Positions 1-64,000 of a stretch of DNA of 64,000 nucleotides are shown piece after piece; within the stretch, counting starts at the first letter, position 1, and each line of letters starts with the position of its first letter. This DNA comes from Promethearchaeota archaeon. Lineage in GTDB: Archaea > Asgardarchaeota > Lokiarchaeia > Sigyniarchaeales > SOKP01. The stretch spans positions 384,001-448,000 of the forward strand of contig JBHLNF010000002.1 in assembly GCA_048937405.1 (NCBI GenBank), written 5' to 3'. The position numbers and the translations under genes were made by a program. The notes beneath the pieces are model-generated. The model was given only the letters and a program-made list of their open reading frames with translations. It searched no databases and was not told the origin of the DNA.

Positions 1-368
1 AATTTGCCATTCCAATTGATAATTTGCTCAATGCGATATTCTTTTAGAAAACTGCGAGAAATTTTTTTTAAAAATGCTTGTACCTCTAATAATTCTGATT
101 TATTGTCATAAGTAGCAAGATAAATTAAATCTGGAATGTTCAAATCCTTTAAAAAAGATAGTTTAAGATTGTTATTTGATAATTTTAACTCAGTTATAGT
201 TCCCATATCTTCAAACGAATCTGAAAAGGAATTTAATGCGGAAAAAAACCCGGATATCATAATTAGATTGTCTTCTTGAGATAAAAGATGTTTAATATTT
301 GAAGAATTAGAAAAACTTTTAGAAAATAAGGGTAATCCATCTTTTATTATTATAACATCGCAAATCAT
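1..368 (-). CDS. Partial longin-like domain protein (runs off the left edge; absent from the ORF track)
   Basis: My translation from the ATG at 368: MICDVIIIKDGLPLFSKSF...NLIMISGFFSALNSFSDSFEDMGTITELKL. The beta-hairpin G(L/I)PL and the ISGFFSALNSF helix are typical of Asgard longin-like proteins. Confidence 0.7.
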   Translation of the reverse strand, partial: MICDVIIIKDGLPLFSKSFSNSSNIKHLLSQEDNLIMISGFFSALNSFSDSFEDMGTITELKLSNNNLKLSFLKDLNIPDLIYLATYDNKSELLEVQAFLKKISRSFLKEYRIEQIINWNGK

Positions 369-687
369 GAATCTCAGTAATCAGTTTCAAATATTTTTAA
401 AAATATTGATGTCTTACTTAATAAATCAATAATACCTACGTAATTTGAAAAAAAAAAGAATTATAATACATCTGTGATATCTGTGTAATATAAATTTTCT
501 TTATATCATGACTACCATATGCTTTTCTGATTGGATCCTTTTAAATAATGTGTATCAAGATGATTTAAACTTTGTCCCTGATTCGAAGGCCACAATGGAT
601 TATAGATATTTTCTTGTTAGTTAAAATAATTAAAAAAGTTGAAAATTTAGTATATAATGTTATCAATCCTAATAGAGATGAGATTAA

Positions 688-1440
688 GTGAAAGCGGTCA
701 TACTATGTGCAGGCTATGGAAAGCGTTTAAGACCATATACAAACACAATCCAAAAATCTATGATACCTATTCTTGGCAAACCACTATTAGAATATATCCT
801 CAATGAATTAATCTACGCAGGATTTAAAGATATTGTAATTGTTGTTGGCTACAGAAAAGAACAAGTTATTGAATATTTTAACAATGGAGATAAATGGGGG
901 ATAAAAATTGAATATGTTAAACAAAAGCAACTTGATGGTACAGGTGGAGCTGTATTATCTTGTGAAAGTACCATTAAAGATTCTCATTTCTTCTTAACTT
1001 GGGGAGATATTTTAGTACCATATGAGATATATAAGAAAGTTATTAGTCTATTTAGGGAAGAAAAACATGACTTTATCTTAGTTGCTAATTATACAGAAGA
1101 TCCTTATAAAGGAAGTGCTCTTTATTGCAGGGATAATTTCTTAATTAATATATTAGAAAAACCATCAAAAGGTAAATCTCAAACTAATCTAAATAATTGT
1201 GGAATCTTTATCCTTTCGACCGAAATTTTTGAAACTTTAAAAACTCTTAAGCCCTCTAAACGAGGAGAAATCGAATTAACTGACGCACTAAATTTTGGAA
1301 TTTTAGAAAGAAAATGGAAAGTTCGAGTAATAAAAATGGAAAAAAATCAATTTAGAGGAGATTTCGGTGACATTAAAGTGTATGAGCAATTGAATAAGGA
1401 TTCAAGTTGGTTAAAGGAGTTGAATAAGCCTCGACTATAA
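688..1440 (+). CDS. Sugar-phosphate nucleotidyltransferase (NTP_transferase family)
   Basis: MKAVILCAGYGKRLRPYT signature; also QxxxDGTGGAV, WGD, EKP and RGEIELTDA. Confidence 0.9.
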   Translation: MKAVILCAGYGKRLRPYTNTIQKSMIPILGKPLLEYILNELIYAGFKDIVIVVGYRKEQVIEYFNNGDKWGIKIEYVKQKQLDGTGGAVLSCESTIKDSHFFLTWGDILVPYEIYKKVISLFREEKHDFILVANYTEDPYKGSALYCRDNFLINILEKPSKGKSQTNLNNCGIFILSTEIFETLKTLKPSKRGEIELTDALNFGILERKWKVRVIKMEKNQFRGDFGDIKVYEQLNKDSSWLKELNKPRL

Positions 1441-1789
1441 CTTATGATTATCGAATAAGTATATCCTCTTTTAAATGTGGTTTATTACAGATAATACCAT
1501 ATTTCAAGCATTTTAAATTTTTTATTAAACAAATATATAGGATTATTCTATTTTTTAATGAAATTTCATGTTTTAATTATGAAGTTTTTAAAAAAATGAA
1601 AAAAAAATAAATTTTTTGGTATTATAGGCTTTCTAATATCATTTTCAGAGTTTGTTTTTCGTATACTTGACAGAAAGTTTTAAATAGAAAGGATCAAAAT
1701 TCTTGTATTGAATACTTATACATTTATGTAAAAGTATTTAGAGAAATCAATAACAATTTAGAAAGAGAATCATAAATTTAAAAAAAAAG

Positions 1790-4519
1790 ATGATTATAAT
1801 GAGGAAAAAATACTTTAGGACTTTAATCTTAATTACATGCCTACTATTTAGTATGTTTGGATTCATCACTCCAATTATTGGAGATCCTCTAGTTACTTCT
1901 CGCACTTATACTCTTGATGCCGATTTCGATGATGGTGTTCTAGTTGGTGTTGAACATGATACAATCCATGATCAATTACAACTCTCTGAAGAATATGTTA
2001 CATTACCCTTTATTTGGGTACCAAATAATGAAGGTACAGTTTCTAAGATCAATACAGAAACAGGTAAAGAAATAGGACGATATTGGGTTTCCCCTGATCC
2101 AACTCATATTTATTATCCAGGGATTTCGGGAAGTCCTTCAAGGACCACAGTCGATCTCCAAGGTAATTGCTGGGTAGGGTGTAGAGATGCGGGTACCGTT
2201 GTTAAAATAGGACTTTATGAGGCTGGGCAATATATTGATAGAAATAATGACGGAATTATTCAAACTTCAAGAGATTTAAACGATGATGGGGTAATTACTG
2301 GTGGAGAACTTTTACCATGGGGACAAGATGAATGTGTTCTTTTCGAGGTTGTATTATATGAACATCCAATGGTAACTAAAGGTCCTTATGCGCCAGGAAC
2401 ATTTCCTGGACCTTATGATACTAGTCATTGGAGAACTTCCCCCAGAGGATTAGCAATTGATTCAGAAAATAATCTCTGGGCAGGTACCTGCCCAACAAAC
2501 TATCAATCTACTATGAATTGCGTGTACCATTATATTGATGGTGTTACAGGAGAAATTTTAAATGAAGTAGAGATAATAGGACATTATGCATATGGTGCTG
2601 TAATAGATGAAAATGGGATTCTATGGTCAGCAAATCGTCCAACTGCTGCTGGAACGCCGCATCTTTTGAGATTTAATCCAGAAAATTTTGCATATACAAA
2701 ATTATTTAACAACAAAATGACTTATGGAATGGGATTGGACCATATTGGAAACTTGTTTTTTTCAGGATGGACACAATATAATCTCAATAAAGTAGATGTC
2801 AATTCTAATAGTCTAATATGGACAGTCACTGATTCAAGTCGTCTTTATCAGACTAGAGGTGTAACGTGTACCAGTGATAATGATGTTTGGGTTGCAAGTA
2901 CGTACTGGAGTACAGTAAGTAGGTATAATAACAATGGTGGTTTGATCGCAACAATCCCTGTCGGTCCAAATCCCTCTGGAGTCTCTGTTGATGCATCTGG
3001 GAAAGTCTGGGTTTGTAGTATGGCGGATGATACAATCCATAGAATTAATCCCCTCACTAATACGGTAGATAAAGTAGTGCACATTAGTGGAAGTGGTGGT
3101 CATTATAGTTATAGTGATATGACTGGTCTTATGGCAAGGACAATCACAACAAAGATAGGTACATGGACAGTTAATTTTGATAGTGAAGAATCTGATACGC
3201 CTTGGGGAACAATTTCTTGGAACAGTTTAGAACCTGATGAAACTTCTATAGTAATAAAAGTCAGGAGTTCAAATGATGAAACAACCTGGTCTAGTTGGGA
3301 AGAAGCTTTCAATGGTAATGCACTAAGTTCAACTCCAAATGGTCAATATCTTCAAATTGAAGTGACCTTTCAGACAGATGAAGATGAAATATCACCAATA
3401 CTTTATGATCTTACCGTTGAAGTAGGAAATTTACCTCCTGTAGCTGAAGTTGGAGGTCCTTATATAGGATATGAAGGTTCTGAAATAATTTTCGATGCTT
3501 CTGAATCATTCGATCCAGATGGAACAATAGTTTTATATGAATGGGATTTTAATGAGGATGGTATCTACGAGGAAAGTTCTATCTCACCTATAATAGGGTA
3601 TACATGGAATGATGATTATACTGGTGTAGTTAATTTGAGGGTTACTGATGACCAAGGAGAAATTAGTACAGATACAGCCGATGTTATAGTAAATAATGTT
3701 GCTCCGATAGTAACTATTGATACTATTGAACAGATGCAAAAATTTGACCTTGAAGAATCAACTTTTATAATTCGGGATTTTGTTAAATTTACAGGTATAG
3801 CTTATGATCCTGGGTGTGATGATCTCATATTTAATTGGGATTGGGGTGATGGTACAGACCCAACTGTAACCACATATAACAATGATGGATTAACTTATCC
3901 AGTAGAGATTGAAGAAACAGTAGATCATATTTATAATGAACCTGGAGTATATACAATCACACTCACCGTTGAGGATGATGATGGCGGTATTGGAACTGAT
4001 GATGCAGAAATTAAAATCTGGGGTCCACAAGATCTAAAAAAAGCGGTACTATTTGAACTAGAATCGGTTAAAACCGATTCTCGTTGTATAGATTTCAAAA
4101 TATATCTAGCCATTAAATTAATAGAAAAAAGTCTTAATGAGAAATTTTGGAATGATGCAACTCATTTGGAATCAAAATGTGGGATTATGGTATTTATTTA
4201 TGAACAATTAGCTGCTGCTAGCCTGAAAAAAGACTTGGATTTATCTCAATTTGAAACATTGATATTGAAACTAATTAAAGCTGATGAATTGCTTGCTGAA
4301 ATAGCATTAGAGGATGCTGAGGCTACTCCCGTGAAAGAACCAATATTCCAGAAAATAGTAGATTTTTACTTAGCGAGAGTTAACGATCAGATGATTAAAG
4401 CAACTGAAAGTATTGAAAGTGGTTTATATATATCAGCAATAGTACATTATAAGCTTGCCTGGACATATTCTCAGTTTGCTATAAGTTGGGCAAATAGAGA
4501 ATGTAAGTGTACTAATTAG
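1790..4519 (+). CDS. Secreted/surface beta-propeller protein with PKD domains
   Basis: N-terminal signal peptide; Vgb/YVTN-like repeats (PRGLAIDSENNLW, PSGVSVDASGKVWV); DxNxDG Ca-binding loops; PKD motifs (FDASESFDPDG, WDWGDG, YNEPGVYTITLTVEDDDG). Confidence 0.8.
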   Translation: MIIMRKKYFRTLILITCLLFSMFGFITPIIGDPLVTSRTYTLDADFDDGVLVGVEHDTIHDQLQLSEEYVTLPFIWVPNNEGTVSKINTETGKEIGRYWVSPDPTHIYYPGISGSPSRTTVDLQGNCWVGCRDAGTVVKIGLYEAGQYIDRNNDGIIQTSRDLNDDGVITGGELLPWGQDECVLFEVVLYEHPMVTKGPYAPGTFPGPYDTSHWRTSPRGLAIDSENNLWAGTCPTNYQSTMNCVYHYIDGVTGEILNEVEIIGHYAYGAVIDENGILWSANRPTAAGTPHLLRFNPENFAYTKLFNNKMTYGMGLDHIGNLFFSGWTQYNLNKVDVNSNSLIWTVTDSSRLYQTRGVTCTSDNDVWVASTYWSTVSRYNNNGGLIATIPVGPNPSGVSVDASGKVWVCSMADDTIHRINPLTNTVDKVVHISGSGGHYSYSDMTGLMARTITTKIGTWTVNFDSEESDTPWGTISWNSLEPDETSIVIKVRSSNDETTWSSWEEAFNGNALSSTPNGQYLQIEVTFQTDEDEISPILYDLTVEVGNLPPVAEVGGPYIGYEGSEIIFDASESFDPDGTIVLYEWDFNEDGIYEESSISPIIGYTWNDDYTGVVNLRVTDDQGEISTDTADVIVNNVAPIVTIDTIEQMQKFDLEESTFIIRDFVKFTGIAYDPGCDDLIFNWDWGDGTDPTVTTYNNDGLTYPVEIEETVDHIYNEPGVYTITLTVEDDDGGIGTDDAEIKIWGPQDLKKAVLFELESVKTDSRCIDFKIYLAIKLIEKSLNEKFWNDATHLESKCGIMVFIYEQLAAASLKKDLDLSQFETLILKLIKADELLAEIALEDAEATPVKEPIFQKIVDFYLARVNDQMIKATESIESGLYISAIVHYKLAWTYSQFAISWANRECKCTN

Positions 4520-4579
4520 GTAAAACTGCAAAAATAGTAAGCAAGTATAACTAAAATTAATAAAAAATAAATTTTTTAC

Positions 4580-4591
4580 TTTTTTTTTTTT
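4580..4591 (+). terminator. Oligo-T tract, likely archaeal terminator
   Basis: T12 run about 60 nt after the stop of 1790..4519. Confidence 0.4.
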
Positions 4592-4772
4592 CTTATACGA
4601 ATTAACTAGTAATATTTAAATATTTAATGTTTTTTATAGAGGGAAAGGGATTTTATATCTTTTGCTAAAATAAGATAGATTATTTTTGCAATATCAAGAA
4701 CTGGACTATTGAAAAATTATTACCTAAATATTTTTATTCTCAAGTATAATAAATTACTCAAAAACATTTTGA

Positions 4773-5348
4773 TTGATAGAAATGAGCGAAGATAAATACA
4801 GAAATAGATATGTTTATAAGGAAACCTATGAAGCTGCTGTTGGAACCTTTGCAGTAGCAATAGTTTTTCTGTTTGTCGCAATTTTATCTTTATTTTTCAT
4901 ACATTTTGATATTAAATTCATAGGACTTGCAAGTTGGGGGTATTGGCTTTTCATTCCTGCATTTTTCATATTTCTTGGAGGATTTTCACAACTTTATCGG
5001 AATTATAAATATAAACAAGTTGTTAAGAGTGCCCTTGCCCAACGGAACTTTCAAGGTACTTATAAACTCGAACATATCGCTTTAGAAATAGGGATGAAAC
5101 CTAAAATTTTACTCAGTGTCTTGTTAGATTTAAGAACTAAAGGAATAATTCAATATAGTTTTGACCCAGATTCAGGTAAAATCATCTTAGGTCAACCCAT
5201 CCAATATACTCCTGCAAATGAATATATTCCTCCCCCTAAAAGATTAGAAGCGCCATTACCAACAGAAGGAAAAAGATTTTGTGTCTATTGTGGTCATAAA
5301 CTGGAATCTGATGGAAATTTTTGCCCTAATTGTGGATCTAACCTCTAA
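4773..5348 (+). CDS. Membrane protein: 2 TM + PCI-like winged helix + C-terminal zinc ribbon
   Basis: Two hydrophobic helices; YKLEHIALEIGM...LLDLRTKGIIQYSFDPDSGKI; CVYCG...CPNCG. Confidence 0.65.
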   Translation: MIEMSEDKYRNRYVYKETYEAAVGTFAVAIVFLFVAILSLFFIHFDIKFIGLASWGYWLFIPAFFIFLGGFSQLYRNYKYKQVVKSALAQRNFQGTYKLEHIALEIGMKPKILLSVLLDLRTKGIIQYSFDPDSGKIILGQPIQYTPANEYIPPPKRLEAPLPTEGKRFCVYCGHKLESDGNFCPNCGSNL

Positions 5349-5557
5349 CTTAATATAAAATCTATTACACTTTTTTTTGTACCTATATTATTATTAGACC
5401 AAACTTAATTTGACTTAAATTTACAATTTGGATTTAGTATTCCAAGTAGCTATTCAAATTTCCACTAAATCCAGAGAGGCTTTTTTTTTAAATAATAAGT
5501 TGATTTTAAGTAGAATAAATTGAATTTTTTTCGAGATGATAGATAATTTCAAAAGGC

Positions 5558-6019
5558 TTGATTGACAAAGAGTATTCTAATCCTTTACCTGAAAAAAATT
5601 CTAAATTGGAGAATTCTAATCAATTTAATCATATTAATTCTCAAACCTTAAATAATAGAATGATTTCTAATCTTGTTTCGGAGTTATTCAGTAACATCAA
5701 TTCAAGTGAATCATTAAATTATATTTCTAATCTATTATTCACTTTACTTGATGAGTATAAAAAGAAATTTCTTTATGAAAGTTGTATAGAAAGTAAGCAA
5801 TCTTCTTCTAATAATACAACTAATTATGATATTGAAAATGTACAAAAAATGTTAAAGGATTCATATGAAGAATACCTTGCAATTTCGAATGACATTCACT
5901 TAATTTTATCTAAAGGATCAGAATTAACAAACACACAGAAGCTTGATTTTTGTAATAACCAAAGATTCTTTATGAAGTTATATTTAAAAGAATTGGTAAT
6001 TAGAATAAATAAAACCTGA
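5558..6019 (+). CDS. Hypothetical protein
   Basis: 153-aa ORF with no recognisable motif. Confidence 0.5.
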   Translation: MIDKEYSNPLPEKNSKLENSNQFNHINSQTLNNRMISNLVSELFSNINSSESLNYISNLLFTLLDEYKKKFLYESCIESKQSSSNNTTNYDIENVQKMLKDSYEEYLAISNDIHLILSKGSELTNTQKLDFCNNQRFFMKLYLKELVIRINKT

Positions 6020-6073
6020 GTTCAGAGAAATTTCTTTAATATTTGAATTAATTTAAGCGTTTTTTTAAAAATG

Positions 6074-6086
6074 AAAAAAAAAAAAA
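6074..6086 (-). terminator. Oligo-T tract on the minus strand, likely terminator
   Basis: A13 run just past the stop of 6109..6822. Confidence 0.4.
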
Positions 6087-6108
6087 GAAAAAATTTAATT
6101 TAGGTTTT

Positions 6109-6822
6109 TTAGGTTTTTAAACCTAGATACATCCAGATGGCATAGGTAGTCATTGCGATTCTAATAATACCAACAATTGGAGTTACTGTAAAAATGACTT
6201 CTAACATACTAACTACTACAAATATTATATAACCAATCGACAAATAAAGGAACTTTTTCCTTAATAAACCTGTTGCTTGTTTTGCTTTTACTGCACACCC
6301 TATTCCCATGAAAACTAATATAACTATTAGAAATATCATTAACAAAATAAATGTTGGATAAATCATATTAAAACCCGCTTGAATGAGACCATCTTCTTCT
6401 CTAACTTCTATGAACTTAAAAGAATCAAAAGGTTGATACCATACAAGAACTCCAAAGATTGTTCCTAAGACAATAAAAATTACGACAAGCAACCATTTAT
6501 ACTTGGGTATCAAAAGTTCACCTCCTATATACGCAGAAAACAACAGAGCTGGTGCAAACCATGTATATTTTAAAAAAACATAAGTTTCTACTGGACTAAG
6601 ATTTGTATCTGAGTTTAATTTCACCAAAAAATCAAAAGTTGGTCCAAGCCATATAAATCCGATAAAAACTACATTTATACCAGCGATACAAAGTAATTTA
6701 GCTTTCAATTTTATTGATTTGTAGATAAAAAATAATCCAAAAATCAATCCGAATAAAACGATGAGGGAGGCAGTTATTCCATCTAACCAACCATCTAAAG
6801 CAATTGCCATTTGTTTTTTCAC
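6109..6822 (-). CDS. Stand-alone 7-TM membrane protein
   Basis: Seven hydrophobic segments. The true start is probably the ATG of MAIALDG, which follows an AAGGTG SD-like sequence. Confidence 0.7.
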   Translation of the reverse strand: MKKQMAIALDGWLDGITASLIVLFGLIFGLFFIYKSIKLKAKLLCIAGINVVFIGFIWLGPTFDFLVKLNSDTNLSPVETYVFLKYTWFAPALLFSAYIGGELLIPKYKWLLVVIFIVLGTIFGVLVWYQPFDSFKFIEVREEDGLIQAGFNMIYPTFILLMIFLIVILVFMGIGCAVKAKQATGLLRKKFLYLSIGYIIFVVVSMLEVIFTVTPIVGIIRIAMTTYAIWMYLGLKT

Positions 6823-6960
6823 ACCTTAAAAATACAAATTTAATAGATGCATATCTATTAATATTAATTTTATTTATAGTTATTTTTTTTTTGCTAATAA
6901 ATTAAGGTAAATTTTATTAGACAATTATAATAGGATTTTAATCGAAATTGATTACTTATT

Positions 6961-7518
6961 TTAGGTAAATTTTCTGTAATAAAAAGTAAAGATCTCTTGT
7001 TTTTCATACTTATGTTTTAAGCGGTACTCCTCTTTTAAAATAGTATTAAAATTTTCAAGGTGATATTTATGAGATATAATAATAACTCCCTTTTTTGCCT
7101 TATAAAAGATATGTTTTAGAGATCTGTGAATAATAGGCAATGAATAAATATAGATAAAATCATAATTCCTTAGATTAATAAAAAAAAGATCTCCTAGTCT
7201 AATCTTTATTTTTTTGAATAATATCTTAGGATATTTTTCTTCTTTTTTCAATGATATAATACGGCTTTTAGCTTCTTCTATTAAGCTTTGATCAATCTCA
7301 ATTCCTTCAGATTTAATATTATAATTTAATGCCATAAAAATTACTAAGCTACCATTCCCTGCTCCTAAGTCAATGAACTTTTGTCTTGAATTTCTTTTTA
7401 ATCCAAACTTTTGTTCAAGAGTTTGAAATATCTCCCTAATAGACTTAATATTAGTCTCAGAAAAAGGTAAATCTAATTGTGAATAAAATTTATCAAAATT
7501 TAGCAGTTTGTGTTTCAA
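6961..7518 (-). CDS. Class I SAM-dependent methyltransferase, FAM173/aKMT-like protein lysine methyltransferase
   Basis: FIDLGAGNG motif I, GIEID, GDLF, YDFIYIYSLP, IISHKYHL. Confidence 0.7.
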   Translation of the reverse strand: MKHKLLNFDKFYSQLDLPFSETNIKSIREIFQTLEQKFGLKRNSRQKFIDLGAGNGSLVIFMALNYNIKSEGIEIDQSLIEEAKSRIISLKKEEKYPKILFKKIKIRLGDLFFINLRNYDFIYIYSLPIIHRSLKHIFYKAKKGVIIISHKYHLENFNTILKEEYRLKHKYEKQEIFTFYYRKFT

Positions 7519-7654
7519 ATGAGATTCTCTAATTTATTAATTAATAATTTGGAGGATCATTAATCTAATAATTTTAATTCTTTAATAAATACATTCTAAT
7601 TTTATTAAGAAAACCTAATAAAAGTTATTCTAAGGACTTTTAATATTAAATGAT

Positions 7655-7744
7655 ATGCTATATGATGATCTTCTCGTTCTTCAAGTTTCTAAAGCGTTTC
7701 AGGATGTAGCACCTTGGCAAGATAAAAAACCAGAGTTTAGATGA
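7655..7744 (+). pseudogene. C-terminal remnant of an amidase paralog
   Basis: Translates as [29 protein letters not shown], matching the C-terminus LDELIVLQVSRMFEELSPWQDKKPNFKP of 9896..11320. Confidence 0.8.
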
Positions 7745-7762
7745 TTTATACAAATAATATTT

Positions 7763-8506
7763 TTATTTCCATTTTGTCAAGATCTCTTCACGTTGAAATA
7801 CAGCTCGACTGAGAAAAAACAAGCAAACAACAATTACAGCAACAATTCCTGCGATGATAAGCAAGGTATTAGTAGCAAGCGTAAATATCTTAGTTTCAGT
7901 CAGTATGTATATTGCAAAAAATGGAATAATTGCTAGTATAGATAATTGTTGAGCGGCTCTGACGTCATTTACACGAGAAGAAATAATGATACTTAATTCT
8001 ACAGTCATAATGGCTGCGAGCGGAGCGATTAAAAGAATTTTAATTGCAAATTCCCAATTTGGGAAATAAAAATAACCGACTTTATCTGTTGTAAAAAAAT
8101 CCATAAGAAACATGAAGATAGTTGCGCTAATGAATAGTATACACAATGTGGGCAAAAAAGCAGCCAAACTCTTGCCGAGTAAAATTTCGCTATCAGTAGT
8201 TGGAGTCGCTAATAATGGTTCTAGTGATTTCTCCTTTTTTTCACCAACAAAACTGTATGATGCGATAAAGGATGGAATTATTGCCGCAAGGATAATAAAA
8301 AATAAGCCAAATGCATCAAAAAGTGGAAATAAGGTTTGAATTGGCGGATTTTTATTGTTTATAACATACCAAATTATGGTAGGTAATCCGATTGAAAAAA
8401 TAAACGGTAAAGCAAATGCTGTATAAAGAATCGATTTTTTTTTGACAAAAAGTCCGAGATCTTTTGTAGTAATCGTCCACACGTTTTTAATATTCAATTT
8501 ACTCAT
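7763..8506 (-). CDS. ABC-2 type transporter permease
   Basis: 6 TM; SFVGEKKEKSLEPLLATP...ILLGK motif; overlaps the ATPase gene. Confidence 0.9.
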   Translation of the reverse strand: MSKLNIKNVWTITTKDLGLFVKKKSILYTAFALPFIFSIGLPTIIWYVINNKNPPIQTLFPLFDAFGLFFIILAAIIPSFIASYSFVGEKKEKSLEPLLATPTTDSEILLGKSLAAFLPTLCILFISATIFMFLMDFFTTDKVGYFYFPNWEFAIKILLIAPLAAIMTVELSIIISSRVNDVRAAQQLSILAIIPFFAIYILTETKIFTLATNTLLIIAGIVAVIVVCLFFLSRAVFQREEILTKWK

Positions 8507-9419
8507 TCCTCCGAATTTTTTTTAAATAAATATCTTCCAGGCTTGGAACAAGCTCCGAAACAAATTGAACTTGGCCTCCAGCATCTTGAATTGCTCGAAT
8601 GATGGAAGGATTATCATGGTGGGGATCATTTACGTCAATCGTCATTTTGTTATTATCTATCGTAATAGTTCCAAAACCCAGTGATTTTATATTTTCAAGA
8701 ATTTTGTCGGTGACAGCATCCACCTCAACAATAGATTTCTTTCCCCATAACGATTGACGTAATTCAGTGGTGGTACCAATATCTATTAATTGTGTTTTCA
8801 ATATTCCTACACGATCACAGATCCTTTCTGCCTCATCGAGCATATGGGTATTTAAAAAAATCGTGCGATTTTCTTTTTTTAACTCAAGAATAAAATCTCT
8901 TACCATTTTAGATGCTTCCGGATCTAAATTTGCAGTGGGTTCATCTAAAAATAATATTTTTGGTTCATGAATCAATGCTCGAGCAATAGCTAATTTTTGT
9001 TTCATTCCTTTGGAAAAGGTACCGGCAACCTTATCTTTTCTATCCCATAAATCTAACATTTTCAAATAATATTCAATTCGCTCCTTCCGTTTATTTTCTG
9101 GATATTGATAGAGTTTAGCAATGAAATTTAAATTTTTATATGCGGTCATGTCTTCATAAAGACCCACATTTTCAGGTAGTATTCCGATTATTTTACGAAT
9201 TGCAAGATGATCTTTTTTATTATCAAGGGATAAATCATCTATAATCGCATTACCGCTGGTTTTTGATATGAGGCAACAAAGCATCCTAATAATTGTCGTT
9301 TTACCTGCTCCATTAGGACCGAGTAAACCAAAAACCTCACCTTCTTTGATTTCCAATGAAATATTATCAACCGCAAGTAAATTGCCATATTTCTTGGTTA
9401 AATTTTCAATCTTAATCAT
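8499..9419 (-). CDS. ABC transporter ATP-binding protein (CcmA/DrrA-like)
   Basis: GPNGAGKTT, FSKGMKQK, LFLDEPTANLD, H-loop NTH. Confidence 0.95.
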   Translation of the reverse strand: MIKIENLTKKYGNLLAVDNISLEIKEGEVFGLLGPNGAGKTTIIRMLCCLISKTSGNAIIDDLSLDNKKDHLAIRKIIGILPENVGLYEDMTAYKNLNFIAKLYQYPENKRKERIEYYLKMLDLWDRKDKVAGTFSKGMKQKLAIARALIHEPKILFLDEPTANLDPEASKMVRDFILELKKENRTIFLNTHMLDEAERICDRVGILKTQLIDIGTTTELRQSLWGKKSIVEVDAVTDKILENIKSLGFGTITIDNNKMTIDVNDPHHDNPSIIRAIQDAGGQVQFVSELVPSLEDIYLKKIRRNE

Positions 9420-9509
9420 GATTTCATAACTCTTAGATTTTTATTTTCCTTTTTTTACTTTTAAGAAATAATTAATATAAATGGAATTTTCCGTGAAAAC
9501 TTCTTTCGA

Positions 9510-9707
9510 TTAATGTAATTCCGTATCTTTGGGATTCTTATCTCGTTTCACCTTTAGTTCCCAAATTATCCCAATCACTACCAATACTATTCCTATTATA
9601 GGTAATACAAGAAAAATTGGTAAATAGCCTTTGATAATAATCAGGATTATGCTTATCAAGATTATGATACATCCCGCTATTATTAGCCTTAATTTTATAG
9701 CATACAT
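9510..9707 (-). CDS. Small 2-TM membrane protein
   Basis: Two hydrophobic helices; upstream of and co-oriented with the ABC genes. Confidence 0.6.
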   Translation of the reverse strand: MYAIKLRLIIAGCIIILISIILIIIKGYLPIFLVLPIIGIVLVVIGIIWELKVKRDKNPKDTELH

Positions 9708-9895
9708 TTTTTTTCACATCCCATTTGGAATTTTAATAAAAGTTTTTTATTTATAATTATGTTTTTTCATATAATATTTTAGCAGAACATCTAAAATATA
9801 AATCATATAATTAAAAATTATAAATTATTACGATTTAGACTTGCTATAGTTAAACAAAAGAGTATTAAAATATTTAAAAAAGTTAGATATCAATC

Positions 9896-11320
9896 ATGAA
9901 TAAAGAAGATATTTGTTTCATGTCGGCTTATGACATGGCAGAAACGATAAAAAGACAAGAATTAACATCTTTAGAAATAACAGAAACTATCATTGAGAGA
10001 ATAGAAAAAATAAATCCAATTATTAACGCCTATTGTACCACTACTTTTGATATTGCAAGGGAAAATGCTAAAAAAGCCGATGAGGCCGTAAAAAAAGGGG
10101 AAAAATTAGGATTATTACATGGAATTCCTACATCTATTAAAGATTTAGAAAACACAGACGGAATAAGAACAACAATGGGATGTAAAATTTATGAACATAA
10201 TATCCCAAAAAAAGATGCTATCCCTGTTAAAAGAATAAAAGATGCTGGTGCAATAATTTTAGGCAAAACTAATACCCCTTCCTTAGGATATAAAGGGGTT
10301 ACAGATAATTTAATTTTTGGTGCAACAAAAAATCCTTGGAACTTAGAAAAAACATGTGGAGGATCTAGTGGTGGTGCTGCCGCTGCTGTTGCATCTGGAT
10401 TGGGCCCATTAGCACTGGGTTCTGATGGTGGAGGTTCAATTAGAATACCTAGTAGCTTCTGTGGAGTATATGGATTTAAACCCAATTATGGTCGGATCCC
10501 GCATGATTATATGAAATTTATGGGCTATTTAGGAACTTTAACTCATAAAGGTCCTATTGTGAGATATGTAAAGGATGCCGCATTAATGTTAGATGCAATG
10601 GTTGGAGAAGATATAGTAGATAGATATTCATTACCGAAACCAAATTTTAGTTATTTGGAAGAATTTGAGAATGAGCCTAATAATATACGGATAGGTTATT
10701 CACTTGATCTTGGATTTGCTAAGGCTCTCGATTCAGGAGTTAAAAAAGTAATGCTAGACGCAATTTATAAATTTGAGAATTTAAATTGGTCAATTGAAGA
10801 AAGTAGTATTAAACTGCCGAGTCCAGCAATGGCACATTGGATTATTTGGACTACGGGATTTTATTATAATTTAAAGCCATATATAAAACAATGGGGAGAT
10901 AAAATAGATCCTCAGTTGGTTGAAATAGTAAAAATAGGATCTCAATTTACAATTGATGATATTAAATGGGCAGAAATTCGAAGAGAAATGGTTTATGAAG
11001 AGATCTGCCGAAATTTTAATAATTTTGATATTCTAATTACTCCCACTTTAGCTTGTCCTGCTTTTAATTTAGATAATCAATTTCCGGAAACAATTGATGG
11101 AAAAAAGGTAGATGCAGGAGCATGGTTACCATTTACATATCCTTTTAACTTGAGTGGACATCCCGCTGCCTCAATATCATGTGGTTGGTCTAGTAATGGA
11201 TTACCAATAGGTATGCAAATTGTTGGTCCTCGTTTAGATGAGTTAATAGTACTTCAAGTTTCAAGAATGTTTGAGGAATTATCTCCATGGCAAGATAAAA
11301 AACCAAATTTTAAACCATAA
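9896..11320 (+). CDS. Amidase signature family protein
   Basis: LHGIPTSIKD, GGSSGG, GSDGGGSIRIP (Ser-cisSer-Lys triad). Confidence 0.95.
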   Translation: MNKEDICFMSAYDMAETIKRQELTSLEITETIIERIEKINPIINAYCTTTFDIARENAKKADEAVKKGEKLGLLHGIPTSIKDLENTDGIRTTMGCKIYEHNIPKKDAIPVKRIKDAGAIILGKTNTPSLGYKGVTDNLIFGATKNPWNLEKTCGGSSGGAAAAVASGLGPLALGSDGGGSIRIPSSFCGVYGFKPNYGRIPHDYMKFMGYLGTLTHKGPIVRYVKDAALMLDAMVGEDIVDRYSLPKPNFSYLEEFENEPNNIRIGYSLDLGFAKALDSGVKKVMLDAIYKFENLNWSIEESSIKLPSPAMAHWIIWTTGFYYNLKPYIKQWGDKIDPQLVEIVKIGSQFTIDDIKWAEIRREMVYEEICRNFNNFDILITPTLACPAFNLDNQFPETIDGKKVDAGAWLPFTYPFNLSGHPAASISCGWSSNGLPIGMQIVGPRLDELIVLQVSRMFEELSPWQDKKPNFKP

Positions 11321-11356
11321 TTTATTTTTTCATTTGCTAATTTTGTCTTTAAAAGA

Positions 11357-12436
11357 TTATATATTAGAAGTGGTAATATAAGAGGAATCTCCAATAGTAA
11401 TACTTTTCTTAATTAAGTCTTCTAAAATTGTATAATCTCCAACAATACTTTTGGATGAAATAATTTTTCTTAAGTTAGCTCCATCACCAATTACAGAATC
11501 AGATATAATACATTTTTCTAAAACTACATTATCTCCAATTGATACATTTGGTCCGATAACAGAGTCAATTATTTTAATATTTTCACCAATGAAAATGGGA
11601 GGAACTATTTTTGAATCTATTATATTACCAGACTGATATAGTTTTTCATATGTAGGATCTTGTATTTTAACTTCAGCTAATAATAGACGATTCCCTGCTA
11701 TTAAACTTTCAGGACGTCCAAAATCTAAAATCTCTTTTTTCATTTCATTAATTTTTAATTTAAATCCTTCTTCAATTAATTGCTGAATAATTGGCGTAAT
11801 AGTATGCTCTTGACCATTTTCTAATGGGATCTTACTTTGATTTTCTAACAATTCAAATAATCGTGGTATCATATTCATTCCAAATAAGTATACCCCAGAT
11901 ACTGCGAGATTTGATTTTGGTTTAATTGGTTTCTCTTGTATCTTCTTTACTGTTCCATTTTCATCTAATTCAATCACACCATAAAATTGAGGATTTTCGA
12001 CTTGTTTAACATTTATTACACCATCACAAATATCTTGATGAAAGTTTAATATAATTTGTGAATAGTCTTCTAAGGGTAATCTATCACTTAAAAATATAAA
12101 AAGATCATCATTTTCAACAAAACTTTTAGCTAATAATATAGCATCTCCAAGACCACTAAAATATGGAGTGTCTGCTTCGAATCCTAAAGGTTTCTGCTCA
12201 ATAAAATAGAGATTAAAATAATCTGAATGATTCAATTTAAGATATTCTGTTATTTGTCTTTTTTTATATCCAACTATAAAACAGATATTTGTTCCCTTTG
12301 GAAAGGAATTTTTGAGTTTTATAAGAATATGATCAATTAATCTTCTCCCTGCTACTTTTAAAAAAGCTTTTGGCTTAGAATATGTAAATGGCTGTAATCT
12401 TTTACCTACACCAGCAATAGGACAAATAAGCCACAT
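11357..12436 (-). CDS. Sugar-phosphate nucleotidyltransferase with C-terminal left-handed beta-helix (glucose-1-phosphate thymidylyltransferase long-form-like)
   Basis: IAGVGKRLQPFTYSKPK, EKP, DFGRPE, hexapeptide repeats (IGPNVSIGDNVV). Confidence 0.85.
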   Translation of the reverse strand: MWLICPIAGVGKRLQPFTYSKPKAFLKVAGRRLIDHILIKLKNSFPKGTNICFIVGYKKRQITEYLKLNHSDYFNLYFIEQKPLGFEADTPYFSGLGDAILLAKSFVENDDLFIFLSDRLPLEDYSQIILNFHQDICDGVINVKQVENPQFYGVIELDENGTVKKIQEKPIKPKSNLAVSGVYLFGMNMIPRLFELLENQSKIPLENGQEHTITPIIQQLIEEGFKLKINEMKKEILDFGRPESLIAGNRLLLAEVKIQDPTYEKLYQSGNIIDSKIVPPIFIGENIKIIDSVIGPNVSIGDNVVLEKCIISDSVIGDGANLRKIISSKSIVGDYTILEDLIKKSITIGDSSYITTSNI

Positions 12437-12522
12437 TTATTATCCGAAGTTGCATCTAATTTTAAATATAGAAATTATAAACTTCTATTAAATAAAAAGT
12501 ATATTGAAATGTCTTTATCAAT

Positions 12523-13056
12523 CTATATTATTCCAACTAATTTATCCAAGATTTGATAATATTCTGCTTCTTTAAGTTTCTCTTTGAGATTACTTTTCAA
12601 TTTTCTCAAATAATAATTATCTGAATTTGTTCTTGGTGTATTATAAATTAGTTTATTTAATGCAACTCTAGTTTTCTCATCAAGGAATTTTGGTGGAATT
12701 TCTTTGTATCTTTCAATTATTTTCCTTTTTTGATTATAATTAGCAGATTTCTCTCCAAAATCAGAACTAAAATTAACAAGTGAATATAAATTTCTTATCC
12801 ACATTTCAATTTTTGCAATATCTCCCTTTAAATATGTCCGTTGATTTAACCAATCTCTAAACTCTATAATATTATCTAAAAAAATATCTTCTTTGGATAA
12901 ATCCATAGATTTTTGCGCTTCTTTTTGAGTCATATCTCGAATCTTCTTTTTCTTTAGATTCTGAACTTCTTGCTTAGATAGTTTTTTAAAAGCTTTCTCT
13001 CTTCTCAATCGTTCTTCTTTAGAGGCTTTTTCATTAAGCCATTTATCAATTGACAT
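12523..13056 (-). CDS. Hypothetical basic helical protein
   Basis: 177-aa ORF preceded by AGGTGA SD. Confidence 0.6.
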   Translation of the reverse strand: MSIDKWLNEKASKEERLRREKAFKKLSKQEVQNLKKKKIRDMTQKEAQKSMDLSKEDIFLDNIIEFRDWLNQRTYLKGDIAKIEMWIRNLYSLVNFSSDFGEKSANYNQKRKIIERYKEIPPKFLDEKTRVALNKLIYNTPRTNSDNYYLRKLKSNLKEKLKEAEYYQILDKLVGII

Positions 13057-13195
13057 ATTGTTTCACCTATTTATTAAACTAAAACATTAATATTTTGTTT
13101 TTTATGATGTACTTAACAGAAATGATAGAATACATATTTACATTTTATTTCAGATAAGTTAAAATTAAGTTTTACTCTTTATAATTATTAACACG

Positions 13196-13966
13196 ATGAT
13201 GATTAAAGGAATTATTTTTGATTTTGGGTTTACATTGTTTCACTTTATTAATCCTTCTGTTGAAAGATATTATGAATGTTATAAAAATGGGTTATTAAAA
13301 TCTATTAAAATTCTAAGGGAAAAAAAAATTTGGAATGAAAAATTGTCACATGAATCATTTTTTGAGGAATTTATCAAAAGAAGACAAAATTTTTTCAGAG
13401 AAAGTATTAAGACAAAAACAGAATTTCCCACTTCACTGATTTTTAAAAGTGTTTTAGAATCTCTTAGAGAGGAAGAAATTATTTCTAATCTCGAGCATAT
13501 TGATGATAATACCTATGATAAATTAGCTGAATTATATCATTCTTGTGAAGAAGAAGAATGGGAACCCTTTGAAAACACAAGGGAAACTTTAGAAACGTTG
13601 ACAGAAATGAAATTAAAATTAGCTTTAATTTCCAACCATCCAAATCATCGAACTATAAAAAATATGTTAAAAAGGTATGATCTAGCGAAATTTTTTAATC
13701 CAATAATGACCTCTGCCAAATATGGGAAAAGAAAACCAGATCCTAGCATATTTTTACATACAATTGAGAAAATGGGTTTAAAGGATCAAAATAATTCAAT
13801 AATTATGTGTGGAGATGAATATGCAGATATTATTGGTGCTCAAAGAGCAAACATTCAGTCAATTTTACTTGAAAGAAAATATAAATTTCCTTTTGAAAAA
13901 GAAATAAATATAGAAAATCTGAGAAAAATAAGCATTATTTCAGAAATTTTTGATTATATTAAATAA
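13196..13966 (+). CDS. HAD-superfamily hydrolase
   Basis: IIFDFGFTL motif I, ISN motif II, KPDPSIF, GDEYADIIGA. Confidence 0.9.
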   Translation: MMIKGIIFDFGFTLFHFINPSVERYYECYKNGLLKSIKILREKKIWNEKLSHESFFEEFIKRRQNFFRESIKTKTEFPTSLIFKSVLESLREEEIISNLEHIDDNTYDKLAELYHSCEEEEWEPFENTRETLETLTEMKLKLALISNHPNHRTIKNMLKRYDLAKFFNPIMTSAKYGKRKPDPSIFLHTIEKMGLKDQNNSIIMCGDEYADIIGAQRANIQSILLERKYKFPFEKEINIENLRKISIISEIFDYIK

Positions 13967-14003
13967 TTTTAATAAATAGTTTATTAAAGACTTAAGATAA
14001 TAG

Positions 14004-14135
14004 TGGCCTGGGGGGGATTTGAACCCTCGATTTCCAGTGTAAAATGTTTTTTTTCCATATCTGGCTCCGCAAGCCAGCGCCCTATCCATTCCATATCTCA
14101 GAAAATTTTCTAGAGATATACTAGACTACCAGGCC
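14004..14135 (-). tRNA. tRNA-Arg(GCG) with two non-canonical introns (14088-14119 in the D-loop; 14032-14058 in the variable region)
   Basis: Removing both introns gives a 73-nt cloverleaf: GGCCTGG TA GTCT AGTGGATA GGGC G CTGGC TTGCGGA GCCAG ATATC GAGGG TTCAAAT CCCCC CCAGGCC A. Both junctions fold into relaxed bulge-helix-bulge motifs. Confidence 0.9.
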
Positions 14136-14604
14136 TAAATAAATTATGAGTTTTAATTTTATTAAGATTTAATTACGATTATATTTTATTGAATTTCTTT
14201 AGCTTTTTAGTTTTTTTTGCTTTAATTAATAGTTAAATCCTACTCTAATTAAAGTGCTTGAATTAATTAGATTATGACTGTATTGATTAATGTAATAATT
14301 ACTTCCTCTATTAATATAAGTATATTAATGGAATGTTCCTCTTATGAGTTCTATAAGGAAAACCATTTTTCTGCACTATAATAATCTATGTATTCCCTAC
14401 TATAATTAGAGGATGTTTCTATTTAAAGGAAATAAAACTTATCATTTTTGAAAATAGAAGCTATTGTTTTTATTTGAAAAAGAGCAACAAACAAATTTTA
14501 TTAAAATTTTATTATAAATAATAATATTTTTATCATTATTTAGGATGTTAATTATAAACGAGGATTATAAATCCTTAAAATAATTTGTCAGAAGTAAATT
14601 TTCA

Positions 14605-16365
14605 ATGAACGTTGAAGAGATAAGAAAGATCTTATGGTTAAGTGGATTGAAAAATTCAGTTAAATTCAATGGAAAACCAAACAAAAAAGCAATAATGGGA
14701 AAACTCATGGCTACGAGATCTGACTTAAGATCAGAAACTAAAATAATTTTACCATTATTAGAGCAAATTATTGGAGAAATTTTGAAATTAACTATAGATC
14801 AACAGACGGAACAGTTATTAAAATTGGATCCACATGCTTTGGATAAAGAAGTAAAAAGGAAAGAAACAAAAGAATTACCAGAATTACCAAATATTTCAAA
14901 TTACAAAAAAGTAATTATGCGTTTAGCACCTTATCCTAGTGGTGCATTGCATATTGGAAATGCTAGAATGATTGTATTAAATGATGAATATGTGAAAAAA
15001 TATAATGGAGAACTTATTTTATTTTATGATGATACAATTGGAAGCCCAAAATCATTGCGTGATAGTCCCAAAGCTAAATATGTATTACCTCAAGCTTACG
15101 ATTTAATTAAGGAAGGTTTAGATTGGCTAGGAGTAAAGTATAGTAAAATATATTATAAAAGTGAACGTTTAGAAATATTTTATGAGTATTGTGAAAAACT
15201 AATTAAGGACAGTATCGCTTATGTTTGTTTTTGTCCTGCAGATAAATTTAGGGAAGAATTCAAAAAAAATAAGAAAGCTTGCCCACATAGAACCAATTCG
15301 ATTGAAACGAACTTAGAACAATGGCAAAACATGCTTAATGGGGTATATCATGAGGGTGAAGCAGTTGTGAGATTAAAAACTGGAATGGATCAAAAAAATC
15401 CAGCCCTACGAGACCAAATAATTATGAGAATTTCTGAAGCAGAACATCCAAGAGTAGGGAGTAAGTATGTAGTATGGCCTATGCTAGAGTATAGTTGGGC
15501 TATTGATGATTTCCTTATTGGGGCTTCTCATATATTGAGAGGAATAGATTTAGTAAAGGAAGGTCTTATTGAAGAGTTTATTTGGGATCATTTTGGTTGG
15601 AAAAAAGCGGAATTACTTTATTATGGAAGAATAAATTTTTCTGATATGAAATTAAGTAAAACAAAATCAAGAAATAATATCCAAAGTGGAAAATATGAAG
15701 GATGGGATGATCCAAGAACATGGAGCTTGCAATCTCTAAAAAAACGGGGAATTAGGCCGGAAGCATTGCGAGAAACGCTATTAGATCTTGGTATGTCTCA
15801 ATCTGGAATAAGATTCTCTGTAAATTGGCTATATTCAAAAAATCAGGAAATAATAGATGAAATATCTAACCGTTATTTTTATGTAGAAGATCCAGTCATG
15901 CTAGTAATTGATAAAGTACCAGAAAAGAAATATATTGCCGAACCATTATTGCTTCCAACAGAGCCAAAAAAAGGAAAAAGGAAGATTAAATGTATAACAA
16001 ATCAAAATCAATTAATTTTACTAATTTCTTTAGTGGATGCTAAAACATTAGAAAAAGATGTAATTATACGGTTAAAGGATCTGATAAATGTCAAAGTGAA
16101 CTCTATTAGCTTAAAAAGTGAAAAAATATATGCTACTTATGAAAGTAAAGAGTTAAACCGAGAATTTCAAATTATTCATTGGGTTCCTCAAGATGAAAAT
16201 ATAAAAGTCTCAATCCTAAAACCTAATGGGACATTATCAAAAGGCTTTGGAGAGATTGAGCTAATAAAAATACCCTTGGAAAAAACAATTCAGTTTGAAC
16301 GCTATGGATTTGTAAATCCTGTTGAAAGGGAAAAAAATCATCTTTACTGTTATTTTACTCACTAA
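14605..16365 (+). CDS. gltX: Glutamate--tRNA ligase (archaeal type)
   Basis: RLAPYPSGALHIGN (HIGH), SHILRGID, LSKT, GWDDPR, QFERYGF. Confidence 0.95.
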   Translation: MNVEEIRKILWLSGLKNSVKFNGKPNKKAIMGKLMATRSDLRSETKIILPLLEQIIGEILKLTIDQQTEQLLKLDPHALDKEVKRKETKELPELPNISNYKKVIMRLAPYPSGALHIGNARMIVLNDEYVKKYNGELILFYDDTIGSPKSLRDSPKAKYVLPQAYDLIKEGLDWLGVKYSKIYYKSERLEIFYEYCEKLIKDSIAYVCFCPADKFREEFKKNKKACPHRTNSIETNLEQWQNMLNGVYHEGEAVVRLKTGMDQKNPALRDQIIMRISEAEHPRVGSKYVVWPMLEYSWAIDDFLIGASHILRGIDLVKEGLIEEFIWDHFGWKKAELLYYGRINFSDMKLSKTKSRNNIQSGKYEGWDDPRTWSLQSLKKRGIRPEALRETLLDLGMSQSGIRFSVNWLYSKNQEIIDEISNRYFYVEDPVMLVIDKVPEKKYIAEPLLLPTEPKKGKRKIKCITNQNQLILLISLVDAKTLEKDVIIRLKDLINVKVNSISLKSEKIYATYESKELNREFQIIHWVPQDENIKVSILKPNGTLSKGFGEIELIKIPLEKTIQFERYGFVNPVEREKNHLYCYFTH

Positions 16366-16554
16366 TCAACTTTTAAGTATATCTTAAAATAATTTTTCTT
16401 CTATTTAGCCTGTAAATCTTTCGATTATTTTCTAAAGATAATAAATCAAAATATTCTAAAAATATAAAGAATAAGGATAAAATTTTAATAATTATCTATA
16501 AATTTGTAACTCTGTAAGATACATGATAAATTAATTTCAATAAGAACATACCTA

Positions 16555-18471
16555 ATGCTCTCTTATCTTCCTTGTAAAAATTGTGGTTCTGGATTGCCTC
16601 TTGTAAAGGGATCAGATGCTAAGTGTCCTTATTGTGGGGCAAAATCTTCGTATATGGAATCCAAATTATCCTTAAAATATTATTTAAATGAAATTTTACA
16701 TATTGAATCAATTAAAAAAAAAAAAATTATTAAAGATTCAGAAATCGAAAGAAGAAAGGCTTTAATAAATTCTTTTTTTTCTAAGTTGAAATCTGATTTC
16801 AATGAATATAGACATTTAATTTTGACTAAATTGGATAAGATTAGTATTGATCCTATAAAACTATATATTTTAATTCGGTCTTCTGGTAATTTTGAAATTA
16901 TAATTGAAAAATATCTTTTAACTTATCTAAGAGATGAAGTTATAAGAAAAAAATATCGAGAATTTCGAGATATTGTTTATATAATCAATAAGTCTTCTTT
17001 AGGATTATATTTTAGTTATTTAGCTAGGAACTCATCATGCTTTGAAATTAGTTTTAAATATTATCAGTTTGTTGAAAAAAATTACAGAAATATTGTTGAT
17101 TTTTATAATATAACACAATTTGAGAATGATAATCCTAAAGTTAACGAAAAAAGAGTATTGTATGAGATTTTAACCGAATTTGCCATAATATTACGAGGAA
17201 TTCTAAACAAAAATCCTAAATATTATTCAAAAAAATTAGAGGATTTATTATTTAAACTAAATAGAATTAAAGCTAAGGGTTTTCATAAATATATTTTATA
17301 TTCTCAAATTGAAAGTATATACAAATTGGAACATAACACAAGTGTTTTATTAGAAAAAGTTAAACTTAGTAATCCATTTTTATTTACTTATTTTTTTGAG
17401 GAAAATTTTATTTATAATACAGAAGAAAATCTTAAGAAAATAAATAGTGTAAGAAATTGGATAAAAAATTTATCTGATAATTATCGATTATTTCAAGCAA
17501 ATCTTTTAAAATTACATTCTGGAAGACTAATTAATTATCTTGAATCATACAATACAGAATTTGCAAATTATGAATATTTCTATATTAAAAAATTCAATAG
17601 GTTACTTGAGGAAATGATTATGAGAGCTTTTGAGGTTTATAACTCTGAAGCTGTTGAAATTATAAAATTCGCTGGTGATCTTTTGTATGAAGATATATTC
17701 AATGAGGAAATTATTAAGAAGTTTGAAATTAAATATAATTATTTGATCAATTTAGATGAATCATTAAAAAAGTTTATTACAAATATTTTTCAAAAACCTC
17801 TTCTTCGAAAATTTACATCAGAATATTATAAAAAATTAACATCACTTATTTCAGTCAAACATTCAGAATTTGATCAACATATCTTAAAGTTTATCAATAG
17901 AATATTCCAATATTTCGAAGATTTTAGAAGTAAAAATATTCTCTCTTTAGAAGAACAAAAATATCAGTTTAAAAATAAAATTCAACCTACACTTCAAAAA
18001 CTTCTTAATCTTAGTTTCAATTTAAATGAGAGTATATTATCCTATCCTCTTTTCATTGATATCAAAGTACAAAATAAAACCTTAAAACAAAATAATCCCG
18101 AAACTATTAACCTTATTATTGAAAATCCTAATTTAACTGCTATTAAAGATATCAAGATTTATTTTTTCATGCCTACTTCTTTTCAATCTAAATTGAAATC
18201 TACTAGTATAAAAAGACTTAGAGTAAATGAAAGAAGAAAAATCAAGATTAAAATTACACCTAGAGATTATGGGACCTCTTTTTTTATGGTGATGGCAGAA
18301 TATCAACATACAAATAAAACTTTTTGGATGCCATCAATTAGACTTAAATTTAAAGTAGAAAGGGTCGAACAAATTGTTAAACATTATTACTATCGATACC
18401 CCAATTCGGGATTTTTTCAAAATGAAATAGATTTTTATAGGATCAATAGATTTGTAAAAAATTATGTTTAA
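16555..18471 (+). CDS. Hypothetical: N-terminal zinc ribbon, long helical region, C-terminal Ig-like beta-sandwich
   Basis: CKNCG...CPYCG; C-terminal INLIIENPNLTAIKDIKIYF...LRVNERRKIKIKITP. Confidence 0.6.
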   Translation: MLSYLPCKNCGSGLPLVKGSDAKCPYCGAKSSYMESKLSLKYYLNEILHIESIKKKKIIKDSEIERRKALINSFFSKLKSDFNEYRHLILTKLDKISIDPIKLYILIRSSGNFEIIIEKYLLTYLRDEVIRKKYREFRDIVYIINKSSLGLYFSYLARNSSCFEISFKYYQFVEKNYRNIVDFYNITQFENDNPKVNEKRVLYEILTEFAIILRGILNKNPKYYSKKLEDLLFKLNRIKAKGFHKYILYSQIESIYKLEHNTSVLLEKVKLSNPFLFTYFFEENFIYNTEENLKKINSVRNWIKNLSDNYRLFQANLLKLHSGRLINYLESYNTEFANYEYFYIKKFNRLLEEMIMRAFEVYNSEAVEIIKFAGDLLYEDIFNEEIIKKFEIKYNYLINLDESLKKFITNIFQKPLLRKFTSEYYKKLTSLISVKHSEFDQHILKFINRIFQYFEDFRSKNILSLEEQKYQFKNKIQPTLQKLLNLSFNLNESILSYPLFIDIKVQNKTLKQNNPETINLIIENPNLTAIKDIKIYFFMPTSFQSKLKSTSIKRLRVNERRKIKIKITPRDYGTSFFMVMAEYQHTNKTFWMPSIRLKFKVERVEQIVKHYYYRYPNSGFFQNEIDFYRINRFVKNYV

Positions 18472-18534
18472 AACTTTAATTGAACTTTATTATAGAAATA
18501 AAAATCTTTTTGTAATTTAATTAACTTTTGTATT

Positions 18535-19647
18535 TTGAAAATGAATGATAGAGAAATTCAAGAATCTGAAAATCCTAATAAAAATACGACTATTAGGGAT
18601 AAAAATTGGTCCTTCTGTCCTGTTTGTGGAAATAAACTTCCAGAAGTCCAAAATCTTAGGTTCTGTATAAAATGTGGGATAAATCTTCAATATCTTAAGG
18701 AATATAAACAAATTAAGGCAAAAAGAAATGTAAATCCTTATATTATACCCACATTATCTCCCCAATCTCGCATACCTCAAATTAAGCATGAACCTAGAAA
18801 AATTTCAGATGAAGATATATTAAATACAAAAGAATCTGAATTATGGGGAACTTGGCCTTCAATTGGAATTCCTTTAGGAGCATTTTTATTAATGAATGTT
18901 TTAACAATCGTAATTCTTATTCCGCTTATCTTTATCTATTCTTTTAATTTGGATAGAATAATGGATTTTATGTTAAATCCTTATTTCATAATAGGTAGTA
19001 CATTTTTAGAACTTGTCTTTATTCTAGTACCTGTATTATATATTGGGCAATATCTTCAAAGACCTACTTTGAACAATAGACTTGGACTATTAGGATTTAC
19101 TAGAAGAAATTTTGATAGAGTTGGATTAATTAAAGAAATCTTAATTGGACTAGGACTTGCTTTAGTAGGGATCGGTTTAGTAATAGGAGTATCAATTTTG
19201 ACTGAGATCTTATTAGAAACTGTTTTTAATGTCACTTTTACTGATAGTTCAACTGAAACAGATATTATATTCACCTCCGCAGATGTTCTTAGTATTATCC
19301 TCTTTTCCATTGTGATGATTCTTATTGTTGGAACCTCTGAAGAGATATTATTTAGGGGATTTATGCAAAAAGGTTTAACTCGAAATTTAGGAAATTGGGG
19401 AGGAATATTACTTACGGCGTTGATTTTTGCAATGATTCATGTTATAGGAGTTTTTGTCTACCTAGATACTCCATTCTTGTTACTTATATCATTTCTTTAT
19501 TTGTTTATTCCATATTTTTCAATCTCACTTTTTTTGGGACTCATTTATTTTTGGCGAAATGAAAATCTGATAGCAGTTTCTATTACTCATGGGGTATATG
19601 ATGCATTAACAATTATCTTAGTGTTCATTTTTCCTAATTTTTTCTAA
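18535..19647 (+). CDS. CPBP (Rce1/Abi-like) intramembrane glutamic protease with N-terminal zinc ribbon
   Basis: EEILFRG, FAMIH, HGVYD motifs; CPVCG...CIKCG. Confidence 0.9.
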   Translation: MKMNDREIQESENPNKNTTIRDKNWSFCPVCGNKLPEVQNLRFCIKCGINLQYLKEYKQIKAKRNVNPYIIPTLSPQSRIPQIKHEPRKISDEDILNTKESELWGTWPSIGIPLGAFLLMNVLTIVILIPLIFIYSFNLDRIMDFMLNPYFIIGSTFLELVFILVPVLYIGQYLQRPTLNNRLGLLGFTRRNFDRVGLIKEILIGLGLALVGIGLVIGVSILTEILLETVFNVTFTDSSTETDIIFTSADVLSIILFSIVMILIVGTSEEILFRGFMQKGLTRNLGNWGGILLTALIFAMIHVIGVFVYLDTPFLLLISFLYLFIPYFSISLFLGLIYFWRNENLIAVSITHGVYDALTIILVFIFPNFF

Positions 19648-19669
19648 TTATTATATTAAGTTAGAAATT

Positions 19670-20524
19670 ATGATACAGAAATTCAAAGAAGCAGCAAAAG
19701 GAAAAAATTCTAATATTGGAATTGGGTTAGGCATATCTGAAGATCAAAATCAAAAAATCTTGCAAGCTAGTTTGAATTTTGTAAGGTCCAATAAAGCGAA
19801 TGTTTATCTTTTTGGTAATTCGAGTCATATAAATTCTCTTCGTGAGCAAACTCCAGAAAATTACTTAAATTCTCGAGTTAAATTTATTGAATGTCAAAAC
19901 CCTGAATTTACGATTTTATCTTCTTTAATTGACGATAGAATTCAATCTATTGTAAGAGGTTCTATGAGCTCAAATAAATTCTTAACTAATCTTAAAGATG
20001 AATTAAAAGTTAAAAAAATTAATAGATTAGCATTATTGGAAACATATTTTGGTCAAGAATTCTTCTTTGGACCAGTAGGGATTGATGAATGTAATAACCT
20101 TAAAAATAAAACCCATTTTTTAAATCTTGCAATACATATTTTGCACGAATTTGAAATAAATCCAAGAATAAGCATTTTAAGCGGGGGTAGAAAAAGTGAT
20201 ATCGGTAGGGACCGCAAAGTTGATAAATTAATTCAAGATGCTGATAAAATAGTTCACATTTTTAAAGAAAAAAATAAAAAACTGGAAATCTCTCATAATG
20301 AAATATTAATTGAACAAGCAATAGAAAGTAACTCAAATTTAATAATCGCCCCTGATGGTATCTCTGGAAATCTGATTTATCGTACATTGGTTCATTTAGG
20401 TGGAGGAAAAGCATATGGAGCAATATATATGGGATTAAAAAATATAATTGTCGATACCTCTAGAGTTGGAGATATTTCTGAAATACAAGGTGCTTTATTA
20501 TTAGCCCTTGCTTTATCAAAATAA
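19670..20524 (+). CDS. mtxX: MtxX / methanogenesis marker protein 4 (phosphate acyltransferase-like fold)
   Basis: VRGSMS, RLALLE, PVGIDE, LSGGRKSDIGR, ILIE, APDGISGNLIYRTLVHLGGG, VDTSR. Confidence 0.85.
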   Translation: MIQKFKEAAKGKNSNIGIGLGISEDQNQKILQASLNFVRSNKANVYLFGNSSHINSLREQTPENYLNSRVKFIECQNPEFTILSSLIDDRIQSIVRGSMSSNKFLTNLKDELKVKKINRLALLETYFGQEFFFGPVGIDECNNLKNKTHFLNLAIHILHEFEINPRISILSGGRKSDIGRDRKVDKLIQDADKIVHIFKEKNKKLEISHNEILIEQAIESNSNLIIAPDGISGNLIYRTLVHLGGGKAYGAIYMGLKNIIVDTSRVGDISEIQGALLLALALSK

Positions 20525-20639
20525 TAATTATATTTTTTGTTCAATTTGATGAAATAAAAAGATCTATTAAAGAAAGAATCAAGATTATCAGAAAAACATA
20601 ATTAAAGTTTATAATAATAAAAAGGAAAAAAAAGTATAT

Positions 20640-20951
20640 TTAGCTTAAGGCTCCTATAAGTGTCGCAATAAGTACAACAATTCCACCAATCCAACTCCCA
20701 AATATAATTAGAAAAAGACCTAGTACCCCTAAAATAGTGGGTGTATAATGTATTGGTTTTATTCCTAATAGAATAACAATAATAGCAAGAGCAATAGCGA
20801 CGATATCGACATATAACCCAAAACTCCAAAATTCAAAAATGTCAATCAAATGTAGGATTGATTCGATCAGAGAAATTACTCCCCCAATTATAGCTACAAC
20901 ACACATAAACTTATCTGATGCTTGTAACTTACTCCATACCATTTTATTCAA
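20640..20951 (-). CDS. Small membrane protein
   Basis: Three to four hydrophobic helices; likely start at MVWSKL. Confidence 0.65.
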   Translation of the reverse strand: MNKMVWSKLQASDKFMCVVAIIGGVISLIESILHLIDIFEFWSFGLYVDIVAIALAIIVILLGIKPIHYTPTILGVLGLFLIIFGSWIGGIVVLIATLIGALS

Positions 20952-21077
20952 CTTTCTTATTTTTATTATTTTTTTATCAGAAAATAGATTAGAACAATTT
21001 ATAAATGTTAACTAAAAAGATGTAAGTAACATTAATAAGTAAAAAAATGGATTAATTTTTTTTTTAATAAAAACAAA

Positions 21078-21278
21078 TTAAGAGTATTTTTCAATAATAT
21101 AATTTTGTAAGGAACAAACATACTTCTCAAGATTTAATATTAGAATCCTCTGTTCTACTTCACGAAGATATGATACATCTAAATAATTAAACAATTCTTT
21201 TAATCTGCTTATATTATTGAATAATTCTGTGATTATTTTCCAATCATTAGCCCATTCGTGATCTTGAAATTCTTCCAT
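21078..21278 (-). CDS. Small hypothetical protein
   Basis: 66-aa ORF preceded by GGAGTGA SD-like sequence. Confidence 0.55.
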   Translation of the reverse strand: MEEFQDHEWANDWKIITELFNNISRLKELFNYLDVSYLREVEQRILILNLEKYVCSLQNYIIEKYS

Positions 21279-21417
21279 CTGTATAATTTTTAATCACTCC
21301 CTTTAAGGGTTTTTTTTAAATATTATACAACAATTTGGTTTATAAAATGTTAAGATACTCGAAGAAAAGTAATTTACATTAGCATTAATTTAGAAAAGAA
21401 AAATTAAAATAATATGA

Positions 21418-21450
21418 TGAGAGAGGGGGGATTTAAAATTCTGACCATTT
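21418..21450 (-). repeat. Degenerate direct repeat of the tRNA-Pro 3' end (att-like scar)
   Basis: 25/33 ungapped identity to 23207..23239, same orientation. Confidence 0.7.
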
Positions 21451-21627
21451 ACTTTATATTGAGAGATTAAACAAACATAGGGATCTTCTTAAAAAGTGGA
21501 TCAATACAGTTTGAAAACTTATAAGAATTATGTGATATTTATTTTAATCAAATTAAACATTATTCATCAATAATGCTTATAAAATTATTTTATTCATTAT
21601 CTTCAATCATTAAGTCATTGTTTTAAT

Positions 21628-23091
21628 ATGCATTCAACACAATTTCAGTCTCTTATAAACACATTAAAATCAGGAAATATCTCAGATTTTATAAGTTTAG
21701 TCAAAAAACTTACTGAAAATAGCCTTTCTTATATTACAGATTCACAAAATTATGATAAATTCAGAACTAGTCTCAAAAAAGCTTATTATAATGCGCTCTC
21801 AAGATGCTTGTATACCATGCGATTTGATGAGTTTAGCCAATTATTTAACAATTCTGATAAGATTGGAATCTTTATTGATATCTCTAATATTGATGCTGTA
21901 AGAATTATTAGTCAATTACATGTAGATGGCATTAAAATTGGAGATACAGGTAGAATTATTAAACTTGTTAGCTTTTTTAATAAATACAATTTATTTGAGA
22001 GAAAGTTCACTGCTGAAGAATATAAAATAATTCAAGAAATAAAAGAGACTGATAAACTACTTATCAACACCTTAAAAGATTTATTTGGAAATGTTACTGA
22101 TTCATTAATATATTATGTCTGTAAAATAATGCCACAAGATTATATAGTATGGCTACGTGAACGAGAATTTGTAGTTGATCCCAATTTTTTAAAAAATTGG
22201 ACTGATAATTTTTCCATATATGGGTTAAGTGTTAGAAATTTAGGGAGAGTAGAAGATTTTATAAAAAAGGTTGAAACTAAACAAAGCTCCGAAAATTCAG
22301 ATAAGGATTTCATAACTTTAGAGTTTAATCCTCGCTACATAATTAGTTACAACGGACAACGTATTTTACGGGAATATCATGAAATACATCTTGTTTACCC
22401 AGAGAATATAATGAAAAACAAAGAAAAAATCTTAGATAAAGAAAATTATAATTTTTATAGTCTCTCAATGGTTATTTTTGGTGGATTAGGTCCAGAAGGG
22501 TTTGGTTTTACTTATTCTACTCCTAAAGGAGAAGTTATAGAAATTTGTTCTGATCAAAGGGAAACTGAAGCTATCATCATAAAATTCAAACAGTACCTAA
22601 AGAGAAAATTTTTAGATAAACTTGAAGAAGAAATGGTCAGTTTAAAAATAAATGTCGACATTAGAAGAAAAGTTATTAAATATTTATCAGATATTATTAA
22701 TCCCAAAGATCTAATTAGCTATCATGATAAAAATTCAATTTTAAAAAAAATAAGAAACTTCCTCTTTCAGTTTGATGAATTTCAGAAGATAAGAGAATCA
22801 GAACTTGAAGAGATCCTCCTAAATATTTCTATAGCAATTTCAATCATACTTAAAAATGTAAAACTTAAAGACCAATTCATGACTCGAATGGAATTAATAG
22901 TAAGTAATAAATTAAAATCTGAAGATTTAGCAAAACTCACGAGCTTAAAAGGAAAATCCCATTATGATGTATTGAGAGAAAGGATTTTTCTCCAAAATAA
23001 ACCAAAATGGTTTTTCAAAGATTATCCTGAAGAAATAAAAGAATTTGAAAAGGAATATAATAATGCAGTTAGAAGAACATGGAGATGGTAA
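21628..23091 (+). CDS. Hypothetical protein
   Basis: 487 aa; Gly-rich conserved-looking core GGLGPEGFGFTYSTPKGEVIEICSD; function unknown. Confidence 0.7.
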   Translation: MHSTQFQSLINTLKSGNISDFISLVKKLTENSLSYITDSQNYDKFRTSLKKAYYNALSRCLYTMRFDEFSQLFNNSDKIGIFIDISNIDAVRIISQLHVDGIKIGDTGRIIKLVSFFNKYNLFERKFTAEEYKIIQEIKETDKLLINTLKDLFGNVTDSLIYYVCKIMPQDYIVWLREREFVVDPNFLKNWTDNFSIYGLSVRNLGRVEDFIKKVETKQSSENSDKDFITLEFNPRYIISYNGQRILREYHEIHLVYPENIMKNKEKILDKENYNFYSLSMVIFGGLGPEGFGFTYSTPKGEVIEICSDQRETEAIIIKFKQYLKRKFLDKLEEEMVSLKINVDIRRKVIKYLSDIINPKDLISYHDKNSILKKIRNFLFQFDEFQKIRESELEEILLNISIAISIILKNVKLKDQFMTRMELIVSNKLKSEDLAKLTSLKGKSHYDVLRERIFLQNKPKWFFKDYPEEIKEFEKEYNNAVRRTWRW

Positions 23092-23206
23092 ATTAGGATT
23101 TTTAATATTACTTTTCAACTAATTGATTTTTTTTAAAATTGTTCCAATCAAGTGAAAGAACTTGGAATGAAATTTTTGAATTATTAAAACAAAAGTGTTG
23201 ATTTAA

Positions 23207-23340
23207 TGGGAGAGGAGGGATTTGAACCCCCGACCACTTGGCATCTGGAAACTATGCCAAAGCATTAATTTTCCCCAGCCAAATTAACTTGATTGGTTAA
23301 ATACCAATTAATGTATCATACCAATCTAGACTACCCTCCC
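23207..23340 (-). tRNA. tRNA-Pro(GGG) with two introns (23283-23312 at 27/28; 23243-23272 at canonical 37/38)
   Basis: Spliced 74-nt cloverleaf: GGGAGGG TA GTCT AGATTGGTA TGAT A CTTGG CTGGGGG CCAAG TGGTC GGGGG TTCAAAT CCCTC CTCTCCC A. Full BHB at 37/38 (CTGG/CCAG). Confidence 0.9.
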
Positions 23341-23499
23341 ACTTAAGCAAGGGGTCAATATATTATGTAAAGAATAGTGAAAACTGTTAATTAAATCTTT
23401 TTTGTTTCAATTCCTTAAATTTAAACCAATAATTTTTAAATTCTTTTAAGAGTTTTCTATATTAAATTTTATATTATTTTTCTATTTATTTCTAAAAAC

Positions 23500-23796
23500 A
23501 TGCGTTCTAGAAAACCCTTTATTATCTTTTGGCCTCAATATTTTGATATAAAAAGAAGTCGTAGTGATGGCAGACGACTTCCTAAAAAATTTGCATGTGA
23601 AAAAGTTAGTTTAGAAGATATTGCTAAATCAGCAGAAAAGTTAGGTTATAAAACACAGATTGAAAGAGGATATAGATATTCAAGAACATGGTGGGATGAT
23701 GCAGGAAGAGTACTAATAGATGTAAAAGGTAAAAAAAAAAGTAAAGTAATGCTGGAAGTTGCGAAAGAAATTAGAAAGCTACATACAAAAGGTTAG
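23500..23796 (+). CDS. srp19: Signal recognition particle protein SRP19
   Basis: IIFWPQYFD..RSRSDGRRLPK, YSRTWW..GRVLI. Confidence 0.95.
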   Translation: MRSRKPFIIFWPQYFDIKRSRSDGRRLPKKFACEKVSLEDIAKSAEKLGYKTQIERGYRYSRTWWDDAGRVLIDVKGKKKSKVMLEVAKEIRKLHTKG

Positions 23797-23806
23797 TATC
23801 CTTATT

Positions 23807-24178
23807 ATGCATGAATTTTCCTTTGCTTATGACATTTTTAAGATTGCTGAAGCTACGGCACTTAAATATAATGCCAAACGAATAACTGAAGTTTTACTTG
23901 AAATAGGAGAGTTAACACTTATTGTACCCGAACTTCTTCAACGATCCTTTGAAATGGCTACAAAAGGGTCAATAGCTGAGGGTGCTAAATTAACGGTTAC
24001 AATAACGCCTGGAAAAGTTAAATGTCGAGAGTGTAATAAAGTCTCAGAAGTATCTATAACTCGAGAAGCACAATTAACCGGACTTCAGCTTTTTAAATGC
24101 TCTCATTGTGATAGTAATAATACGGAAATTATTGAAGGAAAAAAAGCTAATGTAAAGAATATTAAAATCCAAGAATAA
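23807..24178 (+). CDS. hypA: Hydrogenase maturation nickel metallochaperone HypA
   Basis: Start corrected to the ATG at 23807 so the protein begins with the MHE Ni motif; IGELT, CREC, CSHC. Confidence 0.92.
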   Translation: MHEFSFAYDIFKIAEATALKYNAKRITEVLLEIGELTLIVPELLQRSFEMATKGSIAEGAKLTVTITPGKVKCRECNKVSEVSITREAQLTGLQLFKCSHCDSNNTEIIEGKKANVKNIKIQE

Positions 24179-24241
24179 TCAACTTATAGATTTTGAAATC
24201 TTGGAAGTTAATCAAACCTATAAACAAATTATTTCTAAAAA

Positions 24242-24619
24242 TTAGACTAAAATACCATTAAGTAATCCATGTTGCCCTGGTCTGCTAGTTATTTTTGCAT
24301 TCCCTAATTCTGTCTCAACAATTGCTCCTTTTGTTAGTATGTGTCTTCGATTCAGATCCTTTGAAGCTTCATTACTTTCGAAACGTAGAATTCTAACTTT
24401 TTTTGTTTTATTCGTATTTGGATCTGTAACATTAATAAATTGTGTCGCAAATAATTTAACTTTATAATTCCCTCCCATCGTACGTTGTTTCTTATTTTTC
24501 TCTGGACCTATTTCAGTATCAATTCTAGGACGTTCTAATTCTCTTTTTCTTTTCTTTCTAAAGTGTTTATATTTCTTACCTGTGTATTTTCGCTTACTTC
24601 TTGCTTGAGACCTGGCCAT
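24242..24619 (-). CDS. rps8e: 30S ribosomal protein S8e
   Basis: RKKRKREL, RTMGGN, ILTKGAIVETELGNAKITSRPGQHG. Confidence 0.97.
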   Translation of the reverse strand: MARSQARSKRKYTGKKYKHFRKKRKRELERPRIDTEIGPEKNKKQRTMGGNYKVKLFATQFINVTDPNTNKTKKVRILRFESNEASKDLNRRHILTKGAIVETELGNAKITSRPGQHGLLNGILV

Positions 24620-24806
24620 GAAACATTTACCAACTTTTAGCTAGTATAATACTTGAAATAAGAAACGATATCTTTAAAATTTTTTTAAAAAACCCTCTTC
24701 CTTATAATTATGATTTATTAAAGTAAAATAAATATAGAACAAATTTTTATTTATTATATATCATTACTCTAACTATTCAATAAAACCGTATCTAATTTTT
24801 AGGAAA

Positions 24807-25448
24807 ATGATGGAAAATAACTTTCATAAAAAACAATTGGACTATGAACAATATGAGAAGATGCTCCAAACTGGGACAACAACCGTAGGTATTATGATAA
24901 AAGAAGGAGTTATTATCGCTACAGATTCACAAGCAACCGCTGGAACTTTCATAGCATCTAAACAAGCTCAAAAGTTATTTGAAATTAATAAATATACTGC
25001 AGCAACCATTGCAGGGGGAGTTGCGGACTGTCAATATGTCATAAATCAAATACGGGCTTTATCTCGGTTAAAGGAAATAGAAGAAGGAAAAGTTCCTGAG
25101 CCAAAATATGTAGCTAGTATTTGTCGTAATATCTTATTCGGTGGTAGAAGCTACTTTTTAAGTTTGATGATTGTGGGGGGTTATTCATTGAAAGAAAAAA
25201 TCGGCATACTATATGGGATCGATCTTCTAGGCACTCTATATGAAGAGAATAGTTATTTATCTTTTGGAAGTGGTAGTCCATTTAGTCTTGGAGTTTTAGA
25301 ATCTGAATGGAAACCCAACTTACCTAAAACAAAAGGTATTGATCTTGTTAAAACAGCTATAAACAGTTCAAAAGAAAGAGATTCGGGTTCTGGTTATGAA
25401 CTGCAAATCTGTACTATTGATAAGGACGGTTTTACAAAAGTTCAATAA
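24807..25448 (+). CDS. psmB: Proteasome beta subunit
   Basis: Propeptide then TG|TTTVG catalytic Thr; DSQAT, AGGVADCQ, GSGSPF, RDSGSG. Confidence 0.95.
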   Translation: MMENNFHKKQLDYEQYEKMLQTGTTTVGIMIKEGVIIATDSQATAGTFIASKQAQKLFEINKYTAATIAGGVADCQYVINQIRALSRLKEIEEGKVPEPKYVASICRNILFGGRSYFLSLMIVGGYSLKEKIGILYGIDLLGTLYEENSYLSFGSGSPFSLGVLESEWKPNLPKTKGIDLVKTAINSSKERDSGSGYELQICTIDKDGFTKVQ

Positions 25449-25464
25449 TCTATCTTATTTTAAG

Positions 25465-25956
25465 TTAAAAGTCTTTTAACTTTACTGAAATTTGTCTAAG
25501 TTCATTAAAAATATATATAAAACCATTTAATTTATCATTAATAGCATTCATAATTGTCCAGATTAAATGTTTAAACTTTGATATTCCGCTCTTGTAATAT
25601 CCTTCTATATATGGAATATCTATTCCACTTGGATAAGCATTTCCTGGATGAGAATGAAAAATACTGATTAATTGATAATTATACTCATTTAAATATGTAT
25701 TAGATATTTCTATAAGTTTAGTATAATCATCCATCAAAAAAGCAATTGGACTTTTATGTGTCGATTCAATACACTTAAATTTATATCCAAAATACTGATA
25801 TGAATAATCATCTTCACGGGAATTTTTTCTTTTTTCAACAATTGAACCAAAAATTAACCCACAAGCCTCATTGGGATTAGCTTTCTTTACACACTTTTTA
25901 ATTTCGTTAAAAACTTCAAGATCAATAATTAGAATTATATCTTCTTCAACTTTCAA
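25465..25956 (-). CDS. JAB1/MPN+ (JAMM) metalloprotease
   Basis: PNEACGLIFG and FHSHPGNAYPSGID JAMM motif. Confidence 0.9.
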   Translation of the reverse strand: MKVEEDIILIIDLEVFNEIKKCVKKANPNEACGLIFGSIVEKRKNSREDDYSYQYFGYKFKCIESTHKSPIAFLMDDYTKLIEISNTYLNEYNYQLISIFHSHPGNAYPSGIDIPYIEGYYKSGISKFKHLIWTIMNAINDKLNGFIYIFNELRQISVKLKDF

Positions 25957-25979
25957 TTGATAAATATCTAACCTCTTTA

Positions 25980-26654
25980 TTAAATTATTGTTAAAGCAGC
26001 ATTCAGAGCAGCTAGCCTTGCTTTTTCAGGATTTTCGCCAAGTCCTATAATAACAACGTCATTTTTTTCTAATTGAGATTTTTTACTAATGAATAGAGAG
26101 TTGATATATTTGAATGTCTCAGAATCAACTCTCATTTGTTCATCTTCATTTTCAGAACTTATATATGAAGGAAAAATTAAATCTTTTCCATTATATAGAA
26201 GACATGTTGCTCCTACACCTCCAATCTTAATAGCAGCATCTCTTTGTTCAATCCCCTTAGATATTTTGTCAGAAGCTTTTCTTACTAGACAGAAGTATGG
26301 ATTGCTACCATCAGATTTAATAACAATATCTCTTAATTCAGTTGGATCTCCTGCTACCATCAAAGGGATTTTTTGTTTAATTTTTTTTAGAAAATTCAAC
26401 CCTTCTCTGGTAAGAATATGACCCTTTCTCTTGTTTTCATCAGTTAAAACTATAATAAAGTTAGTATTTTCATTTAACTTCTTAATTAGAGATCTAGCGG
26501 TTCCAGAACCAATTAATAGTTCTTTTCGTAATCGATACCTTCCAATACCATCTTGATTTTCCTCAAATAAATATAATGCTAAAATAACATGCACTTTCTC
26601 AAATGAAGGCTTTATTGTAGGACTCTGAAATAAAGTATCTAATTCTTCAAGCAT
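25980..26654 (-). CDS. Winged-helix protein, DUF4443-like
   Basis: IGRYRLRKELLIGSGTARSLI HTH; GIEQRDAAIKIGGVGAT. Confidence 0.7.
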   Translation of the reverse strand: MLEELDTLFQSPTIKPSFEKVHVILALYLFEENQDGIGRYRLRKELLIGSGTARSLIKKLNENTNFIIVLTDENKRKGHILTREGLNFLKKIKQKIPLMVAGDPTELRDIVIKSDGSNPYFCLVRKASDKISKGIEQRDAAIKIGGVGATCLLYNGKDLIFPSYISSENEDEQMRVDSETFKYINSLFISKKSQLEKNDVVIIGLGENPEKARLAALNAALTII

Positions 26655-26787
26655 TAATGCATTCCAATATAAATAATTAATATAAATAAGTTAAAAATAA
26701 ATTTAAATCAAAATGTAATTTTATTAAATATCTAGATTTCAAAAATTCTACTTTGCTAACCTTAATTACAAATAATTTTTCAATAAT

Positions 26788-27777
26788 ATGCCTAAAAAAG
26801 AAAAGGAAATTGATCATCAACATACACAAAATTTAGTTATCTTTAAAGAAAAAGAAGAACTTAAGAAGAAACCAAGAGATAAATACACTTTTGAGAAAGT
26901 TGATCAAGAATATAGAATTAAATGTAAATGTAGCTTTTCTCCTTTTGGTAGTCATTTTAGATATTCAATTCTTATAGATAATCAGAGTTTGGCTCCAATC
27001 ACAGAAATGAAAATAAAGATTAGATATCCCAATTTTTTAACCCTTATTAGAGCCTTTCCGCCTACAATTAGAATACATCAAATAACTGCTGAAGAAGAAA
27101 CTAATCAGATAAATTTTGAATTTGATGAATTAAAAGAAAATAGTAATAAACAAATTCATCTTCATTTTTCTCCCAATCTCCTGGAAAAGAAAGGGGATAT
27201 AAGAACTATTGTCACTTATGTAAATAATAAGGATATTGTCAGAGTTATAGATTCAAGACCTGCAGAAATTACAGTTGATAAAATAGTATTGGAGCCAAAA
27301 GTAGTTCCTTCAAGTTTTGTAAGAGATTTTTCGAAACAGCCCGGCATTAAGAAAGTAATTAAGAGTATGGGTATTGCAATTGAGCATCAAGTGCATTCTG
27401 AAATAATATTCGATATTTTAGAACAGCTTTTTTTACTACATAATTTTCAATTAATTGCTAAGGATGTAGAAAAAAGAATTTTATGGTACATTGGAACAGA
27501 ATCCTTTAGTAAAGAAGATATTTTGGCAATTGGGCAAATCGTGTCAAATAAGATAGAAATAATCGCATCTTCGCTAGATCATTATCTCTTAATCTCCTTT
27601 TTAACACAAATTTCAAATGATTTTAAACAATTTTTAATATTAAATGGAATTATAAATTCCAAGGATAAAGTCCATGATTTAGAATGCAAAAATTGTGGAG
27701 CTATTCTAGATTATTTTCCTAAAAAAAATGAACATATCGAATGTAAAACATGCAATTACGAACAGACTGTTTGGTAA
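26788..27777 (+). CDS. Hypothetical: beta-sandwich + platform-like domain + C-terminal zinc ribbon
   Basis: YSILIDNQSLAPITEMKIKIRYP beta-sandwich pattern; CKNCG...CKTC. Confidence 0.6.
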   Translation: MPKKEKEIDHQHTQNLVIFKEKEELKKKPRDKYTFEKVDQEYRIKCKCSFSPFGSHFRYSILIDNQSLAPITEMKIKIRYPNFLTLIRAFPPTIRIHQITAEEETNQINFEFDELKENSNKQIHLHFSPNLLEKKGDIRTIVTYVNNKDIVRVIDSRPAEITVDKIVLEPKVVPSSFVRDFSKQPGIKKVIKSMGIAIEHQVHSEIIFDILEQLFLLHNFQLIAKDVEKRILWYIGTESFSKEDILAIGQIVSNKIEIIASSLDHYLLISFLTQISNDFKQFLILNGIINSKDKVHDLECKNCGAILDYFPKKNEHIECKTCNYEQTVW

Positions 27778-27812
27778 TAATCTAGAAACATAGTTGTTTA
27801 TTTATAACTGAA

Positions 27813-27842
27813 AATTTTCCAAAAAAAATTTTTTGGAAAATT
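27813..27842. repeat. Perfect 14-bp inverted repeat
   Basis: AATTTTCCAAAAAA-AA-TTTTTTGGAAAATT, 36 nt after the stop of 26788..27777. Confidence 0.6.
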
Positions 27843-28346
27843 CCAAGAAAAAGTTCAATAAAATATTTTTTCTTAATGAGAATAATTTATATATATTTCA
27901 ATAAATTTCCTCTTATTTTTTCTTGATAAACTCTACATTTTTAATCTATTAGGTTCTAAATGTTCATTTTTTAAAAATAAATCATATTGTATAATATCAA
28001 AAATATACTTATATAGCATTTCACATCTTAACAATTTTTGCGTTATCTTTTTTAGATTCGACTATTCCAATGATCATACGCATTTTATAATGGTAATTAA
28101 TTATAAAGTACATAGATTTTAATAAAAAACGAGTTACCATGAGATAATCTTAACTTCAACGAGATTGATCATCTTCATAAGTTTGAATTTTGTCTTTCAA
28201 TTTTTTTTATTTTTTTCTCCATAAATCTAAGTTTTGATAAAAATCTTTAAATATATAAAAGATATATATCTATATAACAAACTCTTAAAAAATAACAAAT
28301 TTCGATAATAATTATAAAAAATTACATTATAGTGGAGGAATAAAAA

Positions 28347-28556
28347 ATGTCCGAATATATTAGTTGGAGTCCTATTAGAAGATTAATGAAACACAACGGG
28401 GCTATTATTGTCGCTCGTGATGCAGTTGATGAATTAGTTGATTGGATGGGTCAATCAGCTGAAAAAATCACAAAAACAGCCTTAACACTCACGAAACACT
28501 CAAAAAGAAAGAAAGTAACAAGGGATGACATTCTTTTAGCAATAAAATACTTTTAA
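28347..28556 (+). CDS. Archaeal histone (tail-less histone fold)
   Basis: PIRRLMK..GA..VARDA...HSKRKKVTRDDI; GGAGG SD. Confidence 0.92.
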   Translation: MSEYISWSPIRRLMKHNGAIIVARDAVDELVDWMGQSAEKITKTALTLTKHSKRKKVTRDDILLAIKYF

Positions 28557-28611
28557 ATTTATCTAAAAGGATGAGAAACTTTTCCTATCATCTACTTTTT
28601 TTTTCCTTATT

Positions 28612-29133
28612 TTAATCTTCAATTTTTAATTTAGGAAATTCAATATCTGAATTCCTTAGATTACATTTTGATATTAAAATCTTATTTTTTTTTTTTCTAA
28701 TTATAATTATCAAATAACCAGCGGGAATTGCTATGATAAATCCCCATAATGGAGATTTGAATATTAATAAAATACTTCCAATTGGATATAGAAAACGACA
28801 AACAAATTTGACTGTTCGATTTTTAAGTGGTTTCTTTTCTGTAATCTGAATTGCATATTGTAATATTGATGGAATCCAGCAAATTAAAAATATAATCAGA
28901 AATAAAGGTAAGTCAATATAATTTACAATAAAATAATAAAAAATATTTGCTACTATTAACGTGAAAGCAGCACCTAAAGCAAATGCAAAACATCCTATAC
29001 AAACAGCATAATTGAATATATAAAATACATGTTCATTGAAGTCCTCACGTTTAGGATTATGATGAGCTAACCAATGAATTATTTTTATATCTCTTTGAGA
29101 TACATCTTTTTGATGGTGCATTTTTTTATTCAA
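28612..29133 (-). CDS. DUF2085-like membrane protein
   Basis: HH.P.R...H.F......VCIGC motif followed by TM helices. Confidence 0.6.
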   Translation of the reverse strand: MNKKMHHQKDVSQRDIKIIHWLAHHNPKREDFNEHVFYIFNYAVCIGCFAFALGAAFTLIVANIFYYFIVNYIDLPLFLIIFLICWIPSILQYAIQITEKKPLKNRTVKFVCRFLYPIGSILLIFKSPLWGFIIAIPAGYLIIIIRKKKNKILISKCNLRNSDIEFPKLKIED

Positions 29134-29218
29134 ATTATATAATCTATAACTATATGTTTATCTGATGTTATATCAAAATTTTGTCTATTGAAATTTAAAA
29201 ATTGTATGAAAAGAGATT

Positions 29219-29665
29219 TTAACAATCGCATCCACTGCAATCACAATCACAGCCACTACAATCACTACAATCACAACCACTACAATCTCCACCACCCGCA
29301 TATACAACTCCGCGGCGTCGTCTACGACCACACCCACCACATGCTATGCATAAAATTATAATAGCCCCTATTACAAGTAAAGTTATTCCTATACTACTAC
29401 TAGACCCAACTATCAATGAGGTCGCTCCAAAAGACAAAAATACAAATCCAATGATAAAAACAGCACAGATGGCAGCAACTATACCACCACCTGCACTTGC
29501 TGATTTTGGCTTAGATTCCGAAGGTATAGGGGTTGGTGTTGGTGTTGGTTGTGTTTGTTGAGCTCTTGGAATTTGACGGCTAGGTGAGTAATCGGTAGTT
29601 GCTCCACAAAAAGTACAAAATTTTGCATCATCTGGTATTTCTGAACCGCATTGAGTACAATACAT
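29219..29665 (-). CDS. Zinc-ribbon, 2-TM membrane protein with Cys-rich C-terminal tail
   Basis: CTQCG..CTFCG; Pro/Thr linker; 2 TM; RRRRR; DCSGCDCSDCSGCDCDCSGCDC. Confidence 0.75.
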   Translation of the reverse strand: MYCTQCGSEIPDDAKFCTFCGATTDYSPSRQIPRAQQTQPTPTPTPIPSESKPKSASAGGGIVAAICAVFIIGFVFLSFGATSLIVGSSSSIGITLLVIGAIIILCIACGGCGRRRRRGVVYAGGGDCSGCDCSDCSGCDCDCSGCDC

Positions 29666-29848
29666 TTAAATCAATATTTGTTATATTGAAATTTATTTAA
29701 TCCTTTACTATAGAATTAATGAAGCAACTTTATAATATAAATATAGAAGTACAATATAGAAATTTAATAATCTAACATCCATTATTTATTTTTTAACTAT
29801 ATTTTAAACATAAATTTTTTTTTTTTCCAATATTTTTGAATCTCGTTT

Positions 29849-30862
29849 ATGAATGAAGTTTATCCTGATATTTTCTTAATAAAGGAAAAAGGAAATTTTG
29901 GAGTAATAAAACCTCCAGAAAATATATATGTCTTAGCTGGTTCTGACGGTATAATATATGATGCAGGTTATGGTACAAAACGAGCTGTAAATCACCTAAT
30001 TAAGGAGATAAAAGCAATAAAGAAAAATTATGAAGAACAAAATAAAAATTTTCATCTTAGCAGAATTATTATATCTCATTGTCATCCTGATCATTTCAGT
30101 GGTCTAAAAAGAATAAGAGATGCTTTAGGAGTAAAGATAATTCTCACAAATAAGAGTGCTGAAATTATAAAAAATAAGGAAAATTTTAAAAAAAGTTTTG
30201 AAGCTGATGAATACAAAGATTATCTAACAATAAGGAATAAAATTTCAAGAAGAATTGTAAATACCTTAAGATATATTAGTTCAAATTTTTTTTATCAAAA
30301 ATTTTATGGTGTGTCATATATAGATGATCCAGATGAAATTATCGAAGAAAACATAAAAATTTCAATTAATGGTGAGTTATGGAATATTTTTTCTTCTCCG
30401 GGACATGCAATTGACCATATATCTCTTTATAATGAGGAAAAAGGGATCTTATTTTCTGGAGATAATATATTAAGATCTATAACTACTTGGCTTGGACCTC
30501 CAAATTGTAATGTTGCTGAATATATAAATACTATAAAAGAAATTCAGAACCTATCTAATCTTCGATTAATTCTCGCAGCTCATGGAAGTCCTATAGAAGA
30601 TCCTAAAGAAAGAATAGTAGAGATATTAGAGCATAGAAAAGAAAGAACAAAACAAGTTTTAAATATAATTCATGATAATTTTGAATATGGAATTGCTCCA
30701 AAAGATATTATTAAATCAATCTATTCTAATACTGGTAGAGTACATCATCAAATTGCTCGTGGGTGGGTTGTACTAACTCTAAAAATGTTAGAAGAAAAAA
30801 ATTTGATAAAAAGAAAAGTTGCACAAAAAAAGATACTATTTTTCCCTGTAGAAAAGGATTAG
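29849..30862 (+). CDS. Metallo-beta-lactamase fold hydrolase with C-terminal winged helix
   Basis: SHCHPDHFSG, PGHAIDH, FSGD, AAHG. Confidence 0.9.
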   Translation: MNEVYPDIFLIKEKGNFGVIKPPENIYVLAGSDGIIYDAGYGTKRAVNHLIKEIKAIKKNYEEQNKNFHLSRIIISHCHPDHFSGLKRIRDALGVKIILTNKSAEIIKNKENFKKSFEADEYKDYLTIRNKISRRIVNTLRYISSNFFYQKFYGVSYIDDPDEIIEENIKISINGELWNIFSSPGHAIDHISLYNEEKGILFSGDNILRSITTWLGPPNCNVAEYINTIKEIQNLSNLRLILAAHGSPIEDPKERIVEILEHRKERTKQVLNIIHDNFEYGIAPKDIIKSIYSNTGRVHHQIARGWVVLTLKMLEEKNLIKRKVAQKKILFFPVEKD

Positions 30863-31009
30863 AATCTTCGCAAACGTGATATAATACAAGTTTTAATAAT
30901 TATTTCTTAGTTAATAATTAGATTCTATTAGTAAAAGTATATTATAATATTATAAAAATTTGACAGCGATGTTATTTTTAAATGTAATTTAGTTGCAATA
31001 ATTCTTAAT

Positions 31010-33163
31010 ATGCAAAAAGAGTTAAAACACTATTTTAATGGGCCTTTCCTAAAAAAAAATCAAGTTATTCAGAGAAGTTATCAAAAAAATATTGTTAATA
31101 GCTGTAAAAATAAGAATTCCTTGGTAGTTTTACCAACAGGTTTAGGAAAAACAATAATTGGTATCTTATTAATATCTAAATGTTTATATAAATACCCAAA
31201 AGCAAAGATTATCATTCTTGCTCCTACACGACCACTAGTTTCACAACATCGAGATTCCTGTGAGAGATTTCTTGATATTGATTTAGAAGAAATTACTACA
31301 TTCACAGGAAAAATTCCACCAGAAAAAAGAATTTTGTCATTTAGAACCTCAAAAATTATAATATCTACACCTCAAGTGATCAAAAATGATCTATTGAGAG
31401 ATAGATACAATTTAAAACAGGTTTCATTAATTATTTTCGATGAAGCTCATAAAACTAAGGGTAACTATGCATATAATTTTATTTCAGAGGAATATATTAA
31501 TACATGTTCAGATCCTTTAATATTGGGATTAACAGCATCTCCAGGAAAGGATTATGATCGAATTCAACAAATATGTGATAACTTATATATTGAAAATATA
31601 ATCTTTAAAAAATATCAAGATAAAGATGTAAAGGACTATATTTATGATATTGATACGTATATTAATTTGGTAGATTTGCCAATTAAACTGAGGGAAATTA
31701 GTGCTGTTTGGTATAATTTATTTGAAAAATTTTTAAGATTTTTTATTAAAAGTAATTTGCTACCTCCGAATAAACCCTATTACTCAAAATTAGATTTTTT
31801 AGGAATATCTCGTGATTTAACATTATCTTTGTATTTTGAAAAAGAAAATACGCTTGAAATGCCAGAAGAAGAATATTTGGAGGCACTATACTATAAATCA
31901 CCTAAAATTATTGATATAGTTCAAGAAAATCAGCTTGACATCCCTTCTGTATATTCTTACTGTTCGAGTTGTATATCGATCCTTCATGCTAAAAATTTAT
32001 TAGAAACTCAGAACATTACTCTTTTTATTTCTTTTTTAAATAAAATTAAGTACAAAGCAAGTAAAGATATATTATCCGCTAAAAGAATCATTAATTCAGA
32101 GAATTTTAATTATATAAATTCAATAATTGAAAGTGAAGAACAAATCAACCTGTCTCATCCTAAATTAAAAAAGATAGTATCAATTATAAAAGAGGAAGTT
32201 GAGGAGTTTAATAACAACAAAATTCTTATTTTTACACAATATCGTGAAATGGCAGAATTTCTCAAGAATTTTTTAAAAAATGAATTTAAAGAACAATTTA
32301 AAATTGAAAAATTTATTGGTCAAACATCAAAAACGGATGATACAGGATTTCCTCAGCATTTACAGATAGAAATAATGAATAAATTTAGAGAAGGAATAAT
32401 AGACATTCTTATTGCTACAAGTGTTGCTGAAGAAGGATTAGATATTCCTAATGTAGATGCAATAATCTTTTTTGAACCTGTTCCATCAGAAATTAGATTA
32501 ATTCAAAGAAGAGGAAGAACTGGTAGATACGCTCCAGGAAGATGTTATATACTTGTTACAGAAGAGACTGCTGATATCCCCTTTTTTATTGTTGCTAGGC
32601 GTAAAGAAAGTTCTATGAATTCAGTTCTATCTGATTCTGGACAATTAAATTTAAATGAAAACTTAAAAAGAAAAAAAATTGAGTTTCCTCAACAAAAAGA
32701 AAAACGTCAAGAATCTCATATTTTTAAAAATTTTAGAGAAAAGAGAGAATTAGAACAAGAATTTTTATCAAATCGATCTATAGAAGAGATTCTTTTCCGA
32801 TTAGATAATTTCTGTAATAGTGAAGAATATAAAAATATCAAAAATTGTGGTGTTACATTTTATTCAGACTTAATAAAATTTGATGAATCCACTATACGAG
32901 AAAAAATAAAAGAATTAAAAGTTCATAAAAATAATAAACCTAATCACCAAAAAATATATTTAAATAAACATGTAAAAACCTTAGTAAATTTAGTTAAGAT
33001 TTATGGTATTAATGGTTCATTAAATTACAATAAATTTCAAGAACTTGCTCAAGAAGAGGATATTATTGATAGGAAGTTTTATCTTCATTTCGATCAAGCC
33101 TGTTCTTTAGGATATCTCAAAAAATTAGATAATCAGGTCCATTTTATTATGGATTTTGATTAG
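31010..33163 (+). CDS. hef: Hef/FANCM-like SF2 helicase (no ERCC4 nuclease domain seen)
   Basis: LPTGLGKT, PTRPLVSQH, TPQV, DEAH, LTASPG, ATSVAEEGLDIP, QRRGRTGR. Confidence 0.9.
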   Translation: MQKELKHYFNGPFLKKNQVIQRSYQKNIVNSCKNKNSLVVLPTGLGKTIIGILLISKCLYKYPKAKIIILAPTRPLVSQHRDSCERFLDIDLEEITTFTGKIPPEKRILSFRTSKIIISTPQVIKNDLLRDRYNLKQVSLIIFDEAHKTKGNYAYNFISEEYINTCSDPLILGLTASPGKDYDRIQQICDNLYIENIIFKKYQDKDVKDYIYDIDTYINLVDLPIKLREISAVWYNLFEKFLRFFIKSNLLPPNKPYYSKLDFLGISRDLTLSLYFEKENTLEMPEEEYLEALYYKSPKIIDIVQENQLDIPSVYSYCSSCISILHAKNLLETQNITLFISFLNKIKYKASKDILSAKRIINSENFNYINSIIESEEQINLSHPKLKKIVSIIKEEVEEFNNNKILIFTQYREMAEFLKNFLKNEFKEQFKIEKFIGQTSKTDDTGFPQHLQIEIMNKFREGIIDILIATSVAEEGLDIPNVDAIIFFEPVPSEIRLIQRRGRTGRYAPGRCYILVTEETADIPFFIVARRKESSMNSVLSDSGQLNLNENLKRKKIEFPQQKEKRQESHIFKNFREKRELEQEFLSNRSIEEILFRLDNFCNSEEYKNIKNCGVTFYSDLIKFDESTIREKIKELKVHKNNKPNHQKIYLNKHVKTLVNLVKIYGINGSLNYNKFQELAQEEDIIDRKFYLHFDQACSLGYLKKLDNQVHFIMDFD

Positions 33164-33217
33164 CTTGAATTTTAATATAAGAAAAAAAGTTAAAAAACCC
33201 ATATTATGAAATGGTAA

Positions 33218-36200
33218 TCAATTAATTGTTTGTTCTTTATTTTTTTTTAGTACATAAAAGATTAAAATAAGAATTGTTAGGGTTATAGGCAACGCAATTA
33301 CGACGGGATTATTTCCACTAAAAAGATAAAAATAATAGGTGATAGTAATAATAGAAGCAAATAAAGCGATTACACTTCCATACTGACTAGCCAAATTTTT
33401 CAGATGACGTAACATCATATTTAATTTATAATTAGTGCTTTTTATAACTTCTAATTCAGTTTCATCTAATTCATCTAAAACTTCGGGATTTTCGAAATAA
33501 ATAGCAATTCGAGGATCAAACTTGCCTTCTAATTCTCCTGAACTAATTAAAAATAGTAAATGGTCTTGAATATTTTGTTTTTTTATTTTTAATTCATTGT
33601 TTAAAAAACCAACTGTCAAATATTCATTCGCTACAGCTTTTATTGTCATTTTTATATATGATTTTAAAATCAAACGTTCCAACGCTTTTACTTTTTCGTT
33701 TAAAATCTCAAAATATTCCTCAATAAATTTATTAAAATCATCTAAAACGAATTTAGATATTTGTAAAAAGTTTTTTGACTTTTTAGAAAAATCCTTAATG
33801 GTATTTTCAATGTGTTTTTTAACTTCTTTTATCTCTAATTCAATATTCTTAGCTCGTTTTTGGATGAGATAATTACATTTCTTGAATTCTTTAATTTCAA
33901 TATTATCTTCTACTTTCCTTTCCAAATTACCTAGTAATTGACTCAAATGAATTTTTTTATTATTTATTATTATTATTAATTGTTCACGGAATGATTCATT
34001 CTTCAATGAAGTTATCTTATCAGTAATTTTGTGAACTTTATTATCAAATTCATTACTATAAGAATTTTTCGATCTCACATACAATTCTCTTATTTCAGGA
34101 ATTAGCTTATTTAAATCCTCAGTTGCATTCAAAACTGATTTTATTTGTTCCTCAACCTTATTTTGAACTTTTTTGAAATTTTCATTAATTAAATGCTTTT
34201 CAGTTTCATAAATGTCTTGAATTTTTATATAATTATCATAGTTTTCCATCCTTCTGAAAACTTTATTACTAAACTCTCTTATTTCATTATTGAGATTATT
34301 GAATTGTTTTTCAAGGTAATTATGCATTTTATTAAATAAGTTAAGACTACTTTTTATATCACTAATAGCAATTCTGTCATTTTCTAAAATTGATTCAAAA
34401 TATTTTTTGGTTTCAATGAATTCGGTTCTTTCTTGGAGAATTTTAAGATCTCTTGCTTTTTCATTGAACTTATTAGGGAGAAAATCATCGAAGATATTTA
34501 ATTCATTAATTCTATTTTGAAGCTCTAACATATTTACATTTAAGGTTCTATTCCTTATACTTGAATCATATAGTGCTAAAATTTTGCCAATTCTCTCTCT
34601 ATTTAATTTTAATAAATGATTATCCACATAATTTTTAAGATCTTTGTTTAAATAATAATAATCTGTGTACACTAAAATGGATTTTTCATCCTCATTAAGT
34701 TCTGCATTCATTTTTGAAAGATCTATCATATCCTTTAATCTACTGATGAGGACTTTGCATGATAATTTTACTTCATTTTTTAAATCATCTAATTTAATGT
34801 AATTTGTTTTCTTCTCAATTGCTATTATGTTTACGCTATTTGAAATTACTTTATTAATATATTCATCTTTTAAAATAGAAAGATCATCGTTAAAAGATTC
34901 AATGAAATTTTCCCATTGAATTATACTTAATTCTGACTGTTCCTTAAAATTCTCAATATTTTTTGTACATTCATTTATTTTTTTTAAATATAACTTTTTT
35001 GATTTAGTGAATTGACTCTGAATATGATCAAATTCTTTATTAATCTGGTCAATTTTCAAATTATCAGAATGATCAAAATTATTTTTGATTATTTTTAGTT
35101 GAGATTTCAAATTTGAAATTTCTTGTGAAACAAAATTATCAAAATCTTCAATTTTAGATTTATTTCTCTCCTCAGCTATAAATTTTTTTAACGTTTTAAC
35201 CTGATTGGCAATTAATTCAATTACTTCAGCTTCTAATTCTTCTAAAATCTCCTGTAAATGGCGATAAAGTAAATAAAGTTTTTGTTTCTTTCGTATCTCT
35301 CGTTTTACAATAGACTGAATCTCTTTGATTTCAGCTATTTTCTCTTTCATCAAGAGATCATATTCTCTCTTGGTGAAATTATAAGCATCTTGAAAATCAT
35401 TTGCTTTTATTTTATTTTTTGCTTTTTCTCCAATTTCTAATATTTCTGCTTTTATCTGTTTACTAACGTCCTCTATTTTTTGAAGATTTATGTTGAAAAA
35501 TTGAAATCCTTTGATATAGAAATCAAATTCAGTATTAAATTGTTCTTTAATTTTTATCCAATTTTCAATTATTTTTTTATGTTTTTTAACAATTTTCTTT
35601 TCCTTAACTGTAATCTGTTGAGAAACACCATATATTATATGATCATATTTTCTTACATTTTGAGAAAGTTGGTCCAAACTTTGAATAATAAGATTTAATT
35701 CTACCTCGTCATATTTCTTTTCAAGAATCTCGTTAAATTGTTTCTTAAATAAATCTAATTTTTTTATTAAGTCCTCCTCTAAAACGTCTATTTTTTCATT
35801 TAAAGTCTCTAATAAACTAGATAAATTTCTTAATTCTTCTTTTTCTTGAATTTTACCTTTTAGATATGACTCAACTTCTGATAATTTCTTCTGTAAAACA
35901 GAATATTCTTTTTTCCATTGAGCTATTTCTGAACCTAAACTTGCTTGTATATTAATATATTTAAGAATCTCATTAAAAGAACCTTCAATATTCTCATTTA
36001 AAAAGTCTGCTTCCATTAAAGCATCACGTAGAATAAATTTTAAGCGTTCTTTTGCATAATTAGTCTCATTTATTACAAGATAACTTTCAATTTCTTCTCG
36101 AATTTGAGAACTGATATTTTTTAGCTTCAAAGTCATATTATAGATATCATTCTTGATATCATCTAGTTTCTCTTTTTCTTCATATAGTCTTTCTGTATTT

Positions 36201-37630
36201 AGATCCACATCAGAAATAATAATCTTTTTCAATAGATATTTTAAATAAAATAAATATTTAGTCCTAAATCCTAAAAATGATTTTTTAGTTCTTATAGCAC
36301 CAATGAATAATTTTTTATTTACCATATCCTTTATTGTAGGGAAAATATCTTCTTTTAATTTTAAAGGTTCTAAATGCTCTGTTTTATGTTTTTTGAAAAG
36401 TTCAGAAAGGGATATTATACTATTGTTATTCAATTTATTATAAAAATTTTTAAAGAATTCTTTCTTGCCATAACTGAAATTACTGATATAATTCTTGAAT
36501 TCAATCTCATTATCTAAAATCTGTAATTTAAAATTATAATTGAGATTAATGTATAAAATAAGTTCATCTATATATTCTACTAATCCAAAAGTCGACTTTA
36601 ATTGATTTATATCAACATACTTTTCTTTTTCAAGTTGTCTGAATAAAACCCTTTCAATTTCATCACTAAATTTTTTCCAAACGATAGATAAAAGAATTAT
36701 TAATTTTGAAGTTTCATTTAATATTTCAGAATTCCAATTCTCTGGATTCTTTAATATTTCTTTTAATTTTTGAGTAATAAAGGAATAAATTCCTGCAGGA
36801 TTATAATCCAATAACCATGAATATAATTCAAGGATATAAACTAACCAGAAAGTGATATCAACGTTATCATCCTGATTAAAACTGAAACCACCATTTTCTT
36901 TCTGAAGCTGTTGAAGTAATTGAAGTTCTTTATCTTTAACCTCCATATCCAAATCTAAATATTTAAGGCAAAGTAATCTAAAAATTAACGAGGAATCTTT
37001 TTTCTTTTCTCCCGTATATGTACGGAACTGCTCTCTATTTAAACGGACATCCACTCCAAGGATTGTAAATATTTCCATCACATAAAATAACAATTTTGAC
37101 GTAGAAATATTTCTACAAATTTCACAATCTTTGGCTTGGCAATGTATAAACTTATTCCCCTTTTTCAGTGATAAAATAAAATTTCTAATTTGTTCTTTTA
37201 CTTGAGTTCTTCCTTCGGATAACATGTATTGATTTAATAAACCTGCAGTTTTTAAACAGGACAGCGCAAAGAATGTAGAACAAATATCAGGATCATTATT
37301 AGAATGGGGAGTAGAAATAAATCCTATTTTATTATCCAGCTGAACTTCACAATTTTTAATAAAAGAAAAAATTTCATCCCTATTTTTCCTTTTTTCTAGT
37401 TTTAAATATTTCCGAAGCAATAGTAACCAAAAGACATTTTCAAGATTTAGATGCGATGTATTTATAAATTTTTGATTAAAATGTTCATAGAATTCAATTA
37501 TTTTATTATATTCACTATAATAAAAAATTAGAATATCTCTTCGTTTAATATTTATAAAAGATTTAAATGGTTCTTTTTTAAATTTTGTTATGTAAGGATA
37601 TGCAAATTTCTCTTCGTACGCATTGCTCAA
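33218..37630 (-). CDS. Large protein: prenyltransferase-beta-like repeats + PCI-like winged helices + coiled coils + C-terminal TM hairpin
   Basis: PDICSTFFALSCL, LQKENGGFS, DITFWLVYIL; LKIKKQNIQDHLLFLISSGELEGKFD; heptad-rich middle; two terminal hydrophobic helices. Confidence 0.7.
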   Translation of the reverse strand: MSNAYEEKFAYPYITKFKKEPFKSFINIKRRDILIFYYSEYNKIIEFYEHFNQKFINTSHLNLENVFWLLLLRKYLKLEKRKNRDEIFSFIKNCEVQLDNKIGFISTPHSNNDPDICSTFFALSCLKTAGLLNQYMLSEGRTQVKEQIRNFILSLKKGNKFIHCQAKDCEICRNISTSKLLFYVMEIFTILGVDVRLNREQFRTYTGEKKKDSSLIFRLLCLKYLDLDMEVKDKELQLLQQLQKENGGFSFNQDDNVDITFWLVYILELYSWLLDYNPAGIYSFITQKLKEILKNPENWNSEILNETSKLIILLSIVWKKFSDEIERVLFRQLEKEKYVDINQLKSTFGLVEYIDELILYINLNYNFKLQILDNEIEFKNYISNFSYGKKEFFKNFYNKLNNNSIISLSELFKKHKTEHLEPLKLKEDIFPTIKDMVNKKLFIGAIRTKKSFLGFRTKYLFYLKYLLKKIIISDVDLNTERLYEEKEKLDDIKNDIYNMTLKLKNISSQIREEIESYLVINETNYAKERLKFILRDALMEADFLNENIEGSFNEILKYINIQASLGSEIAQWKKEYSVLQKKLSEVESYLKGKIQEKEELRNLSSLLETLNEKIDVLEEDLIKKLDLFKKQFNEILEKKYDEVELNLIIQSLDQLSQNVRKYDHIIYGVSQQITVKEKKIVKKHKKIIENWIKIKEQFNTEFDFYIKGFQFFNINLQKIEDVSKQIKAEILEIGEKAKNKIKANDFQDAYNFTKREYDLLMKEKIAEIKEIQSIVKREIRKKQKLYLLYRHLQEILEELEAEVIELIANQVKTLKKFIAEERNKSKIEDFDNFVSQEISNLKSQLKIIKNNFDHSDNLKIDQINKEFDHIQSQFTKSKKLYLKKINECTKNIENFKEQSELSIIQWENFIESFNDDLSILKDEYINKVISNSVNIIAIEKKTNYIKLDDLKNEVKLSCKVLISRLKDMIDLSKMNAELNEDEKSILVYTDYYYLNKDLKNYVDNHLLKLNRERIGKILALYDSSIRNRTLNVNMLELQNRINELNIFDDFLPNKFNEKARDLKILQERTEFIETKKYFESILENDRIAISDIKSSLNLFNKMHNYLEKQFNNLNNEIREFSNKVFRRMENYDNYIKIQDIYETEKHLINENFKKVQNKVEEQIKSVLNATEDLNKLIPEIRELYVRSKNSYSNEFDNKVHKITDKITSLKNESFREQLIIIINNKKIHLSQLLGNLERKVEDNIEIKEFKKCNYLIQKRAKNIELEIKEVKKHIENTIKDFSKKSKNFLQISKFVLDDFNKFIEEYFEILNEKVKALERLILKSYIKMTIKAVANEYLTVGFLNNELKIKKQNIQDHLLFLISSGELEGKFDPRIAIYFENPEVLDELDETELEVIKSTNYKLNMMLRHLKNLASQYGSVIALFASIITITYYFYLFSGNNPVVIALPITLTILILIFYVLKKNKEQTIN

Positions 37631-37838
37631 TACTAAATAAGCCCCAGAGATGTTAATTTCTTTTTTTGTTAGTAATATAAATCAATCCATATATTTCTTT
37701 GGAATCAAAAATATTGAGTATGTGAATATTTCGTATATATAAAATCTCTTTATCTAATATTATCAATAACCTATCAATTTATGATAATATATTTGTAATA
37801 AATTATCAAAAAAATCTAATAATTATCAAAAAGAACAC

Positions 37839-38477
37839 TTATTTCTCTCTATTGTTTGTTTTGGATCGTGTAAGCAAATTTTTATTAAGATAAACACATA
37901 TTCCTGTAGAAATTAATGAAACGATGAAAAAAAAAAAAATTACATTAAATATTCCTGGTGATTTAGGTAAATTTATATACACATAATACTCCTCAGACTT
38001 TCCTACATTCTCAGATAAAGATGAATCTTTTGCCGAGATCTGAATAATATATTCACCCCCATTAGAATATGCACTAACATTACTCCAATAATAAAACCAT
38101 AAATTTTCATTTTCATAAAACATAGTGGCATTGAATAATGAAGTAGTCTGATTTGAGATTTGAAGTGTAACACTCCCATTTAAAGGAGGATTCTCATCAC
38201 TCACATTAACTTCTATAATAAATGTATAAACATTGATTATGGTATTGTTCTCACTGGGATTGATGAAGCTAATGATTGGAGATGATGTATCTTCATCTGA
38301 TCCTTGAGCTATATATACATCCCTATTATCAGTAAGATGATTTCTAAAATCATCTTGATTCCATAAAAAAGCATAATAATGAAACATAACAAGTACTAAA
38401 AAAAGAATATACAAAATAATATCCTTAAAGAATATCTTTCTCTCTTTCCCATTCAACACTAAAGCCATTGCTAACAA
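37839..38477 (-). CDS. Membrane-anchored Ig-like (Big-type) domain protein
   Basis: N- and C-terminal TM; DTSSPIISFINP, IEVNVSDEN, YIIQISAKDSS; several N-x-S/T sequons. Confidence 0.7.
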   Translation of the reverse strand: MLAMALVLNGKERKIFFKDIILYILFLVLVMFHYYAFLWNQDDFRNHLTDNRDVYIAQGSDEDTSSPIISFINPSENNTIINVYTFIIEVNVSDENPPLNGSVTLQISNQTTSLFNATMFYENENLWFYYWSNVSAYSNGGEYIIQISAKDSSLSENVGKSEEYYVYINLPKSPGIFNVIFFFFIVSLISTGICVYLNKNLLTRSKTNNREK

Positions 38478-38622
38478 TGCTTTTTGTTATATTGAATCAT
38501 AATTCTAATATAAAATTAAGTAATGAAATAAATTTATTTTTAGAAATCTAATTGATTTATAGAATTAAAAAAATAGAATGTATAAAAAAGAATAAAAAAA
38601 AGAAATAAGATTTTAATTAATA

Positions 38623-40050
38623 TTATTTTTTGTCTTTTGGTAAATGGCCTATCTCTTCTCTAATAGATGGGGTTAAAAAGTCTTTTTCCGTAGGCTTATT
38701 TAATATCTCTAAAAGATTATATTCTGTGATCATTTGAAGGATTCCCAGAACTTTCATACCATGCTCGTACATATCGTTCGCATCGGACAAATTCCTCCAA
38801 CAAAATGGACACTCAGTTGTTAAAATATCCGCTCCAACAGCATTCGCTTCATCACATCGTAAACTTGCTGTTTTAAGTGAAAATTCAGGATATCCTGCCC
38901 TTACTCCACCTCCAGCTCCGCAACACATACTATCAATTTTTATTCTGTACATCTCTTTGAATACTAAACCTACATCCTCCTCAAGTTTTCTAAGAATGAT
39001 ACGTGGAACTTCATACCATGCTTCGATTGCTTTATCAATCGCTCGATGTTCTATTATAAGCTTCGTTGATTCTTTTATCATTTCTTGCTCCATATCGATA
39101 GCAAAATGTCTGCCTGTATGACAAGGATCATGATAAGTAACAACTTTTCCTTTCAATTCTTTGTTTGGTTTGAATTTGATTTTCTCTTGTTGCACTAATC
39201 TTGCAACAAGTTCAAATGCGTGTTGTGTTTTAAATGGAAGCTTCTCATCCTCACCCATCCATTTTGGATAATCGATAGTAAAAGTTCTATAACAACCTGC
39301 ACAACTAAAATAGACCATTTTGACATTCTTGAAAGCTTCGAGATTTTTTCTCATTAATTCCTGAGCGGTATCAACTGCCCCAATTCTAAAGAATGGACTT
39401 CCACAACATACTTCATCATCAACTAAGGTAAAATTCATCCCTAATTGCTCAAATAATTTAGCAGTTGCAATTGCTACTTCTACTTGACGATAACTAGCTG
39501 TACATCCAACGTAATAGGCAATTTTTGCATCCTTATTATCAATAAACTTTTCTAGTCCTGCATCCTTCGCCCATTTCATTCTTTCACTAGCAGCTCCACC
39601 ATATGGATTATTTCTTTCTTTGACTAATTTATCCACTACCTCATGTTTATCGATCATCGGTATACCAGCTTCTATACATGCTGCCCTCAATGATTCAATG
39701 ATATCAACAGTAGGAACCTTATTTTCACATTGCGCTGAGCATTGACCACATGTTATACAGGGTAAAAATACATCTCGCACTTCTTCACTAAATTCTAAAT
39801 CACCACTTAAAATCGAGCGAGCAATCCACATTTTACCGGCATTCCAGAAAGCTTCCCATCCATATTCTATTCCCGCAGGACATGCATCTACCATTCCTTC
39901 ATAAAGAACCGTTCCTTGCTTTCCTGCAAATTCTCCTATTCCCTCCCTATCAGGTTCATTCGAATAAGCAAATCTACATGCTTTACAATGAATACATTTA
40001 TAAACCTCTTTTTTTAATTCTTCTAATCTTTCCATTCCTGTTTTTGCCAT
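38623..40050 (-). CDS. Fe-S oxidoreductase, GlcF/HdrD-like (two [4Fe-4S] motifs + two CCG domains)
   Basis: CIHCKAC, CITCGQCSAQC, YYVGC, CCGSP, YHDPCH, CCGAGGG, ECPFC. Confidence 0.9.
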   Translation of the reverse strand: MAKTGMERLEELKKEVYKCIHCKACRFAYSNEPDREGIGEFAGKQGTVLYEGMVDACPAGIEYGWEAFWNAGKMWIARSILSGDLEFSEEVRDVFLPCITCGQCSAQCENKVPTVDIIESLRAACIEAGIPMIDKHEVVDKLVKERNNPYGGAASERMKWAKDAGLEKFIDNKDAKIAYYVGCTASYRQVEVAIATAKLFEQLGMNFTLVDDEVCCGSPFFRIGAVDTAQELMRKNLEAFKNVKMVYFSCAGCYRTFTIDYPKWMGEDEKLPFKTQHAFELVARLVQQEKIKFKPNKELKGKVVTYHDPCHTGRHFAIDMEQEMIKESTKLIIEHRAIDKAIEAWYEVPRIILRKLEEDVGLVFKEMYRIKIDSMCCGAGGGVRAGYPEFSLKTASLRCDEANAVGADILTTECPFCWRNLSDANDMYEHGMKVLGILQMITEYNLLEILNKPTEKDFLTPSIREEIGHLPKDKK

Positions 40051-40071
40051 TTTTTTATCAACCTCCTTTCT

Positions 40072-41562
40072 TTATGGAAGAGCAAGTCTCCCTGGGTGCA
40101 TTATCATATTTGGATCAACAAGCTTTTTAAAAGCCCTTAGATATTTCCAATACATTCCTGCTTGATAATACGCTTGTATATGAATGTATGGGTCTGGTCT
40201 ATAATTTAACCAACCTTGTTTTAACGCGTATTCTGTAGTCTCTCTATTTAATTCTTGAACTCTTTCGAAATCTGACTGTTTAGTGGAGTCAAAACCAATT
40301 ATAGGCATACATATCGCTTGTCTGCAACGCTCAATACTAGCTACCCAAATTGTAGGGGGAAGACCATGTTTCTCCGCCGCTTTTATATACATATCGCAAA
40401 AGTGAGCGCATTCATTCCATGGTGTATACCATGTAATAAAGAGAAAACCAGCTTCCCATAAACTATATGAAATTGCTAGTTTATTTGGCTTTTTCATTCG
40501 ACTTGCTATTTGTTTAGGATGTAATTCTTGTTTTACAAGAGCATCAGGATCTTTTGCTCGCTTTTTAAAATCTTCTGCTTGTTTGTCGATAGTCTCAATT
40601 ACATGCTCCAATTCGCTTTTTTCTTGAGCCCAAATCTCCCAATTCATCCACCATGGTGCAACTCCAAGTTCCTTATAGAATTCATAATCATGTGGGACTT
40701 TATCTTTTGGCCAGCGAGTCATAACTAAAGGATAATTTCCTCCCTGAACCATTACAGTATGATGAGCAATTCCAAACTCTTTTTTACCAACTTCAAGAGT
40801 TAAGTCTTGCATATCATAAGGATTCGACATACACCAGACAACTACAGTTTTATGTTTTGGGTGGGGATAAATTTTCACAGCAGCTTTAGTAATAACACCC
40901 ATAGACCCTTGAGAACCCATTAAATAACTCCACATATCAGGACCTAAACCATATTTATAAAATGGTTTAGCAAAAGGAAGTGCCCAAGATCCAGTTCGTA
41001 CTACATCTCCATTAGGGAAAACAATTTCTCCACACATAAAATTATCTCCCTGTGGACCAACTGAAGACGTATATAAAGAGAATCCCCGATCAATTGCATC
41101 TCCCATAACTGTCGCTGCTGGAGGTGCACCATCAGGAATAGGGGGTGCCCAATCTGGGTGGTTTTTATTCATATAAGCCCAGAGTTCCCCATTAGTAACT
41201 CCCGGTTCTATAATACAATATCGATTTTCCTCATCGATTTCAATGATCCTTTTCATTCTTCCTAAATCAAGAACAACTCCACCAGGTCTTATTGTAGGGC
41301 ATGCAAATCCTCCAGATAACCCACCGGAGATAGGACTTACAGGGATCTTTTCAGCAGAACAATAAATCAATATTTTGCGTATCTCCTCGACATATTTCGG
41401 TCTAATAACGATATTAGGAATCTGTGACTCTAATCCCATAACTGATTTTGCCAAATAACCCGCAGTAATTGCCTTGTTGTTTGTAGCAAATTCTTTACCG
41501 ACAATACCAATCATAGCTTCTAAATCTTTTTCATCTGGTAATTTATAGCTCATATTTTCCAA
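40072..41562 (-). CDS. FAD-binding oxidoreductase (GlcD/VAO family)
   Basis: GGVVLDLGRM, EPGVT, GSQGSMGVITK, C-terminal DPNMIMHPG; operonic with the GlcF-like gene; true start probably MSYKLP. Confidence 0.9.
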   Translation of the reverse strand: MENMSYKLPDEKDLEAMIGIVGKEFATNNKAITAGYLAKSVMGLESQIPNIVIRPKYVEEIRKILIYCSAEKIPVSPISGGLSGGFACPTIRPGGVVLDLGRMKRIIEIDEENRYCIIEPGVTNGELWAYMNKNHPDWAPPIPDGAPPAATVMGDAIDRGFSLYTSSVGPQGDNFMCGEIVFPNGDVVRTGSWALPFAKPFYKYGLGPDMWSYLMGSQGSMGVITKAAVKIYPHPKHKTVVVWCMSNPYDMQDLTLEVGKKEFGIAHHTVMVQGGNYPLVMTRWPKDKVPHDYEFYKELGVAPWWMNWEIWAQEKSELEHVIETIDKQAEDFKKRAKDPDALVKQELHPKQIASRMKKPNKLAISYSLWEAGFLFITWYTPWNECAHFCDMYIKAAEKHGLPPTIWVASIERCRQAICMPIIGFDSTKQSDFERVQELNRETTEYALKQGWLNYRPDPYIHIQAYYQAGMYWKYLRAFKKLVDPNMIMHPGRLALP

Positions 41563-41854
41563 CCTATTAATAATTCTTCTAAATCTTGTTTTTTTATAAT
41601 TTAAAATATTATTTTGGAAAATTAAGTACTAAATTTTAATTTTTCTTATATCTTTTACAAGTAAACAAAGATTTTTTCTTTATTTTTAGAGTATTGTTTT
41701 AATTAATTAAAGTGTATTAAACATTCTTTAATGATAGAAATAGTTTGAGAATAACTTCAGAAATTCTTTTCTTATCTTGTTTTAAAGATATGAGTTGAAT
41801 TATTCTTCTATTATAAATATTATTTTTATCTAATTAGGTATTGCTATACCAAAA

Positions 41855-42424
41855 TTATATTTCTTGAATTTCCTGATCTAATCCTATTTGGTTATATTCA
41901 CTATTAATATTAGAAAATGTCGAGAATTTTCTATGTTTATTATCATTTATAATGAATTTATGAAAAGTTTTATTTTGATCATCAATAAATTCTCTAAATT
42001 CTTCATAAATTTCTTTTAATGTCATTTTTCTATTATTTAGGGGGCCTTCTTGCTTGATACTTTTGTTTTCACTATTTTTTTCCTTATTTATAGGGACAAA
42101 TTTCACAATATCTCTATCATAAATTATTTGCTCAAATAGATCACGATCTTTATTATCAAATTGACTAAATGCTTTGACACCATTGCTTAAATTTTTTGTA
42201 CTTTCTTGGTTCAATTCCAAATCAACCTTTTGATATCCTCGAATTTGAAATTGATTGTCCATAAAAAATTGAAAGTGATGAGGGCAAATTAGACCTTTTT
42301 GGATTGAAATTGTAGTTAATCGAGAGTTTTTATTTATTTGTGATCTTGGTATACCAACAAGATCTCTGGTTTTACAGATTGGACAAATGACTTGAATCTT
42401 ATTTGTCTTTGTAATAATATTCAT
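41855..42424 (-). CDS. Zinc-finger-like hypothetical protein
   Basis: CPIC...CPHHFQFFMDNQFQIRGYQKVD, a motif type I recognise as common in Lokiarchaeia. Confidence 0.65.
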   Translation of the reverse strand: MNIITKTNKIQVICPICKTRDLVGIPRSQINKNSRLTTISIQKGLICPHHFQFFMDNQFQIRGYQKVDLELNQESTKNLSNGVKAFSQFDNKDRDLFEQIIYDRDIVKFVPINKEKNSENKSIKQEGPLNNRKMTLKEIYEEFREFIDDQNKTFHKFIINDNKHRKFSTFSNINSEYNQIGLDQEIQEI

Positions 42425-42535
42425 TAAGAATCACAAAATTAAATTAATTAAAAGTATTTTATATGTCTCTAAATTGGCATATTTAAACTTCTGCAATTCT
42501 CTCTTTTTATTAAAAATTCATTAAATCACAAAAAA

Positions 42536-43339
42536 TTATCTTCTTAAGAATATTTTCGATGAATACCTTATACCAATAAAGAGAAAGAATAGAGAAAAAA
42601 TTAGCGTTAAAGGCAATTGTCCTATTATAATGTAGGCGAAATTAGGTTCTGCTGAATAGAAATACAACGTAATGGTTACTCCTAAAAATATGAACGAATT
42701 TGTAAGGGCAATTTTCCAGTTTGGAGACAAAAATCCAAAAATTAAATTTGGAGGTAAAAACAGAATAACGATATTTGCTGTTGATAACAATATTAAAATT
42801 GGCATGAAAGTTGTGAATAATTGATCCGCGTTATAGAATCGGTTTAAATTAAAGTATTGAAAAATGAATAAAGTTGTATTTATACTCATAAAAATTAAAA
42901 AAAATGATAAAGGTCCAACGATTAACCATGATAATAGTGTCCTTATAATCGGTTTTTGCATTACTTTTCCTTTTAAATTATTATTAAATATTTCTTCCAT
43001 CTCCTCAGGAAAAATTAATTCTGGATTATAATCAGGAGAATATGAGTCAATAAAATCTTGCATCATATTTTTAAGAATTTTTGAAACTAATTCGTTATTT
43101 TCATTCACTCCTACAACAGCAGCCACGAGAAATCTTTCTTCTTCGTTAGGAACTAAAATTAGTTTATCATTCTCACCGAGATCAACATTTTTAACTACAC
43201 TTCCAAGAGCTTCTCTACTAAAATTAGCAATTGAGGAGAAGAATCCTATTAGAATATTTTCATCATATTTTTTTTCCATAAAATTTTTCGAATATAATAA
43301 AATTCCATTTTCATCTAAGAAATATACACTTTTTATCAT
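42536..43339 (-). CDS. Longin-like domain fused to four TM helices
   Basis: MIKSVYFLDENGILLYSK...LIGFFSSIANFSRE...LKNMMQDFIDSY, then 4 hydrophobic helices. Confidence 0.75.
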   Translation of the reverse strand: MIKSVYFLDENGILLYSKNFMEKKYDENILIGFFSSIANFSREALGSVVKNVDLGENDKLILVPNEEERFLVAAVVGVNENNELVSKILKNMMQDFIDSYSPDYNPELIFPEEMEEIFNNNLKGKVMQKPIIRTLLSWLIVGPLSFFLIFMSINTTLFIFQYFNLNRFYNADQLFTTFMPILILLSTANIVILFLPPNLIFGFLSPNWKIALTNSFIFLGVTITLYFYSAEPNFAYIIIGQLPLTLIFSLFFLFIGIRYSSKIFLRR

Positions 43340-43369
43340 ATTAATCTCTCAATTTATTAATTTTCAATT

Positions 43370-45115
43370 TTATTTATAATCTTGTTCAAAAAATTCTTTA
43401 TAATCCTCTAAAGATGCTTTAGATCTTTTAAAACTGAAAAGATATTTACCGAATAATTCTATTAGGCGAATTATCATCTTGTTTGGGTTATCTTTTAGAA
43501 ATATTTTATACTTTTCATTTTTTCTCTCTTCTTGAATTTTGGCTACTTCATCAAACTTATATAGTTTCTCAATTAATCTCTCATCCGGATTATTTAATTC
43601 TATGGTAATAATTTCACCTGATTGAGGCAATTCTTCAATTAATTTTTTGAATGTCCCAATTTTTGATTCTTTTTTACCAATGGTTAATATTTGATCACAA
43701 TTAGAAACAATTCCCTCTGGAGCATGAAAAATTAGAATTACATTAAATTTCTCTTTTATTTTTTCCATAGAATTATTGAATTTATCATATTCTAATCGAT
43801 CTAATATTTCAAAGGGAATAAAGAACATAATTATTGAAGGAAATTTTACCAAAGCTTTAGCAATTGAAAATAAAAGGAAATCTAAATGATTTAATTCTGA
43901 ACAACGCTTATTTTTCTTAAGTGATAATCCTGTAAGCTCTAAGGCATTTTTAATATACGATTTACCATGAATTAATCTCCTTGAAGGAGCTACGAATATT
44001 TCTCCAATTATCTCATCAATCCTAGGAACAAATCCCGCAGTTTTTAATATCAGTTGGAGTTTGGATTTTCGATTTTTCAGAATTCCTTTAATGTCAATTT
44101 TATATTTAATTGCTTTCTTGACTTTCATATTTAATATTTTTGATTCATGCGCCTGAGGTAATATTACTATTTTTTCTAAATCTTTTCTATTTAAAAATTG
44201 AACCTCTTTTCCAAAAATTTCAATATTCCCAAAAAAATCAGAAAAATTCCCAGCAATACTCCAAAAAAGATAAAATAAATCATATTTATGTTCTGTATCA
44301 GATAATAGTTCTTCATCATAAAGAATCCCTATTGATTTTCCTCTGTGAATCCTGAAAGAAACATTTTGTATTCCATTCTCTATAGAGACATTTTTCAATA
44401 TTAAGTGTTGAGAATTTGGTCCTAATCTATCTAATTTTAACCGTTTTTCGATTATATTACAAATTACCTCAATTATTTGATAAATGTGGGGGGGATTTAG
44501 TTCATTCCAATTTTTAATTATATCTTCTTTGATAAAATCTCTTTCACTTATAATCTTTGAAAGTGTTCTTGAAAAGGAAAATAATGGTATAAGAGGGTAT
44601 TTTTCAAAATTTATATGTAATTTAATCACAAAATAAGGAAAAGAAATTCTAAATTCTCTATTATAAGGATTACTATCAACCATATAATTTTCAAATCTCT
44701 CATCTAATAACTCAACTTCTCTATCAAGTAGCATTATATGATTTTGAAATTCCTTTCGAATGAGGTTCCTCATACGTTCGATGATTTTTTTAGGACTAAC
44801 TAGTCCATCCTCATCGAAATCAGGATCAACAATAATTTCATTAAAATCAAATTCATCTATAAGGGGTGTATAAATTTTTAATAAAGGTACTCCCTTGTCC
44901 TTTACATCCTGATTAGTAAAGAATAATACTTCGATAAAAGATTTTTTATAGATTAAATTTAAAATTGAAGCAATACCAAAAGTGTTTTCTCTATATGTCA
45001 TCCAAAAACGTCTAGAAAATCTGACAGCATCCAAAATTTTCAGTCTAAGACGCTCTAATTCAAGGTTTCTAGAGGGCTTAAAAAATTTAGATTTCTTCAA
45101 ATCCTTAGATTTCAT
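43370..45115 (-). CDS. RWD/UEV-like domain(s) fused to a catalytically degenerate ABC ATPase
   Basis: LDREVELL...IKLHINFEKYPLIPLFSF...IKNWNELNPPHIYQII; ABC fold cues (NVSFRIHRGKSIGI, GNIEIFGKEV, LPQ, IAKALV, CDQILTI) but Walker A, signature and Walker B are lost. Confidence 0.7.
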   Translation of the reverse strand: MKSKDLKKSKFFKPSRNLELERLRLKILDAVRFSRRFWMTYRENTFGIASILNLIYKKSFIEVLFFTNQDVKDKGVPLLKIYTPLIDEFDFNEIIVDPDFDEDGLVSPKKIIERMRNLIRKEFQNHIMLLDREVELLDERFENYMVDSNPYNREFRISFPYFVIKLHINFEKYPLIPLFSFSRTLSKIISERDFIKEDIIKNWNELNPPHIYQIIEVICNIIEKRLKLDRLGPNSQHLILKNVSIENGIQNVSFRIHRGKSIGILYDEELLSDTEHKYDLFYLFWSIAGNFSDFFGNIEIFGKEVQFLNRKDLEKIVILPQAHESKILNMKVKKAIKYKIDIKGILKNRKSKLQLILKTAGFVPRIDEIIGEIFVAPSRRLIHGKSYIKNALELTGLSLKKNKRCSELNHLDFLLFSIAKALVKFPSIIMFFIPFEILDRLEYDKFNNSMEKIKEKFNVILIFHAPEGIVSNCDQILTIGKKESKIGTFKKLIEELPQSGEIITIELNNPDERLIEKLYKFDEVAKIQEERKNEKYKIFLKDNPNKMIIRLIELFGKYLFSFKRSKASLEDYKEFFEQDYK

Positions 45116-48100
45116 TAACTTTTGGCACCTCCATTGCTTTATAACGAAAATATTGTTCCATTTTTGAATCTATTTGTTTTACTTCTTTAATTGATTCTTT
45201 TCCCATCTCTTCTTCTATTTTTTCAACCAACATATCGATATTTAAATTAGTGAAAATTGAATAATTTGTACCTACTTTATTTTCTAAGACTTTATCAATC
45301 CCTTCAATCCCTTCGAGTTTATTAATTACATTTTCTTTTATATTTGTAAATTCAACTTCAATCGATCTTCCCTTTCCAGGTAAATTAACTAAAAGTGATT
45401 TAGGCTGTCCAAAATCTATCATTCCACGCTTTCGACCAAAGATAGCAACTAGATTACAAAATCTAGACTCTTCAGGATAGTGGGTAATAACAACTAATGT
45501 TGTATTGAATTGCTCATTAATCTTAGTTAATACAAGCCATAAGTTTTCTCGTACAACAGGATCCAAACCGCTAGTTGGTTCATCTAAAATTAAAAACATC
45601 GGTGAATGCATTAGTCCTATTGCAATACTAACTCTTCTTTTTTGCCCACCAGAGAGATTTTTAACGTACTCATCTATTTTATCCTCAATTTCTAGGCTGC
45701 GTAAAATTCGCTTCGCTCGACTCATAATCTCTTTTTCTGTAAGACCATACTGGCTTCCAAAATATAATAAATTTTCAAACGTGGTAAAATTATGATAAAT
45801 TTTACCTAAATCTTGAGGAACATACCCATATATTGGTCTAATTCTTCTTGAAATTCTTCTATTCATATTCATTCCATAAATTTGACAAAATCCAGTAATT
45901 TTTCTCATACCTAATAAACCTTTAATAAAGGTTGATTTCCCTGCACCGCTCTCTCCTAAAATTCCTAAAATTTTTCCATGCTTTACATTCATAGAAACGG
46001 AATCAACTATTAATTTTCCTCCTGCAAAAATACTTAAATTTTCACAATTAATTGCGGGAAATTTTTTTAAATAGGATTCATTAAGTTTCCCTCCAAAACC
46101 AAATAATAATTTAATTCTTTGTGGTATAGAAAGCCGTTGATAGAGTTTAAACAATATAAAAAATCCAATACCCGCAGCTTCAATAAGCAGAATATATGTT
46201 AATAAAAGGTTCCAAGGTTTTGAATCAAAACTTTGATCATATTGCAATTCATCTACAATAACAATTGCATTAGCCATATTTCTTAAATCACCTCCAAATC
46301 CTGGATTATCACCCACTCCTCCTGTATTAAAACTAATACATTGAATATACCAATTTAAAGTAGTTTTTATATTTTCTGGCTGAAATCTGTAGTCATAAAG
46401 CCCTTTTGATCCAAAATAAGTAATCATAAAGTTGGATGGTAAGTCAAGATAAGCCCCAAAAGCGGGTAAAACTAAAAACGAGCCATCTGAAGTTTGTGAG
46501 TTCTTTAGAAACTCGATGGCGGCTATTTTAGCCATTGGCTCAGAATTTAATAAATCAGTGAAAATTTCCAATCCATAATAAGTTGAAATAACATCACTAT
46601 GGAAGCCTATAAATAAAGAAAATCCACCATCTGGATTTTGACATGATCTCATCCAATGAGTAAGATTAACATGATTGATATTATCTAAATCATTGATTAC
46701 TTCCAACGAATATAAAGCCCAATACGTGCTTTCCATAGTTGACATATTTGAATTAATTAAATATATCAGTATTTGATAAACTGCTCCATACATGTTTAAA
46801 ACTGCTTCTACATCCTGACCCACACTAAATCCACCATCTGGATTTTGAAGATCGACTAAATAATTTGTAATATTCCCAATCTCATCATCTTCAGGCCATT
46901 TATTTGTAAAAGGAAAAAGGATTTTATAAATATTTAATCCACAATAGGTAGCATATAAAGTGGCATTTTCACCAGGAGAGGATGAAAATCCACCATTATA
47001 AGGATTATAACATCTATCAACAAAATTTGTTATGTTTTTCAATATTTCTTCATTCATAATCTCTTTATTTATAAATTCAGTAAATATTTCAGGATTATAA
47101 TTATAAAGGGCTGAGATCCCGTTAAAATTTGCTTCAATTGTAGTGCTTCCAAATAATGAATTTTGTCCTTGAAAAAAATGAAGCCATTCATAATAATTAA
47201 GAGTTGCTTCTCTAATATCAGCAAGGTTACTTTCAGTTAAGGACTCTAATTTGAGACTATCAATTGACTTCATAGCAGCCCACCCTGATATAAAATCGGA
47301 ATTATCATTCGAAATTGGATTTGAACGAAAACCTCCATCTCCATTTGAACAATTAAGTATAAAAGAAAGAGTCTTTTGTTCATCAAATAGCAAAGGATTA
47401 TATAAACCTAATCTCCTTAATGATGATAAAGCATAATATGTCGATTGGACATCAGAAGGTCCACCTAAAATATTAGAAAAACCATAATCTATAACATTAT
47501 ATAGCGAATTAAAATAGGTATAAATAGCCGACAATTCTGCAGAAGAATAGGTCATATTCATTCCTAAAAATGCTTGAATGCCATAATAGGTTGATTCGGC
47601 TGTTGCTACACTTAAAGCATCATTTGTCAATTTATAACTTCCTACTAGCCATGTGGAATTAATATATTTTGAAATATTATCATTTCTAAGGATGAAATCA
47701 CCATTTAAAATATTAGCTAAATCAATAGCACATGAAGTAGATCTTAAATCAGTAATATTTAAAAAGGGAATTAACTTAAATCCCCCTTCTTTTTTGTTCA
47801 GTGAATTATTTAGATAATTTAAAATATTGTCTGTCTGATTTTGCTGAATTTTATTTAGCAAATATGATTGATTTGCAATCTCTAAAGTCTTTATTGCTTG
47901 ATATGTAGAAATCATATTTCCCAATCCACCTATATCTGAATATGAACCATCTATATTTTGTTTTTCAAAAATATAATCAAAGAATATATTTGGTTTATAA
48001 TCTTTTACATGTTTATTCGAAATATCATTTGGATTTACAAGATCTGAAGAATATAATTCAACAAACGTAAAATTTATTGAATCAACTGCTCTAAAATTTG

Positions 48101-48308
48101 AATCTAAAGTTGGTTCTATGAACAATCCATCATCATTTTGATGTGTCCATGTGAAAAAAACAGCATTGTCTTTAATGAATTGAACATCTTCATTTTTAAT
48201 ATATTCAATATAAGGAATATTAACTAGAATAATAGATATAATTGGAACACCTACTAGAATTCCCAAAACCAAGATATTTTTTAGCAATCGTTTTGTTTTG
48301 TGACCCAA
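45105..48308 (-). CDS. Prenyltransferase/squalene-cyclase QW-repeat barrel + TM + ABC ATPase fusion
   Basis: N-terminal TM; repeats KQNIDGSY, CSNGDGGF, LQNPDGGF, CQNPDGGF, SQTSDGSF with STY(Y/W)(A/G) helices; TM near residue 705; GESGAGKST, LSGGQKRR, LILDEPTSGLD, ITHY. Confidence 0.88.
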   Translation of the reverse strand: MGHKTKRLLKNILVLGILVGVPIISIILVNIPYIEYIKNEDVQFIKDNAVFFTWTHQNDDGLFIEPTLDSNFRAVDSINFTFVELYSSDLVNPNDISNKHVKDYKPNIFFDYIFEKQNIDGSYSDIGGLGNMISTYQAIKTLEIANQSYLLNKIQQNQTDNILNYLNNSLNKKEGGFKLIPFLNITDLRSTSCAIDLANILNGDFILRNDNISKYINSTWLVGSYKLTNDALSVATAESTYYGIQAFLGMNMTYSSAELSAIYTYFNSLYNVIDYGFSNILGGPSDVQSTYYALSSLRRLGLYNPLLFDEQKTLSFILNCSNGDGGFRSNPISNDNSDFISGWAAMKSIDSLKLESLTESNLADIREATLNYYEWLHFFQGQNSLFGSTTIEANFNGISALYNYNPEIFTEFINKEIMNEEILKNITNFVDRCYNPYNGGFSSSPGENATLYATYCGLNIYKILFPFTNKWPEDDEIGNITNYLVDLQNPDGGFSVGQDVEAVLNMYGAVYQILIYLINSNMSTMESTYWALYSLEVINDLDNINHVNLTHWMRSCQNPDGGFSLFIGFHSDVISTYYGLEIFTDLLNSEPMAKIAAIEFLKNSQTSDGSFLVLPAFGAYLDLPSNFMITYFGSKGLYDYRFQPENIKTTLNWYIQCISFNTGGVGDNPGFGGDLRNMANAIVIVDELQYDQSFDSKPWNLLLTYILLIEAAGIGFFILFKLYQRLSIPQRIKLLFGFGGKLNESYLKKFPAINCENLSIFAGGKLIVDSVSMNVKHGKILGILGESGAGKSTFIKGLLGMRKITGFCQIYGMNMNRRISRRIRPIYGYVPQDLGKIYHNFTTFENLLYFGSQYGLTEKEIMSRAKRILRSLEIEDKIDEYVKNLSGGQKRRVSIAIGLMHSPMFLILDEPTSGLDPVVRENLWLVLTKINEQFNTTLVVITHYPEESRFCNLVAIFGRKRGMIDFGQPKSLLVNLPGKGRSIEVEFTNIKENVINKLEGIEGIDKVLENKVGTNYSIFTNLNIDMLVEKIEEEMGKESIKEVKQIDSKMEQYFRYKAMEVPKVNEI

Positions 48309-48313
48309 ATCAA

Positions 48314-49315
48314 TTATTTTCTAATCACCTTTAAATCATTCGAACTAATTATTTTTTCTTCCTCTTGTAAAATTCTAATTTGAAAGTATCTTCTAAAAGT
48401 AGCGAGATCTTTACTCATTGAAGTTATGATAATATTATTATCTAACATATACTCGATTAATTTTGATAAATTTTCCTCATAATTTTCCATTAGAACCTCA
48501 ATTGCTTCATTTCCTACTCTTATTATTCTTCTTATAGACGGAAATTTCTCAATAAATGCAATTATTTTTTCATTTAGATTTTGAATTGTAAACCTTGCTA
48601 TTAATCCTTCACTTGGTAAGGAAGATATTAGGTTTTGAGAGGTATCAAACTCTAATAACCTTCCATCTCTTAAAATTGCTGCTTTATCACATATTAATGC
48701 AGCTTCTAAATCATGAGTAATTATAAACATCGTCGTATTTAATCTTTGGTTTAGTTTCTTTAAATAGCTAAGTATATCATAGCGTTTCGAGGCATCCACG
48801 CCAGTAGTAGGCTCGTCTAAGAACAAAACATCTGGATTATGAATTAAACCGATAGCCATTGACAATCGTTTCTTTTCTCCACCGCTCATTTTTTCAACTT
48901 TCTTTTTCCAAGTATCTTCTGGAATATCAAGGATTTTAAACAATTTTTTTGCTATTTCTTTTGCATTTTTTTTATTCATTCCATATGTAGAGGTAAAGAC
49001 CTCAACGTTTACCATTGGATCTAATTCGAAATATAAATTTAACATTTCAAGTTGTGGAACATATCCAATATTGCTGAGAATCTTTGAATGATTACTCTTT
49101 TTATCAGGAGATAAACCAGTAACTTTAACTTCTCCAGACCAATTTTTTTTTTCAATTTGACAGGTCATTACTCTGACTATGGTTGTCTTTCCTGCTCCTG
49201 AAATTCCAAATAAGCCTATAATTTCTCCTTTATCAACAGTAAAGCTAACGTCATGAACAACATGTTTTTCTCCAAATTTAACATTTAAATTTTTTACATC
49301 TACCATCCTTTTCAT
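48314..49315 (-). CDS. ABC transporter ATP-binding protein
   Basis: GISGAGKTT, YVPQ, MSGGEKKR, LFLDEPTTGVD, ITHD. Confidence 0.95.
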   Translation of the reverse strand: MKRMVDVKNLNVKFGEKHVVHDVSFTVDKGEIIGLFGISGAGKTTIVRVMTCQIEKKNWSGEVKVTGLSPDKKSNHSKILSNIGYVPQLEMLNLYFELDPMVNVEVFTSTYGMNKKNAKEIAKKLFKILDIPEDTWKKKVEKMSGGEKKRLSMAIGLIHNPDVLFLDEPTTGVDASKRYDILSYLKKLNQRLNTTMFIITHDLEAALICDKAAILRDGRLLEFDTSQNLISSLPSEGLIARFTIQNLNEKIIAFIEKFPSIRRIIRVGNEAIEVLMENYEENLSKLIEYMLDNNIIITSMSKDLATFRRYFQIRILQEEEKIISSNDLKVIRK

Positions 49316-49336
49316 TGTTTCAAGAGAACTAATTGC

Positions 49337-50626
49337 TTACACCTCATATTTTCTCCTTTTAAATATTATAAATGATACCATTGTCAAGATAGAACTAATA
49401 GCTAATAACCAAAAGAAGTGTAATCCCAGAATTGATTGACCTTTTTGAATTATACCGCGAAGTAAGGGATCTCCATGAGATAGAGGCAAAATATATGCAA
49501 TAACTTGCAAATAGGGAGGCATACCTTCAATAGGAATAAAAATTCCACTTAAAAGAACGGCAACAAGAAAAACAGCAAGAAATAACTGATTTGCTTGAGT
49601 CTTTGTTTTGCTCATTGAGCTAATAAAAACTCCCATCGTCAATCCAGAAAAACCAATTATGAATAGAGCAAGAAATAAATCTATTAGAGTACCCGCTATA
49701 TATAATCCCATTGATAAACCACTGATTAGCAATAAAGTAACTTGAAATAATAATACTAGAGTATATGTAATATATTTAGATATTAAAATTTCTGATCTCT
49801 TTACTGGAGTGAGTAATAATCGCGCAATCGGTTTCTCTTGAACAATTACTAATATTGATAATACAAAAGCGATACCAAAAACCATAAATGAAAGGGCCAT
49901 TACAATACTAGAATTGAAATTATGACTATATCCTTCAGGAATAATAAATTCTTCAAATCCATGAAGTTCAAATTGGGGTGTAAGATTATTCTCATTTACA
50001 AATATCTTAATTGAATCATAAACGGCGTTAAGACTCTGTTGAATAAACTGAATTTCTGAGGCATCTGGAACACAATCAATCAATCCTGGTAAACCAAATT
50101 TAAGTAATTCAGTAAAATCGACAGGCAAAGATAGAATAATTGAGATCTCCCCAGATATTAGAGCGTTTCTGGCTGTTTCCATTGCATATATCTCTTCAGT
50201 TGCGTTATAAAATTGAACTAAATCAAGCATAACCGACTTATTTACAGCCTCTACATATGGTATGGTATAATTATCTAAATATGATTCTGTTAAATCATTT
50301 TGGTTAATAACTATATTAGAATCGTATGATATTAACATACAAGGAATTGATTGCGTTTCGGGAGGTGTATCTGTCATTGTAAACCCTAACATAACTATTA
50401 TTAAAGGAGGTAACACGATAGCAAGCAGGAGATTAAATTTATCAGTCCATAAAAGTCTAAATTCTTTTTTAACCTGTTTTAAGATTCTTAGAGCGTTATT
50501 TTTTGATTTTAAAATTTTTTCAATAAATTTATTAAAATCAGGTTTTAGATTGGATACTTTACTTTTTACCTTCTCAAAATTTGGCTTGATTTTAGAATAC
50601 TTCTCTTTAATCTTTTTTTTATCCAA
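49337..50626 (-). CDS. ABC-2 family permease with large extracellular loop
   Basis: KEFRLLWTDK, TM1, ectodomain, RLLLTPVKRSEILISK, LSGIFIPIEGMP, LPLSH. Confidence 0.92.
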   Translation of the reverse strand: MDKKKIKEKYSKIKPNFEKVKSKVSNLKPDFNKFIEKILKSKNNALRILKQVKKEFRLLWTDKFNLLLAIVLPPLIIVMLGFTMTDTPPETQSIPCMLISYDSNIVINQNDLTESYLDNYTIPYVEAVNKSVMLDLVQFYNATEEIYAMETARNALISGEISIILSLPVDFTELLKFGLPGLIDCVPDASEIQFIQQSLNAVYDSIKIFVNENNLTPQFELHGFEEFIIPEGYSHNFNSSIVMALSFMVFGIAFVLSILVIVQEKPIARLLLTPVKRSEILISKYITYTLVLLFQVTLLLISGLSMGLYIAGTLIDLFLALFIIGFSGLTMGVFISSMSKTKTQANQLFLAVFLVAVLLSGIFIPIEGMPPYLQVIAYILPLSHGDPLLRGIIQKGQSILGLHFFWLLAISSILTMVSFIIFKRRKYEV

Positions 50627-50657
50627 CCTTAAAGGTTTTTTTTTAATCTTAACTATA

Positions 50658-51812
50658 TTACACCTCTAATTTCTTAAACATGTAGATGAAATATGCTAAT
50701 GATGCATAAATTAAAGAGCTTAAATTAAGCCAAAATATACTAATTAAATTAGGAGGTAATCCTTTTAATGTTATTTCAGTTATCAATGGAACTGCATTTG
50801 ATAATGGAAGCATATTCATAAAAATTTGTATACCTCCTTCCGTATCACCTAAAGGAAGTATACTTCCCGAAAAAAGTATTATAATAATAAACATAATTAG
50901 ATACATTTGATTAGCACTTTGTTCTGTAGGGCTTAATGCAGAAATAAATAACCCAATACAGATTCCACTAAAACCGATCATTATAAGTACTAAAAAGAAA
51001 TAAAATAATGAACCCAAACTATACAATCCAAAAAATGCAGTTAAAATAAAAATCTCTGTGGATTGAAGTAGCATAATTGCAGAATTAGCAATTAATTTAC
51101 TTAAAATGATTTCTCTTTTAGCAGTTGGAGTTATAAGCATTCGAGGAAGTGGACCCTCGGAGACTATTGAAAGAGAAGTTAAGTTCATAGTTGTTCCAAG
51201 AATTATAATGGGTAGAATTAAAGGGATTGCATAATTTAAAATTGCTGATTCCCAAAAAGGGACATCAAATTCTAAATAAGGCACCATAATAGTAAAATTT
51301 GCCATCATATCTGTCTGTGCTCTAAATAATGCTATAGGTTCTTGAATTGCAACTTCAACTGCTGTTATTGCCGCGAGATCAGAAGCATCAATATGATATA
51401 TCAGAATTGGATTGGATTTATTCTCAACTAACTCTGAAAAATTACTTGGTAAAACAATAATTATATCTATATCTCCACTTCTTAAGAGTTCATAACAAGT
51501 CTGGTATGCATTTTCGTATTCATCTAAATTAGTAGCATTATAATAACCATGAAATCCCCATGATGAGGTACTATTTTGCATTATTGATATGAAAGTTTCA
51601 TCATATTTTGAAGAATTCGTAGGAAAGTCATCATATGTAGGCATATCATCGAGTGTGATAATAGCAGATGTAAAAAATTTTGTAAGACCCCCCCCAGTAG
51701 TTAAACCAAAAACTAAGATTAGTAATACAGGAATTATAAATATTAAAATTAATGTTCTTTTATCTGCTCTAATTCTACCAAATTCCTTTCGTATTAATCC
51801 GCCTAGATACAT
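50658..51812 (-). CDS. ABC-2 family permease with large extracellular loop
   Basis: KEFGRIRADK, RMLITPTAKREIILSK, FSGSILP, LPLSN. Confidence 0.92.
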   Translation of the reverse strand: MYLGGLIRKEFGRIRADKRTLILIFIIPVLLILVFGLTTGGGLTKFFTSAIITLDDMPTYDDFPTNSSKYDETFISIMQNSTSSWGFHGYYNATNLDEYENAYQTCYELLRSGDIDIIIVLPSNFSELVENKSNPILIYHIDASDLAAITAVEVAIQEPIALFRAQTDMMANFTIMVPYLEFDVPFWESAILNYAIPLILPIIILGTTMNLTSLSIVSEGPLPRMLITPTAKREIILSKLIANSAIMLLQSTEIFILTAFFGLYSLGSLFYFFLVLIMIGFSGICIGLFISALSPTEQSANQMYLIMFIIIILFSGSILPLGDTEGGIQIFMNMLPLSNAVPLITEITLKGLPPNLISIFWLNLSSLIYASLAYFIYMFKKLEV

Positions 51813-52107
51813 TATATAGGGCTCTTAGGGACTAAATCAACTATGCTGTAATTTTAATTAATCAAATTAATATAGTAAATGATACTTTAAAAGAAAAATT
51901 GTTATTTATATTTAAAATTAGAAAGAATGTGGTCTAAAGATTTATCAAAAAAAAACTAATTCTTTCTAATATTATCTATTTGAAGGAGAAAAATCATTTT
52001 TCTAGTTTTCTTTTTCATTTCAAAATTATAATCTTAACCTTTAATTTCACTGGATAAATCATATAACATAACTATTTTTTATTTTAAATTATCGACTAAA
52101 TATTATT

Positions 52108-53502
52108 ATGAAAGAACTTGATTTTTTTTTTGATCCTAAATCAGTTGCAATAATTGGGGCTTCAGATAATTATAAATTCGGATATGCTACAACAAAATAT
52201 TTATTGAACTCAAAATTTAAAACATATCCAGTTAACCTCAATAAGCAAGAGATTCATGGACATAAAGTTTATAAGAACATAAAAGATATTCATGAAGATG
52301 TTGAATTAGCGATAGTCCTTGTTGGTAATGAATATGTTCTTCAAGTTGTTAAGGATTGTATTGAAAAGGGTGTAAAAGGGATAATAATAGAAACAGCCGG
52401 TTTTGCGGAGACAGGATTAAAAAAATATATTAATATTCAACATCAAATTGAAAAAATCGCTAAAGATTCAAAGGTTCGAATTATAGGTCCCAATTGCATA
52501 GGAGTAACTAATTTTAATAATCAGTTTTCTTCAGCAGATATGGATTTTGATAAAGCGATTAAAGGATCAATTGCAGTTATAGCTCAATCAGGTGTTTTAG
52601 GAAATATCTTTGTTGATTGGGCTCAAGACAAAGGTATTGGATTTTCAAAAACCATTACAATAGGAAATAAACTAGATGTTGATGAAGTTGATATGCTTAA
52701 TTATTTGAATGATGATCCCGAAACTAAAATTATTACTCTCTATTTAGAAGGCACAAAGCGTGGAAAAGAATTTATAGAGACACTCAAGAATATGAAAAAA
52801 CCAGTAATAATACTTAAAAATGGGAGAAGTGAAATTGGCTCTAAAGCTGTTAATAGTCATACAGGATCACTAGCGGGGAATGACAAAATTTATGATGCTG
52901 CTATCAAACAAAATTCTAAAATTTTTCGAGTTAAAAATTTCTATGAAATGTTTACTATTGCTCATATTTTTGATACTCAACCTTTACCTAGAGGGAAAAA
53001 TATAGCAATAGTAACGGGATCAGGAAGTTTAGGTGCTTTAGCATGTGATGAGATTGAAAGACATGGATTAAATCTTGCGAATTTAAGTAAAAACACAGTC
53101 TCACTTATTAAATCCGTGATTCCTAATTGGGTTTCAATTAGAGGTACCATAGATTTAGGACCGTCTTTATTTCAGACATTTGTCACCTCTATGAAAGCAA
53201 TTTTTGAAGATAAAAATGTTGATGCTATATTATACATTTTTTCAGTCCCTCGGTGGCCACTACAACTTAGGGGCTCTATGGCCTCAGAATGGGCAATTCA
53301 ACAATTTAATATAGTAAAAAAGTTAATTCAGGAATTTAATAAACCAATTGCTTGCGTATGCTTTGGATCGAGATGGACATTTGAATTTCTTAGAAAAGCA
53401 GAATCATTAACCAATCCTGAAATTAAAATTCCTATAATTAGCAGAATAAAACATGCTATTAAAGCTTTTAAAATCATGCATGAATACAATTTAGAACTAT
53501 AG
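52108..53502 (+). CDS. Acyl-CoA synthetase (NDP-forming) alpha subunit / CoA-binding protein
   Basis: PKSVAIIGAS, IIGPNCIG, AQSG, GNKLD, LYLEG, phospho-His motif SHTGSLAG. Confidence 0.9.
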   Translation: MKELDFFFDPKSVAIIGASDNYKFGYATTKYLLNSKFKTYPVNLNKQEIHGHKVYKNIKDIHEDVELAIVLVGNEYVLQVVKDCIEKGVKGIIIETAGFAETGLKKYINIQHQIEKIAKDSKVRIIGPNCIGVTNFNNQFSSADMDFDKAIKGSIAVIAQSGVLGNIFVDWAQDKGIGFSKTITIGNKLDVDEVDMLNYLNDDPETKIITLYLEGTKRGKEFIETLKNMKKPVIILKNGRSEIGSKAVNSHTGSLAGNDKIYDAAIKQNSKIFRVKNFYEMFTIAHIFDTQPLPRGKNIAIVTGSGSLGALACDEIERHGLNLANLSKNTVSLIKSVIPNWVSIRGTIDLGPSLFQTFVTSMKAIFEDKNVDAILYIFSVPRWPLQLRGSMASEWAIQQFNIVKKLIQEFNKPIACVCFGSRWTFEFLRKAESLTNPEIKIPIISRIKHAIKAFKIMHEYNLEL

Positions 53503-53650
53503 CAGAATTTTTAAAATTTTAAGTTTTAATTCTGAATCTAATTATTTTATTATTATCCTAATTTAAAAACCCTTTTTTTAAAAATTGGACTCCAAATTTT
53601 TTTAATTTAATTAAAATCTCCTCTTAATTAAGTAAAAAATAAATATTGGA

Positions 53651-54181
53651 GTGATAAAAAAAATGGATGGATTAAATTTTTTTGGCACCACATGGCAAGA
53701 AATTGTTGATTGGTTTCTGATTCAACCACTTTATGCACAAGTCCTTGTTTTAATAGGTGTTATTGCAGTTTTAATTCTTGCGGTAATTTTAGTATACTAT
53801 ATTCTAAAGGGTGTTGGATATTTAATATATTATATTTTAAAAGGACTATATTATCTTTTCAAAGGAATCGGTTTACTATTTTATAAGGGCTTTCAAGGAT
53901 TATATTACGCAATTTCAGGGAAACCTAAACCCAATAAAAATCAAGATGATACACAACAATTTTCACCTCAGGTTATAATAGTTAAACAACCAAAAGAACC
54001 TATTGTTCCAATTCAAGAAACCACTCAAATTGTTAGACCTGAAGTGACGTATTGTAGTGAATGTGGAATGAAATTCTCAGAATCGATGATTCAAACTTTA
54101 TCAGAAAGAGGATTTGCCTACTGTATTCATTGTGGAAATAAAAAAACTCAAGAAAACCATATGAGTATTGAAGTTCAATAA
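53651..54181 (+). CDS. TM protein with Tyr/Lys/Gly repeats and C-terminal zinc ribbon
   Basis: TM; YYILKGVGYLIYYILKGLYYLFKG; CSECG...CIHCG. Confidence 0.65.
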   Translation: MIKKMDGLNFFGTTWQEIVDWFLIQPLYAQVLVLIGVIAVLILAVILVYYILKGVGYLIYYILKGLYYLFKGIGLLFYKGFQGLYYAISGKPKPNKNQDDTQQFSPQVIIVKQPKEPIVPIQETTQIVRPEVTYCSECGMKFSESMIQTLSERGFAYCIHCGNKKTQENHMSIEVQ

Positions 54182-54223
54182 TTTTTTTATTCTCTTTTTT
54201 TTAATCAATTTTAGAAAATTAAT

Positions 54224-54823
54224 TCATATCAGTATATTATTTCTAAAATATCTTTTGCTGATGTTATAATATAAATAGAATACTAAGAGGTAATGAATTA
54301 GTATACAAAAGATTATTCCAAAACTTAGAAACATATAGCCAAGGTATAATCCCATTAAGAAAGGATATATCAAGTTTACTAATAAAAGTGTTCTATTTTT
54401 ATATGAAAACCATGCATGGAAATGATATAATGAAAAGATTAGGCTTGAAATAAAAATAACAGACAGATCATCTAAATTTAATGAATTTATCAAGATTCCA
54501 ATTAGATAATACCTAAAAATTAATTCTTCCATAATCATTGTTAATGGTAAAAATATCAATATGATTTTTCTATTATTTCCTTCAATTAAAGCATTTGTAA
54601 CATCATGTTTCCGCATCAATTCGATATTATCCTTATTGAAAATAAAAATTTCAATAAATTTTCCTATGGTTAGAAGAATAAGTAAACCAAAGAGTAAAAA
54701 TAAAATTATAAAAAGATTAAATTCTCTGATTACAAGATATCTAACATTAAAGCCAAAAAATATTGGAATAAACAATAATATAGATACAAGAGTAATAATT
54801 GTGTATTTATTAGAGTTTTCCAA
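54224..54823 (-). CDS. CPBP (Rce1/Abi-like) intramembrane protease
   Basis: MEELIFRY, FSLYH, LIH motifs. Confidence 0.85.
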   Translation of the reverse strand: MENSNKYTIITLVSILLFIPIFFGFNVRYLVIREFNLFIILFLLFGLLILLTIGKFIEIFIFNKDNIELMRKHDVTNALIEGNNRKIILIFLPLTMIMEELIFRYYLIGILINSLNLDDLSVIFISSLIFSLYHFHAWFSYKNRTLLLVNLIYPFLMGLYLGYMFLSFGIIFCILIHYLLVFYLYYNISKRYFRNNILI

Positions 54824-54881
54824 GATTCTACATACCTAAATTCCAATCTTTTATTTAATTTAGCGATATAAGTAAGAAAAT

Positions 54882-55166
54882 TCAATTAGGATAATCATTT
54901 TTAGAGCCCATTAGAGTAGTGGTTTCTTCAATCCACTGCGATAATTCCTGATCTAATCTACAATAAGTGACTACTTTATCTATATCTTTTAATTTAGAAA
55001 AAGAACATTCAACCATAACATCCCACCCTCCATACACAGGAGTGGCATAAGTAATTTTCCAATCTTCATCTGGTTGAGTAGATTTTAAGTCTTTTAATTT
55101 TTCAACAACGCTCCATTCTGTTCCAACTGCTTTTAAACGAATCAATATGTATCCTCGATAATAAAT
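54882..55166 (-). CDS. Lrp/AsnC ligand-binding-domain protein (stand-alone), probable ATT start
   Basis: RGYILIR first strand, VYGGWDVMVE, IEETTTLM; GAGGTG SD 6 nt before ATT; in-frame TAG just upstream. Confidence 0.75.
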   Translation of the reverse strand: MYYRGYILIRLKAVGTEWSVVEKLKDLKSTQPDEDWKITYATPVYGGWDVMVECSFSKLKDIDKVVTYCRLDQELSQWIEETTTLMGSKNDYPN

Positions 55167-55370
55167 TTCCTACACCTCGATTTTTTCAATTTAAGAAAAT
55201 TTTCTTCTTCTTTCTAATATTTATTTAACTTTAAATTGGAATATATTAAAGTAATTTAATGTTGCTATTATAAATTGTTTTAATAAACATTTAAGGTAAA
55301 ACTACTAAAAATGATTGGTATACATCATAATATAACTAAAATTGTCTTAGACACCTCAATCAACTTTCTC

Positions 55371-55388
55371 TTTACTCAAGTTTAAATA
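55371..55388 (+). promoter_or_regulatory. Conserved promoter element (TATA-containing) of GTPase operon copy 1
   Basis: TTTACTCAAGTTTAAATA, identical to 57502..57519. Confidence 0.7.
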
Positions 55389-55463
55389 ATTCGACTTTTT
55401 TTTCTTTATAAAAAATCACAATTTTTGTCTTTTTTTTTAAAAATAAAAAGTTGAATTTTCCTT

Positions 55464-56366
55464 ATGACAACAAAAATCACTTTTATTGGTATGCCTGAAG
55501 TAGGAAAGACAACCATTAAGAAAGTAATTTTCGATGGAGAAGATCCAAATAAATTAATTTTATTTCCTCTTGAAGCCTCTTTAAGGATTGATTATTCTGT
55601 ACATGAGTTTATGGGTTCTAAAATTGTTTTAATAGATACTCCAGGGCAAACTTTATCAGATTTATTAGAAAATGATGAAAAGCAAAAAAGAGCCTTCGAA
55701 AATGCTAATGCGATAATCTATATTTTCGATTATCCTACTTACATAAAAAATTCTGAAGCGATAATCAATGATATCAGGAATCTTTATAATGTCAATAGAA
55801 AACATGAATTTGGGGCTAAAATTATATTGTTTTTACATAAAGTCGATCTTATCCTAGCTAAAAAAATTGGTTTTAAACTTGCTATTGTCCAAAAACAAAT
55901 TAATAAATTACTAAGTTTGCCTGAGGATTTGCCTATTCATTTTACAAGCTTACATCCTAACTTAATATATACAGTTTATAATGCGTTATCAGATACAATC
56001 GGGATATTTTCAGATGAAATTTCAAGTTTAAAGAATATACTTAAAAACTTCATGAAGGAGTTATCTAAGACAATTATTTTAGTATCTAATAAAGAAGATA
56101 ACCTAATAATTCAAATATTATCTGATGATTTTGATACATCTCTTCTCTTTTCTATTTATGAAAATATTTATAGATCACGCAAATCACCAGATGATATCTT
56201 AGCTAAGAGCAGTTTAATTATGTTAGATTCCAATATATTGCATGTTGTGAAGTCAAATATCTCAACTTTGAATATAAATTTTAAAAACATGATAATAATA
56301 TCTGAAACACTAAAAATTAATGAGTTAGAAAACCTAATTGGAGAAATCAAAGAGAGAATAAATTGA
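55464..56366 (+). CDS. Rag/Gtr-like GTPase with C-terminal roadblock-like domain (copy 1)
   Basis: GMPEVGKTT, DTPGQ, Rag-type G4 HKVD, G5 TSL. Confidence 0.85.
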   Translation: MTTKITFIGMPEVGKTTIKKVIFDGEDPNKLILFPLEASLRIDYSVHEFMGSKIVLIDTPGQTLSDLLENDEKQKRAFENANAIIYIFDYPTYIKNSEAIINDIRNLYNVNRKHEFGAKIILFLHKVDLILAKKIGFKLAIVQKQINKLLSLPEDLPIHFTSLHPNLIYTVYNALSDTIGIFSDEISSLKNILKNFMKELSKTIILVSNKEDNLIIQILSDDFDTSLLFSIYENIYRSRKSPDDILAKSSLIMLDSNILHVVKSNISTLNINFKNMIIISETLKINELENLIGEIKERIN

Positions 56367-56382
56367 TTCTAAGACCATAAAT

Positions 56383-57420
56383 ATGTTACGTCAAGCTTAT
56401 ATACTTCTTAATGATGAGCTTCTATATCAAAAAAGTTATGCAAAAGGTATTGATGCTTCTTTTTTTACAAAAGTATACTCGAGAGTTAAAAAAGATTCAT
56501 TTTCTTTAAAAGGAAGTGAAATTGGTCTTTTTGAGTTTTTTGAAAGTAGAATTTCATATATAGTTGATAAAGAACTAAAATTAATTTTTCTTCTTATTGT
56601 TGGATTCTCAGATGATTTTGATGGTATTAAACTACTTCTACTCGATTTGAAGAAAAAATTTTTGAATACTTTTGGTCAGAATATTAGAAATAATGATATA
56701 TCCTTCAAAACTGAAGATATCAATCCCATTATTGATTCTATTCAAAGGAATTTCAAGGCAAAAATCTCAATAGTAGGGAGTTCAGGAGTAGGAAAAACAA
56801 CAATCGCTAGGCTAATTAAAGCTGAAGAAATTCCTATTGAACATATCCCTACTATCACTGGTAAGGTTGCAACTATTAAACTTGAAGAAACAAGTCTTTA
56901 TTTATGGGATTTTGCAGGTCAAGATGATTTTGATTATCTCTGGGAAAATTTCATGATGGGGAGTGATGCTATACTTGTAATGACAGATTCTACTCTAGAA
57001 AATATTGAAAAAAGCAAAAAATTTATAGATATTGCTAGTAAAATTACCCCTTATTCACGTATCGCAATTATTGCTAATAAACAAGACTTACCCAACGCAA
57101 TGAAAATAGAAGATATCGAAGAAAAAATGGGGCAAAAAACCTATGCTATGATTGGAATAGATCCAAATAATAGAATTAAAATCATAAGGATAATTGCAGA
57201 TCTCTTAGATATTAATCCTCAAGTATCACCACTATTAAAGCCAATGCTTGAAAGAGAACTTTTGATGCATAAAGTACAAAATGCATTAGATCAAGGGAAC
57301 CTCAATGATACCGTAGAATTTTTTGATAGAATTAGTAGAGTATGTTATGAAATTGGAGATCAAAGACAAGCCATTGAATTTAAAAGTAAAGCTGATAAGT
57401 TACGTCTTTTAGTAGATTAG
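56383..57420 (+). CDS. Longin-like + Arf-like small GTPase + C-terminal helical repeat (copy 1)
   Basis: GSSGVGKTT, IPTITG, WDFAGQ, ANKQDLP. Confidence 0.88.
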   Translation: MLRQAYILLNDELLYQKSYAKGIDASFFTKVYSRVKKDSFSLKGSEIGLFEFFESRISYIVDKELKLIFLLIVGFSDDFDGIKLLLLDLKKKFLNTFGQNIRNNDISFKTEDINPIIDSIQRNFKAKISIVGSSGVGKTTIARLIKAEEIPIEHIPTITGKVATIKLEETSLYLWDFAGQDDFDYLWENFMMGSDAILVMTDSTLENIEKSKKFIDIASKITPYSRIAIIANKQDLPNAMKIEDIEEKMGQKTYAMIGIDPNNRIKIIRIIADLLDINPQVSPLLKPMLERELLMHKVQNALDQGNLNDTVEFFDRISRVCYEIGDQRQAIEFKSKADKLRLLVD

Positions 57421-57501
57421 GTATATATTCATTTTCATAAATTTCTTTTATTATATATCCTATTGGAATTGAAAAAGATTCTCTAAATGGAAATCTATCG
57501 T

Positions 57502-57519
57502 TTTACTCAAGTTTAAATA
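57502..57519 (+). promoter_or_regulatory. Conserved promoter element of GTPase operon copy 2
   Basis: TTTACTCAAGTTTAAATA, identical to 55371..55388, at a similar distance from the ATG. Confidence 0.7.
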
Positions 57520-57598
57520 CATCAATTATTATTTGAATATAAAAAAATACTTATTTTTCCTAGTAAAAAATATAGTTATAGAAGTAAGATGCTGAATT

Positions 57599-58516
57599 AT
57601 GATAACAAAACGCGTTTCCTTGGTTGGCAAGCCTGCAGTTGGAAAGACAACAATTAAGAAAGTAATTTTTGAAGGAGAAGATCCTAATGAATTAGTTCTT
57701 TTCCCTCTCGAAGCAACAATTGGGATACAATATTCTGTGCATGAATTTATGAATATGAAAATAAGTTTAATAGATACACCTGGTCAATCCTTACCAATCC
57801 TATTACAGGATGAAGAAAAACAGATTACATCGTTTGAAAATACAGGGGCAATAATATATATTTTTGATTATCCAACCTGGATTACTGATTCTCAAGCTAT
57901 TATTGATGATATTCAAACTATATATAAAATTAATAAAAAACATAATTTTGGATCGAAAATTATTTTGTTTTTACATAAAGTTGATCTTTTAATAGATAAG
58001 AAGATTGGGAGTAGACTTGATCTTATTGGAAAACAAATATATAATCAATTAGATCTACCAGAAAAGTTTCCTATATATTTCACCAGTTTACATCCAAATT
58101 TAATTTACACAATCTATAATGCAATTTCAGATACAATTAGTAATTTTTCAGAAGATTCTTCAAGATTGAAAGAGATTTTAAAGAAATTAGTAGAAAAAAC
58201 TTCTAAAACAATATGCTTTGTTTCTAATAAAGAAGGTAACCTAATTATTCAGACTTCTAGTTTAGATTTTGATACAACTACTCTTTATTATTTATATGAA
58301 AAAATATATCACTCAATTAAAACCACAGAGCAACCTCTTTTTAACAGTAAGTTTATAAACGCAGGACCTAAATTATTATATGTGATAGTTGAGGATATTA
58401 ATAAATTTCATCCTAACTTTAAAAATCTACTATTTTTCTCCGAAGTATTGAAAGAAAATGAATTGAATACGTTAACAAATGAAGTTAAGAAAAAACTTGA
58501 GCAATTATATAATTAA
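57599..58516 (+). CDS. Rag/Gtr-like GTPase with C-terminal roadblock-like domain (copy 2)
   Basis: GKPAVGKTT, LEAT, DTPGQ, HKVD, TSL. Confidence 0.85.
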   Translation: MITKRVSLVGKPAVGKTTIKKVIFEGEDPNELVLFPLEATIGIQYSVHEFMNMKISLIDTPGQSLPILLQDEEKQITSFENTGAIIYIFDYPTWITDSQAIIDDIQTIYKINKKHNFGSKIILFLHKVDLLIDKKIGSRLDLIGKQIYNQLDLPEKFPIYFTSLHPNLIYTIYNAISDTISNFSEDSSRLKEILKKLVEKTSKTICFVSNKEGNLIIQTSSLDFDTTTLYYLYEKIYHSIKTTEQPLFNSKFINAGPKLLYVIVEDINKFHPNFKNLLFFSEVLKENELNTLTNEVKKKLEQLYN

Positions 58517-58537
58517 TATATTATTGAGAAAAAAGAG

Positions 58538-59575
58538 ATGCTAAGACAAATCTATATAATTTTAAATGACAGAATAATATATCAACGGAATTATGCTAAA
58601 GGTTTAGATGAAACTCTTTTTTCAAATGTCCTTTTAAATATCAAAAAAACGGTTTTTGCCAAATTTGCTGAAGAAACTGCATCTTATGAGTTTTTTACAT
58701 ATAAACTTTCATATATTGTAGAGAAAAGTTTGAAATTAATATTACTTTTTGTTACTGGTCTAGGAGATGATTTTAAGAATATAAAACCTCAATTACAGAA
58801 TTTTAAAAAAGAATTCATAGATTATTTTGGTGATAATTTAACTTCTGATAATCCAACAATCATCACTGATGTTCTTGATCCTATAATTGATGCCATTCAT
58901 AGAAATTTAAAACCTAAAATATCTATTGTGGGATTTTCTGGAGTAGGGAAAACTACTACTACTAAACTAATAAAATCAGAAGAAATCCCAATGCAACATA
59001 TCCCAACTATTACTGGTGAGGTTGCAACAATAAAAATTGGCAAATTACACTTCTTCCTATGGGATTTTGCAGGTCAAGATCAATTTGATTTTCTTTGGGA
59101 GAAATTTATTAAGGGAAGCGATGCTGTTCTCTTGATGACGGATTCAACATTAGAAAACCTTGAAAAAAGTAAATATTTCTTTGAATTAGTTAATAAGATA
59201 ATCCCATACGCTCGTTTAGCAGTTATTGCTAACAAACAAGATCTTCCAGAGGCAATGAAGATAGAGGATATTGAGAGATTAATGGGACAAAAAACTTATT
59301 CTATGATTGCTATTGACCCATATAATCGACCAAAAATGATTCGTATTATAGCAGATCTTTTAGATATGGATGCAAAAGTATCACCATTATTAAAACCTAT
59401 TTTTGAAAGAGATTTATTGATGGATAAAGTTCAAAATGCTTTAGAACAAGGAGAATTTAACCAAGCAGTTGAAATTTTTGAAAAAATAAGTAATTTATGT
59501 TTAGAACTGGGAGATGATTCTCTTTCAATAGAGCTCCAAGAAAAGGCAGATAAAATTAAAAGTCTATTAGGATAA
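58538..59575 (+). CDS. Longin-like + Arf-like small GTPase + C-terminal helical repeat (copy 2)
   Basis: GFSGVGKTT, IPTITG, WDFAGQ, ANKQDLP. Confidence 0.88.
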   Translation: MLRQIYIILNDRIIYQRNYAKGLDETLFSNVLLNIKKTVFAKFAEETASYEFFTYKLSYIVEKSLKLILLFVTGLGDDFKNIKPQLQNFKKEFIDYFGDNLTSDNPTIITDVLDPIIDAIHRNLKPKISIVGFSGVGKTTTTKLIKSEEIPMQHIPTITGEVATIKIGKLHFFLWDFAGQDQFDFLWEKFIKGSDAVLLMTDSTLENLEKSKYFFELVNKIIPYARLAVIANKQDLPEAMKIEDIERLMGQKTYSMIAIDPYNRPKMIRIIADLLDMDAKVSPLLKPIFERDLLMDKVQNALEQGEFNQAVEIFEKISNLCLELGDDSLSIELQEKADKIKSLLG

Positions 59576-61234
59576 TTACCATGTTCTTGTTAAATTTTGG
59601 AGAAAAACCAATACTTCATCCTTTTTAATAGGTACAATATCAGACCGAAAAACAATTTGATTTTCTTTATATAGGATTATAAACTTCATTATTACAGATT
59701 CTTCATTTTCTAAAGCTTTTTCTATATTATTTAATGTATCTTCAGCAATTTTTTCTGGTAAAACATCATAAACACTTCTTCCGATAAAATTTTCAGTAGA
59801 AGTAGCTATTTTGAAAATTTTTTCTATTTTACTATCTAATTGAGCATCTATGAAAATTCCCTCTGCAGATATTCGAAAAATCGAGAAAGGAATATGTTTC
59901 ATAAGAATTGAATTTTTAGCTTCATTTTGTAATAATTCTTCTTGATTTTTGAGTTTATCTATCGCTGTTCCTATCTCCAAAGCAATTGAAATAATTAATT
60001 CCATCTCATCAGGAGAAATCTTTTTGTTATCATTTAGAATCATATTAATTGATCCAATAATTTCAAATTTTGAAAATAGAGGGATCACCGCTCCTGAAAT
60101 TGAATTATCCCCTTTAAAAAACTGTTTTATAGCGCTTGGAAAATTCTCATTAAAGAGTGCTACTCCTTGTGAAAAAACAATTTCAAAAGGACTAGTTTTA
60201 ATATTGATATTATTATTATTTTCATAAAAGAATTGTGGAAGTCCCTTATGAGCTTTGATTGTTGCTACATTCTGCAATTTATTAACTAGATATATACAAC
60301 ATCCATTAAGGTTTAGAAAATTAATAATGGAATTTATTGTTTTGTCAAGAAGCTCAGATAAGCTAGTTGCCTGATTTGCAATACTGATAAAATTATTCAG
60401 GGTATCTATTTTCTTAGCATGTCCCTTAAGTTTCTCTTCAATTGAATAAACATCAGTAAAATCATGAAATAGATATTGAATATAAAATTCTTCTCCTAAC
60501 TTTATTTCATTTACACTGACTTCTAAATATAAAAGTGTACCTGTGGATTCCTTCTTTCTTGAAATTATTGGGGGTGGTTGTTCTAGTAAGTGATAAATCA
60601 TATTTGGATCGACTAAACCTTCATCAAATAGATCAAGTTGCAATGCTTTAATCCCAACAATTTCTTCCCTAGTCTTTTCCACTAATCTTTCAGCTTCTAA
60701 ATTCGCATCAATTATTACCCCCGTATCACGATTCATAATGAATATTGCATCTCGAGCTGCCTGAAACAAAGATTGATAACGTTGTTCGGCCATTTCTAAA
60801 GTTTTGAGTACAGGTTTGATTGATTCAAAATATGAGAAAAAGAAATTTTGAATTTCTTTTAACTTATTAGTATCAGCCTTGTGATCTTTAGGTTCATAAT
60901 CGAATGCTAGATAAGCATCGTCAAGGTTGATAAGATAATTAGCAAATCCTTTAAGAAGTCTATTAGCTAACATTAAACTTATCTGGGTTTTAATATCAGT
61001 TAATATTGTTATTAAGAAACTCTCATACCCTCCTCTAGCAAATTTATTAGGTTGTTTGAAGAATAAATTTGCAGTCTTAATTTCTTTAAAAATATGAATA
61101 AAAACACCCTTGGTTGGGAGTTCTATTAGTGATGGAATATCTTGAATGCTTTCATCTTTTAATGAATCTGGTGCTTTCAAAAAAATGCTTGGTCCATAAA
61201 GAGGATCAAAACGTACAAGCAATAATCCAATCAA
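59576..61234 (-). CDS. uDENN/longin-like + PAS + GAF + PAS sensor protein
   Basis: LVRFDPLYGP and FARGG in the N-terminal domain; AEQRYQSLFQAARDAIF..IIDANLEAE (PAS); GAVIPLFSKFEIIGSI (GAF); C-terminal PAS; no kinase domain. Confidence 0.8.
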   Translation of the reverse strand: MIGLLLVRFDPLYGPSIFLKAPDSLKDESIQDIPSLIELPTKGVFIHIFKEIKTANLFFKQPNKFARGGYESFLITILTDIKTQISLMLANRLLKGFANYLINLDDAYLAFDYEPKDHKADTNKLKEIQNFFFSYFESIKPVLKTLEMAEQRYQSLFQAARDAIFIMNRDTGVIIDANLEAERLVEKTREEIVGIKALQLDLFDEGLVDPNMIYHLLEQPPPIISRKKESTGTLLYLEVSVNEIKLGEEFYIQYLFHDFTDVYSIEEKLKGHAKKIDTLNNFISIANQATSLSELLDKTINSIINFLNLNGCCIYLVNKLQNVATIKAHKGLPQFFYENNNNINIKTSPFEIVFSQGVALFNENFPSAIKQFFKGDNSISGAVIPLFSKFEIIGSINMILNDNKKISPDEMELIISIALEIGTAIDKLKNQEELLQNEAKNSILMKHIPFSIFRISAEGIFIDAQLDSKIEKIFKIATSTENFIGRSVYDVLPEKIAEDTLNNIEKALENEESVIMKFIILYKENQIVFRSDIVPIKKDEVLVFLQNLTRTW

Positions 61235-61487
61235 GATATTTCACGTCTTTATAGATATAATTACGAATTTTTAATAATAATAGAATTATAAAAATTTATT
61301 GATATACAATTGTTTTTTAACAATATATACAGAAATTAGTCCCAATGAATTTTAAAGTTAAATGAAATAAGAAAATATTAGTATATATTTTAGCTTAAAG
61401 TAGTCATAACTCCCTCTTAAGACAGTCAACATCAATTTATATTTCTATAGAGAAATATTCTAAAAGGATAAATTTTTTTTCATTATC

Positions 61488-62153
61488 ATGGAGGATTTAA
61501 ATACTTATTTACAACCAACAGAATTTCTTGATTTTAATAAAAAAAGTGTAAGTAGAAAAGCTTTTGAAATTACAGATGGGCTAACAACCGATAAAGAAAA
61601 GGCTATTGCTCTATTTTATTGGGTTAGAGATAAAATCAAGTATAACATGTATACATATGATCCAAGTAATAAATCAAATCTTAAAGCTTCTGTTACATTA
61701 CATAGAGGTAATGGATTTTGTATGTCAAAAGCTATTTTATTATCAACTTTTGCTAGAGCAGTAGGTATTCCTGCAAGAATTCATATGGTCGATATTATTA
61801 ATCACAAAATTCCTAATTGGATTGAGGAATTAATGGGAACTAGAACATTTCATTGTCATGGTTATAGTGAATTATATATAGATGGGAAATGGAGTAAATT
61901 AACTCCCGTCTTTGATAAAAAAACAGTAATTAAGGCAGGTTATGAACCATTAGTAGAATATGACGGAGAAAATGATGCTCTTTTAGCTCAATATGATAAA
62001 GAAGGGAATTTATTCGTAGAGTATACTGAAGATCATGGTATTTATACTGATGTACCATTAGAAAAAATTAGAGATATCTTCGCAAAAAACTATGGTAAGT
62101 TTCGTGATAAAGAAAAGTTTCAAAAACTTGTAAAATTAAAAAGAGAAAAATAA
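61488..62153 (+). CDS. Transglutaminase-like domain protein
   Basis: FYWVRDKIKY, GFCMSKA, ARAVGIPAR, HGYSELYIDGKW. Confidence 0.9.
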   Translation: MEDLNTYLQPTEFLDFNKKSVSRKAFEITDGLTTDKEKAIALFYWVRDKIKYNMYTYDPSNKSNLKASVTLHRGNGFCMSKAILLSTFARAVGIPARIHMVDIINHKIPNWIEELMGTRTFHCHGYSELYIDGKWSKLTPVFDKKTVIKAGYEPLVEYDGENDALLAQYDKEGNLFVEYTEDHGIYTDVPLEKIRDIFAKNYGKFRDKEKFQKLVKLKREK

Positions 62154-62154
62154 T

Positions 62155-63078
62155 TTACATTTTAGAAAATTTATTCTTTCTTAATCCAAAATCTTTTAAA
62201 TAAATTTTATATTTTCCTAAATTTCCTCCATAGTTTCCGGCAGAAACTTTGATTAATCCCTCTATTTTTATTATTCCTTCGATAACTCGTAACATTGTCT
62301 TCTTAATTGTATCAAGGTCTAAGGCGTTAAACACAATTTCAGGTATCGAATATACACCATCTGGTACCTTGAATTCTTCAGATGGTATTTTACTTCTCAA
62401 TGTTGGACAATATGGATGATTTGTTGTAGGACCAATTTCAGGAAACTTAGTTTCAATTTTTGATCCTGCCGAACACACATCAAAAATACTGCATACATTG
62501 TCTATTTCTGAAATAATCTTAATAGCTTCTCGTCCTACCTTAATTCCAGAATCAATGGAATCACAAAATAACCATAGATTTCCTCCCATAACGCCTTTAG
62601 AGTAAGCAAGATTATGTTCTATTAAAAAGTCATATCCCATCATAATTGGAACAGAGATCATTTTTCTTTCAAATTTCATTATTACTTCTTCATATGCATC
62701 TCCGCAATGTCCAACATTATTCATCATATCAAAATTCATTTCAGTTTCAAAAGGAAAGTGATCAAAAACCGCCGTGGTAGGAACAACTAAAATTCCTTGT
62801 CTAATACGTTTTCCTAATTGTTCATATAGTTTAGAAATTGCTTTTTTTCCTGTTCCAGTAACCCATAGTTGAACAATAGCGCCGAGTCTCCCATCAATAG
62901 TTTTCTTCTCTGTAAGCCATCTAACAATACCTCCTTCAGCATCTCCAAAAACCGTAGATGGTAAGGCGATAAACGAGTTGACGGCTTTGTTTAAAAACTC
63001 AGCATCTTGAGCTGTAACCATTATTTGACAACATAATCCCTCAAATGCCTCACAATAAGTATCTTCAATAATCACCAT
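62155..63078 (-). CDS. ftr: Formylmethanofuran--tetrahydromethanopterin N-formyltransferase
   Basis: IEDTYCEAF, PTTAVF, GVMGGN, SAGSK, TNHPYCPTLR, VSAGNYGGNLG. Confidence 0.93.
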   Translation of the reverse strand: MVIIEDTYCEAFEGLCCQIMVTAQDAEFLNKAVNSFIALPSTVFGDAEGGIVRWLTEKKTIDGRLGAIVQLWVTGTGKKAISKLYEQLGKRIRQGILVVPTTAVFDHFPFETEMNFDMMNNVGHCGDAYEEVIMKFERKMISVPIMMGYDFLIEHNLAYSKGVMGGNLWLFCDSIDSGIKVGREAIKIISEIDNVCSIFDVCSAGSKIETKFPEIGPTTNHPYCPTLRSKIPSEEFKVPDGVYSIPEIVFNALDLDTIKKTMLRVIEGIIKIEGLIKVSAGNYGGNLGKYKIYLKDFGLRKNKFSKM

Positions 63079-63194
63079 ACTAATCAGATATAGATAATTA
63101 CTGAAAAGATAAATACTTAATATTATCCTATTTACTTATTAAGTCTAAAAAATTTAATAATTTACTAAAAAAAAAATATCAGAAAAGTAATAAA

Positions 63195-64000
63195 ATGCCC
63201 AGAGCAATAATATTTTATGAAATTGATCCTTCATTTGGACCTAATATTATCGCAGAATATTATTTAAAACAAAATGAAAAAATTCTTCCTTCTGTTTTAA
63301 AAGATTTTTCAGATAAGCACATTTCAAAAGGTTTAATTGAAGCAACAATCTTTAATGAAGATAATCGTTATTTTTCAAAAAAAATTAATGCTGAATCTTT
63401 ACATAAAGAAAATCTTTATATTAGCTTTATATTGCAAGAGGGAGAAGATATTGTTTCTTTAAAGAGTATCTTTGAAAATATAGAGAAGAAAACTGTCCAA
63501 AATTATACTGATGATAAGAAAAAGATGAATAAAATTCTTCAAGATGCATTAAATTCAATTTTGAGTCTATTACAGAAATTACAAGAACCAAAAATTATAA
63601 AAGAAACTATTAATGAGAGGACTAAGAAAATGCTTGATGATGGAAAACTAACAGAAGCACGCGATTTGATAGACTTAGGTGAAGATATTCCAAAAAAACT
63701 AGCAGCTGAAGTTAAATTAGCAGGACAATTATTAAATGATGGGTTTTATAGAAAAGCTAAGAAAAGTTATTTAAAAGCAGCCGAATTAGCGGACATTATA
63801 CAAGAAGAAGAAATTGCATCATTTTTAAGAAGTAAGGGGGAACAGGTTGGATTGTTTCCTGACTTGATAAAAGAACGGGAAACTCTAAATAAACAATTAG
63901 AGAAAATTTTCAATGATATTGATATATCTCAATTATTTTTATATAATAATCTTATCGAACCAATAGATAAATTAATTGAGATTTCACATTCATTTGAAGA
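63195..64000 (+). CDS. Partial uDENN/longin-like + TPR-like helical protein (runs off the right edge; absent from the ORF track)
   Basis: My translation: MPRAIIFYEIDPSFGPNIIAEY..., later GFYRKAKKSYLKAAELA. Confidence 0.65.
   Translation, partial: MPRAIIFYEIDPSFGPNIIAEYYLKQNEKILPSVLKDFSDKHISKGLIEATIFNEDNRYFSKKINAESLHKENLYISFILQEGEDIVSLKSIFENIEKKTVQNYTDDKKKMNKILQDALNSILSLLQKLQEPKIIKETINERTKKMLDDGKLTEARDLIDLGEDIPKKLAAEVKLAGQLLNDGFYRKAKKSYLKAAELADIIQEEEIASFLRSKGEQVGLFPDLIKERETLNKQLEKIFNDIDISQLFLYNNLIEPIDKLIEISHSFE

Follow-up and report, generated by a model that had tools for sequence, protein, structure and literature searches.

This locus of a Promethearchaeota archaeon, a member of the Lokiarchaeia, raises the question of what is served by a compact run of genes in which a pair of ABC-2 permeases stands beside three ATPase-type chains, one fused to an alpha/alpha toroid and one carrying an E2/RWD-like subdomain, and beside a membrane-anchored longin protein. 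In the ORF list of the window, which is the whole 64,000-nucleotide stretch of DNA that was analysed, seven co-oriented ORFs occupy positions 41855-51812 of the minus strand. Their spacings along the cluster are gaps of 31, 21 and 5 nt, an 11-nt overlap between the end of the PT_NBD gene and the start of the psNBD gene, and then gaps of 30 and 111 nt, in exact agreement with the tight packing given in a preliminary description of the locus. Domain calls bear out the three nucleotide-binding-domain (NBD) chains and two permeases of that description, one of the chains, psNBD, being dead. It had also presented the combination as undescribed, and indeed no paper describing the six conserved genes together was found in the literature; the combination itself is real.

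The survey of gene neighbourhoods across Asgard genomes that had been proposed as a check found the order of six genes, from permA to lng4TM, conserved across Lokiarchaeia. It is kept in seven same-genus genomes at 70-89% identity, in genomes of families f2 and f4, on three metagenomic contigs whose flanking regions are unrelated, and in a genome from another order of Lokiarchaeia at 24-51% identity, with 4-70-nt overlaps or short gaps between the genes of the conserved loci. Since the same order recurs across the class with differing flanks, the six genes constitute one cassette, and their arrangement is not due to chance. The seventh gene (41855..42424, minus strand) lies outside it and encodes a 189-aa Zn-finger protein with a CxxC...CPHH pattern and no family match, in which C14, C17, C47, H49 and H50 are invariant in six same-genus orthologues. 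It was found in same-genus loci only, sits at the opposite end of the cluster in genome G008 and was found in none of the five more distant loci, so its earlier inclusion as a member of the system has to be dropped. Between the two genes, the lng4TM stop codon is followed by a T-run and an AT-rich spacer of 111 nt.

The membrane core is of a familiar kind. PermA (50658..51812, minus strand, 384 aa) and its paralogue PermB (49337..50626, minus strand, 429 aa) are ABC-2 permeases with 29-33% identity to each other, and both match Pfam ABC2_membrane_3 (E 1.4e-25 and 90.6 bits for PermA, E 3.8e-23 and 82.6 bits for PermB, against a cut-off of 31.6). PermB also matches ABC2_membrane (E 3e-21), and Pfam and hydropathy together give both proteins the six-TM layout of ABC2_membrane-type permeases. 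In PermA, hydropathy places TM1 at about residues 20-38, then an outward loop of about 150 aa and TM2-6, while PermB has a cytoplasmic N-extension of 65 aa and an outward loop of about 160 aa. PermA orthologues share 79-89% identity within the genus and 40-62% in distant loci. NBD1 (48314..49315, minus strand, 333 aa) is a soluble ABC ATPase matching Pfam ABC_tran (E 5.8e-25, 88.9 bits against a cut-off of 25) and NCBIfam drrA (E 1.8e-56), with whole motifs (GISGAGKT, MSGGE, VLFLDE and ITH) and a DrrA-type C-terminal domain. Frameshifts split NBD1 in two metagenomic loci, which may reflect decay or assembly error. The kinship with ABCA and ABCG transporters on which the preliminary description had drawn holds, as the solved chains closest to NBD1 are the NBDs of ABCA3 and ABCA1 (E 7e-40) and the one closest to PermB is an insect ABCG23-like transporter (E 2.3e-11).

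With type V ABC systems (DrrAB, NodIJ and YbhFSR/RbbA, as well as ABCA, ABCG and ABCH), the cassette shares ABC2_membrane permeases with a large TM1-TM2 loop, DrrA/ABCA-like NBDs and a regulatory-type C-terminal domain after the NBD; ABCA proteins, moreover, have a large extracellular domain above the permease, as is predicted here. It departs from them in its large ectodomain, which belongs to neither permease: this is a double toroid that sits between two additional TM helices, on a chain that also carries one of the NBDs. A dead NBD chain, the third of the cassette, and a membrane protein with a longin domain are further departures.

The chain that carries this ectodomain, PT_NBD (45105..48308, minus strand, 1067 aa), consists of TM1 (residues 11-29), two tandem alpha/alpha toroids (about 35-700), TM2 (701-719), an NBD (about 750-975) and a C-terminal domain. 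The NBD matches ABC_tran (E 6e-27, 95.3 bits against a cut-off of 25) and, like NBD1, contains the Walker A, Q-loop, signature, Walker B and H-loop motifs, and these two are the sole motif-competent ATPases of the cassette. The toroid region matches Pfam Prenyltrans in four stretches (E 1.9e-36, 126.5 bits against a cut-off of 26.5), each half does so when searched alone, and its only other Pfam match is SQHop_cyclase. Hydrophobic segments at 11-29 and 701-719 enclose it, and positive charges flank them towards the N-terminus and the NBD, so that the toroids are predicted to face outward, in line with the ectodomain assignment of the barrel made earlier. An invariant cluster, C657...G664-N677, directly precedes TM2. 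Proteins of this kind form 159 database clusters; among the 120 of them listed, all carry Prenyltrans, all except one partial entry also carry ABC_tran, and the named entries are all Asgard MAGs.

What the toroids do is suggested by what they lack. With prenyltransferase beta subunits and class II terpene cyclases they share the alpha/alpha-hairpin repeat with its Q-x-x-D-G-G-F motif, but they differ in being a tandem pair, predicted to be extracellular, with no Zn triad, DxDD motif or alpha subunit. In the comparison with RabGGTase beta (E 3e-13), the generic repeat motifs alone align and the Zn-ligand region fails to do so, and no His is invariant in the ectodomain across 17 orthologues, which leaves no Zn triad. 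A prenyltransferase beta subunit was therefore rejected: the repeats are present, but the Asp/Cys/His triad and an alpha-subunit gene in the cassette are absent, and the predicted site is extracellular instead of cytosolic. A class II terpene cyclase was rejected as well, since neither DxDD nor DCTAE occurs in residues 1-720 in a regular-expression search. Together, the missing invariant His and DxDD fit binding rather than catalysis, and members of the alpha/alpha-toroid superfold include binders of corrinoids, of glycans and of proteins. The ABCA/ABCG kinship behind the earlier suggestion of a lipid or isoprenoid transporter holds; a lipid or isoprenoid substrate is a proposal drawn from the kinship of the fold, in a toroid from which the Zn triad and DxDD are absent.

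The third NBD-type chain, psNBD (43370..45115, minus strand, 581 aa), is a soluble protein made of subdomain 1 (about residues 16-100; alpha, three strands, alpha and strand in the model), subdomain 2 (about 108-226), an NBD (233-495) and a C-terminal domain (500-580). In its structural model (pLDDT 83), residues 233-495 are recognized as an NBD fold by VIA (Z 19.8), and NBD matches fill the listing of the whole-protein fold search; it stands nearest to the NBD of PT_NBD. Walker A, signature and Walker B are missing from psNBD and from every orthologue, including class-level ones down to 24% identity, and a chain devoid of both Walker A and signature is unable to supply its share of a consensus ATP site, whatever its partner. 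Mean column identity nonetheless reaches 63% over 33 sequences. As judged from these sequences, psNBD is an ancient, strongly conserved NBD, predicted to be catalytically dead, with an E2-fold-like N-terminal region.

That N-terminal region had been called RWD/UEV, and the call stands in part. No Pfam family matches psNBD, RWD, UEV and UQ_con being absent even at E 10, and hhalign of subdomain 2 against 29 Asgard E2s gives nothing significant. A transitive chain of profiles does connect about residues 108-226 with the E2 fold: residues ~166-230 match the inner repeats of a tandem UQ_con/RWD-like Asgard family (reference: genome G000, contig C18:109400-111079, locus L040) with an hhalign probability of 97% (E 2.5e-11), these repeats match the family's own Pfam-positive UQ_con segment at 98%, and that segment matches canonical E2s at 94%. 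In the model, subdomain 2 runs through helix 108-140, strands 142-146, 149-158 and 163-169, the segment KYPLIP, strand 178-181 and helix 211-226, with Y173, P174 and P177 invariant or nearly so. This is the UBC-fold order of a helix, four strands, YPxxP between strands 3 and 4 and a W...PPH-helix element. The catalytic Cys is absent, as none occurs between strand 4 and W203 in 31 sequences. The UEV and RWD pseudo-E2s share this order and likewise have no catalytic Cys; psNBD differs from them in giving no direct significant profile match and in its fusion to a dead ABC NBD, an E2-like combination found in the psNBD family alone among 1.84 billion representatives.

The last protein, Lng4TM (42536..43339, minus strand, 267 aa), carries an N-terminal domain (residues 1-126), predicted to be cytoplasmic, ahead of four TM helices, and three lines of evidence confirm its earlier description as a longin-4TM protein. 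The model (pLDDT 80.6) follows the longin order of strand-strand-helix-strand-strand-strand-helix-helix, assigned by DSSP to E2-9, E14-19, H27-40, E51-55, E58-65, E70-77, H82-100 and H111-122. Foldseek returns AP sigma/mu, TRAPP and zeta-COP as best matches (E 2.7e-4), and for residues 1-126 the best 50 VIA rows are all longin-type (Z 13.7-11.5), with alignments of 110-122 residues at an rmsd of 2.3-3.6 A. No Pfam longin family exceeds its threshold, Intu_longin_1 alone appearing at E 0.045 (14.4 bits against a cut-off of 23.7), and none of the 150 database homologues bears a family name. The longin domains of the longin-SNAREs VAMP7, Sec22b and Ykt6 match at Z 13.6-11.9. An N-terminal longin domain with a membrane anchor is found in longin-SNAREs and in non-SNARE longins (Sec22a, Sec22c and the phytolongins), as in Lng4TM. 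Sec22a and Sec22c, which have several TM helices, are likened to it by layout. They are devoid of a SNARE motif (PMC2779197). Lng4TM also has no SNARE motif, and it differs from eukaryotic longins in a sequence kinship below family thresholds and in the position of its gene inside a predicted ABC operon.

How these six proteins might be assembled is best approached through a sister four-gene system of related families, which encodes an NBD, two permeases and a soluble-domain-NBD. The decorated NBD of that system is 38-46% identical to the NBD of PT_NBD, compared with 31-34% for NBD1, and its layout together with this kinship argues for a core of two permeases and two active NBDs. We give about an even chance to a single type V exporter in which PermA/PermB are driven by NBD1/PT_NBD, the toroids bind a hydrophobic substrate outside the cell, and psNBD and Lng4TM regulate from the cytoplasm.

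The genes could also encode two machines, an exporter made of PermA/PermB with an NBD1 homodimer and a mechanotransmission or signalling device made of PT_NBD, psNBD and Lng4TM, in which NBD movements would reshape the outer toroids, or ligand binding outside would be reported inward. The models for such a device are type VII systems (MacB, LolCDE, FtsEX and BceAB), in which the NBD is tied through TM helices to a large working extracytoplasmic domain, as PT_NBD would by analogy tie its own. The 11-nt overlap and the closeness of psNBD to the PT_NBD NBD speak for this division, as do the two TM helices of PT_NBD and the four of Lng4TM, which would add up to a six-helix membrane part; motif-dead NBDs are, in addition, typical of regulatory or asymmetric assemblies. 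In genome G033, moreover, a gene resembling the C-terminal half of psNBD is paired with one resembling Lng4TM, and no toroid or permease gene was found in the ~19.5 kb examined around them; for the single exporter too, this suggests that the two proteins work together. It nevertheless appears unlikely that the cassette is divided in this way. In a dimer of PT_NBD and psNBD neither ATP site would have its full consensus, and in the loci examined the trio always came with permA, permB and NBD1, the remnant pair of G033 being the one exception. The sister system joins its decorated NBD to a plain NBD and two permeases, and the likeness to type VII systems breaks down on closer comparison: none of the seven proteins matches FtsX or MacB_PCD in Pfam at E 0.1, the permeases are ABC-2, and the ectodomain chain has two TM helices only.

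Two further readings concern what the cassette is connected to. The preliminary description had envisaged an ABC-based transmembrane signalling machine wired into ubiquitin and small-GTPase networks. Spelled out, this would give the E2-like domain a ubiquitin-like modifier or an E3 as partner and have the longin draw in an Arf/Rag-type GTPase, with the transporter's state linked to these partners. In its fold Lng4TM indeed closely resembles the longins that serve as GTPase platforms in TRAPP, AP and CPLANE, psNBD shows kinship with the tandem UQ_con/RWD family through its subdomain 2, and lng4TM is followed by a convergent Arf/Ras gene in one lineage and by a VWA-RING gene in another. The wiring, however, comes down to domain folds, as genes for GTPases, ubiquitin, E1 or E3 are not conserved neighbours across independent contexts, and the E2-like domain has neither the Cys nor a direct match to canonical E2s. 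Lokiarchaeia encode GTPases by the dozen (for MK-D1, PMC10933270 gives 74 related sequences), so that one beside the cassette now and then is to be expected, and such a hub seems quite improbable. The toroids might instead capture a scarce nutrient or cofactor, for instance a corrinoid, in the manner of transcobalamin with its alpha6/alpha6 barrel, for uptake or salvage rather than export. Cobalamin binders do belong to the superfold, the ectodomain is non-catalytic by motif, and the cassette is accessory and patchy, as is often the case with nutrient systems. Against this, the kinship calls place the cassette among ABC-2/type V permeases with DrrA/ABCA-like NBDs, which are overwhelmingly exporters or floppases, and neither Cobalamin_bind nor DUF4430 is among the Pfam matches of the toroid; uptake is accordingly given a very slim chance.

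For the Lokiarchaeia that carry it, the cassette is dispensable, since over half of the genomes in the genus lack it; an Lng4TM orthologue is present, patchily, in 78 of the 133 genomes of the family. If it encodes the single exporter, the PermA/PermB engine with its NBD1/PT_NBD heterodimer, as the sister system suggests, would export or flop a hydrophobic substrate, plausibly a lipid built on isoprenoids or a polyprenyl-linked compound. Outside the cell, the toroids would serve as a non-catalytic binding module that receives or holds this substrate, and ATP-driven movement of the NBDs may pass to them through TM2. On the inner side, psNBD and Lng4TM would form a cytoplasm-facing regulatory or scaffolding sub-module, attached to the transporter, that controls its gating or its location without hydrolysing ATP.

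Seven co-oriented open reading frames occupy the minus strand between positions 41855 and 51812 of the window, encoding two ABC-2 permeases (permA and permB), a soluble ABC ATPase (NBD1), a fusion of transmembrane segment, toroid, second transmembrane segment and ATPase (PT_NBD), a dead ABC ATPase with two N-terminal subdomains (psNBD), a longin protein with four transmembrane helices (lng4TM) and a Zn-finger protein. The ORF listing reproduces the spacings of the preliminary description, namely gaps of 31, 21 and 5 nt, an 11-nt overlap, and gaps of 30 and 111 nt. The window is part of contig C28 in a genome of 4.47 Mb, which the database names of close homologues assign to Lokiarchaeia/Promethearchaeota, and has a GC content of 27–30%; read by eye at 27% GC, the intergenic DNA of the cassette is uninformative save for a T-run after lng4TM.

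The gene order from permA to lng4TM is found complete in six genomes of the same genus, at 66–89% identity, while a seventh, in which the contig is short (G016), carries PT_NBD, psNBD and lng4TM only (59–67% identity). It also occurs in two other families, f2 (G170, and G037 on two contigs) and f4 (G029), and in three contigs from metagenomes or MAGs (about 50% identity) whose flanks are unrelated (a histidine kinase and RNase H; FAD enzymes; a sugar kinase), and it is kept in a genome from another order of the class (G169) at 24–51% identity. Across these loci, neighbouring cassette genes overlap by 4–70 nt or are separated by a few nucleotides, and chance juxtaposition is ruled out by this synteny. 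An unconserved gene order, the refuting condition of the preliminary description, thus fails to hold for the six-gene core but does hold for the seventh gene, which was found in same-genus loci only: the Zn-finger gene was not found in the five distant loci examined and in one genome (G008) is placed at the other end of the cluster. Its 189-aa product has no family match in Pfam or NCBIfam, and residues C14, C17, C47, H49 and H50 are invariant. The cassette is accessory: Lng4TM orthologues are found in 78 of the 133 genomes of the family, yet in only 22 of the 53 of the genus. Some distant loci are irregular: NBD1 is broken into two ORFs in both L065 (2476–5060) and L069 (552–4118), permA is also broken in L069, where the psNBD call is longer (896 aa), and a TPR gene is inserted between permB and NBD1 in L065. 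Decay, faulty assembly or genuine variation may lie behind these oddities.

The cassette is flanked by metabolic genes with no evident functional tie to it: a FAD_binding_4 oxidase with a CCG/4Fe-4S subunit, glycolate/lactate oxidase-like (38623–41562, minus strand), and on the other side the alpha subunit of an ADP-forming acyl-CoA synthetase (52108–53502, plus strand). An Rce1-like CPBP membrane protein of the CAAX protease type (54224–54823, minus strand; E 7e-13) is encoded 2.4 kb from the cassette, and none was seen beside it in the distant loci. Other neighbours are sporadic. In one lineage only (G169; L099:10470–12796), genes for a VWA-plus-RING-finger protein and a VTT/DedA membrane protein lie downstream of lng4TM on the same strand; DedA proteins have been implicated both in the scrambling of lipids and in the recycling of polyprenyl phosphate. 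In one metagenomic lineage, a convergent gene for a small GTPase of the Arf/Ras family directly follows lng4TM (L067:11140–11424; L068:11140–11652); none stands next to lng4TM in the other independent contexts examined. A link to defence systems was rejected, the PADLOC matches being to generic ABC ATPases only.

PermA (384 aa) and PermB (429 aa) belong to the Pfam family ABC2_membrane_3 (E 1e-25 and 4e-23), are 29–33% identical to each other and each have, by hydropathy, a loop of 150–160 aa after TM1. The 333-aa NBD1 is an ATPase of the DrrA type (NCBIfam drrA, E 2e-56) with intact Walker A, signature, Walker B and H-loop motifs. The nearest solved chains are the ABCA3/ABCA1 nucleotide-binding domains for NBD1 (E 7e-40) and an insect ABCG23-like transporter for the membrane domain of PermB (E 2e-11), and for this reason the kinship to ABCA/ABCG lipid transporters first proposed for the permeases holds at the sequence level.

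In PT_NBD (1067 aa), residues 11–29 and 701–719 form hydrophobic segments, and because the basic residues beside them lie toward the N-terminus and toward the NBD, residues ~35–700 are predicted to lie outside the cell. N-glycosylation sequons do not help with topology, the 14 in the ectodomain being not above expectation (10.3 ± 2.7 in shuffled sequences). The ectodomain matches Pfam Prenyltrans (E 1.9e-36), and its halves (30–380 and 380–720) do so independently, which indicates a tandem double toroid. Its best solved relatives are the beta subunits of RabGGTase and farnesyltransferase (E 3e-13 to 1e-6), with which the generic repeat motifs alone align, whereas the Zn-ligand region does not. 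Neither an invariant His nor a DxDD motif is found in the ectodomain among 17 orthologues, down to 35% identity, and the toroid is best read as a putative binding module rather than an enzyme. An invariant cluster in the last toroid repeat, before TM2 (C657, G664, G666, D667, F671, G672, D674, R676 and N677; window 46278–46340, residues 657–677), is the most promising candidate for a functional site, or for contact with the loops of the permeases. The C-terminal NBD retains all catalytic motifs.

The 581-aa psNBD matches no Pfam family. Its AlphaFold model (pLDDT 83) contains alpha/beta subdomains at residues 16–100 and 108–226, an NBD fold at 233–495 and a small C-terminal domain; VIA structure comparison confirms the NBD fold (Z 19.8), its matches being CbiO and many further ABC ATPases. 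Of the motifs, the H-loop His is kept and Walker A, signature and Walker B are missing. Because orthologues at 24–37% identity share the same losses, these are ancient; the protein is well conserved all the same, with a mean column identity of 63% over 33 sequences. Neither half of a consensus ATP site can come from psNBD, and the protein is therefore probably an extra, non-catalytic subunit.

The N-terminal region of psNBD had been assigned to RWD/UEV. This family assignment found no direct support, no Pfam match of any kind being obtained there even at E 10; for subdomain 2 the indirect evidence of an E2 fold is reasonable. Direct searches returned little: hhalign profile–profile alignment of subdomains 1 and 2 with 29 canonical Asgard E2s gave nothing significant, the fold search with the whole model was filled by NBD matches and so does not bear on the N-terminal domains, a protein-language-model look-up with residues 1–232 gave sub-threshold leads only (UFC1 clusters, 0.77 and 0.75), and the N-domain profile gave only weak matches to calmodulin EF-loops among PDB sequences (E 0.2–2). 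The profile of residues 1–235, compared with 1.84 billion representatives, retrieved 40 proteins only, mostly orthologues or their fragments; four among the weakest (P0275, P0277, P0278 and P0279) are tandem arrays with Pfam-significant UQ_con and/or RWD domains. Through this family hhalign connects psNBD transitively to E2s: canonical E2s align with segment A of the tandem family (94%), segment A with segments B (98%) and C (97%), and residues ~166–230 of psNBD with segment B (97%, E 2.5e-11) and segment C (95%). The predicted elements of subdomain 2 (a helix, four strands of which the third and fourth are separated by KYPLIP, then W...PPH and a helix, with no Cys) follow the E2/RWD order, and from alignment and model together, E2-fold pseudo-enzyme domain seems a fair description of it. 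Subdomain 1 shares a similar secondary-structure pattern only and has no hhalign match. Between the two subdomains lies a near-invariant PDFDEDG loop (residues 98–104, window 44804–44824) that resembles a DxDxDG calcium-binding loop, although the Glu at position 12 of a canonical EF-hand is missing and matches to calmodulin EF-hand 4 are weak. A member of the tandem UQ_con/RWD family is encoded outside the window in the same genome (L040, contig C18:109400–111079; UQ_con E 2e-10, RWD E 5e-7). According to the start chosen it has 560–568 aa, with about four tandem UBC/RWD-like domains, the two inner ones recognized by hhalign, and a Rubicon-homology/RING-like Zn region at the C-terminus; of 31 genomes searched, this one included, 22 conserve it.

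The longin domain proposed for Lng4TM (267 aa) is confirmed by model, Foldseek and VIA alike and is the cleanest result. In the model (pLDDT 80.6), strands and helices succeed one another as in longins, and four transmembrane helices come after them. The best Foldseek matches are AP sigma/mu, TRAPP Bet5/Trs23 and zeta-COP (E 3e-4 to 1e-3), with roadblock proteins ranking far below, and the best 50 VIA rows are all longin-type (Z 13.7–11.5, residues 1–126), including VAMP7, Sec22b, Ykt6 and synbindin. The lack of a signal peptide and the basic C-terminus place the longin domain, by prediction, in the cytoplasm. Eukaryotes have longins that are not SNAREs, such as Sec22a/c (PMC2779197). Complex prediction of full psNBD with Lng4TM residues 1–130 scored 0.00, which speaks neither for nor against binding. 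In one genome (G033; L098:9311–10947, GC 55%), a 267-aa gene resembling the C-terminal half of psNBD lies beside an Lng4TM-like gene (27–29% identity), with no toroid or permease gene found in the ~19.5 kb examined around the pair; that this pair stands alone hints that psNBD and Lng4TM may act together.

A sister four-gene ABC-2 system in other Lokiarchaeial families (L022–L031, e.g. L022:6318–10329) comprises a plain NBD, two permeases and a ~600-aa protein in which a soluble 270-aa N-domain, with no detectable relation to that of psNBD, is fused to an active NBD. This decorated NBD is the closest relative of the PT_NBD one (38–46% identity). Layout and kinship together point to two permeases and two distinct active NBDs as the probable core, the decorated NBD of the present cassette having presumably acquired the TM-toroid-TM module. 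The architecture of the cassette is well supported; substrate class and subunit contacts are inferred. In the reading to which we give an even chance, a type V ABC exporter or floppase would move a hydrophobic compound, plausibly isoprenoid-containing, which the outward toroids would take up or hold, and the dead-NBD/longin pair would regulate or position the machine from the cytoplasmic side. That this is specifically a Lokiarchaeial ABCA-like lipid export machine, its activity or placement controlled from the cytoplasm by a membrane-anchored longin and an E2-fold pseudo-ATPase, is a good deal more doubtful.

Other arrangements would divide or redirect these parts. PT_NBD, psNBD and Lng4TM might form a separate machine, a MacB/FtsEX-like mechanotransmitter; this we consider unlikely, if somewhat less so than the specific lipid-export version. 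A signalling hub linked to GTPases or to ubiquitin-like proteins would have only sporadic neighbours in its favour, the Arf/Ras gene of one lineage and the VWA-RING and VTT/DedA genes of another. However, chance adjacency to a GTPase gene is expected, since relatives of small GTPases number 74 in MK-D1 alone (PMC10933270), and a hub of this kind is improbable. Nutrient capture, for example of a corrinoid, seems slightly more improbable still. The preliminary description stands as an observation, in its ORFs, spacings and six-gene order, and in part as an interpretation.

The cassette is an ABC-2 transporter whose accessory modules form an unprecedented set. Its proteins bear database names that include ‘ABC-2 type transport system ATP-binding protein’ and ‘hypothetical protein’, and full-text literature searches returned no account of the operon or its fusions, in agreement with the original claim of novelty. 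The eukaryote-like proteins credited to Asgard archaea include those with longin and E2-fold domains, whose partners there are, to our knowledge, almost unknown. Genome layout seldom reveals such partners, because longin and GTPase genes generally lie outside operons (PMC10933270). In this cassette, conserved gene order ties both a longin protein and an E2-like pseudo-ATPase to an ABCA/ABCG-like transporter that bears an unusual outward toroid, which offers an expressible complex for asking what an archaeal longin binds and whether Asgard archaea shift isoprenoid lipids by ABCA-type machinery. If the accessory proteins are plain regulators of an ordinary exporter, the cassette would still represent a new ABC architecture, with an NBD tied across the membrane to an ectodomain and a third, dead NBD. 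It is relevant to Asgard cell biology: were the lipid-export-machine reading true, bulk movement of isoprenoid lipids would be coupled to trafficking-type modules in a prokaryote, which could bear on the way Asgard cells form protrusions or reshape their membranes and on where non-SNARE membrane longins such as Sec22a/c came from.

Follow-up and report, generated by a model that had tools for sequence, protein, structure and literature searches.

A conserved Asgard archaeal protein joining tandem RWD/UEV-like domains to an ABC nucleotide-binding fold without catalytic motifs, a probable accessory subunit of an ABC-2 exporter

Analysis of a 64,000-nucleotide stretch of a Promethearchaeota archaeon contig (the window) revealed a gene, P0001 (43370..45115, on the minus strand, as are all features of the window described below), encoding 581 amino acids with zero internal stops. 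The protein combines tandem RWD/UEV-like domains in its N-terminal half with an ABC NBD that has lost its catalytic motifs (pseudo-NBD) in its C-terminal half. P0001 is conserved and probably serves an Asgard-specific ABC-2 exporter of six genes as an accessory subunit without enzymatic activity; the dead NBD would dock and the RWD pair would be displayed. A non-enzymatic adaptor is the most likely role because the gene is found in the six-gene exporter operon, always beside the gene for a longin-like membrane protein.

A total of 173 homologues of P0001 were found, with identities of 53-84% among the 120 listed, and all those with a named source were Asgard MAGs. The family is small, comprising 42 cluster representatives among 1.84 billion, of which the source-named ones were again all Asgard. 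Public records naming the homologues give either "hypothetical protein" or, wrongly, an ABC ATPase subunit, and we found no description of this architecture in the literature. The sequence shows purifying conservation (column identity 65-82%), and full-length, stop-free orthologues were present in 40 of 60 related genomes. Searches of related genomes failed to find the operon in about one third of them, among these 6 of the 11 searched in the source genus (the eleven counting the source genome, G000), and its function is therefore dispensable. Pfam recognized zero families in the whole protein or in either half searched separately, and an ESM Atlas feature search returned nothing usable; a search for larger fusion proteins (1018-2905 aa) containing the N-terminal half found none, which is weak evidence. 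Matching public runs were from sediment, mangrove, soil and unspecified metagenome DNA, and no RNA runs were listed.

Judged from structural models, the N-terminal 230 residues most likely form two tandem, non-catalytic UBC-fold (RWD/UEV-like) domains. In the AF2 model (pLDDT 80-85), residues 14-227 fold into two alpha/beta domains linked by a helix of 34 residues (residues 108-141, 44693..44794), the C-terminal part of which (LDREVELL, residues 130-137) provides helix 1 of domain 2; at a pTM of 0.49 the geometry between the two domains is uncertain. Both domains matched nearly only RWD, UEV, E2, FANCL, BRE and kinetochore-RWD structures, with modest VIA-align Z values of 5-7, under the level that the tool deems safe alone. 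As the Z values were modest, the UBC fold was called from the uniform make-up of these weak match lists, VIA-align and a sequence link. Actin capping protein alpha, SycE, IscU and YbjN also appeared among the weak structural matches and were dropped because they did not recur and had no sequence support. Foldseek gave no match at E <= 0.001 with either N-terminal model; its top matches were FANCL (E 6.5e-3) and kinetochore double-RWD proteins, an E2/RWD-like result, as the preliminary description had anticipated for this part. No invariant Cys or His-Pro-Asn was found within residues 1-238 of the family alignment, and P0001 is therefore not an E2 enzyme; C219, present in 69% of the family sequences, lies inside the last helix, off the E2 active-site position.

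Domain 2 (residues 149-227, 44435..44671; pLDDT 85) runs through three strands, a YPLIP turn, short helices, W203, P-P-H and a final helix (PPHIYQII, residues 208-215), with no catalytic Cys/HPN. VIA-align matched it to UBE2W (Z 6.2), Mms2 (6.1), UBE2E1 (5.7) and BRE (5.7), and also to VPS37A, Knl1 and FANCL. All 18 non-helix matches covering its alpha/beta part belonged to the UBC superfamily (Z 5.0-6.2); 17 of them superposed with an rmsd of 2-3 Å over 64-78 residues, the weakest being Spc24-Spc25 with 5.9 Å. YPLIP (residues 173-177, 44585..44599, within KYPLIP, 172-177) is a YPxxP motif, with P174 and P177 invariant in 45 sequences and Y173 nearly so; the YPxxP turn is a motif of E2/RWD domains. 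While Pfam misses P0001 itself, the family profile reached, with E values of 2e-7 to 6e-4 across the library, proteins certified as UQ_con/RWD by the Pfam cut-offs, and the link is therefore transitive and limited to domain 2. The E2 fold without a catalytic Cys proposed here by the preliminary description was thus supported by the model and the matches, with this transitive profile link in addition.

Within the same genome, domain 2 aligned with the UQ_con/RWD protein P0176 (hhalign 88.8%, E 2.5e-6), which is the closest to P0001 by sequence (Asgard relatives P0161 and P0164-P0167). P0176 (G000 contig 18, L006:700-2382, minus strand) carries four UBC-like UQ_con/RWD repeats and a C-terminal RING-like Cys/His zinc finger. 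Domain 2 aligned with its repeat 2, placing YPLIP on YPKKP with N-W-N and the start of the P-x-H-I helix in register, and its repeats lack the catalytic Cys as does P0001. However, its four repeats and zinc finger give P0176 a layout like that of FANCL or RNF25; an NBD is absent, and the gene lies on another contig.

Domain 1 (residues 14-104, 44804..45076) is the most conserved part of P0001 (82% column identity) and consists in the AF2 model of a helix, three strands, a short helix and a fourth strand. Its VIA-align matches (Z 5-7.1) were in large majority RWD/UEV/E2 structures, among them LTN1 RWD, VPS37A UEVL, GCN2 RWD and Vps23/Tsg101 UEV. A second, degenerate copy of the E2 fold had been suspected at this place; the idea held at the level of the fold (Z 5-7 to RWD, UEV and E2 structures) but not at that of the sequence, as hhalign probabilities for domain 1 stayed below 1% with both P0176 and domain 2. 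An internal duplication of the two domains is therefore unprovable by sequence, and the place of YPxxP holds only a degenerate G-V-P. The domain ends in an acidic, DxDxDG-like loop, D-P-D-F-D-E-D-G (residues 97-104, 44804..44827), in which P98 and G104 are invariant, and D99, D101 and D103 are nearly so in wider sets and invariant in a 15-sequence alignment. A PDB profile search with the N-terminal half gave only non-significant matches to calmodulin EF-hand 4 at this loop (E 0.15-2.6).

Tandem non-catalytic UBC folds acting as protein-binding platforms are known from FANCL (ELF, double-RWD and RING) and in the kinetochore proteins Knl1 and CENP-O/P. Compared with these, P0001 has neither a RING nor a known coiled-coil dimerisation partner, identity is about 10%, and no rigid-body match extends over both lobes (rmsd ~17 Å). 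Like UEV (Tsg101/Vps23, Mms2, VPS37A) and single RWD domains (GCN2, RWDD1, RNF25, LTN1), it has an E2 fold that lacks the active-site Cys (matches at Z 5.5-7.0, spanning 70-120 residues), but domain 2 has three predicted strands instead of four.

The C-terminal half (residues 232-581) is an ABC NBD by homology. Its profile matched 265 ABC NBD chains in the PDB (best 1vpl_A, E 1.3e-14), the neighbouring ATPase P0004 (hhalign 97.2%, E 3.2e-11) and NCBIfam GldA (6.3e-8), whereas Pfam ABC_tran (PF00005) stayed under its cut-off. The pseudo-NBD core (residues 236-495, 43631..44410) is followed by a DrrA/GldA-type C-terminal regulatory domain (residues 496-575, 43391..43630), in which an EERKNEKYK block and ASLEDY (residues 567-572) are well conserved; a DrrA1-3_C match, though a weak one, was obtained with the distant member P0157. 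NBD fold and regulatory domain are thus shared with the DrrA/GldA-type ABC-2 ATPases (P0004, the NBD of P0002, PDB 1vpl), but P0001 has none of their ATP-handling motifs and, in the Loki-type clade, carries a 36-residue insertion in the helical subdomain.

Alignment with the two live ATPases of the operon located each lost motif. At the Walker A position, where these read GISGAGKTT and GESGAGKST, P0001 has the acidic stretch ILYDEELLSD (residues 264-273, 44297..44326), which varies among orthologues and is never GxxGxGK[ST]. At the signature position (LSGGQ in the consensus), MSGGE and LSGGQ of the operon ATPases face LNHLD in P0001 (ELNHLD, residues 407-412, 43880..43897) and LTPLE, LSNAE and others in its relatives. 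The Walker B position, hhhhDEP in form and VLFLDEP or FLILDEP in the operon ATPases, reads IIMFFIP (residues 428-434, 43814..43834), so that neither the Asp nor the catalytic Glu remains; the Glu survives in a single distant member, P0162, and in no member are the two present together. A Q-loop remnant remains as ILPQA (44150..44164), with P320 invariant in close orthologues; only some Loki-type members retain the Gln (Q or E), and distant members have neither. At the H-loop position, IFHAP (43718..43732), nearly all sequences of the Loki-type clade retain His464, which the distant clade has lost. Walker A, signature and Walker B patterns were absent from all 42 family representatives. As all members found lack these motifs, including those only ~20-30% identical, the loss is old and fixed and not a recent decay. 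The preliminary description, every quoted motif string of which is present in P0001 at its place, therefore had the anatomy right: a degenerate UBC-fold copy, an E2-fold domain, a dead NBD and a retained C-terminal regulatory domain, with a motif loss that orthologues share. Neither of the two observations that it had named as refuting, an N-terminus of another fold or orthologues with intact Walker motifs, was made.

From its sequence, P0001 is not expected to bind or hydrolyse ATP, or to complete the ATP site of a partner. Asymmetric use of NBDs, with one of them catalytically impaired, is known from heterodimeric exporters such as BmrCD, PatAB, CydDC and MsRv1273c/72c, in which both NBDs bind ATP and one composite site is impaired (PMC4046567, PMC9541285, PMC12038006). 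The NBD of P0001, however, lacks Walker A, Walker B and signature altogether and would therefore contribute to neither composite site, and P0001 has no TMD of its own.

P0001 is the fifth gene of a six-gene ABC-2 exporter module. Two ABC-2 permeases (49337..51812; P0125, 49337-50626, and P0126, 50658-51812) are followed by the plain ATPase P0004 (48314..49315), a canonical DrrA-type ABC ATPase, and by P0002 (1067 aa, 45105..48308), a fusion of a TM segment, ~650 aa of prenyltransferase-type alpha/alpha-toroid repeats, a further TM segment and a canonical ABC NBD. Spacing is tight: P0002 and P0001 share 11 nt where the former stops and the latter starts, and the corresponding overlap in locus L003 is 4 nt. 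The last gene, P0003 (267 aa, 42536..43339), is the obligate neighbour of P0001 and encodes a longin-like N-terminal domain, beta-beta-alpha-beta-beta-beta-alpha as judged by eye, and about four TM helices. The module thus has three NBD-type chains per two permeases, a number that assigns P0001 no definite position.

Operon order was conserved in 6 of 7 contexts examined, including members in which the pseudo-NBD half is only ~19-29% identical; in six of the seven the P0001-P0003 pair directly follows the toroid-NBD gene, and the full exporter precedes it where the contig reaches upstream. In the distant locus L004, a P0001-type gene occurs without a toroid-NBD gene, and locus L012 has a gene for an Arf/Ras-type GTPase a few kb downstream. 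P0001 and P0003 were adjacent wherever contig and coordinates were comparable, also in distant loci, and their presence or absence was concordant in 59 of 60 family genomes, the P0003 copy of the exception being severed by a contig end. A complex prediction with full-length P0001 and P0003, run without controls, scored 0.00, which counts neither for nor against binding.

We propose that the dead NBD was reused as a docking body. Docking, on a live NBD, on its regulatory domain or on the longin-4TM partner, would keep P0001 at the cytoplasmic face of the transporter, where the RWD pair could be shown as a platform for binding proteins, with a role in regulation or recruitment and not in energy supply. 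RWD/UEV and longin domains count as "eukaryotic signature" modules, and to our knowledge their roles in Asgard archaea are almost wholly obscure. Here both are tied to one membrane machine by gene order and strict co-occurrence over deep divergence, which offers a concrete, expressible six-protein system for studying the pre-eukaryotic role of a non-catalytic E2 fold. P0001 also shows with unusual clarity an ABC NBD that was stripped of every catalytic motif and is still under strong selection, its fold presumably employed as a structural adaptor. In a more far-reaching version, to which we give a rather low probability, the longin domain of P0003 would form, together with the RWD pair, a cytoplasmic eukaryote-type scaffold (GATOR/SEA-like or FANCL-like) bolted to the exporter through the nucleotide-free NBD. 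If true, a prokaryotic ATPase fold would act as a pure adaptor coupling export to GTPase- or ubiquitin-type signalling, and the system might be a forerunner of eukaryotic RWD scaffolds.

The preliminary description had suggested that the protein could swap into the NBD dimer and link the transporter to ubiquitin-like signalling. Under the first of these ideas, the dead NBD would vie with that of P0004 or P0002 for a slot in the dimer, and an ATP-incompetent heterodimer, controlled by a ligand of the RWD pair, would stop the exporter. As the signature is dead as well, both composite ATP sites would be incomplete in a heterodimer with a live NBD, and within an NBD dimer P0001 could therefore be only a brake or a structural mimic. 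Such a brake would fit the surplus of NBD-type chains over permeases and the conservation of the NBD fold, the D-loop surroundings and the H-loop His in the Loki-type clade. Nevertheless, Q-loop and H-loop are lost in distant members, and the translational coupling of P0001, apparent from the 11-nt overlap and the 4-nt overlap in L003, suggests a stoichiometric subunit and not a regulated inhibitor; we regard the brake as unlikely.

Doubtful to a greater degree is a role as ubiquitin reader, in which a UBC-fold domain would bind ubiquitin or a ubiquitin-like modifier in the manner of a UEV and tie the exporter to tagging. The structural matches do include Tsg101 and Vps23 UEV solved with ubiquitin, and Mms2, and ubiquitin-like proteins as well as two genuine E2s are encoded in the source genome. 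These, however, are located on other contigs or far from the operon, and no ubiquitin, E1, E2 or E3 gene was found in or beside the operon in the loci examined. Moreover, RWD, E2, FANCL and kinetochore matches were equal in score, and RWD domains are usually protein-protein scaffolds (PMC6601020) and not ubiquitin readers.

We give a slightly smaller chance still to P0001 and P0003 being a separate membrane signalling unit, an RWD and longin scaffold possibly acting with small GTPases, whose genes simply accompany those of the exporter. The linkage of these two genes is the tightest of the operon, and the L004 gene without its toroid-NBD neighbour and the GTPase gene of L012 would agree with such a unit; but the pair directly follows the toroid-NBD gene in six of the seven contexts, with the exporter upstream where the contig is long enough, and the retained NBD and regulatory domain favour contact with ABC components. 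A decaying ABC ATPase gene or an annotation artefact, which the missing Pfam domain might suggest, can practically be dismissed because of the 53-84% identity among the 120 listed homologues and the stop-free, full-length frames in 40 of the 60 genomes, with which the column identity and the matching substitutions at the motif positions at deep divergence agree.

The protein P0001 (581 residues) is encoded by a single ORF at 43370-45115 on the minus strand of the AT-rich window (G+C about 27-29%). Searching with P0001 returned 173 homologous proteins, with identities of 53-84% among the matches listed. Those with a named source came from Lokiarchaeia/Promethearchaeota MAGs, a few being labelled Hod- or Hermodarchaeota, and the databases name them "hypothetical protein" or, wrongly, ABC ATPase subunit. 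All motif strings quoted in the preliminary description were found in P0001 (residues 130-137, 172-177, 203, 208-215, 264-273, 407-412, 428-434, and 567-572).

Pfam recognised no family in P0001; NCBIfam GldA matched residues 385-571 (6.3e-8), and BLASTP linked the protein to P0004, the neighbouring canonical DrrA-type ATPase (2e-4). A profile of the pseudo-NBD (residues 232-581), built from 31 family members, matched 265 solved ABC NBD chains in the PDB (best 1vpl_A, E 1.3e-14, profile positions 17-237), and hhalign aligned it with P0004 over 247 columns (probability 97.2%, E 3.2e-11). When P0001 was aligned with both canonical NBDs of its operon, those of P0004 and of the toroid-TM-NBD protein P0002, Walker A (GISGAGKTT and GESGAGKST, respectively) corresponded to a variable acidic stretch, here Y-D-E-E-L-L-S-D, the signature (MSGGE and LSGGQ) to LNHLD, and Walker B with the catalytic Glu (LDEP in both) to FFIP. 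Only some members of the Loki-type clade retain the Q-loop Gln, and nearly all of them retain the H-loop His; the distant clade has lost both. In the Loki-type clade, 36 residues are inserted into the helical subdomain. The DrrA/GldA-type C-terminal regulatory domain shows good conservation. Judged by its sequence, the C-terminal half is a real ABC domain with dead motifs, as had been proposed together with the retention of the regulatory domain.

The degeneracy extends to the orthologues: none of the family's 42 cluster representatives showed the pattern of Walker A, of the signature or of Walker B, and this holds for members whose pseudo-NBD shares as little as about 19-29% identity with that of P0001. 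The orthologous frames of 40 genomes contained no internal stops, and column identity was 65-82%. The loss of the motifs is thus old and has been maintained, and recent decay of the NBD was rejected.

For the N-terminal half, an AF2 model of residues 1-238 computed from a 45-sequence alignment (pLDDT 80) placed lobe 1 (helix 16-34, strands 38-65, a short helix, strand 79-82) and lobe 2 (strands 152-158, 163-169, and 178-181, short helices, helix 211-226) on either side of a 34-residue linking helix (108-141). Foldseek against the PDB gave nothing below 1e-3; its top rows were FANCL (6.5e-3), CENP-O, Knl1, BRE, UBE2L3, and UFC1. VIA-align against 48,161 representative chains matched residues ~14-135 best to the LTN1 RWD (Z 7.0, 99 residues, 3.1 Å), followed by the VPS37A UEV-like domain (6.7), GCN2 RWD (6.6), Vps23 UEV (5.9), the RWDs of RNF25 and RWDD1 (5.8-5.9), Tsg101 (5.7), and many E2s; a repeat search of the N-terminal half gave the same picture. 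With residues 104-238 modelled alone (pLDDT 85), all 18 rows covering the alpha/beta part were UBC-superfamily, the remaining rows covering the long helix only. Lobe 2 matched UBE2W (Z 6.2), Mms2 (6.1), UBE2E1 (5.7, 22% identity), and BRE (5.7), with VPS37A, Ubc8, Knl1, the FANCL central domain, LTN1, CENP-O, and RWDD2 in further rows. In a shape search of the ESM Atlas, the top places went to a cluster of CBASS E2s and an Asgard "RWD/UQ_con" cluster.

As these Z values fall under the level that VIA-align regards as safe alone, we sought support from sequence. Among 1.84 billion representatives the N-terminal profile found 42 proteins only. Among weaker matches (library-wide E 2e-7 to 6e-4), the Asgard multi-repeat proteins P0161, P0164, P0165, P0166, and P0167 pass the Pfam cut-offs for UQ_con and/or RWD, and P0169 (E 6e-4) has sub-threshold RWD and BRE matches only. 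Searched against the window's own genome, this profile matched one further gene (E 4.8e-7), the same one in which Pfam RWD exceeds its cut-off. Its product, P0176 (560 aa; contig 18, L006:700-2382, minus strand; UQ_con 41 bits, RWD 30 bits), consists of four E2/RWD-like repeats followed by a Cys/His zinc finger at the C-terminus. Each repeat has one [FY]PxxxP-type turn (FPNTPP, YPKKP, YPKLP, and YPMKMP) and none of the four an evident catalytic Cys. This layout is FANCL- or RNF25-like, and many genomes of the GTDB family encode relatives. Using hhalign, lobe 2 aligned with P0176 (88.8%, E 2.5e-6) in register through a strand, YPxxP, a strand, N-W-N, and P-x-H-I. Lobe 1 gave no significant alignment with P0176 or lobe 2, so its assignment follows from the predicted fold: the second, upstream copy suspected earlier gained RWD/UEV/E2 fold matches but no profile support.

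Since a conserved Cys and an HPN motif are absent from both lobes, they are predicted to be non-catalytic. According to the models, the N-terminal half is thus a pair of UBC-fold lobes of RWD/UEV type, the second with sequence support too, which bears out the E2 fold without catalytic Cys noted earlier. Conservation along the protein peaks in lobe 1 (82% column identity). The loop D-P-D-F-D-E-D-G closing it (residues 97-104; 44804-44827, minus strand), in which P98 and G104 are invariant and three Asp nearly so, resembles in sequence a DxDxDG calcium-binding loop; EF-hand matches in a profile search against the PDB were non-significant (E 0.15-2.6).

P0001 is fifth in a tightly packed row of six minus-strand genes, after two ABC-2 permeases, P0004, and P0002 (45105-48308, 1067 aa), whose stop its start overlaps by 11 nt; P0003 (42536-43339, 267 aa), in which a longin-like N-terminal domain precedes about four TM helices, is last. 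In P0002, two TM helices flank ~650 aa of toroid repeats of prenyltransferase/terpene-cyclase type; a fully canonical ABC NBD follows, and the protein can be read as an ectodomain coupled to a cytoplasmic ATPase. P0003 has no Pfam family; every source-named homologue is Asgard, and most are 57-87% identical, i.e., more conserved than P0001.

This gene order was repeated in two close and four distant relatives, the latter including a MAG labelled Hodarchaeota; the gene downstream of the P0001-type gene at the distant loci is a P0003 homologue (hhalign 99.9%), and one distant P0001-type member lies on a different, short contig. Among 60 genomes of the GTDB family, 40 had the P0001-type domain and 41 the P0003-type protein, the same genomes apart from one gene cut by a contig end, and the two were adjacent on one contig wherever contig and coordinates could be compared. 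Neither gene was found in 19 genomes, including 6 of the 11 searched in the window's own genus (the window's genome counted among the 11), all at least 92% complete, so the module is dispensable and repeatedly gained or lost. Strong matches in a 201-genome sample of the phylum were confined to this family; metagenome-derived distant members place the module in a wider range of Asgard lineages. In genus g6 (e.g., G138, G209, and G215; proteins of ~619 aa, like P0139) the N-terminal profile matches positions 3-175 only, so the C-terminal part of lobe 2 is diverged or replaced there.

Under the established ABC mechanism, a domain without P-loop, signature, and catalytic base cannot use ATP, nor can it complete the ATP site of a partner; selection would then act to keep its shape and surfaces. 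Taken with the operon evidence, this suggests that P0001 is most probably a stoichiometric subunit without enzymatic activity. It would dock through its NBD-like body, either on the transporter or on P0003, and the RWD pair could serve as a cytoplasmic binding platform. Possibly P0001 and P0003 form an independent platform, or P0001 acts as a decoy or brake. A ubiquitin reader is also possible, but the ubiquitin-like proteins and two real E2s encoded in the genome all lie away from the operon.

Each part of P0001 is of a known kind, non-catalytic UBC fold and ABC NBD. The N-terminal part is most closely related to Asgard multi-RWD proteins whose C-terminus is RING-like, and then, at fold level, to FANCL, kinetochore double-RWD proteins, and UEV domains. 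In known "degenerate" ABC systems both NBDs keep ATP binding and only one composite site is impaired (PMC4046567, PMC9541285, PMC12038006), whereas in P0001 a whole NBD, apparently nucleotide-dead by motif loss, is fused to RWD domains. Tromer et al. noted E2s, a UEV-like homologue, and an RWD-like domain in Asgard archaea, and no more (PMC6601020); we found no description of the combined architecture in the searchable literature. Although its function is putative, it is of interest for Asgard cell biology.

An FAD-binding oxidase (FAD_binding_4) and an Fe-S/CCG protein are encoded after the exporter operon, both in the window (38623-41562, minus strand) and in two relatives, at L001 (11775-14824) and L002 (6548-9554); this pair was not seen at distant loci and may be local synteny only. 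A ~1470-aa protein with weak prenyltransferase-repeat matches lies less than 10 kb from the operon in the window (33218-37630, minus strand) and likewise at L002 (from 12327), in a relative of ~53% identity. At a further locus, L012, an Arf/Ras-type small GTPase gene (15088-15576) is located ~4.5 kb downstream of a distant operon copy.

Follow-up and report, generated by a model that had tools for sequence, protein, structure and literature searches.

Organization of the locus

The window, i.e. the whole stretch of 64,000 nucleotides that was analysed, contains a cassette of six genes on the minus strand, which abut or overlap. The first two genes encode ABC-2 permeases of 384 aa (50658..51812) and 429 aa (49337..50626), for which Pfam and hydropathy indicate an extracellular domain between TM1 and TM2. 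Both permeases match PF12698/PF01061, are of the ABC2_membrane_3 type, and lie in all loci in the same operon as the fourth gene. The third gene (48314..49315) encodes an intact stand-alone ABC ATPase domain (NBD) of 333 aa, recognized by profiles and alignment, and its product is presumed to be the partner ATPase of the protein encoded by the fourth gene. This fourth gene (45105..48308) is an intact ORF for a fusion protein of 1067 aa, referred to here as P1. The fifth gene (43370..45115) encodes a protein of 581 aa, of which the N-terminal 240 aa are modelled as a tandem (double) RWD. Its C-terminal half aligns as a degenerate NBD paralogous to that of P1, in which none of the aligned homologues retains Walker A, the signature or Walker B. 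The sixth gene (42536..43339) encodes a protein of 267 aa that combines a soluble N-terminal domain (about 125 aa) with four TM helices, as judged from hydropathy. The order permease-permease-NBD-P1-pseudo-NBD-4-TM protein is found in all of the 63 related loci with enough flank. A protein of 189 aa with a weak zinc-ribbon match (41855..42424, minus strand) adjoins the cassette; it also does so in most loci with enough flank, on the upstream side in some cases and on the downstream side in others.

Architecture and topology of the fusion protein

The gene for P1 has a TTG start and zero stops, and its end overlaps the start of the fifth gene by 11 nt. P1 consists, in this order, of a short basic N-terminus, TM1, a double toroid of ~670 aa, TM2, and an NBD with a C-terminal domain. 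Pfam reports toroid and P-loop ATPase families and no others, namely PF00432 (Prenyltrans) in four stretches with 126 bits and PF00005 (ABC_tran) at residues 769-913 with 95 bits. Hydropathy gives exactly two TM segments, at residues 11-31 (TM1, mean hydropathy 2.4) and 701-722 (TM2). An earlier reading made from the sequence alone (the sequence-only reading) had placed a TM helix, repeats, a second TM helix and an NBD in one protein, and had named these two Pfam families among those to look for; both the layout and the two families are confirmed. The stop or frameshift between the domains for which it had also allowed is not found. Every full-length match to the ectodomain in other genomes is likewise one open frame with 0 internal stops, mostly of about 1020-1100 aa, the shorter ones being mostly partial matches. 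An assembly artefact or frameshift between the domains of P1 is therefore excluded, and the fusion is taken as genuine.

Residues 1-31 (48216..48308) form the basic cytoplasmic N-terminus and TM1, as judged from hydropathy, charges and homologues. The net charge is +4 ahead of TM1, about -2 on each outer flank, and about +5 past TM2, the latter in a basic cytoplasmic linker to the NBD at residues 723-750 (46059..46142). This pattern recurs in the 21 homologues of alignment A1 that have TM1 in their records. It fits a predicted topology in which the N-terminus is inside, the toroids are outside and the NBD is inside, in line with the sides of the membrane that the sequence-only reading had assigned to its barrels and NBD. 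TM1 would be a signal anchor or, possibly, a cleaved signal. Asn30 in TM1 is kept in 59 of 61 homologues, as is Glu710, which is embedded in the membrane in TM2 (residues 701-722; 46143..46208). No conserved basic TM residue that could pair with Glu710 was found in the permeases or the 4-TM protein; the conserved TM carboxylates found in that search are Asp316 in one permease and Glu253 in the other. More than a dozen N-x-S/T sequons had been pointed out earlier, and 14 are indeed present in the ectodomain. This number is no higher than composition predicts (10.3 ± 2.7 in shuffles), and the cytoplasmic part is relatively richer (6 observed, 2.1 ± 1.3 expected). The sequons thus give no support for an outside location and were dropped as a pointer to it.

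Fold of the ectodomain and loss of known catalytic sites

The AlphaFold2 model of P1 residues 32-700 (pLDDT 91.8, pTM 0.91) contains two toroids of six hairpins each, in agreement with the two or so alpha/alpha barrels expected earlier. Toroid 1 comprises residues from about 45 to 378 (47175..48176), with six hairpin repeats of the prenyltransferase-beta type supported by Pfam, the model and alignment; toroid 2 comprises residues 379-700 (46209..47174), with six repeats supported by the model, alignment and conservation. The toroids are rigidly packed in the model, no repeats or stalk project them from the membrane, and no beta-rich domain is seen in residues 32-700. The best structural matches are the beta subunits of GGTase-I, FTase and GGTase-III (Z 25-27; rmsd 2.7-3.4 Å over 274-292 residues; 15-20% identity), and Foldseek matches prenyltransferase beta subunits with an E value of 1e-9. 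Squalene-hopene cyclase gives Z 18.5 with an rmsd of 7.6 Å, and superposition of the whole model on cyclases is poor (TM 0.20-0.42, rmsd 12-22 Å). Six-hairpin glycosidases and thioester domains match with Z 15-17 (thioester fold Z 15-16). A fold search of the ESM Atlas returned generic prenyltransferase clusters only.

Each half of P1 shares with the beta subunits of FTase, GGTase-I and RabGGTase/GGTase-III the six-hairpin toroid, the repeat motif, and the aromatic-rich inner helices. However, the domain in P1 is extracellular, tandem-duplicated and membrane-anchored, its zinc ligands and diphosphate residues are replaced, and no gene for a prenyltransferase alpha subunit lies within the cassette. 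The replacements were read from a MAFFT alignment with five RabGGTase-beta-like proteins (A3), in which all six repeats are in register. The positions of the zinc triad Asp/Cys/His are occupied by D/Q/S in toroid 1 and D/P/N in toroid 2. In rat FTase, an Arg, a Lys and a Tyr of the motif G-R-x-x-K-x-x-D-x-C-Y take part in binding the prenyl diphosphate. The corresponding positions hold I/G/S in toroid 1 and L/A/S in toroid 2, and prenyl diphosphates are less likely ligands because these residues are lost. The sole D-x-C of the ectodomain (residues 431-433) lies within the repeat motif, off the zinc position, and neither DxDD nor any D-x-D-[DE] occurs in residues 32-700; the sequence-only reading was right in missing both the zinc motif and the cyclase motif. 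DDxxD and the thioester motif C-x-EQ are also absent from the ectodomain. With the defining residues missing from the toroids, readings as a catalytic prenyltransferase, a cyclase or a thioester protein were rejected.

Conservation is strong in toroid 2. The motif GG-x-GD-x-P-x-FGGDLRN (residues 663-677) and the residues Gln557, Asp560, Asp572 and Gln605 show little or no variation, even where overall identity falls to 28%. Asp667, Asp674 and Asn677 of the motif are conserved in 38-39 of 39 family members, with Asn677 invariant in the 39. The acidic/amide motif sits where prenyltransferases have their His ligand, and from its sequence the cluster Asp667/Asp674/Asn677 could be an unrecognised active or metal site, which leaves the term non-catalytic short of proof. 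A non-catalytic binding role is the most economical reading of the toroids. Such a role had been proposed earlier, with an isoprenoid as the ligand; the binding role is retained in this sense, and the isoprenoid is suggested by the fold only.

ATPase domain

The NBD of P1 (residues 751-975; 45384..46058) is assigned by profiles and motifs to the DrrA/ABCA type. All catalytic motifs are intact: Walker A (GESGAGKS), Q-loop (VPQ), signature (LSGGQ), Walker B with the catalytic Glu (FLILDE), D-loop (SGLD) and H-loop (ITH). All are invariant in 33 homologues, so that the intact NBD seen in the sequence-only reading is upheld. The top NCBIfam model is TIGR01188 (drrA), whose 153.8 bits lie under the equivalog cut-off of 312, and the match points to subfamily likeness rather than orthology. 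The closest solved relatives are ABCA3, ABCA4 and ABCA1 (E 6e-51 to 2e-44), a likeness of subfamily that says nothing of the substrate. The NBD of P1 and the stand-alone NBD, both intact, are 32% identical. Alignment shows that the C-terminal domain of P1 (residues 976-1067 with the stop codon; 45105..45383) is common to the partner NBD and the pseudo-NBD protein. Among unfused proteins, the NBD is closest (38-44% identity) to Asgard proteins of about 560 aa whose N-terminal domains are cytoplasmic and in some cases TrmB-like.

Comparison with known systems

No paper was found on a toroid-TM-ABC ATPase architecture in the literature on Asgard/Lokiarchaeota, prenyltransferase or squalene oxidase repeats, or RWD, and the prior characterization for which the sequence-only reading had allowed was thus not encountered; a tethered ectodomain does exist in TagGH (PMC11466899). 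TagGH, the wall teichoic acid exporter of B. subtilis, is a type V system in which the NBD is fused via a TM helix to an extracellular domain (PMC11466899). Like the system of P1, it is a type V/ABC-2 exporter with an ATPase subunit tethered through the membrane to an ectodomain (PMC11466899). TagH is the nearest precedent and the sole described parallel found for the layout of P1. TagH has an NBD, one TM helix and a C-terminal ectodomain, whereas P1 has TM, ectodomain, TM and NBD, so that its ectodomain is a loop held by two helices. Also, the ectodomain of P1 is a double prenyltransferase-like toroid, and the Asgard cassette, unlike TagGH, encodes permeases and NBDs of two kinds each, besides a pseudo-NBD and a 4-TM protein.

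The heteromeric ABC-2 system PmtABCD has two NBD and two permease genes, as does the Asgard cassette (PMC11466899). The type V/VI 'hybrid' exporters NatAB and YhaQP have extracellular domains between TM1 and TM2, like the Asgard ABC2_membrane_3 permeases (PMC11466899). Exporters of the PmtABCD, NatAB and YhaQP type share DrrA-type NBDs with a C-terminal domain; unlike the Asgard cassette, they have an ATPase subunit without an ectodomain and no RWD-bearing pseudo-NBD. ABCA1, ABCA3 and ABCA4 resemble the system of P1 in their type V fold and in large extracellular domains above the membrane domains. However, the ABCA ectodomains are loops of the membrane domains with a fold other than the toroids of P1, and ABCA proteins are single polypeptides where the Asgard system has separate genes. 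By analogy only, P1 may be compared with LptB2FGC, in which LptC is a TM-anchored external domain that receives cargo, and with MacB and FtsEX, in which cytoplasmic ATP hydrolysis moves external domains. Lpt, MacB and FtsEX have other folds and belong to other ABC classes, and their accessory domain, unlike that of P1, is not fused to the ATPase.

Proposed function

The simplest reading is that P1 is a transporter subunit with an external accessory domain, like TagH. Specifically, P1 is read, with a probability of about 0.5, as the second ATPase subunit of a hetero-oligomeric type V (ABC-2, DrrA/ABCA-like) exporter, whose toroids probably bind or hand on hydrophobic cargo. The predicted exporter would consist of the permeases at 50658-51812 and 49337-50626, with the NBDs of the protein at 48314-49315 and of the C-terminus of P1. 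The TM hairpin of P1, with the conserved Glu710, would pack against the permeases, placing the toroids beside or above the extracellular domains of the latter. Without catalysing a reaction, the toroids would then bind a hydrophobic, probably lipid-like, cargo extruded by the permeases, or hand it on. ATP-driven closure of the NBDs could also shift the toroids, because the link between TM2 and the NBD is only about 30 residues long. The double-RWD pseudo-NBD protein probably acts in the cytoplasm, docked on the NBDs as a regulator or adaptor.

Complex predictions of the ectodomain with both permease extracellular domains gave a median ipSAE of 0.48 (runs 0.66, 0.27 and 0.48; best control 0.17), a grade at which, by calibration of the tool, a score is more often wrong than right unless the guess is already likely. 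In that calibration the mark was reached by 58 of 80 solved complexes and 2 of 110 mismatched pairs; at 0.60 or under, 7 of the 80 solved complexes passed, together with both passing mismatches. The runs share at least 52% of their contacts, and the pLDDT of the partners is at least 85. The predictions lend weak support to a contact between the ectodomain and the extracellular domains of the permeases. With three NBD-like proteins for two permeases in the cassette, more than one stoichiometry is conceivable for the exporter, and P1 could pair with itself or with the pseudo-NBD instead of the stand-alone NBD.

A bolder and rather unlikely version holds that the cassette is an archaeal machine for outward lipid transfer. 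The permeases would extract a membrane lipid, isoprenoid-based, or a molecule linked to such a lipid; the toroids with their aromatic lining, set in motion by the NBD of P1, would take it over and pass it to the surface, to protrusions or to a partner cell, and the double-RWD pseudo-NBD would tie the process to eukaryote-like cytoplasmic regulation. If true, Lokiarchaeia would have their own counterpart of ABCA1- or Lpt-type lipid export, with a prenyltransferase fold put to new use.

Alternative explanations

P1 could be a mechanotransmitter or a receptor-ATPase, in which the toroids are the working or sensing end and no substrate need pass. This is unlikely, although it is the strongest of the alternatives. 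Hydrolysis of ATP inside would power a conformational job outside, as in FtsEX, MacB and LolCDE; or a ligand outside would gate the ATPase, with a signal sent inward via the double-RWD pseudo-NBD and the 4-TM protein. The large ectodomain between two TM helices and the short distance from TM2 to the NBD would suit either version, as would the dead NBD paralogue, which bears an adaptor-type double RWD and whose gene overlaps that of P1 by 11 nt and is always co-inherited. Also, the unfused Asgard relatives of the NBD habitually bear accessory or sensor domains, and an unrelated architecture exists in which similar toroids are followed by a 7-TM module and a cytoplasmic ATP-grasp enzyme. However, P1 is always accompanied by two full ABC-2 permeases and another intact NBD, which makes transport the default function. 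P1 has two TM helices only, without the FtsX/MacB fold, and no output gene (kinase, GTPase or other) is consistently present in the cassette across related loci. The receptor-ATPase of the sequence-only reading is not retained: P1 is not self-contained, its gene and that of another intact NBD both belonging to an ABC-2 exporter cassette that is strictly conserved.

The ectodomain may, with low probability, be an extracellular enzyme of unrecognised chemistry that acts on the exported product, a surface lipid or a glycan, with the Asp/Asn cluster of toroid 2 as its active site. Many enzymes use the alpha/alpha toroid fold, and the motif at 663-677 and the four near-invariant Gln and Asp residues of toroid 2 persist down to 28% identity. 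Much of the conservation, however, is that of the structural Q-x-x-DGGF repeat, the residue sets of all toroid enzyme families examined (zinc triad, DxDD, thioester) are absent, and the glycosidase folds score far below the prenyltransferase beta subunits. Equally improbable is a role of the toroids as a surface scaffold or adhesion module that is held, and perhaps positioned, by the ABC complex and handles no cargo. Beyond the family, the closest relatives are large, uncharacterised proteins with multiple toroids from uncultured microbes, one of them from a Woesearchaeota archaeon. They carry PKD, CARDB, Ig-like or collagen-like repeats, of a sort typically seen in cell-surface proteins, which would agree with a scaffold, as would the accessory, patchy occurrence of the cassette (20 of 53 genomes of the window's own genus). 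That the toroids are covalently tied to a catalytic NBD conserved in full, and are strictly inherited together with the permeases, argues instead for their functional coupling, and the model lacks any repeats or stalk to project them.

Capture of a corrinoid or other vitamin for an uptake system, an alternative raised in the sequence-only reading, is very improbable: its one attraction is that transcobalamin and intrinsic factor use an alpha6/alpha6 barrel, with a beta domain sandwiching the corrinoid, yet Pfam gave no transcobalamin-type model, the 50 structural matches listed include no transcobalamin (although a member of the family could be missed in this way), both the permeases and the NBDs belong with the ABC-2/DrrA exporters and not with ECF or BtuCD importers, and no cobalamin gene was seen in the cassette or the scanned neighbouring genes.

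Distribution and significance

The P1 fusion family is found almost only in Lokiarchaeia. ABC ATPases normally occur as free subunits in the cytoplasm or as fusions to complete membrane domains. An ATPase tethered by a two-helix hairpin to an external double toroid of 670 residues is rare, unusual but not unprecedented, and P1 is a natural system that mechanically links the state of an NBD and an extracellular domain. The double RWD has a fold otherwise typical of eukaryotic adaptor complexes. Because a family confined almost entirely to Lokiarchaeia travels with such a module, it bears on the mixing of prokaryotic transport and eukaryote-like modules in Asgard archaea. In P1 the prenyltransferase fold is reused outside the cell without its chemistry, which may help to account for the numerous extracellular 'prenyltransferase repeat' proteins without annotation in uncultured archaea and bacteria.

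In 12 other genomes, the orthologue of the gene for the stand-alone NBD contains an insert at the D-loop. Translational bypass (no matching take-off and landing codons) and separate translation of the two halves (no consistent start codon) were set aside; the insert is read as a bulge-helix-bulge intron of 31-34 nt with covarying exon pairs.

Gene, domains and topology

A single unbroken ORF encodes P1 (window positions 45105-48308, minus strand); it starts at TTG, runs for 1067 codons, begins 5 bases past the upstream gene's stop and overlaps the downstream gene by 11 nt. Pfam assigns four stretches to the prenyltransferase alpha/alpha-toroid repeat (PF00432, 126 bits) and residues 769-913 to a single ABC_tran domain. 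Exactly two transmembrane (TM) segments were found by hydropathy scan, TM1 at residues 11-31 and TM2 at 701-722. Charges follow a textbook positive-inside pattern, with net values of +4 ahead of TM1, about -2 and -3 at the two outer flanks, and +5 following TM2; in the 21 aligned homologues whose records include TM1, the means at these sites are +4.2, -1.8, -1.9 and +4.9. Since the nucleotide-binding domain (NBD) is necessarily cytoplasmic and a conserved TM helix separates it from the repeats, the repeats lie outside, in agreement with the sequence-only reading of a barrel-ATPase fusion with external barrels. TM1 may be either a retained anchor or a cleaved signal. The NBD, described in that reading as intact, carries all ATPase motifs, and these are invariant in 33 homologues. 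The many sequons listed there are real in number (14 in the ectodomain) but not enriched, as composition predicts 10.3 ± 2.7, and therefore carry no weight.

Fold and residues of the ectodomain

An AlphaFold2 model of the ectodomain (residues 32-700), built from an alignment of 39 sequences, is all-helical and contains two toroids of six hairpins each (pLDDT 91.8, pTM 0.91). The two toroids resemble each other weakly (24% over 308 columns in register), as would be expected for an old tandem duplication. The top Foldseek matches are the beta subunits of RabGGTase/GGTase-III, FTase and GGTase-I (E ~1e-9). In an exhaustive search of ~48,000 chains, prenyltransferase beta subunits scored Z 25-27 (rmsd 2.7-3.4 Å over ~285 residues); squalene-hopene cyclase followed at Z 18.5, ahead of six-hairpin glycosidases and the thioester domains of complement (Z 15-17). 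The whole two-toroid arrangement fails to superpose on the cyclases in Foldseek (TM 0.2-0.4).

Both P1 halves from four family members were aligned with five RabGGTase-beta-like proteins, with all six repeats in register. The zinc-ligand positions (Asp-x-Cys of repeat 5 and His of repeat 6) are D/Q/S in toroid 1 and D/P/N in toroid 2, which bears out the earlier remark that the zinc motif is missing. Arg, Lys and Tyr hold the prenyl diphosphate in rat FTase; the corresponding positions are I/G/S in toroid 1 and L/A/S in toroid 2. Across the whole ectodomain a motif scan found no DxDD, as had been noted from sequence, and likewise no DDxxD and no C-x-EQ. Given these losses, the ectodomain is a prenyltransferase beta-subunit fold in which the chemistry of none of the examined toroid enzyme families is retained. 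Toroid 2 closes with the motif GG-x-GD-x-P-x-FGGDLRN, conserved beyond the structural Q-x-x-DGGF repeat; its Asp667, Asp674 and Asn677 are kept in 38-39 of 39 sequences, and the motif could possibly mark an unrecognised ligand or active site. In a separate uncharacterised family, similar toroids are followed by a 7-TM module (7TM_transglut) and a cytoplasmic sugar-transfer-associated ATP-grasp enzyme, a second case of a toroid outside and an ATP enzyme inside (metagenomic proteins P0175, P0193 and P0230, from outside the window).

Distribution and relatives

Exhaustive HMMER search of 1.84 billion cluster representatives returned only 23 at E < 1e-30 for the ectodomain. The full-length matches are 1042-1153 aa long, down to ~28% identity, and every one scanned by Pfam combines PF00432 with PF00005; the weaker matches reflect local repeat similarity to other toroid proteins. 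The ectodomain occurs in 87 of 399 Asgard species genomes, in a tally that scored the three top candidates per genome, among which a true orthologue would rank first. Of these carriers, 75 belong to the window's own family, counting the window's genome (74 of 133 when it is excluded); sister families account for a handful more, and other lineages for almost none. Within the window's own genus it is present in only 20 of 53 genomes and missing from several rated 97-100% complete. Each full-length ectodomain match, most of ~1020-1100 aa, is one open frame without internal stops, so that in other genomes, too, no stop or frameshift separates the domains; on this ground the toroid-NBD fusion is real and old, and it is an accessory feature. 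The nearest toroid-less relatives of the NBD (38-44% identity) are ~560-aa Asgard proteins whose N-terminal domains are cytoplasmic and in some cases TrmB-like. This NBD clade habitually bears an N-terminal accessory domain, which in P1 has moved outside the cell.

The six-gene cassette

P1 is the fourth of six closely packed genes, all on the minus strand. It is preceded by ABC-2 permeases of 384 aa (50658-51812) and 429 aa (49337-50626) and an intact stand-alone NBD (48314-49315), and followed by a 581-aa protein (43370-45115) and a four-TM protein of 267 aa (42536-43339). For comparison, 63 related loci were taken from genomes representing species, all of them Asgard MAGs; in every locus whose flank is long enough, the six genes occur in identical order. 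Usually a 189-aa gene that weakly matches a zinc ribbon adjoins the cassette, on its upstream side in some loci and on its downstream side in others. Both permeases have a ~150-aa extracellular domain between their first and second TM helices. Conserved TM carboxylates are Glu710 of P1 (59/61), Asp316 of the 429-aa permease (47/49) and Glu253 of the 384-aa permease (44/48); a search of the permeases and the 267-aa protein found no conserved basic TM residue that could partner Glu710.

The cassette encodes three NBD-like proteins. Two of these, P1 and the stand-alone NBD, show 32% identity across 291 residues of their NBD regions and have a C-terminal domain in common. The C-terminal half of the 581-aa protein is a paralogue of the P1 NBD and the C-terminal domain that follows it, with 30% identity across 145 residues, and its Walker A, signature and Walker B motifs are destroyed in all homologues aligned. 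The model of its N-terminal 240 residues (pLDDT 80) has two helix-sheet-helix units, with the best Foldseek matches, at marginal E-values (3.5e-4 at best), to double-RWD proteins (FANCL central domain, CENP-O/P, Knl1) and then to ubiquitin E2s. The protein thus appears to join a tandem RWD-like N-terminal domain to a fully degenerate NBD.

In many loci, as in the window (38623-41562, minus strand), the cassette is followed by an FAD-binding oxidase (PF01565) and a CCG/4Fe-4S protein, a pair resembling GlcD/GlcF-type dehydrogenase; their distance from it varies, and this is probably ordinary synteny. Also within 12 kb of the cassette are an Rce1-like CAAX protease family protein (PF02517, E 7e-13; 54224-54823, minus strand), a 1470-aa protein (33218-37630, minus strand) and small-GTPase genes (55464-59575, plus strand). 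By name these genes are linked to protein prenylation or to its clients, and their proximity may be coincidence. The protease gene lies upstream of the cassette in ~14 of the 63 loci, a linkage that may mean nothing, because CPBP proteases are common in prokaryotes.

Proposed function

Type V exporters that combine two permeases with two distinct intact DrrA/ABCA-type NBDs are already known. Among solved structures, those closest to the P1 NBD belong to lipid exporters, ABCA3, ABCA4 and ABCA1 (E 6e-51 to 2e-44), and the membrane domain of one permease matches an ABCG23-like transporter. On these grounds P1 is read as the putative second ATPase subunit of such an exporter. Its TM hairpin, with the membrane-embedded Glu710, would pack against the permeases, and its toroids would sit beside the permease ectodomains and bind or hand on a putative hydrophobic cargo. 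Complex prediction with the P1 ectodomain and both permease ectodomains gave a median ipSAE of 0.48 (runs 0.66, 0.27 and 0.48; best control 0.17), in a range (0.60 or below) where calibration passes comprised 7 of 80 solved complexes and both mismatched pairs that passed; the prediction weakly suggests a contact. Mechanical coupling of ATP state to toroid position is plausible, as the TM2-NBD linker is short and basic.

The closest precedent is TagGH of B. subtilis, a type V exporter in which a TM helix joins the NBD to an extracellular domain (PMC11466899). P1 differs from it in its domain order, two anchoring helices, ectodomain fold and extra cassette members. Database records bear automatic names only, and neither a prenyltransferase-toroid/ABC fusion nor the six-gene cassette is described in the literature searched, so that the architecture was not found to be already characterised.

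An insert in orthologues of the stand-alone NBD

In 12 related loci the stand-alone NBD orthologue is interrupted at one exact spot in the D-loop, at the codon boundary between ...LFLDEPTT and GVDASKRY... (EPTT|GVD). The insert is 31-34 nt long and brings stop codons or a frame shift; it lies at 4906-4936 in locus L013, 372-402 in L029 and 8286-8317 in L039, with nine further loci affected. Its fold is that of a canonical bulge-helix-bulge: exon 1 pairs with exon 2 over 3 bp and with the 3' end of the insert over 4 bp, the two bulges of 3 nt each lie on opposite strands, and the intron forms a hairpin. Among 11 aligned insert-bearing sequences, pairing holds in 92% of cells. Compensatory double changes occur at three pairs in the two outer helices, involving exon 1, exon 2 and the insert, and one of them joins the third, synonymous positions of the Glu and Gly codons on either side. 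Covariation is 0.351 versus 0.172 when shuffled (0 of 500 shuffles reach 0.351), and it collapses once the partners are slid. Excision after bulge nucleotide 2 or 3 would restore the reading frame in all insert-bearing sequences. The insert is probably an intron removed by the splicing endonuclease from a protein-coding Lokiarchaeia gene; the one recent paper on Asgard tRNA introns that was consulted makes no mention of protein-coding introns of this kind. The window's own stand-alone NBD gene lacks the insert, and its presence is patchy: the insert-bearing L029 comes from a close relative of the window's genome (90% protein identity in the P1 ectodomain).

Follow-up and report, generated by a model that had tools for sequence, protein, structure and literature searches.

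We report that the Rag-like and longin-Arf-like GTPase genes found in a 64,000-nucleotide stretch of a Promethearchaeota genome (the window, below) are the product of a tandem duplication of a two-gene cassette, in which A'-B' is the ancestral unit and A-B is a copy inserted tandemly just upstream, its promoter-like element included. The four open reading frames are intact and lie on the plus strand in the order A-B-A'-B'. A (55464..56366, 300 aa) is the upstream Rag/Gtr-family GTPase and B (56383..57420, 345 aa) the upstream longin protein with an Arf-like GTPase domain and a helical tail; A' (57599..58516, 305 aa) is the ancestral Rag/Gtr-family GTPase, with a predicted C-terminal roadblock domain, and B' (58538..59575, 345 aa) the ancestral partner, comprising a longin domain (residues 1-126), an Arf-like G domain (127-277) and a three-helix tail (283-344). 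Only 16 nt separate A from B, and 21 nt A' from B'. BLASTP aligns A with A' at 58% identity (E 3e-123) and B with B' at 59% (E 5e-154), both without gaps, a likeness that is far beyond chance. The arrangement had been put forward in a preliminary description of this DNA, and the reading frames, the gapless identities and the copied promoter-like element all bear it out. The two units are collinear and paralogous, the regulatory region was copied with them, and relatives have the orthologous locus in single copy, which together mark it as the tandem duplication of an operon.

The promoter-like element, ACTCAAGTTTAAATA, occurs on the plus strand at 55374..55388, about 75 nt 5' of the A start codon, and again at 57505..57519, about 79 nt 5' of the A' start codon. 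Some 20 nt downstream of the first copy comes another A/T box, TTATAAAAA. The two exact occurrences of this 15-mer in the window compare with 0.06 expected by chance, there are three in the entire 4.47-Mb genome, and the element is kept 5' of nearly all A/A' genes in the genus. From this we infer a promoter role, and the tandem placement with a common promoter element suggests that A is co-regulated with A'.

Both Rag-like proteins match the Pfam family Gtr1_RagA (PF04670; A 68.5 bits, A' 85.7 bits, cut-off 22), their G1 (GxxxxGKT), G3 (DTPGQ) and G4 (HKVD) motifs are all intact, and they carry a TS(L/I) G5-type motif. The Rag-type HKVD motif, reported earlier for both copies, is indeed present at residue 125 in A and 126 in A', and H126, K127 and D129 are invariant in a 47-sequence alignment. 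The difference in switch I described at the same time, LEAS in A and LEAT in A', is likewise real; the change is conservative, and the serine occurs in only 4 of 37 aligned sequences from the genus, across which single-copy A' orthologues are found. Since A departs from A' at only 10 of 113 A'-conserved positions, its biochemistry is probably very similar to that of A'.

The AF2 model of A' (pLDDT 79.5) comprises a G domain at residues 1-181 and, at 185-304, an a-b-b-a-b-b-b-a domain of the roadblock type. Only Rag/Gtr/LokiRag chains match this model across both domains (residues 3-304; Z 16-18.8), the best being LokiRagO (Z 18.8, 271 residues aligned), with RagC at Z 18.4 and RagC, Gtr1 and Gtr2 together spanning Z 16-18.4. 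Foldseek matches the model to RagA and Gtr1 at E 1e-13, and when the PDB is searched with a profile built on A' and its homologues, the hits include RagA, RagC, RagD, Gtr1 and Gtr2, with E values from 2e-9 to 2.5e-5. The proposed C-terminal roadblock-like domain is thus well founded for A' in the model and its structural matches, and gapless 46% identity to A' in this region suggests that A has one also. In Pfam searches, neither the isolated C-terminal part of A/A' nor the isolated N-terminal part and helical tail of B/B' returned a significant family, so the fold assignments of these accessory domains rest on predicted structures.

The partner proteins B and B' match Pfam Arf (PF00025) over residues 120-253 (67.6 and 68.2 bits, respectively; cut-off 22.3) and carry the motifs GxSGVGKT (G1), (W)DFAGQ (G3) and NKQD (G4); the best PDB match of their G domain is Arf1 (E 2.8e-19), and structures of Arf6 and Arl1 also match. 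Residues 1-126 of the AF2 model of B', where the pLDDT is 80-94, are predicted to follow the longin fold pattern b-b-a-b-b-b-a(-a) and align with the VAMP7 longin domain at Z 13.3 (rmsd 2.7, 116 aligned), with synbindin at Z 13.2, Sec22 and sedlin at Z 12.6 and SRX at Z 11.4; residues 283-344 form the three-helix tail. The longin-Arf-helical layout first read from these two 345-aa sequences therefore stands, and the atypical G5 ascribed to them is plausible, YSMIAID being found by eye where Arf has a CAT-type motif. Canonical Arf proteins begin with an amphipathic helix, in many cases myristoylated, through which binding of GTP is coupled to binding of the membrane. The G domain of B/B' starts at about residue 127 with the longin domain before it, and there is no Gly2, so that these are Arf-like G domains in another architecture and not canonical Arf members. 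They share with the Arf family, and with the Asgard Arf-like groups ArfL and ArfR (Vargova et al., bioRxiv 10.1101/2024.02.28.582541), a best Pfam match to Arf and the WDxxGQ and NKQD motifs, and differ in having a longin domain in place of the helix and myristoylation site, in the G5 sequence as judged by eye, and in the added tail. Across the genus B' orthologues are 72-92% identical; at 171 positions their conservation is 95% or higher, and B departs at 42 of these. This genome also has an orphan B paralogue, B2, with no A remnant detected upstream of it.

Longin and roadblock domains are known as platforms on small GTPases, as in SRalpha SRX-SRbeta, MglB-MglA and the longin GAPs that act on Rags (NPRL2/3 and FLCN-FNIP), and they bind or regulate Arf-, Rag- and Ras-like GTPases. 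The B' longin domain resembles these in matching SRX, Lst4 and a HsGATOR1 chain (8fw5_B), as well as SNARE and TRAPP longins, and is unlike them in being fused in cis to a GTPase; a GAP or GEF role for it is conjecture.

A fifth gene probably belongs to the module. It lies convergently on the minus strand (59576..61234), its stop codon abutting that of B', and encodes a 552-aa protein with Pfam PAS and GAF domains in the order PAS-GAF-PAS. This gene adjoins B' in every locus examined; it was found in 39 of the 54 genomes of the genus, and these are essentially the genomes with A'-B'. Its protein starts with a conserved N-terminal domain of 150 aa, for which there was no match in Pfam, in the Atlas or, at E up to 10, in PDB profile searches. 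The idea that this domain is longin- or folliculin-like was considered and has no sequence-level support (hhalign against the B-type longin profile, probability 0.8%).

A comparison of synteny across the genus agrees with the tandem duplication. In most members A'-B' is present in single copy with the same flanks, and distant relatives of A' (39-47% identity) also have a B-like gene (56% identical) after them. The duplication is limited to six sampled species in one subclade of this Lokiarchaeial genus. All six have kept A, while B is intact in two (this genome, G000, and G053, where A-B-A'-B' is complete), frameshifted by a 1-nt deletion in one (G051) and deleted in three, two of which (G001 and G022) retain just N- and C-terminal remnants with differing breakpoints and the third of which (G041) has a 200-bp gap where B would be. 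One further genome (G069) has the order B-A'-B', with a B-like copy, no A and no A remnant detected upstream. B' alone was duplicated in three others (G002, G059 and G061; A'-B'-B''), so gene-number balance at the locus is loose. The gene contents seen are A'B', AA'B', ABA'B', BA'B' and A'B'B''; the whole module was not found in 15 of the 54 genomes of the genus, and in G023 and G016 it has decayed. In the trees, A forms its own clade with a stem of 0.3 and B sits on a long stem (0.42+0.35), both clades lying near the base of the genus clades and limited to a subset of species. A recent duplication is ruled out by the dS between copies, which at about 1.3-1.6 is saturated. As an event this is ordinary, since the family is known for duplication as well as for differential loss; published work describes patchy gains and losses as the norm for small-GTPase genes in Asgard archaea (bioRxiv 10.1101/2020.10.19.343400).

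Purifying selection acts on each of the four genes in this genome, with dN/dS against G053 of 0.10 for A, 0.19 for B, 0.21 for A' and 0.08 for B'; the relaxed selection on one copy that the preliminary description had set against its own reading is thus absent here (0.08-0.21 for all four). Values for A against its orthologues are 0.10-0.17. Comparisons with B-less species give 0.11-0.17, the single outlier of 0.36 having a low dS (0.20), which rules out that A is constrained only where B is present. For B' the range among orthologues is 0.07-0.13. B is clearly dispensable in sister species. The faster evolution of the A-B copy is concentrated in the roadblock, longin and helical parts, and all of its nucleotide-binding motifs have been kept: the G domains are 65% (A/A') and 72% (B/B') identical, as against 46% for the roadblock domain, 46% for the longin domain and 54% for the helical tail.

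The A/A' pair is like the eukaryotic Rag/Gtr proteins (RagA/B-RagC/D; Gtr1-Gtr2) in its Gtr1_RagA match, in its HKxD G4 and TS(L/I) G5-type motifs, in the G domain and C-terminal roadblock domain of the A' model, which align over the full length to RagC, Gtr1 and Gtr2, and in consisting of two paralogues from a duplication. It is unlike them in that identity is only 14-20%, the duplication is lineage-specific and independent of the pre-LECA RagA/C split, there is no Ragulator, EGO or TOR context here, and the partner gene encodes an Arf-like GTPase fused to a longin domain. The Asgard Rag-like GTPases already described are from this phylum too and share these domain architectures, although A' is only 14-18% identical to LokiRagO and LokiRagM. 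The GTPase-roadblock and longin-GTPase architectures have already been described in MK-D1 (Tran et al. 2024, PMC10933270), where AF2 predicts a heterodimer through the roadblock domains for one operonic Rag-like pair (PMC10933270), so that both the architectures and the idea of a roadblock heterodimer between operonic paralogues are already in print. That MK-D1 pair joins two Rag-like genes, whereas a Rag-like gene is joined here to a longin-Arf-like one, and its counterpart in this genome is likely a different locus, on contig C7. The tandem cassette duplication and its pattern of loss were not found in the literature examined on Asgard Rag-like GTPases.

The explanation that we favour as a whole, tentatively and at not quite an even chance, is that A and A' pair in the manner of Rags through their roadblock domains, B' docks on the pair, B is a spare and the sensor provides the input. 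The second Rag-like paralogue, A, would be the lasting product of the duplication; it would most likely pair with A' as RagA/C and Gtr1/2 do, this pair having taken over from a homo-oligomer of A' in the ancestral state. B' would be a partner or regulator docking on this Rag-like platform through its longin domain, as would B in species that still carry it; B would be partly redundant, and the adjoining PAS-GAF-PAS sensor probably would supply the signal. A heterodimer of A and A' fits with the retention of A in all six species and the purifying selection on it even where B is gone; that retention may also reflect shared ancestry, or reasons other than heterodimerisation.

Pairs of A-type and B-type proteins joined through roadblock-longin contacts had been offered as another possibility. 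When the pair A'+B' was co-folded, the ipSAE was 0.56 (runs 0.00, 0.56 and 0.56) and the best of three controls 0.00; the runs share at least 18% of their contacts, the pLDDT of the partner is 69 or higher, and no interface was obtained. For calibration, 58 of 80 solved complexes passed the co-fold mark, as did 2 of 110 mismatched pairs; with values of 0.60 or below it was passed by only 7 of the 80 solved complexes and by both of the passing mismatches, counts that hold only roughly here given that our own alignments were used. The prediction lends weak support to A'-B' binding, and one run of the three speaks against it. That A pairs only with B is contradicted by two observations: B has been lost repeatedly from species in which A remains, and one genome has a B-like copy without A.

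Among the other explanations, A may be an independent Rag-like paralogue with homo-oligomers and a role of its own, forming no heterodimer with A', and B a decaying by-product. Solved Lokiarchaeial Rag-like GTPases are a homotetramer (LokiRagO, 8YL2) and a monomer (LokiRagM, 8ZLA/9M28), so oligomeric state varies and dimerisation cannot be assumed; A also has its own promoter element, its roadblock domain is its most diverged part, and B has been lost repeatedly. Indirectly against it, A departs from A' at few conserved positions (10 of 113), and its tandem position and shared promoter element suggest co-regulation. We regard this reading as unlikely.

Two insulated parallel modules, with B as the sole partner of A and B' as that of A', and with each pair sub- or neo-functionalised after the duplication (for instance for another signal or site), seem rather unlikely. 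Each cassette does have its own promoter element, the interaction-type domains have diverged most (46-54% identity, compared with 65-72% in the G domains), purifying selection acts on all four genes in both species with the complete arrangement, and the A'-B' co-fold adds its weak support (0.56 against a best control of 0.00). Yet B has been lost in four of the six species while A is intact (dN/dS 0.11-0.17), and this, together with the B-like copy that occurs without any A, means that neither extra gene depends on the other.

The loss or breakage of B in four of six species, the genomes in which the module was not found or has decayed, and the published patchiness of Asgard small GTPases (bioRxiv 10.1101/2020.10.19.343400) might be read as a neutral or dosage duplication heading for loss, whose extra copies add at most dosage and no distinct function. 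This is improbable for duplicates that are old (dS 1.3-1.6; 58-59% identity) and in which A and B nonetheless have dN/dS of 0.10-0.19, A being kept in all six species. Highly improbable is the GTPase cascade suggested in the preliminary description, where each GTPase would set the nucleotide state of the one after it. It draws only on the co-location of the four genes and on the general use of longin and roadblock domains as GAP/GEF platforms in eukaryotes, and so variable a gene content fits poorly with a fixed series of four steps.

Eukaryotic Rag GTPases are heterodimers of two ancient paralogues, and because their split predates LECA the shift from homodimer to obligate heterodimer cannot be studied in eukaryotes. 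The present genus, which belongs to the archaeal group nearest eukaryotes, offers relatives with one Rag-like gene, with two, and with the co-duplicated Arf-like gene lost. In a bolder form of our favoured reading, speculative and unlikely as a whole, A/A' would be a young, lineage-specific Rag-type heterodimer that arose apart from the RagA/C split, one-copy sister species would be homo-oligomeric, and the platform would bind B' and be switched by the N-terminal domain of the PAS-GAF-PAS protein. If true, this would be a replay, within the Asgard archaea, of the assembly of the eukaryotic nutrient-sensing Rag module. The locus is a useful natural experiment on the pairing of paralogues, on the binding of a longin-Arf-like protein to a Rag-like roadblock platform and on the input of a PAS-GAF sensor to GTPases.

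Four plus-strand open reading frames lie exactly where the preliminary description had placed an A-B-A'-B' array: the upstream Rag-like gene A (55464-56366, 300 aa) and longin-Arf-like gene B (56383-57420, 345 aa), followed by their downstream counterparts A' (57599-58516, 305 aa) and B' (58538-59575, 345 aa). The genome that carries them (G000) is a 4.47-Mb assembly of 29 contigs with 27% G+C, in which the window spans G000:C28:384001-448000. The gaps within the pairs are short (16 nt between A and B, 21 nt between A' and B'), the spacer from B to A' is 178 nt, and A aligns with A' at 58% identity and B with B' at 59%, both with zero gaps. The array is a tandem duplication, real and well resolved, and the GTPase gene set that it doubles is of a type already known from Asgard archaea. 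Upstream and divergent from it lie an 87-aa ORF (54882-55145, minus strand) and an Rce1-like membrane protein gene of the CAAX protease/CPBP family (54224-54823, minus strand), a synteny kept in the congeneric genomes G053 and G069; a CaaX-type C-terminal motif or C-terminal Cys is absent from all four GTPases.

The duplication included the putative regulatory region. The window contains two exact copies of the element ACTCAAGTTTAAATA, 75 and 79 nt 5' of the A and A' start codons, against an expectation of 0.06, and just three exact copies are present genome-wide. It is kept upstream of the A and A' genes across the genus, with a TATAAAAA box about 20 nt further on, and we regard it as a putative promoter or operator. 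The sole other exact copy in the genome is at G000:C25:5952.

The domain composition proposed initially, Rag-type with roadblock for A and A' and longin-Arf-helical for B and B', is borne out by Pfam, by the GTPase motifs and by AF2 models of A' and B'. Gtr1_RagA is matched by A at 68.5 bits and A' at 85.7 bits (cut-off 22), and Arf by B and B' at about 68 bits over residues 120-253 (cut-off 22.3), while G1, G3 (DxxGQ) and G4 are retained in all four proteins, G4 reading HKVD (Rag-type) in A and A' and NKQD (Arf-type) in B and B'. The accessory domains gave zero family matches when searched against Pfam at the sequence level. In the A' model (pLDDT 79.5) a G domain (1-181) precedes an a-b-b-a-b-b-b-a domain (185-304), and alignment over both domains is limited to Rag-family chains, with Z scores of 18.8 for LokiRagO (8YL2), 18.4 for RagC, 17.8 for S. 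pombe Gtr2 and 16.0 for Gtr1; Foldseek gives E of about 1e-13 to RagA and Gtr1. In the B' model (pLDDT 79.6), residues 1-126 adopt a longin fold, matching the VAMP7 longin domain (Z 13.3), synbindin (13.2) and SRX (11.4), then an Arf-like G domain and three helices at 283-344. Residues 135-179 of B', comprising the P-loop helix, switch I and interswitch (window about 58940-59074), have pLDDT below 50 and may adopt a nucleotide-dependent or partner-dependent conformation; the segment is nearly invariant in the family alignment despite this low score.

Comparison across the genus shows that A'-B' and not A-B is the ancestral unit. Most of 54 same-genus genomes carry a single A'-type gene (59-85% identity) followed about 25 nt later by a single B'-type gene (72-92%), and these single-copy loci share the flanks seen in G000: the small ORF and the Rce1-like protease lie upstream, and downstream come a PAS-GAF-PAS gene, convergent with B' and abutting it stop to stop, then a transglutaminase-like gene and a formyltransferase. 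With the A', B' and PAS-GAF-PAS genes of G000 as queries, about 35-39 of the 54 genomes have all three genes and 15 have none of them; since the module-less genomes may belong to a single clade, a small number of events may account for the co-occurrence. Decay of the module is seen in G016, which has a truncated sensor gene only, and in G023 (locus L087, G023:C1:544000-553000), where the sensor gene is kept, B' is truncated to a 209-aa ORF and A' is absent. G023 is a single-contig 2.3-Mb genome, and three tandem transglutaminase-like genes are kept at this locus. Downstream of metagenomic relatives of A', at 47% and 39% identity, there is in each case a B-like gene 56% identical to B', which implies that A-B type pairing predates the genus. 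A second paralogous cassette, A2-B2, is present in G053, G045 and G066, and its B2 corresponds to a gene that stands without A2 in G000 (L008, G000:C28:514639-515667). This is one of three further full-length B-type paralogues in G000, 50-54% identical to B', the others being L007 (G000:C18:200168-201199) and L009 (G000:C10:9271-10224); two of the three are longer proteins, of 612 and 451 aa.

An extra copy 5' of A'-B' was found in six sampled species, all of which retain A, and only two of which, G000 and G053, have B intact along with A, A' and B'. In G051, A and A'-B' are intact and B is disrupted by the loss of 1 nt close to codon 221, possibly an assembly error. In G001, A is followed by a 450-bp gap with pieces of B only (about residues 60-84 and 273-345), in G022 by a 260-bp gap with other pieces (about 34-65 and 301-344), and in G041 by a 200-bp gap with B absent; the breakpoints in G001 and G022 differ, which argues for separate deletions. 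G069 has a B-like gene 5' of A'-B' without A, and three species have the arrangement A'-B'-B'', with an extra B-type copy 3' of B'. In the trees, A makes up a clade of its own, with a stem of 0.3, that joins the A' clades in a basal polytomy. B groups with the G069 copy; their stem is long (0.42+0.35) and attaches close to the base of the B' clade of the genus. The copies A and B have thus changed more quickly than the originals, most of all B, which differs at 42 of 171 positions at least 95% conserved among B' orthologues; A differs at 10 of the 113 positions conserved to this level in A'.

Relaxed selection on one copy had been named beforehand as evidence against the proposed GTPase pairing; between G000 and G053 (dS 0.43-0.59), A has a dN/dS of 0.10, B of 0.19, A' of 0.21 and B' of 0.08, and none of the four genes looks relaxed in G000. 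In comparisons with species that lost B, dN/dS for A is 0.11-0.17, so that A is independent of B. Two cassettes, each with its own promoter-like element, are selectively maintained, with asymmetric long-term retention. The duplication is old, as paralogue dS (A/A', B/B') is saturated at 1.3-1.6. Divergence within A/A' and B/B' is concentrated in the accessory domains, where identity is 46% (roadblock), 46% (longin) and 54% (helical tail), compared with 65% (A/A') and 72% (B/B') in the G domains. Between adjacent genes dS contrasts several-fold, from 0.28 at A' to 1.0 at B' for G001-G041 and from 0.19 to 0.95 for G041-G051 (loci L080, L086 and L075), which suggests between-species recombination inside the cassette.

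In every case the PAS-GAF-PAS gene (59576-61234, minus strand) converges on B' with the two stops adjoining, and within the genus it is found along with A'-B'. Its N-terminal 150-aa domain, with 81% mean column identity over eight species, was assigned to no family by sequence methods, and no recognisable output domain was seen in the protein. A second Rag-like locus lies outside the window (L090, G000:C7:200402-204973, minus strand), and with its PAS-PAS kinase both Rag-like loci of G000 adjoin PAS sensors. Here two Rag-like genes follow directly, with no gaps, on that of a PAS-PAS histidine kinase (568 aa), one encoding a 436-aa protein with an N-terminal extension and Gtr1_RagA, 39% identical to A', the other a 515-aa protein with a Gtr1_RagA G domain at its N-terminus. 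L090 probably corresponds to the Rag-like pair that lies in an operon in MK-D1, for which a roadblock heterodimer predicted by AF2 is already in print (Tran et al., PMC10933270).

The lasting gain from the duplication would be the additional Rag-like paralogue. On the model of RagA/C, Gtr1/2 and the MK-D1 pair, A and A' may pair through their roadblock domains, as had been suggested at the outset; the solved Loki Rag-like proteins are one homotetramer and one monomer, so an A/A' heterodimer cannot safely be assumed. Binding of A' to B' is weakly supported by co-folding: ipSAE was 0.56 (runs 0.00, 0.56 and 0.56) against 0.00 for the best of three controls, with at least 18% of contacts agreeing between runs and partner pLDDT of at least 69; the co-fold yielded no interface. 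Among 80 solved complexes 58 attained the mark used, and among 110 mismatched pairs 2 did so, counts that are only rough as own alignments were used; just seven of the same 80 complexes, and both passing mismatches, reached it with scores of 0.60 or less. When the conservation of the operon is taken into account as a prior, the chances of such binding stand close to even. The pattern of loss, with A kept and B lost, makes it unlikely that A-B and A'-B' work as strictly insulated pairs, and the suggested GTPase cascade found no support.

GTPase-roadblock and longin-GTPase architectures have been described in MK-D1, whose GTPase genes generally lie outside operons with roadblock or longin genes (Tran et al., PMC10933270), and a conserved cassette of Rag-like and longin-Arf-like GTPases with a convergent PAS-GAF sensor was not found in the literature examined, in a search that was not exhaustive. 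The duplication is of moderate interest as a natural experiment on Rag paralogue pairing.
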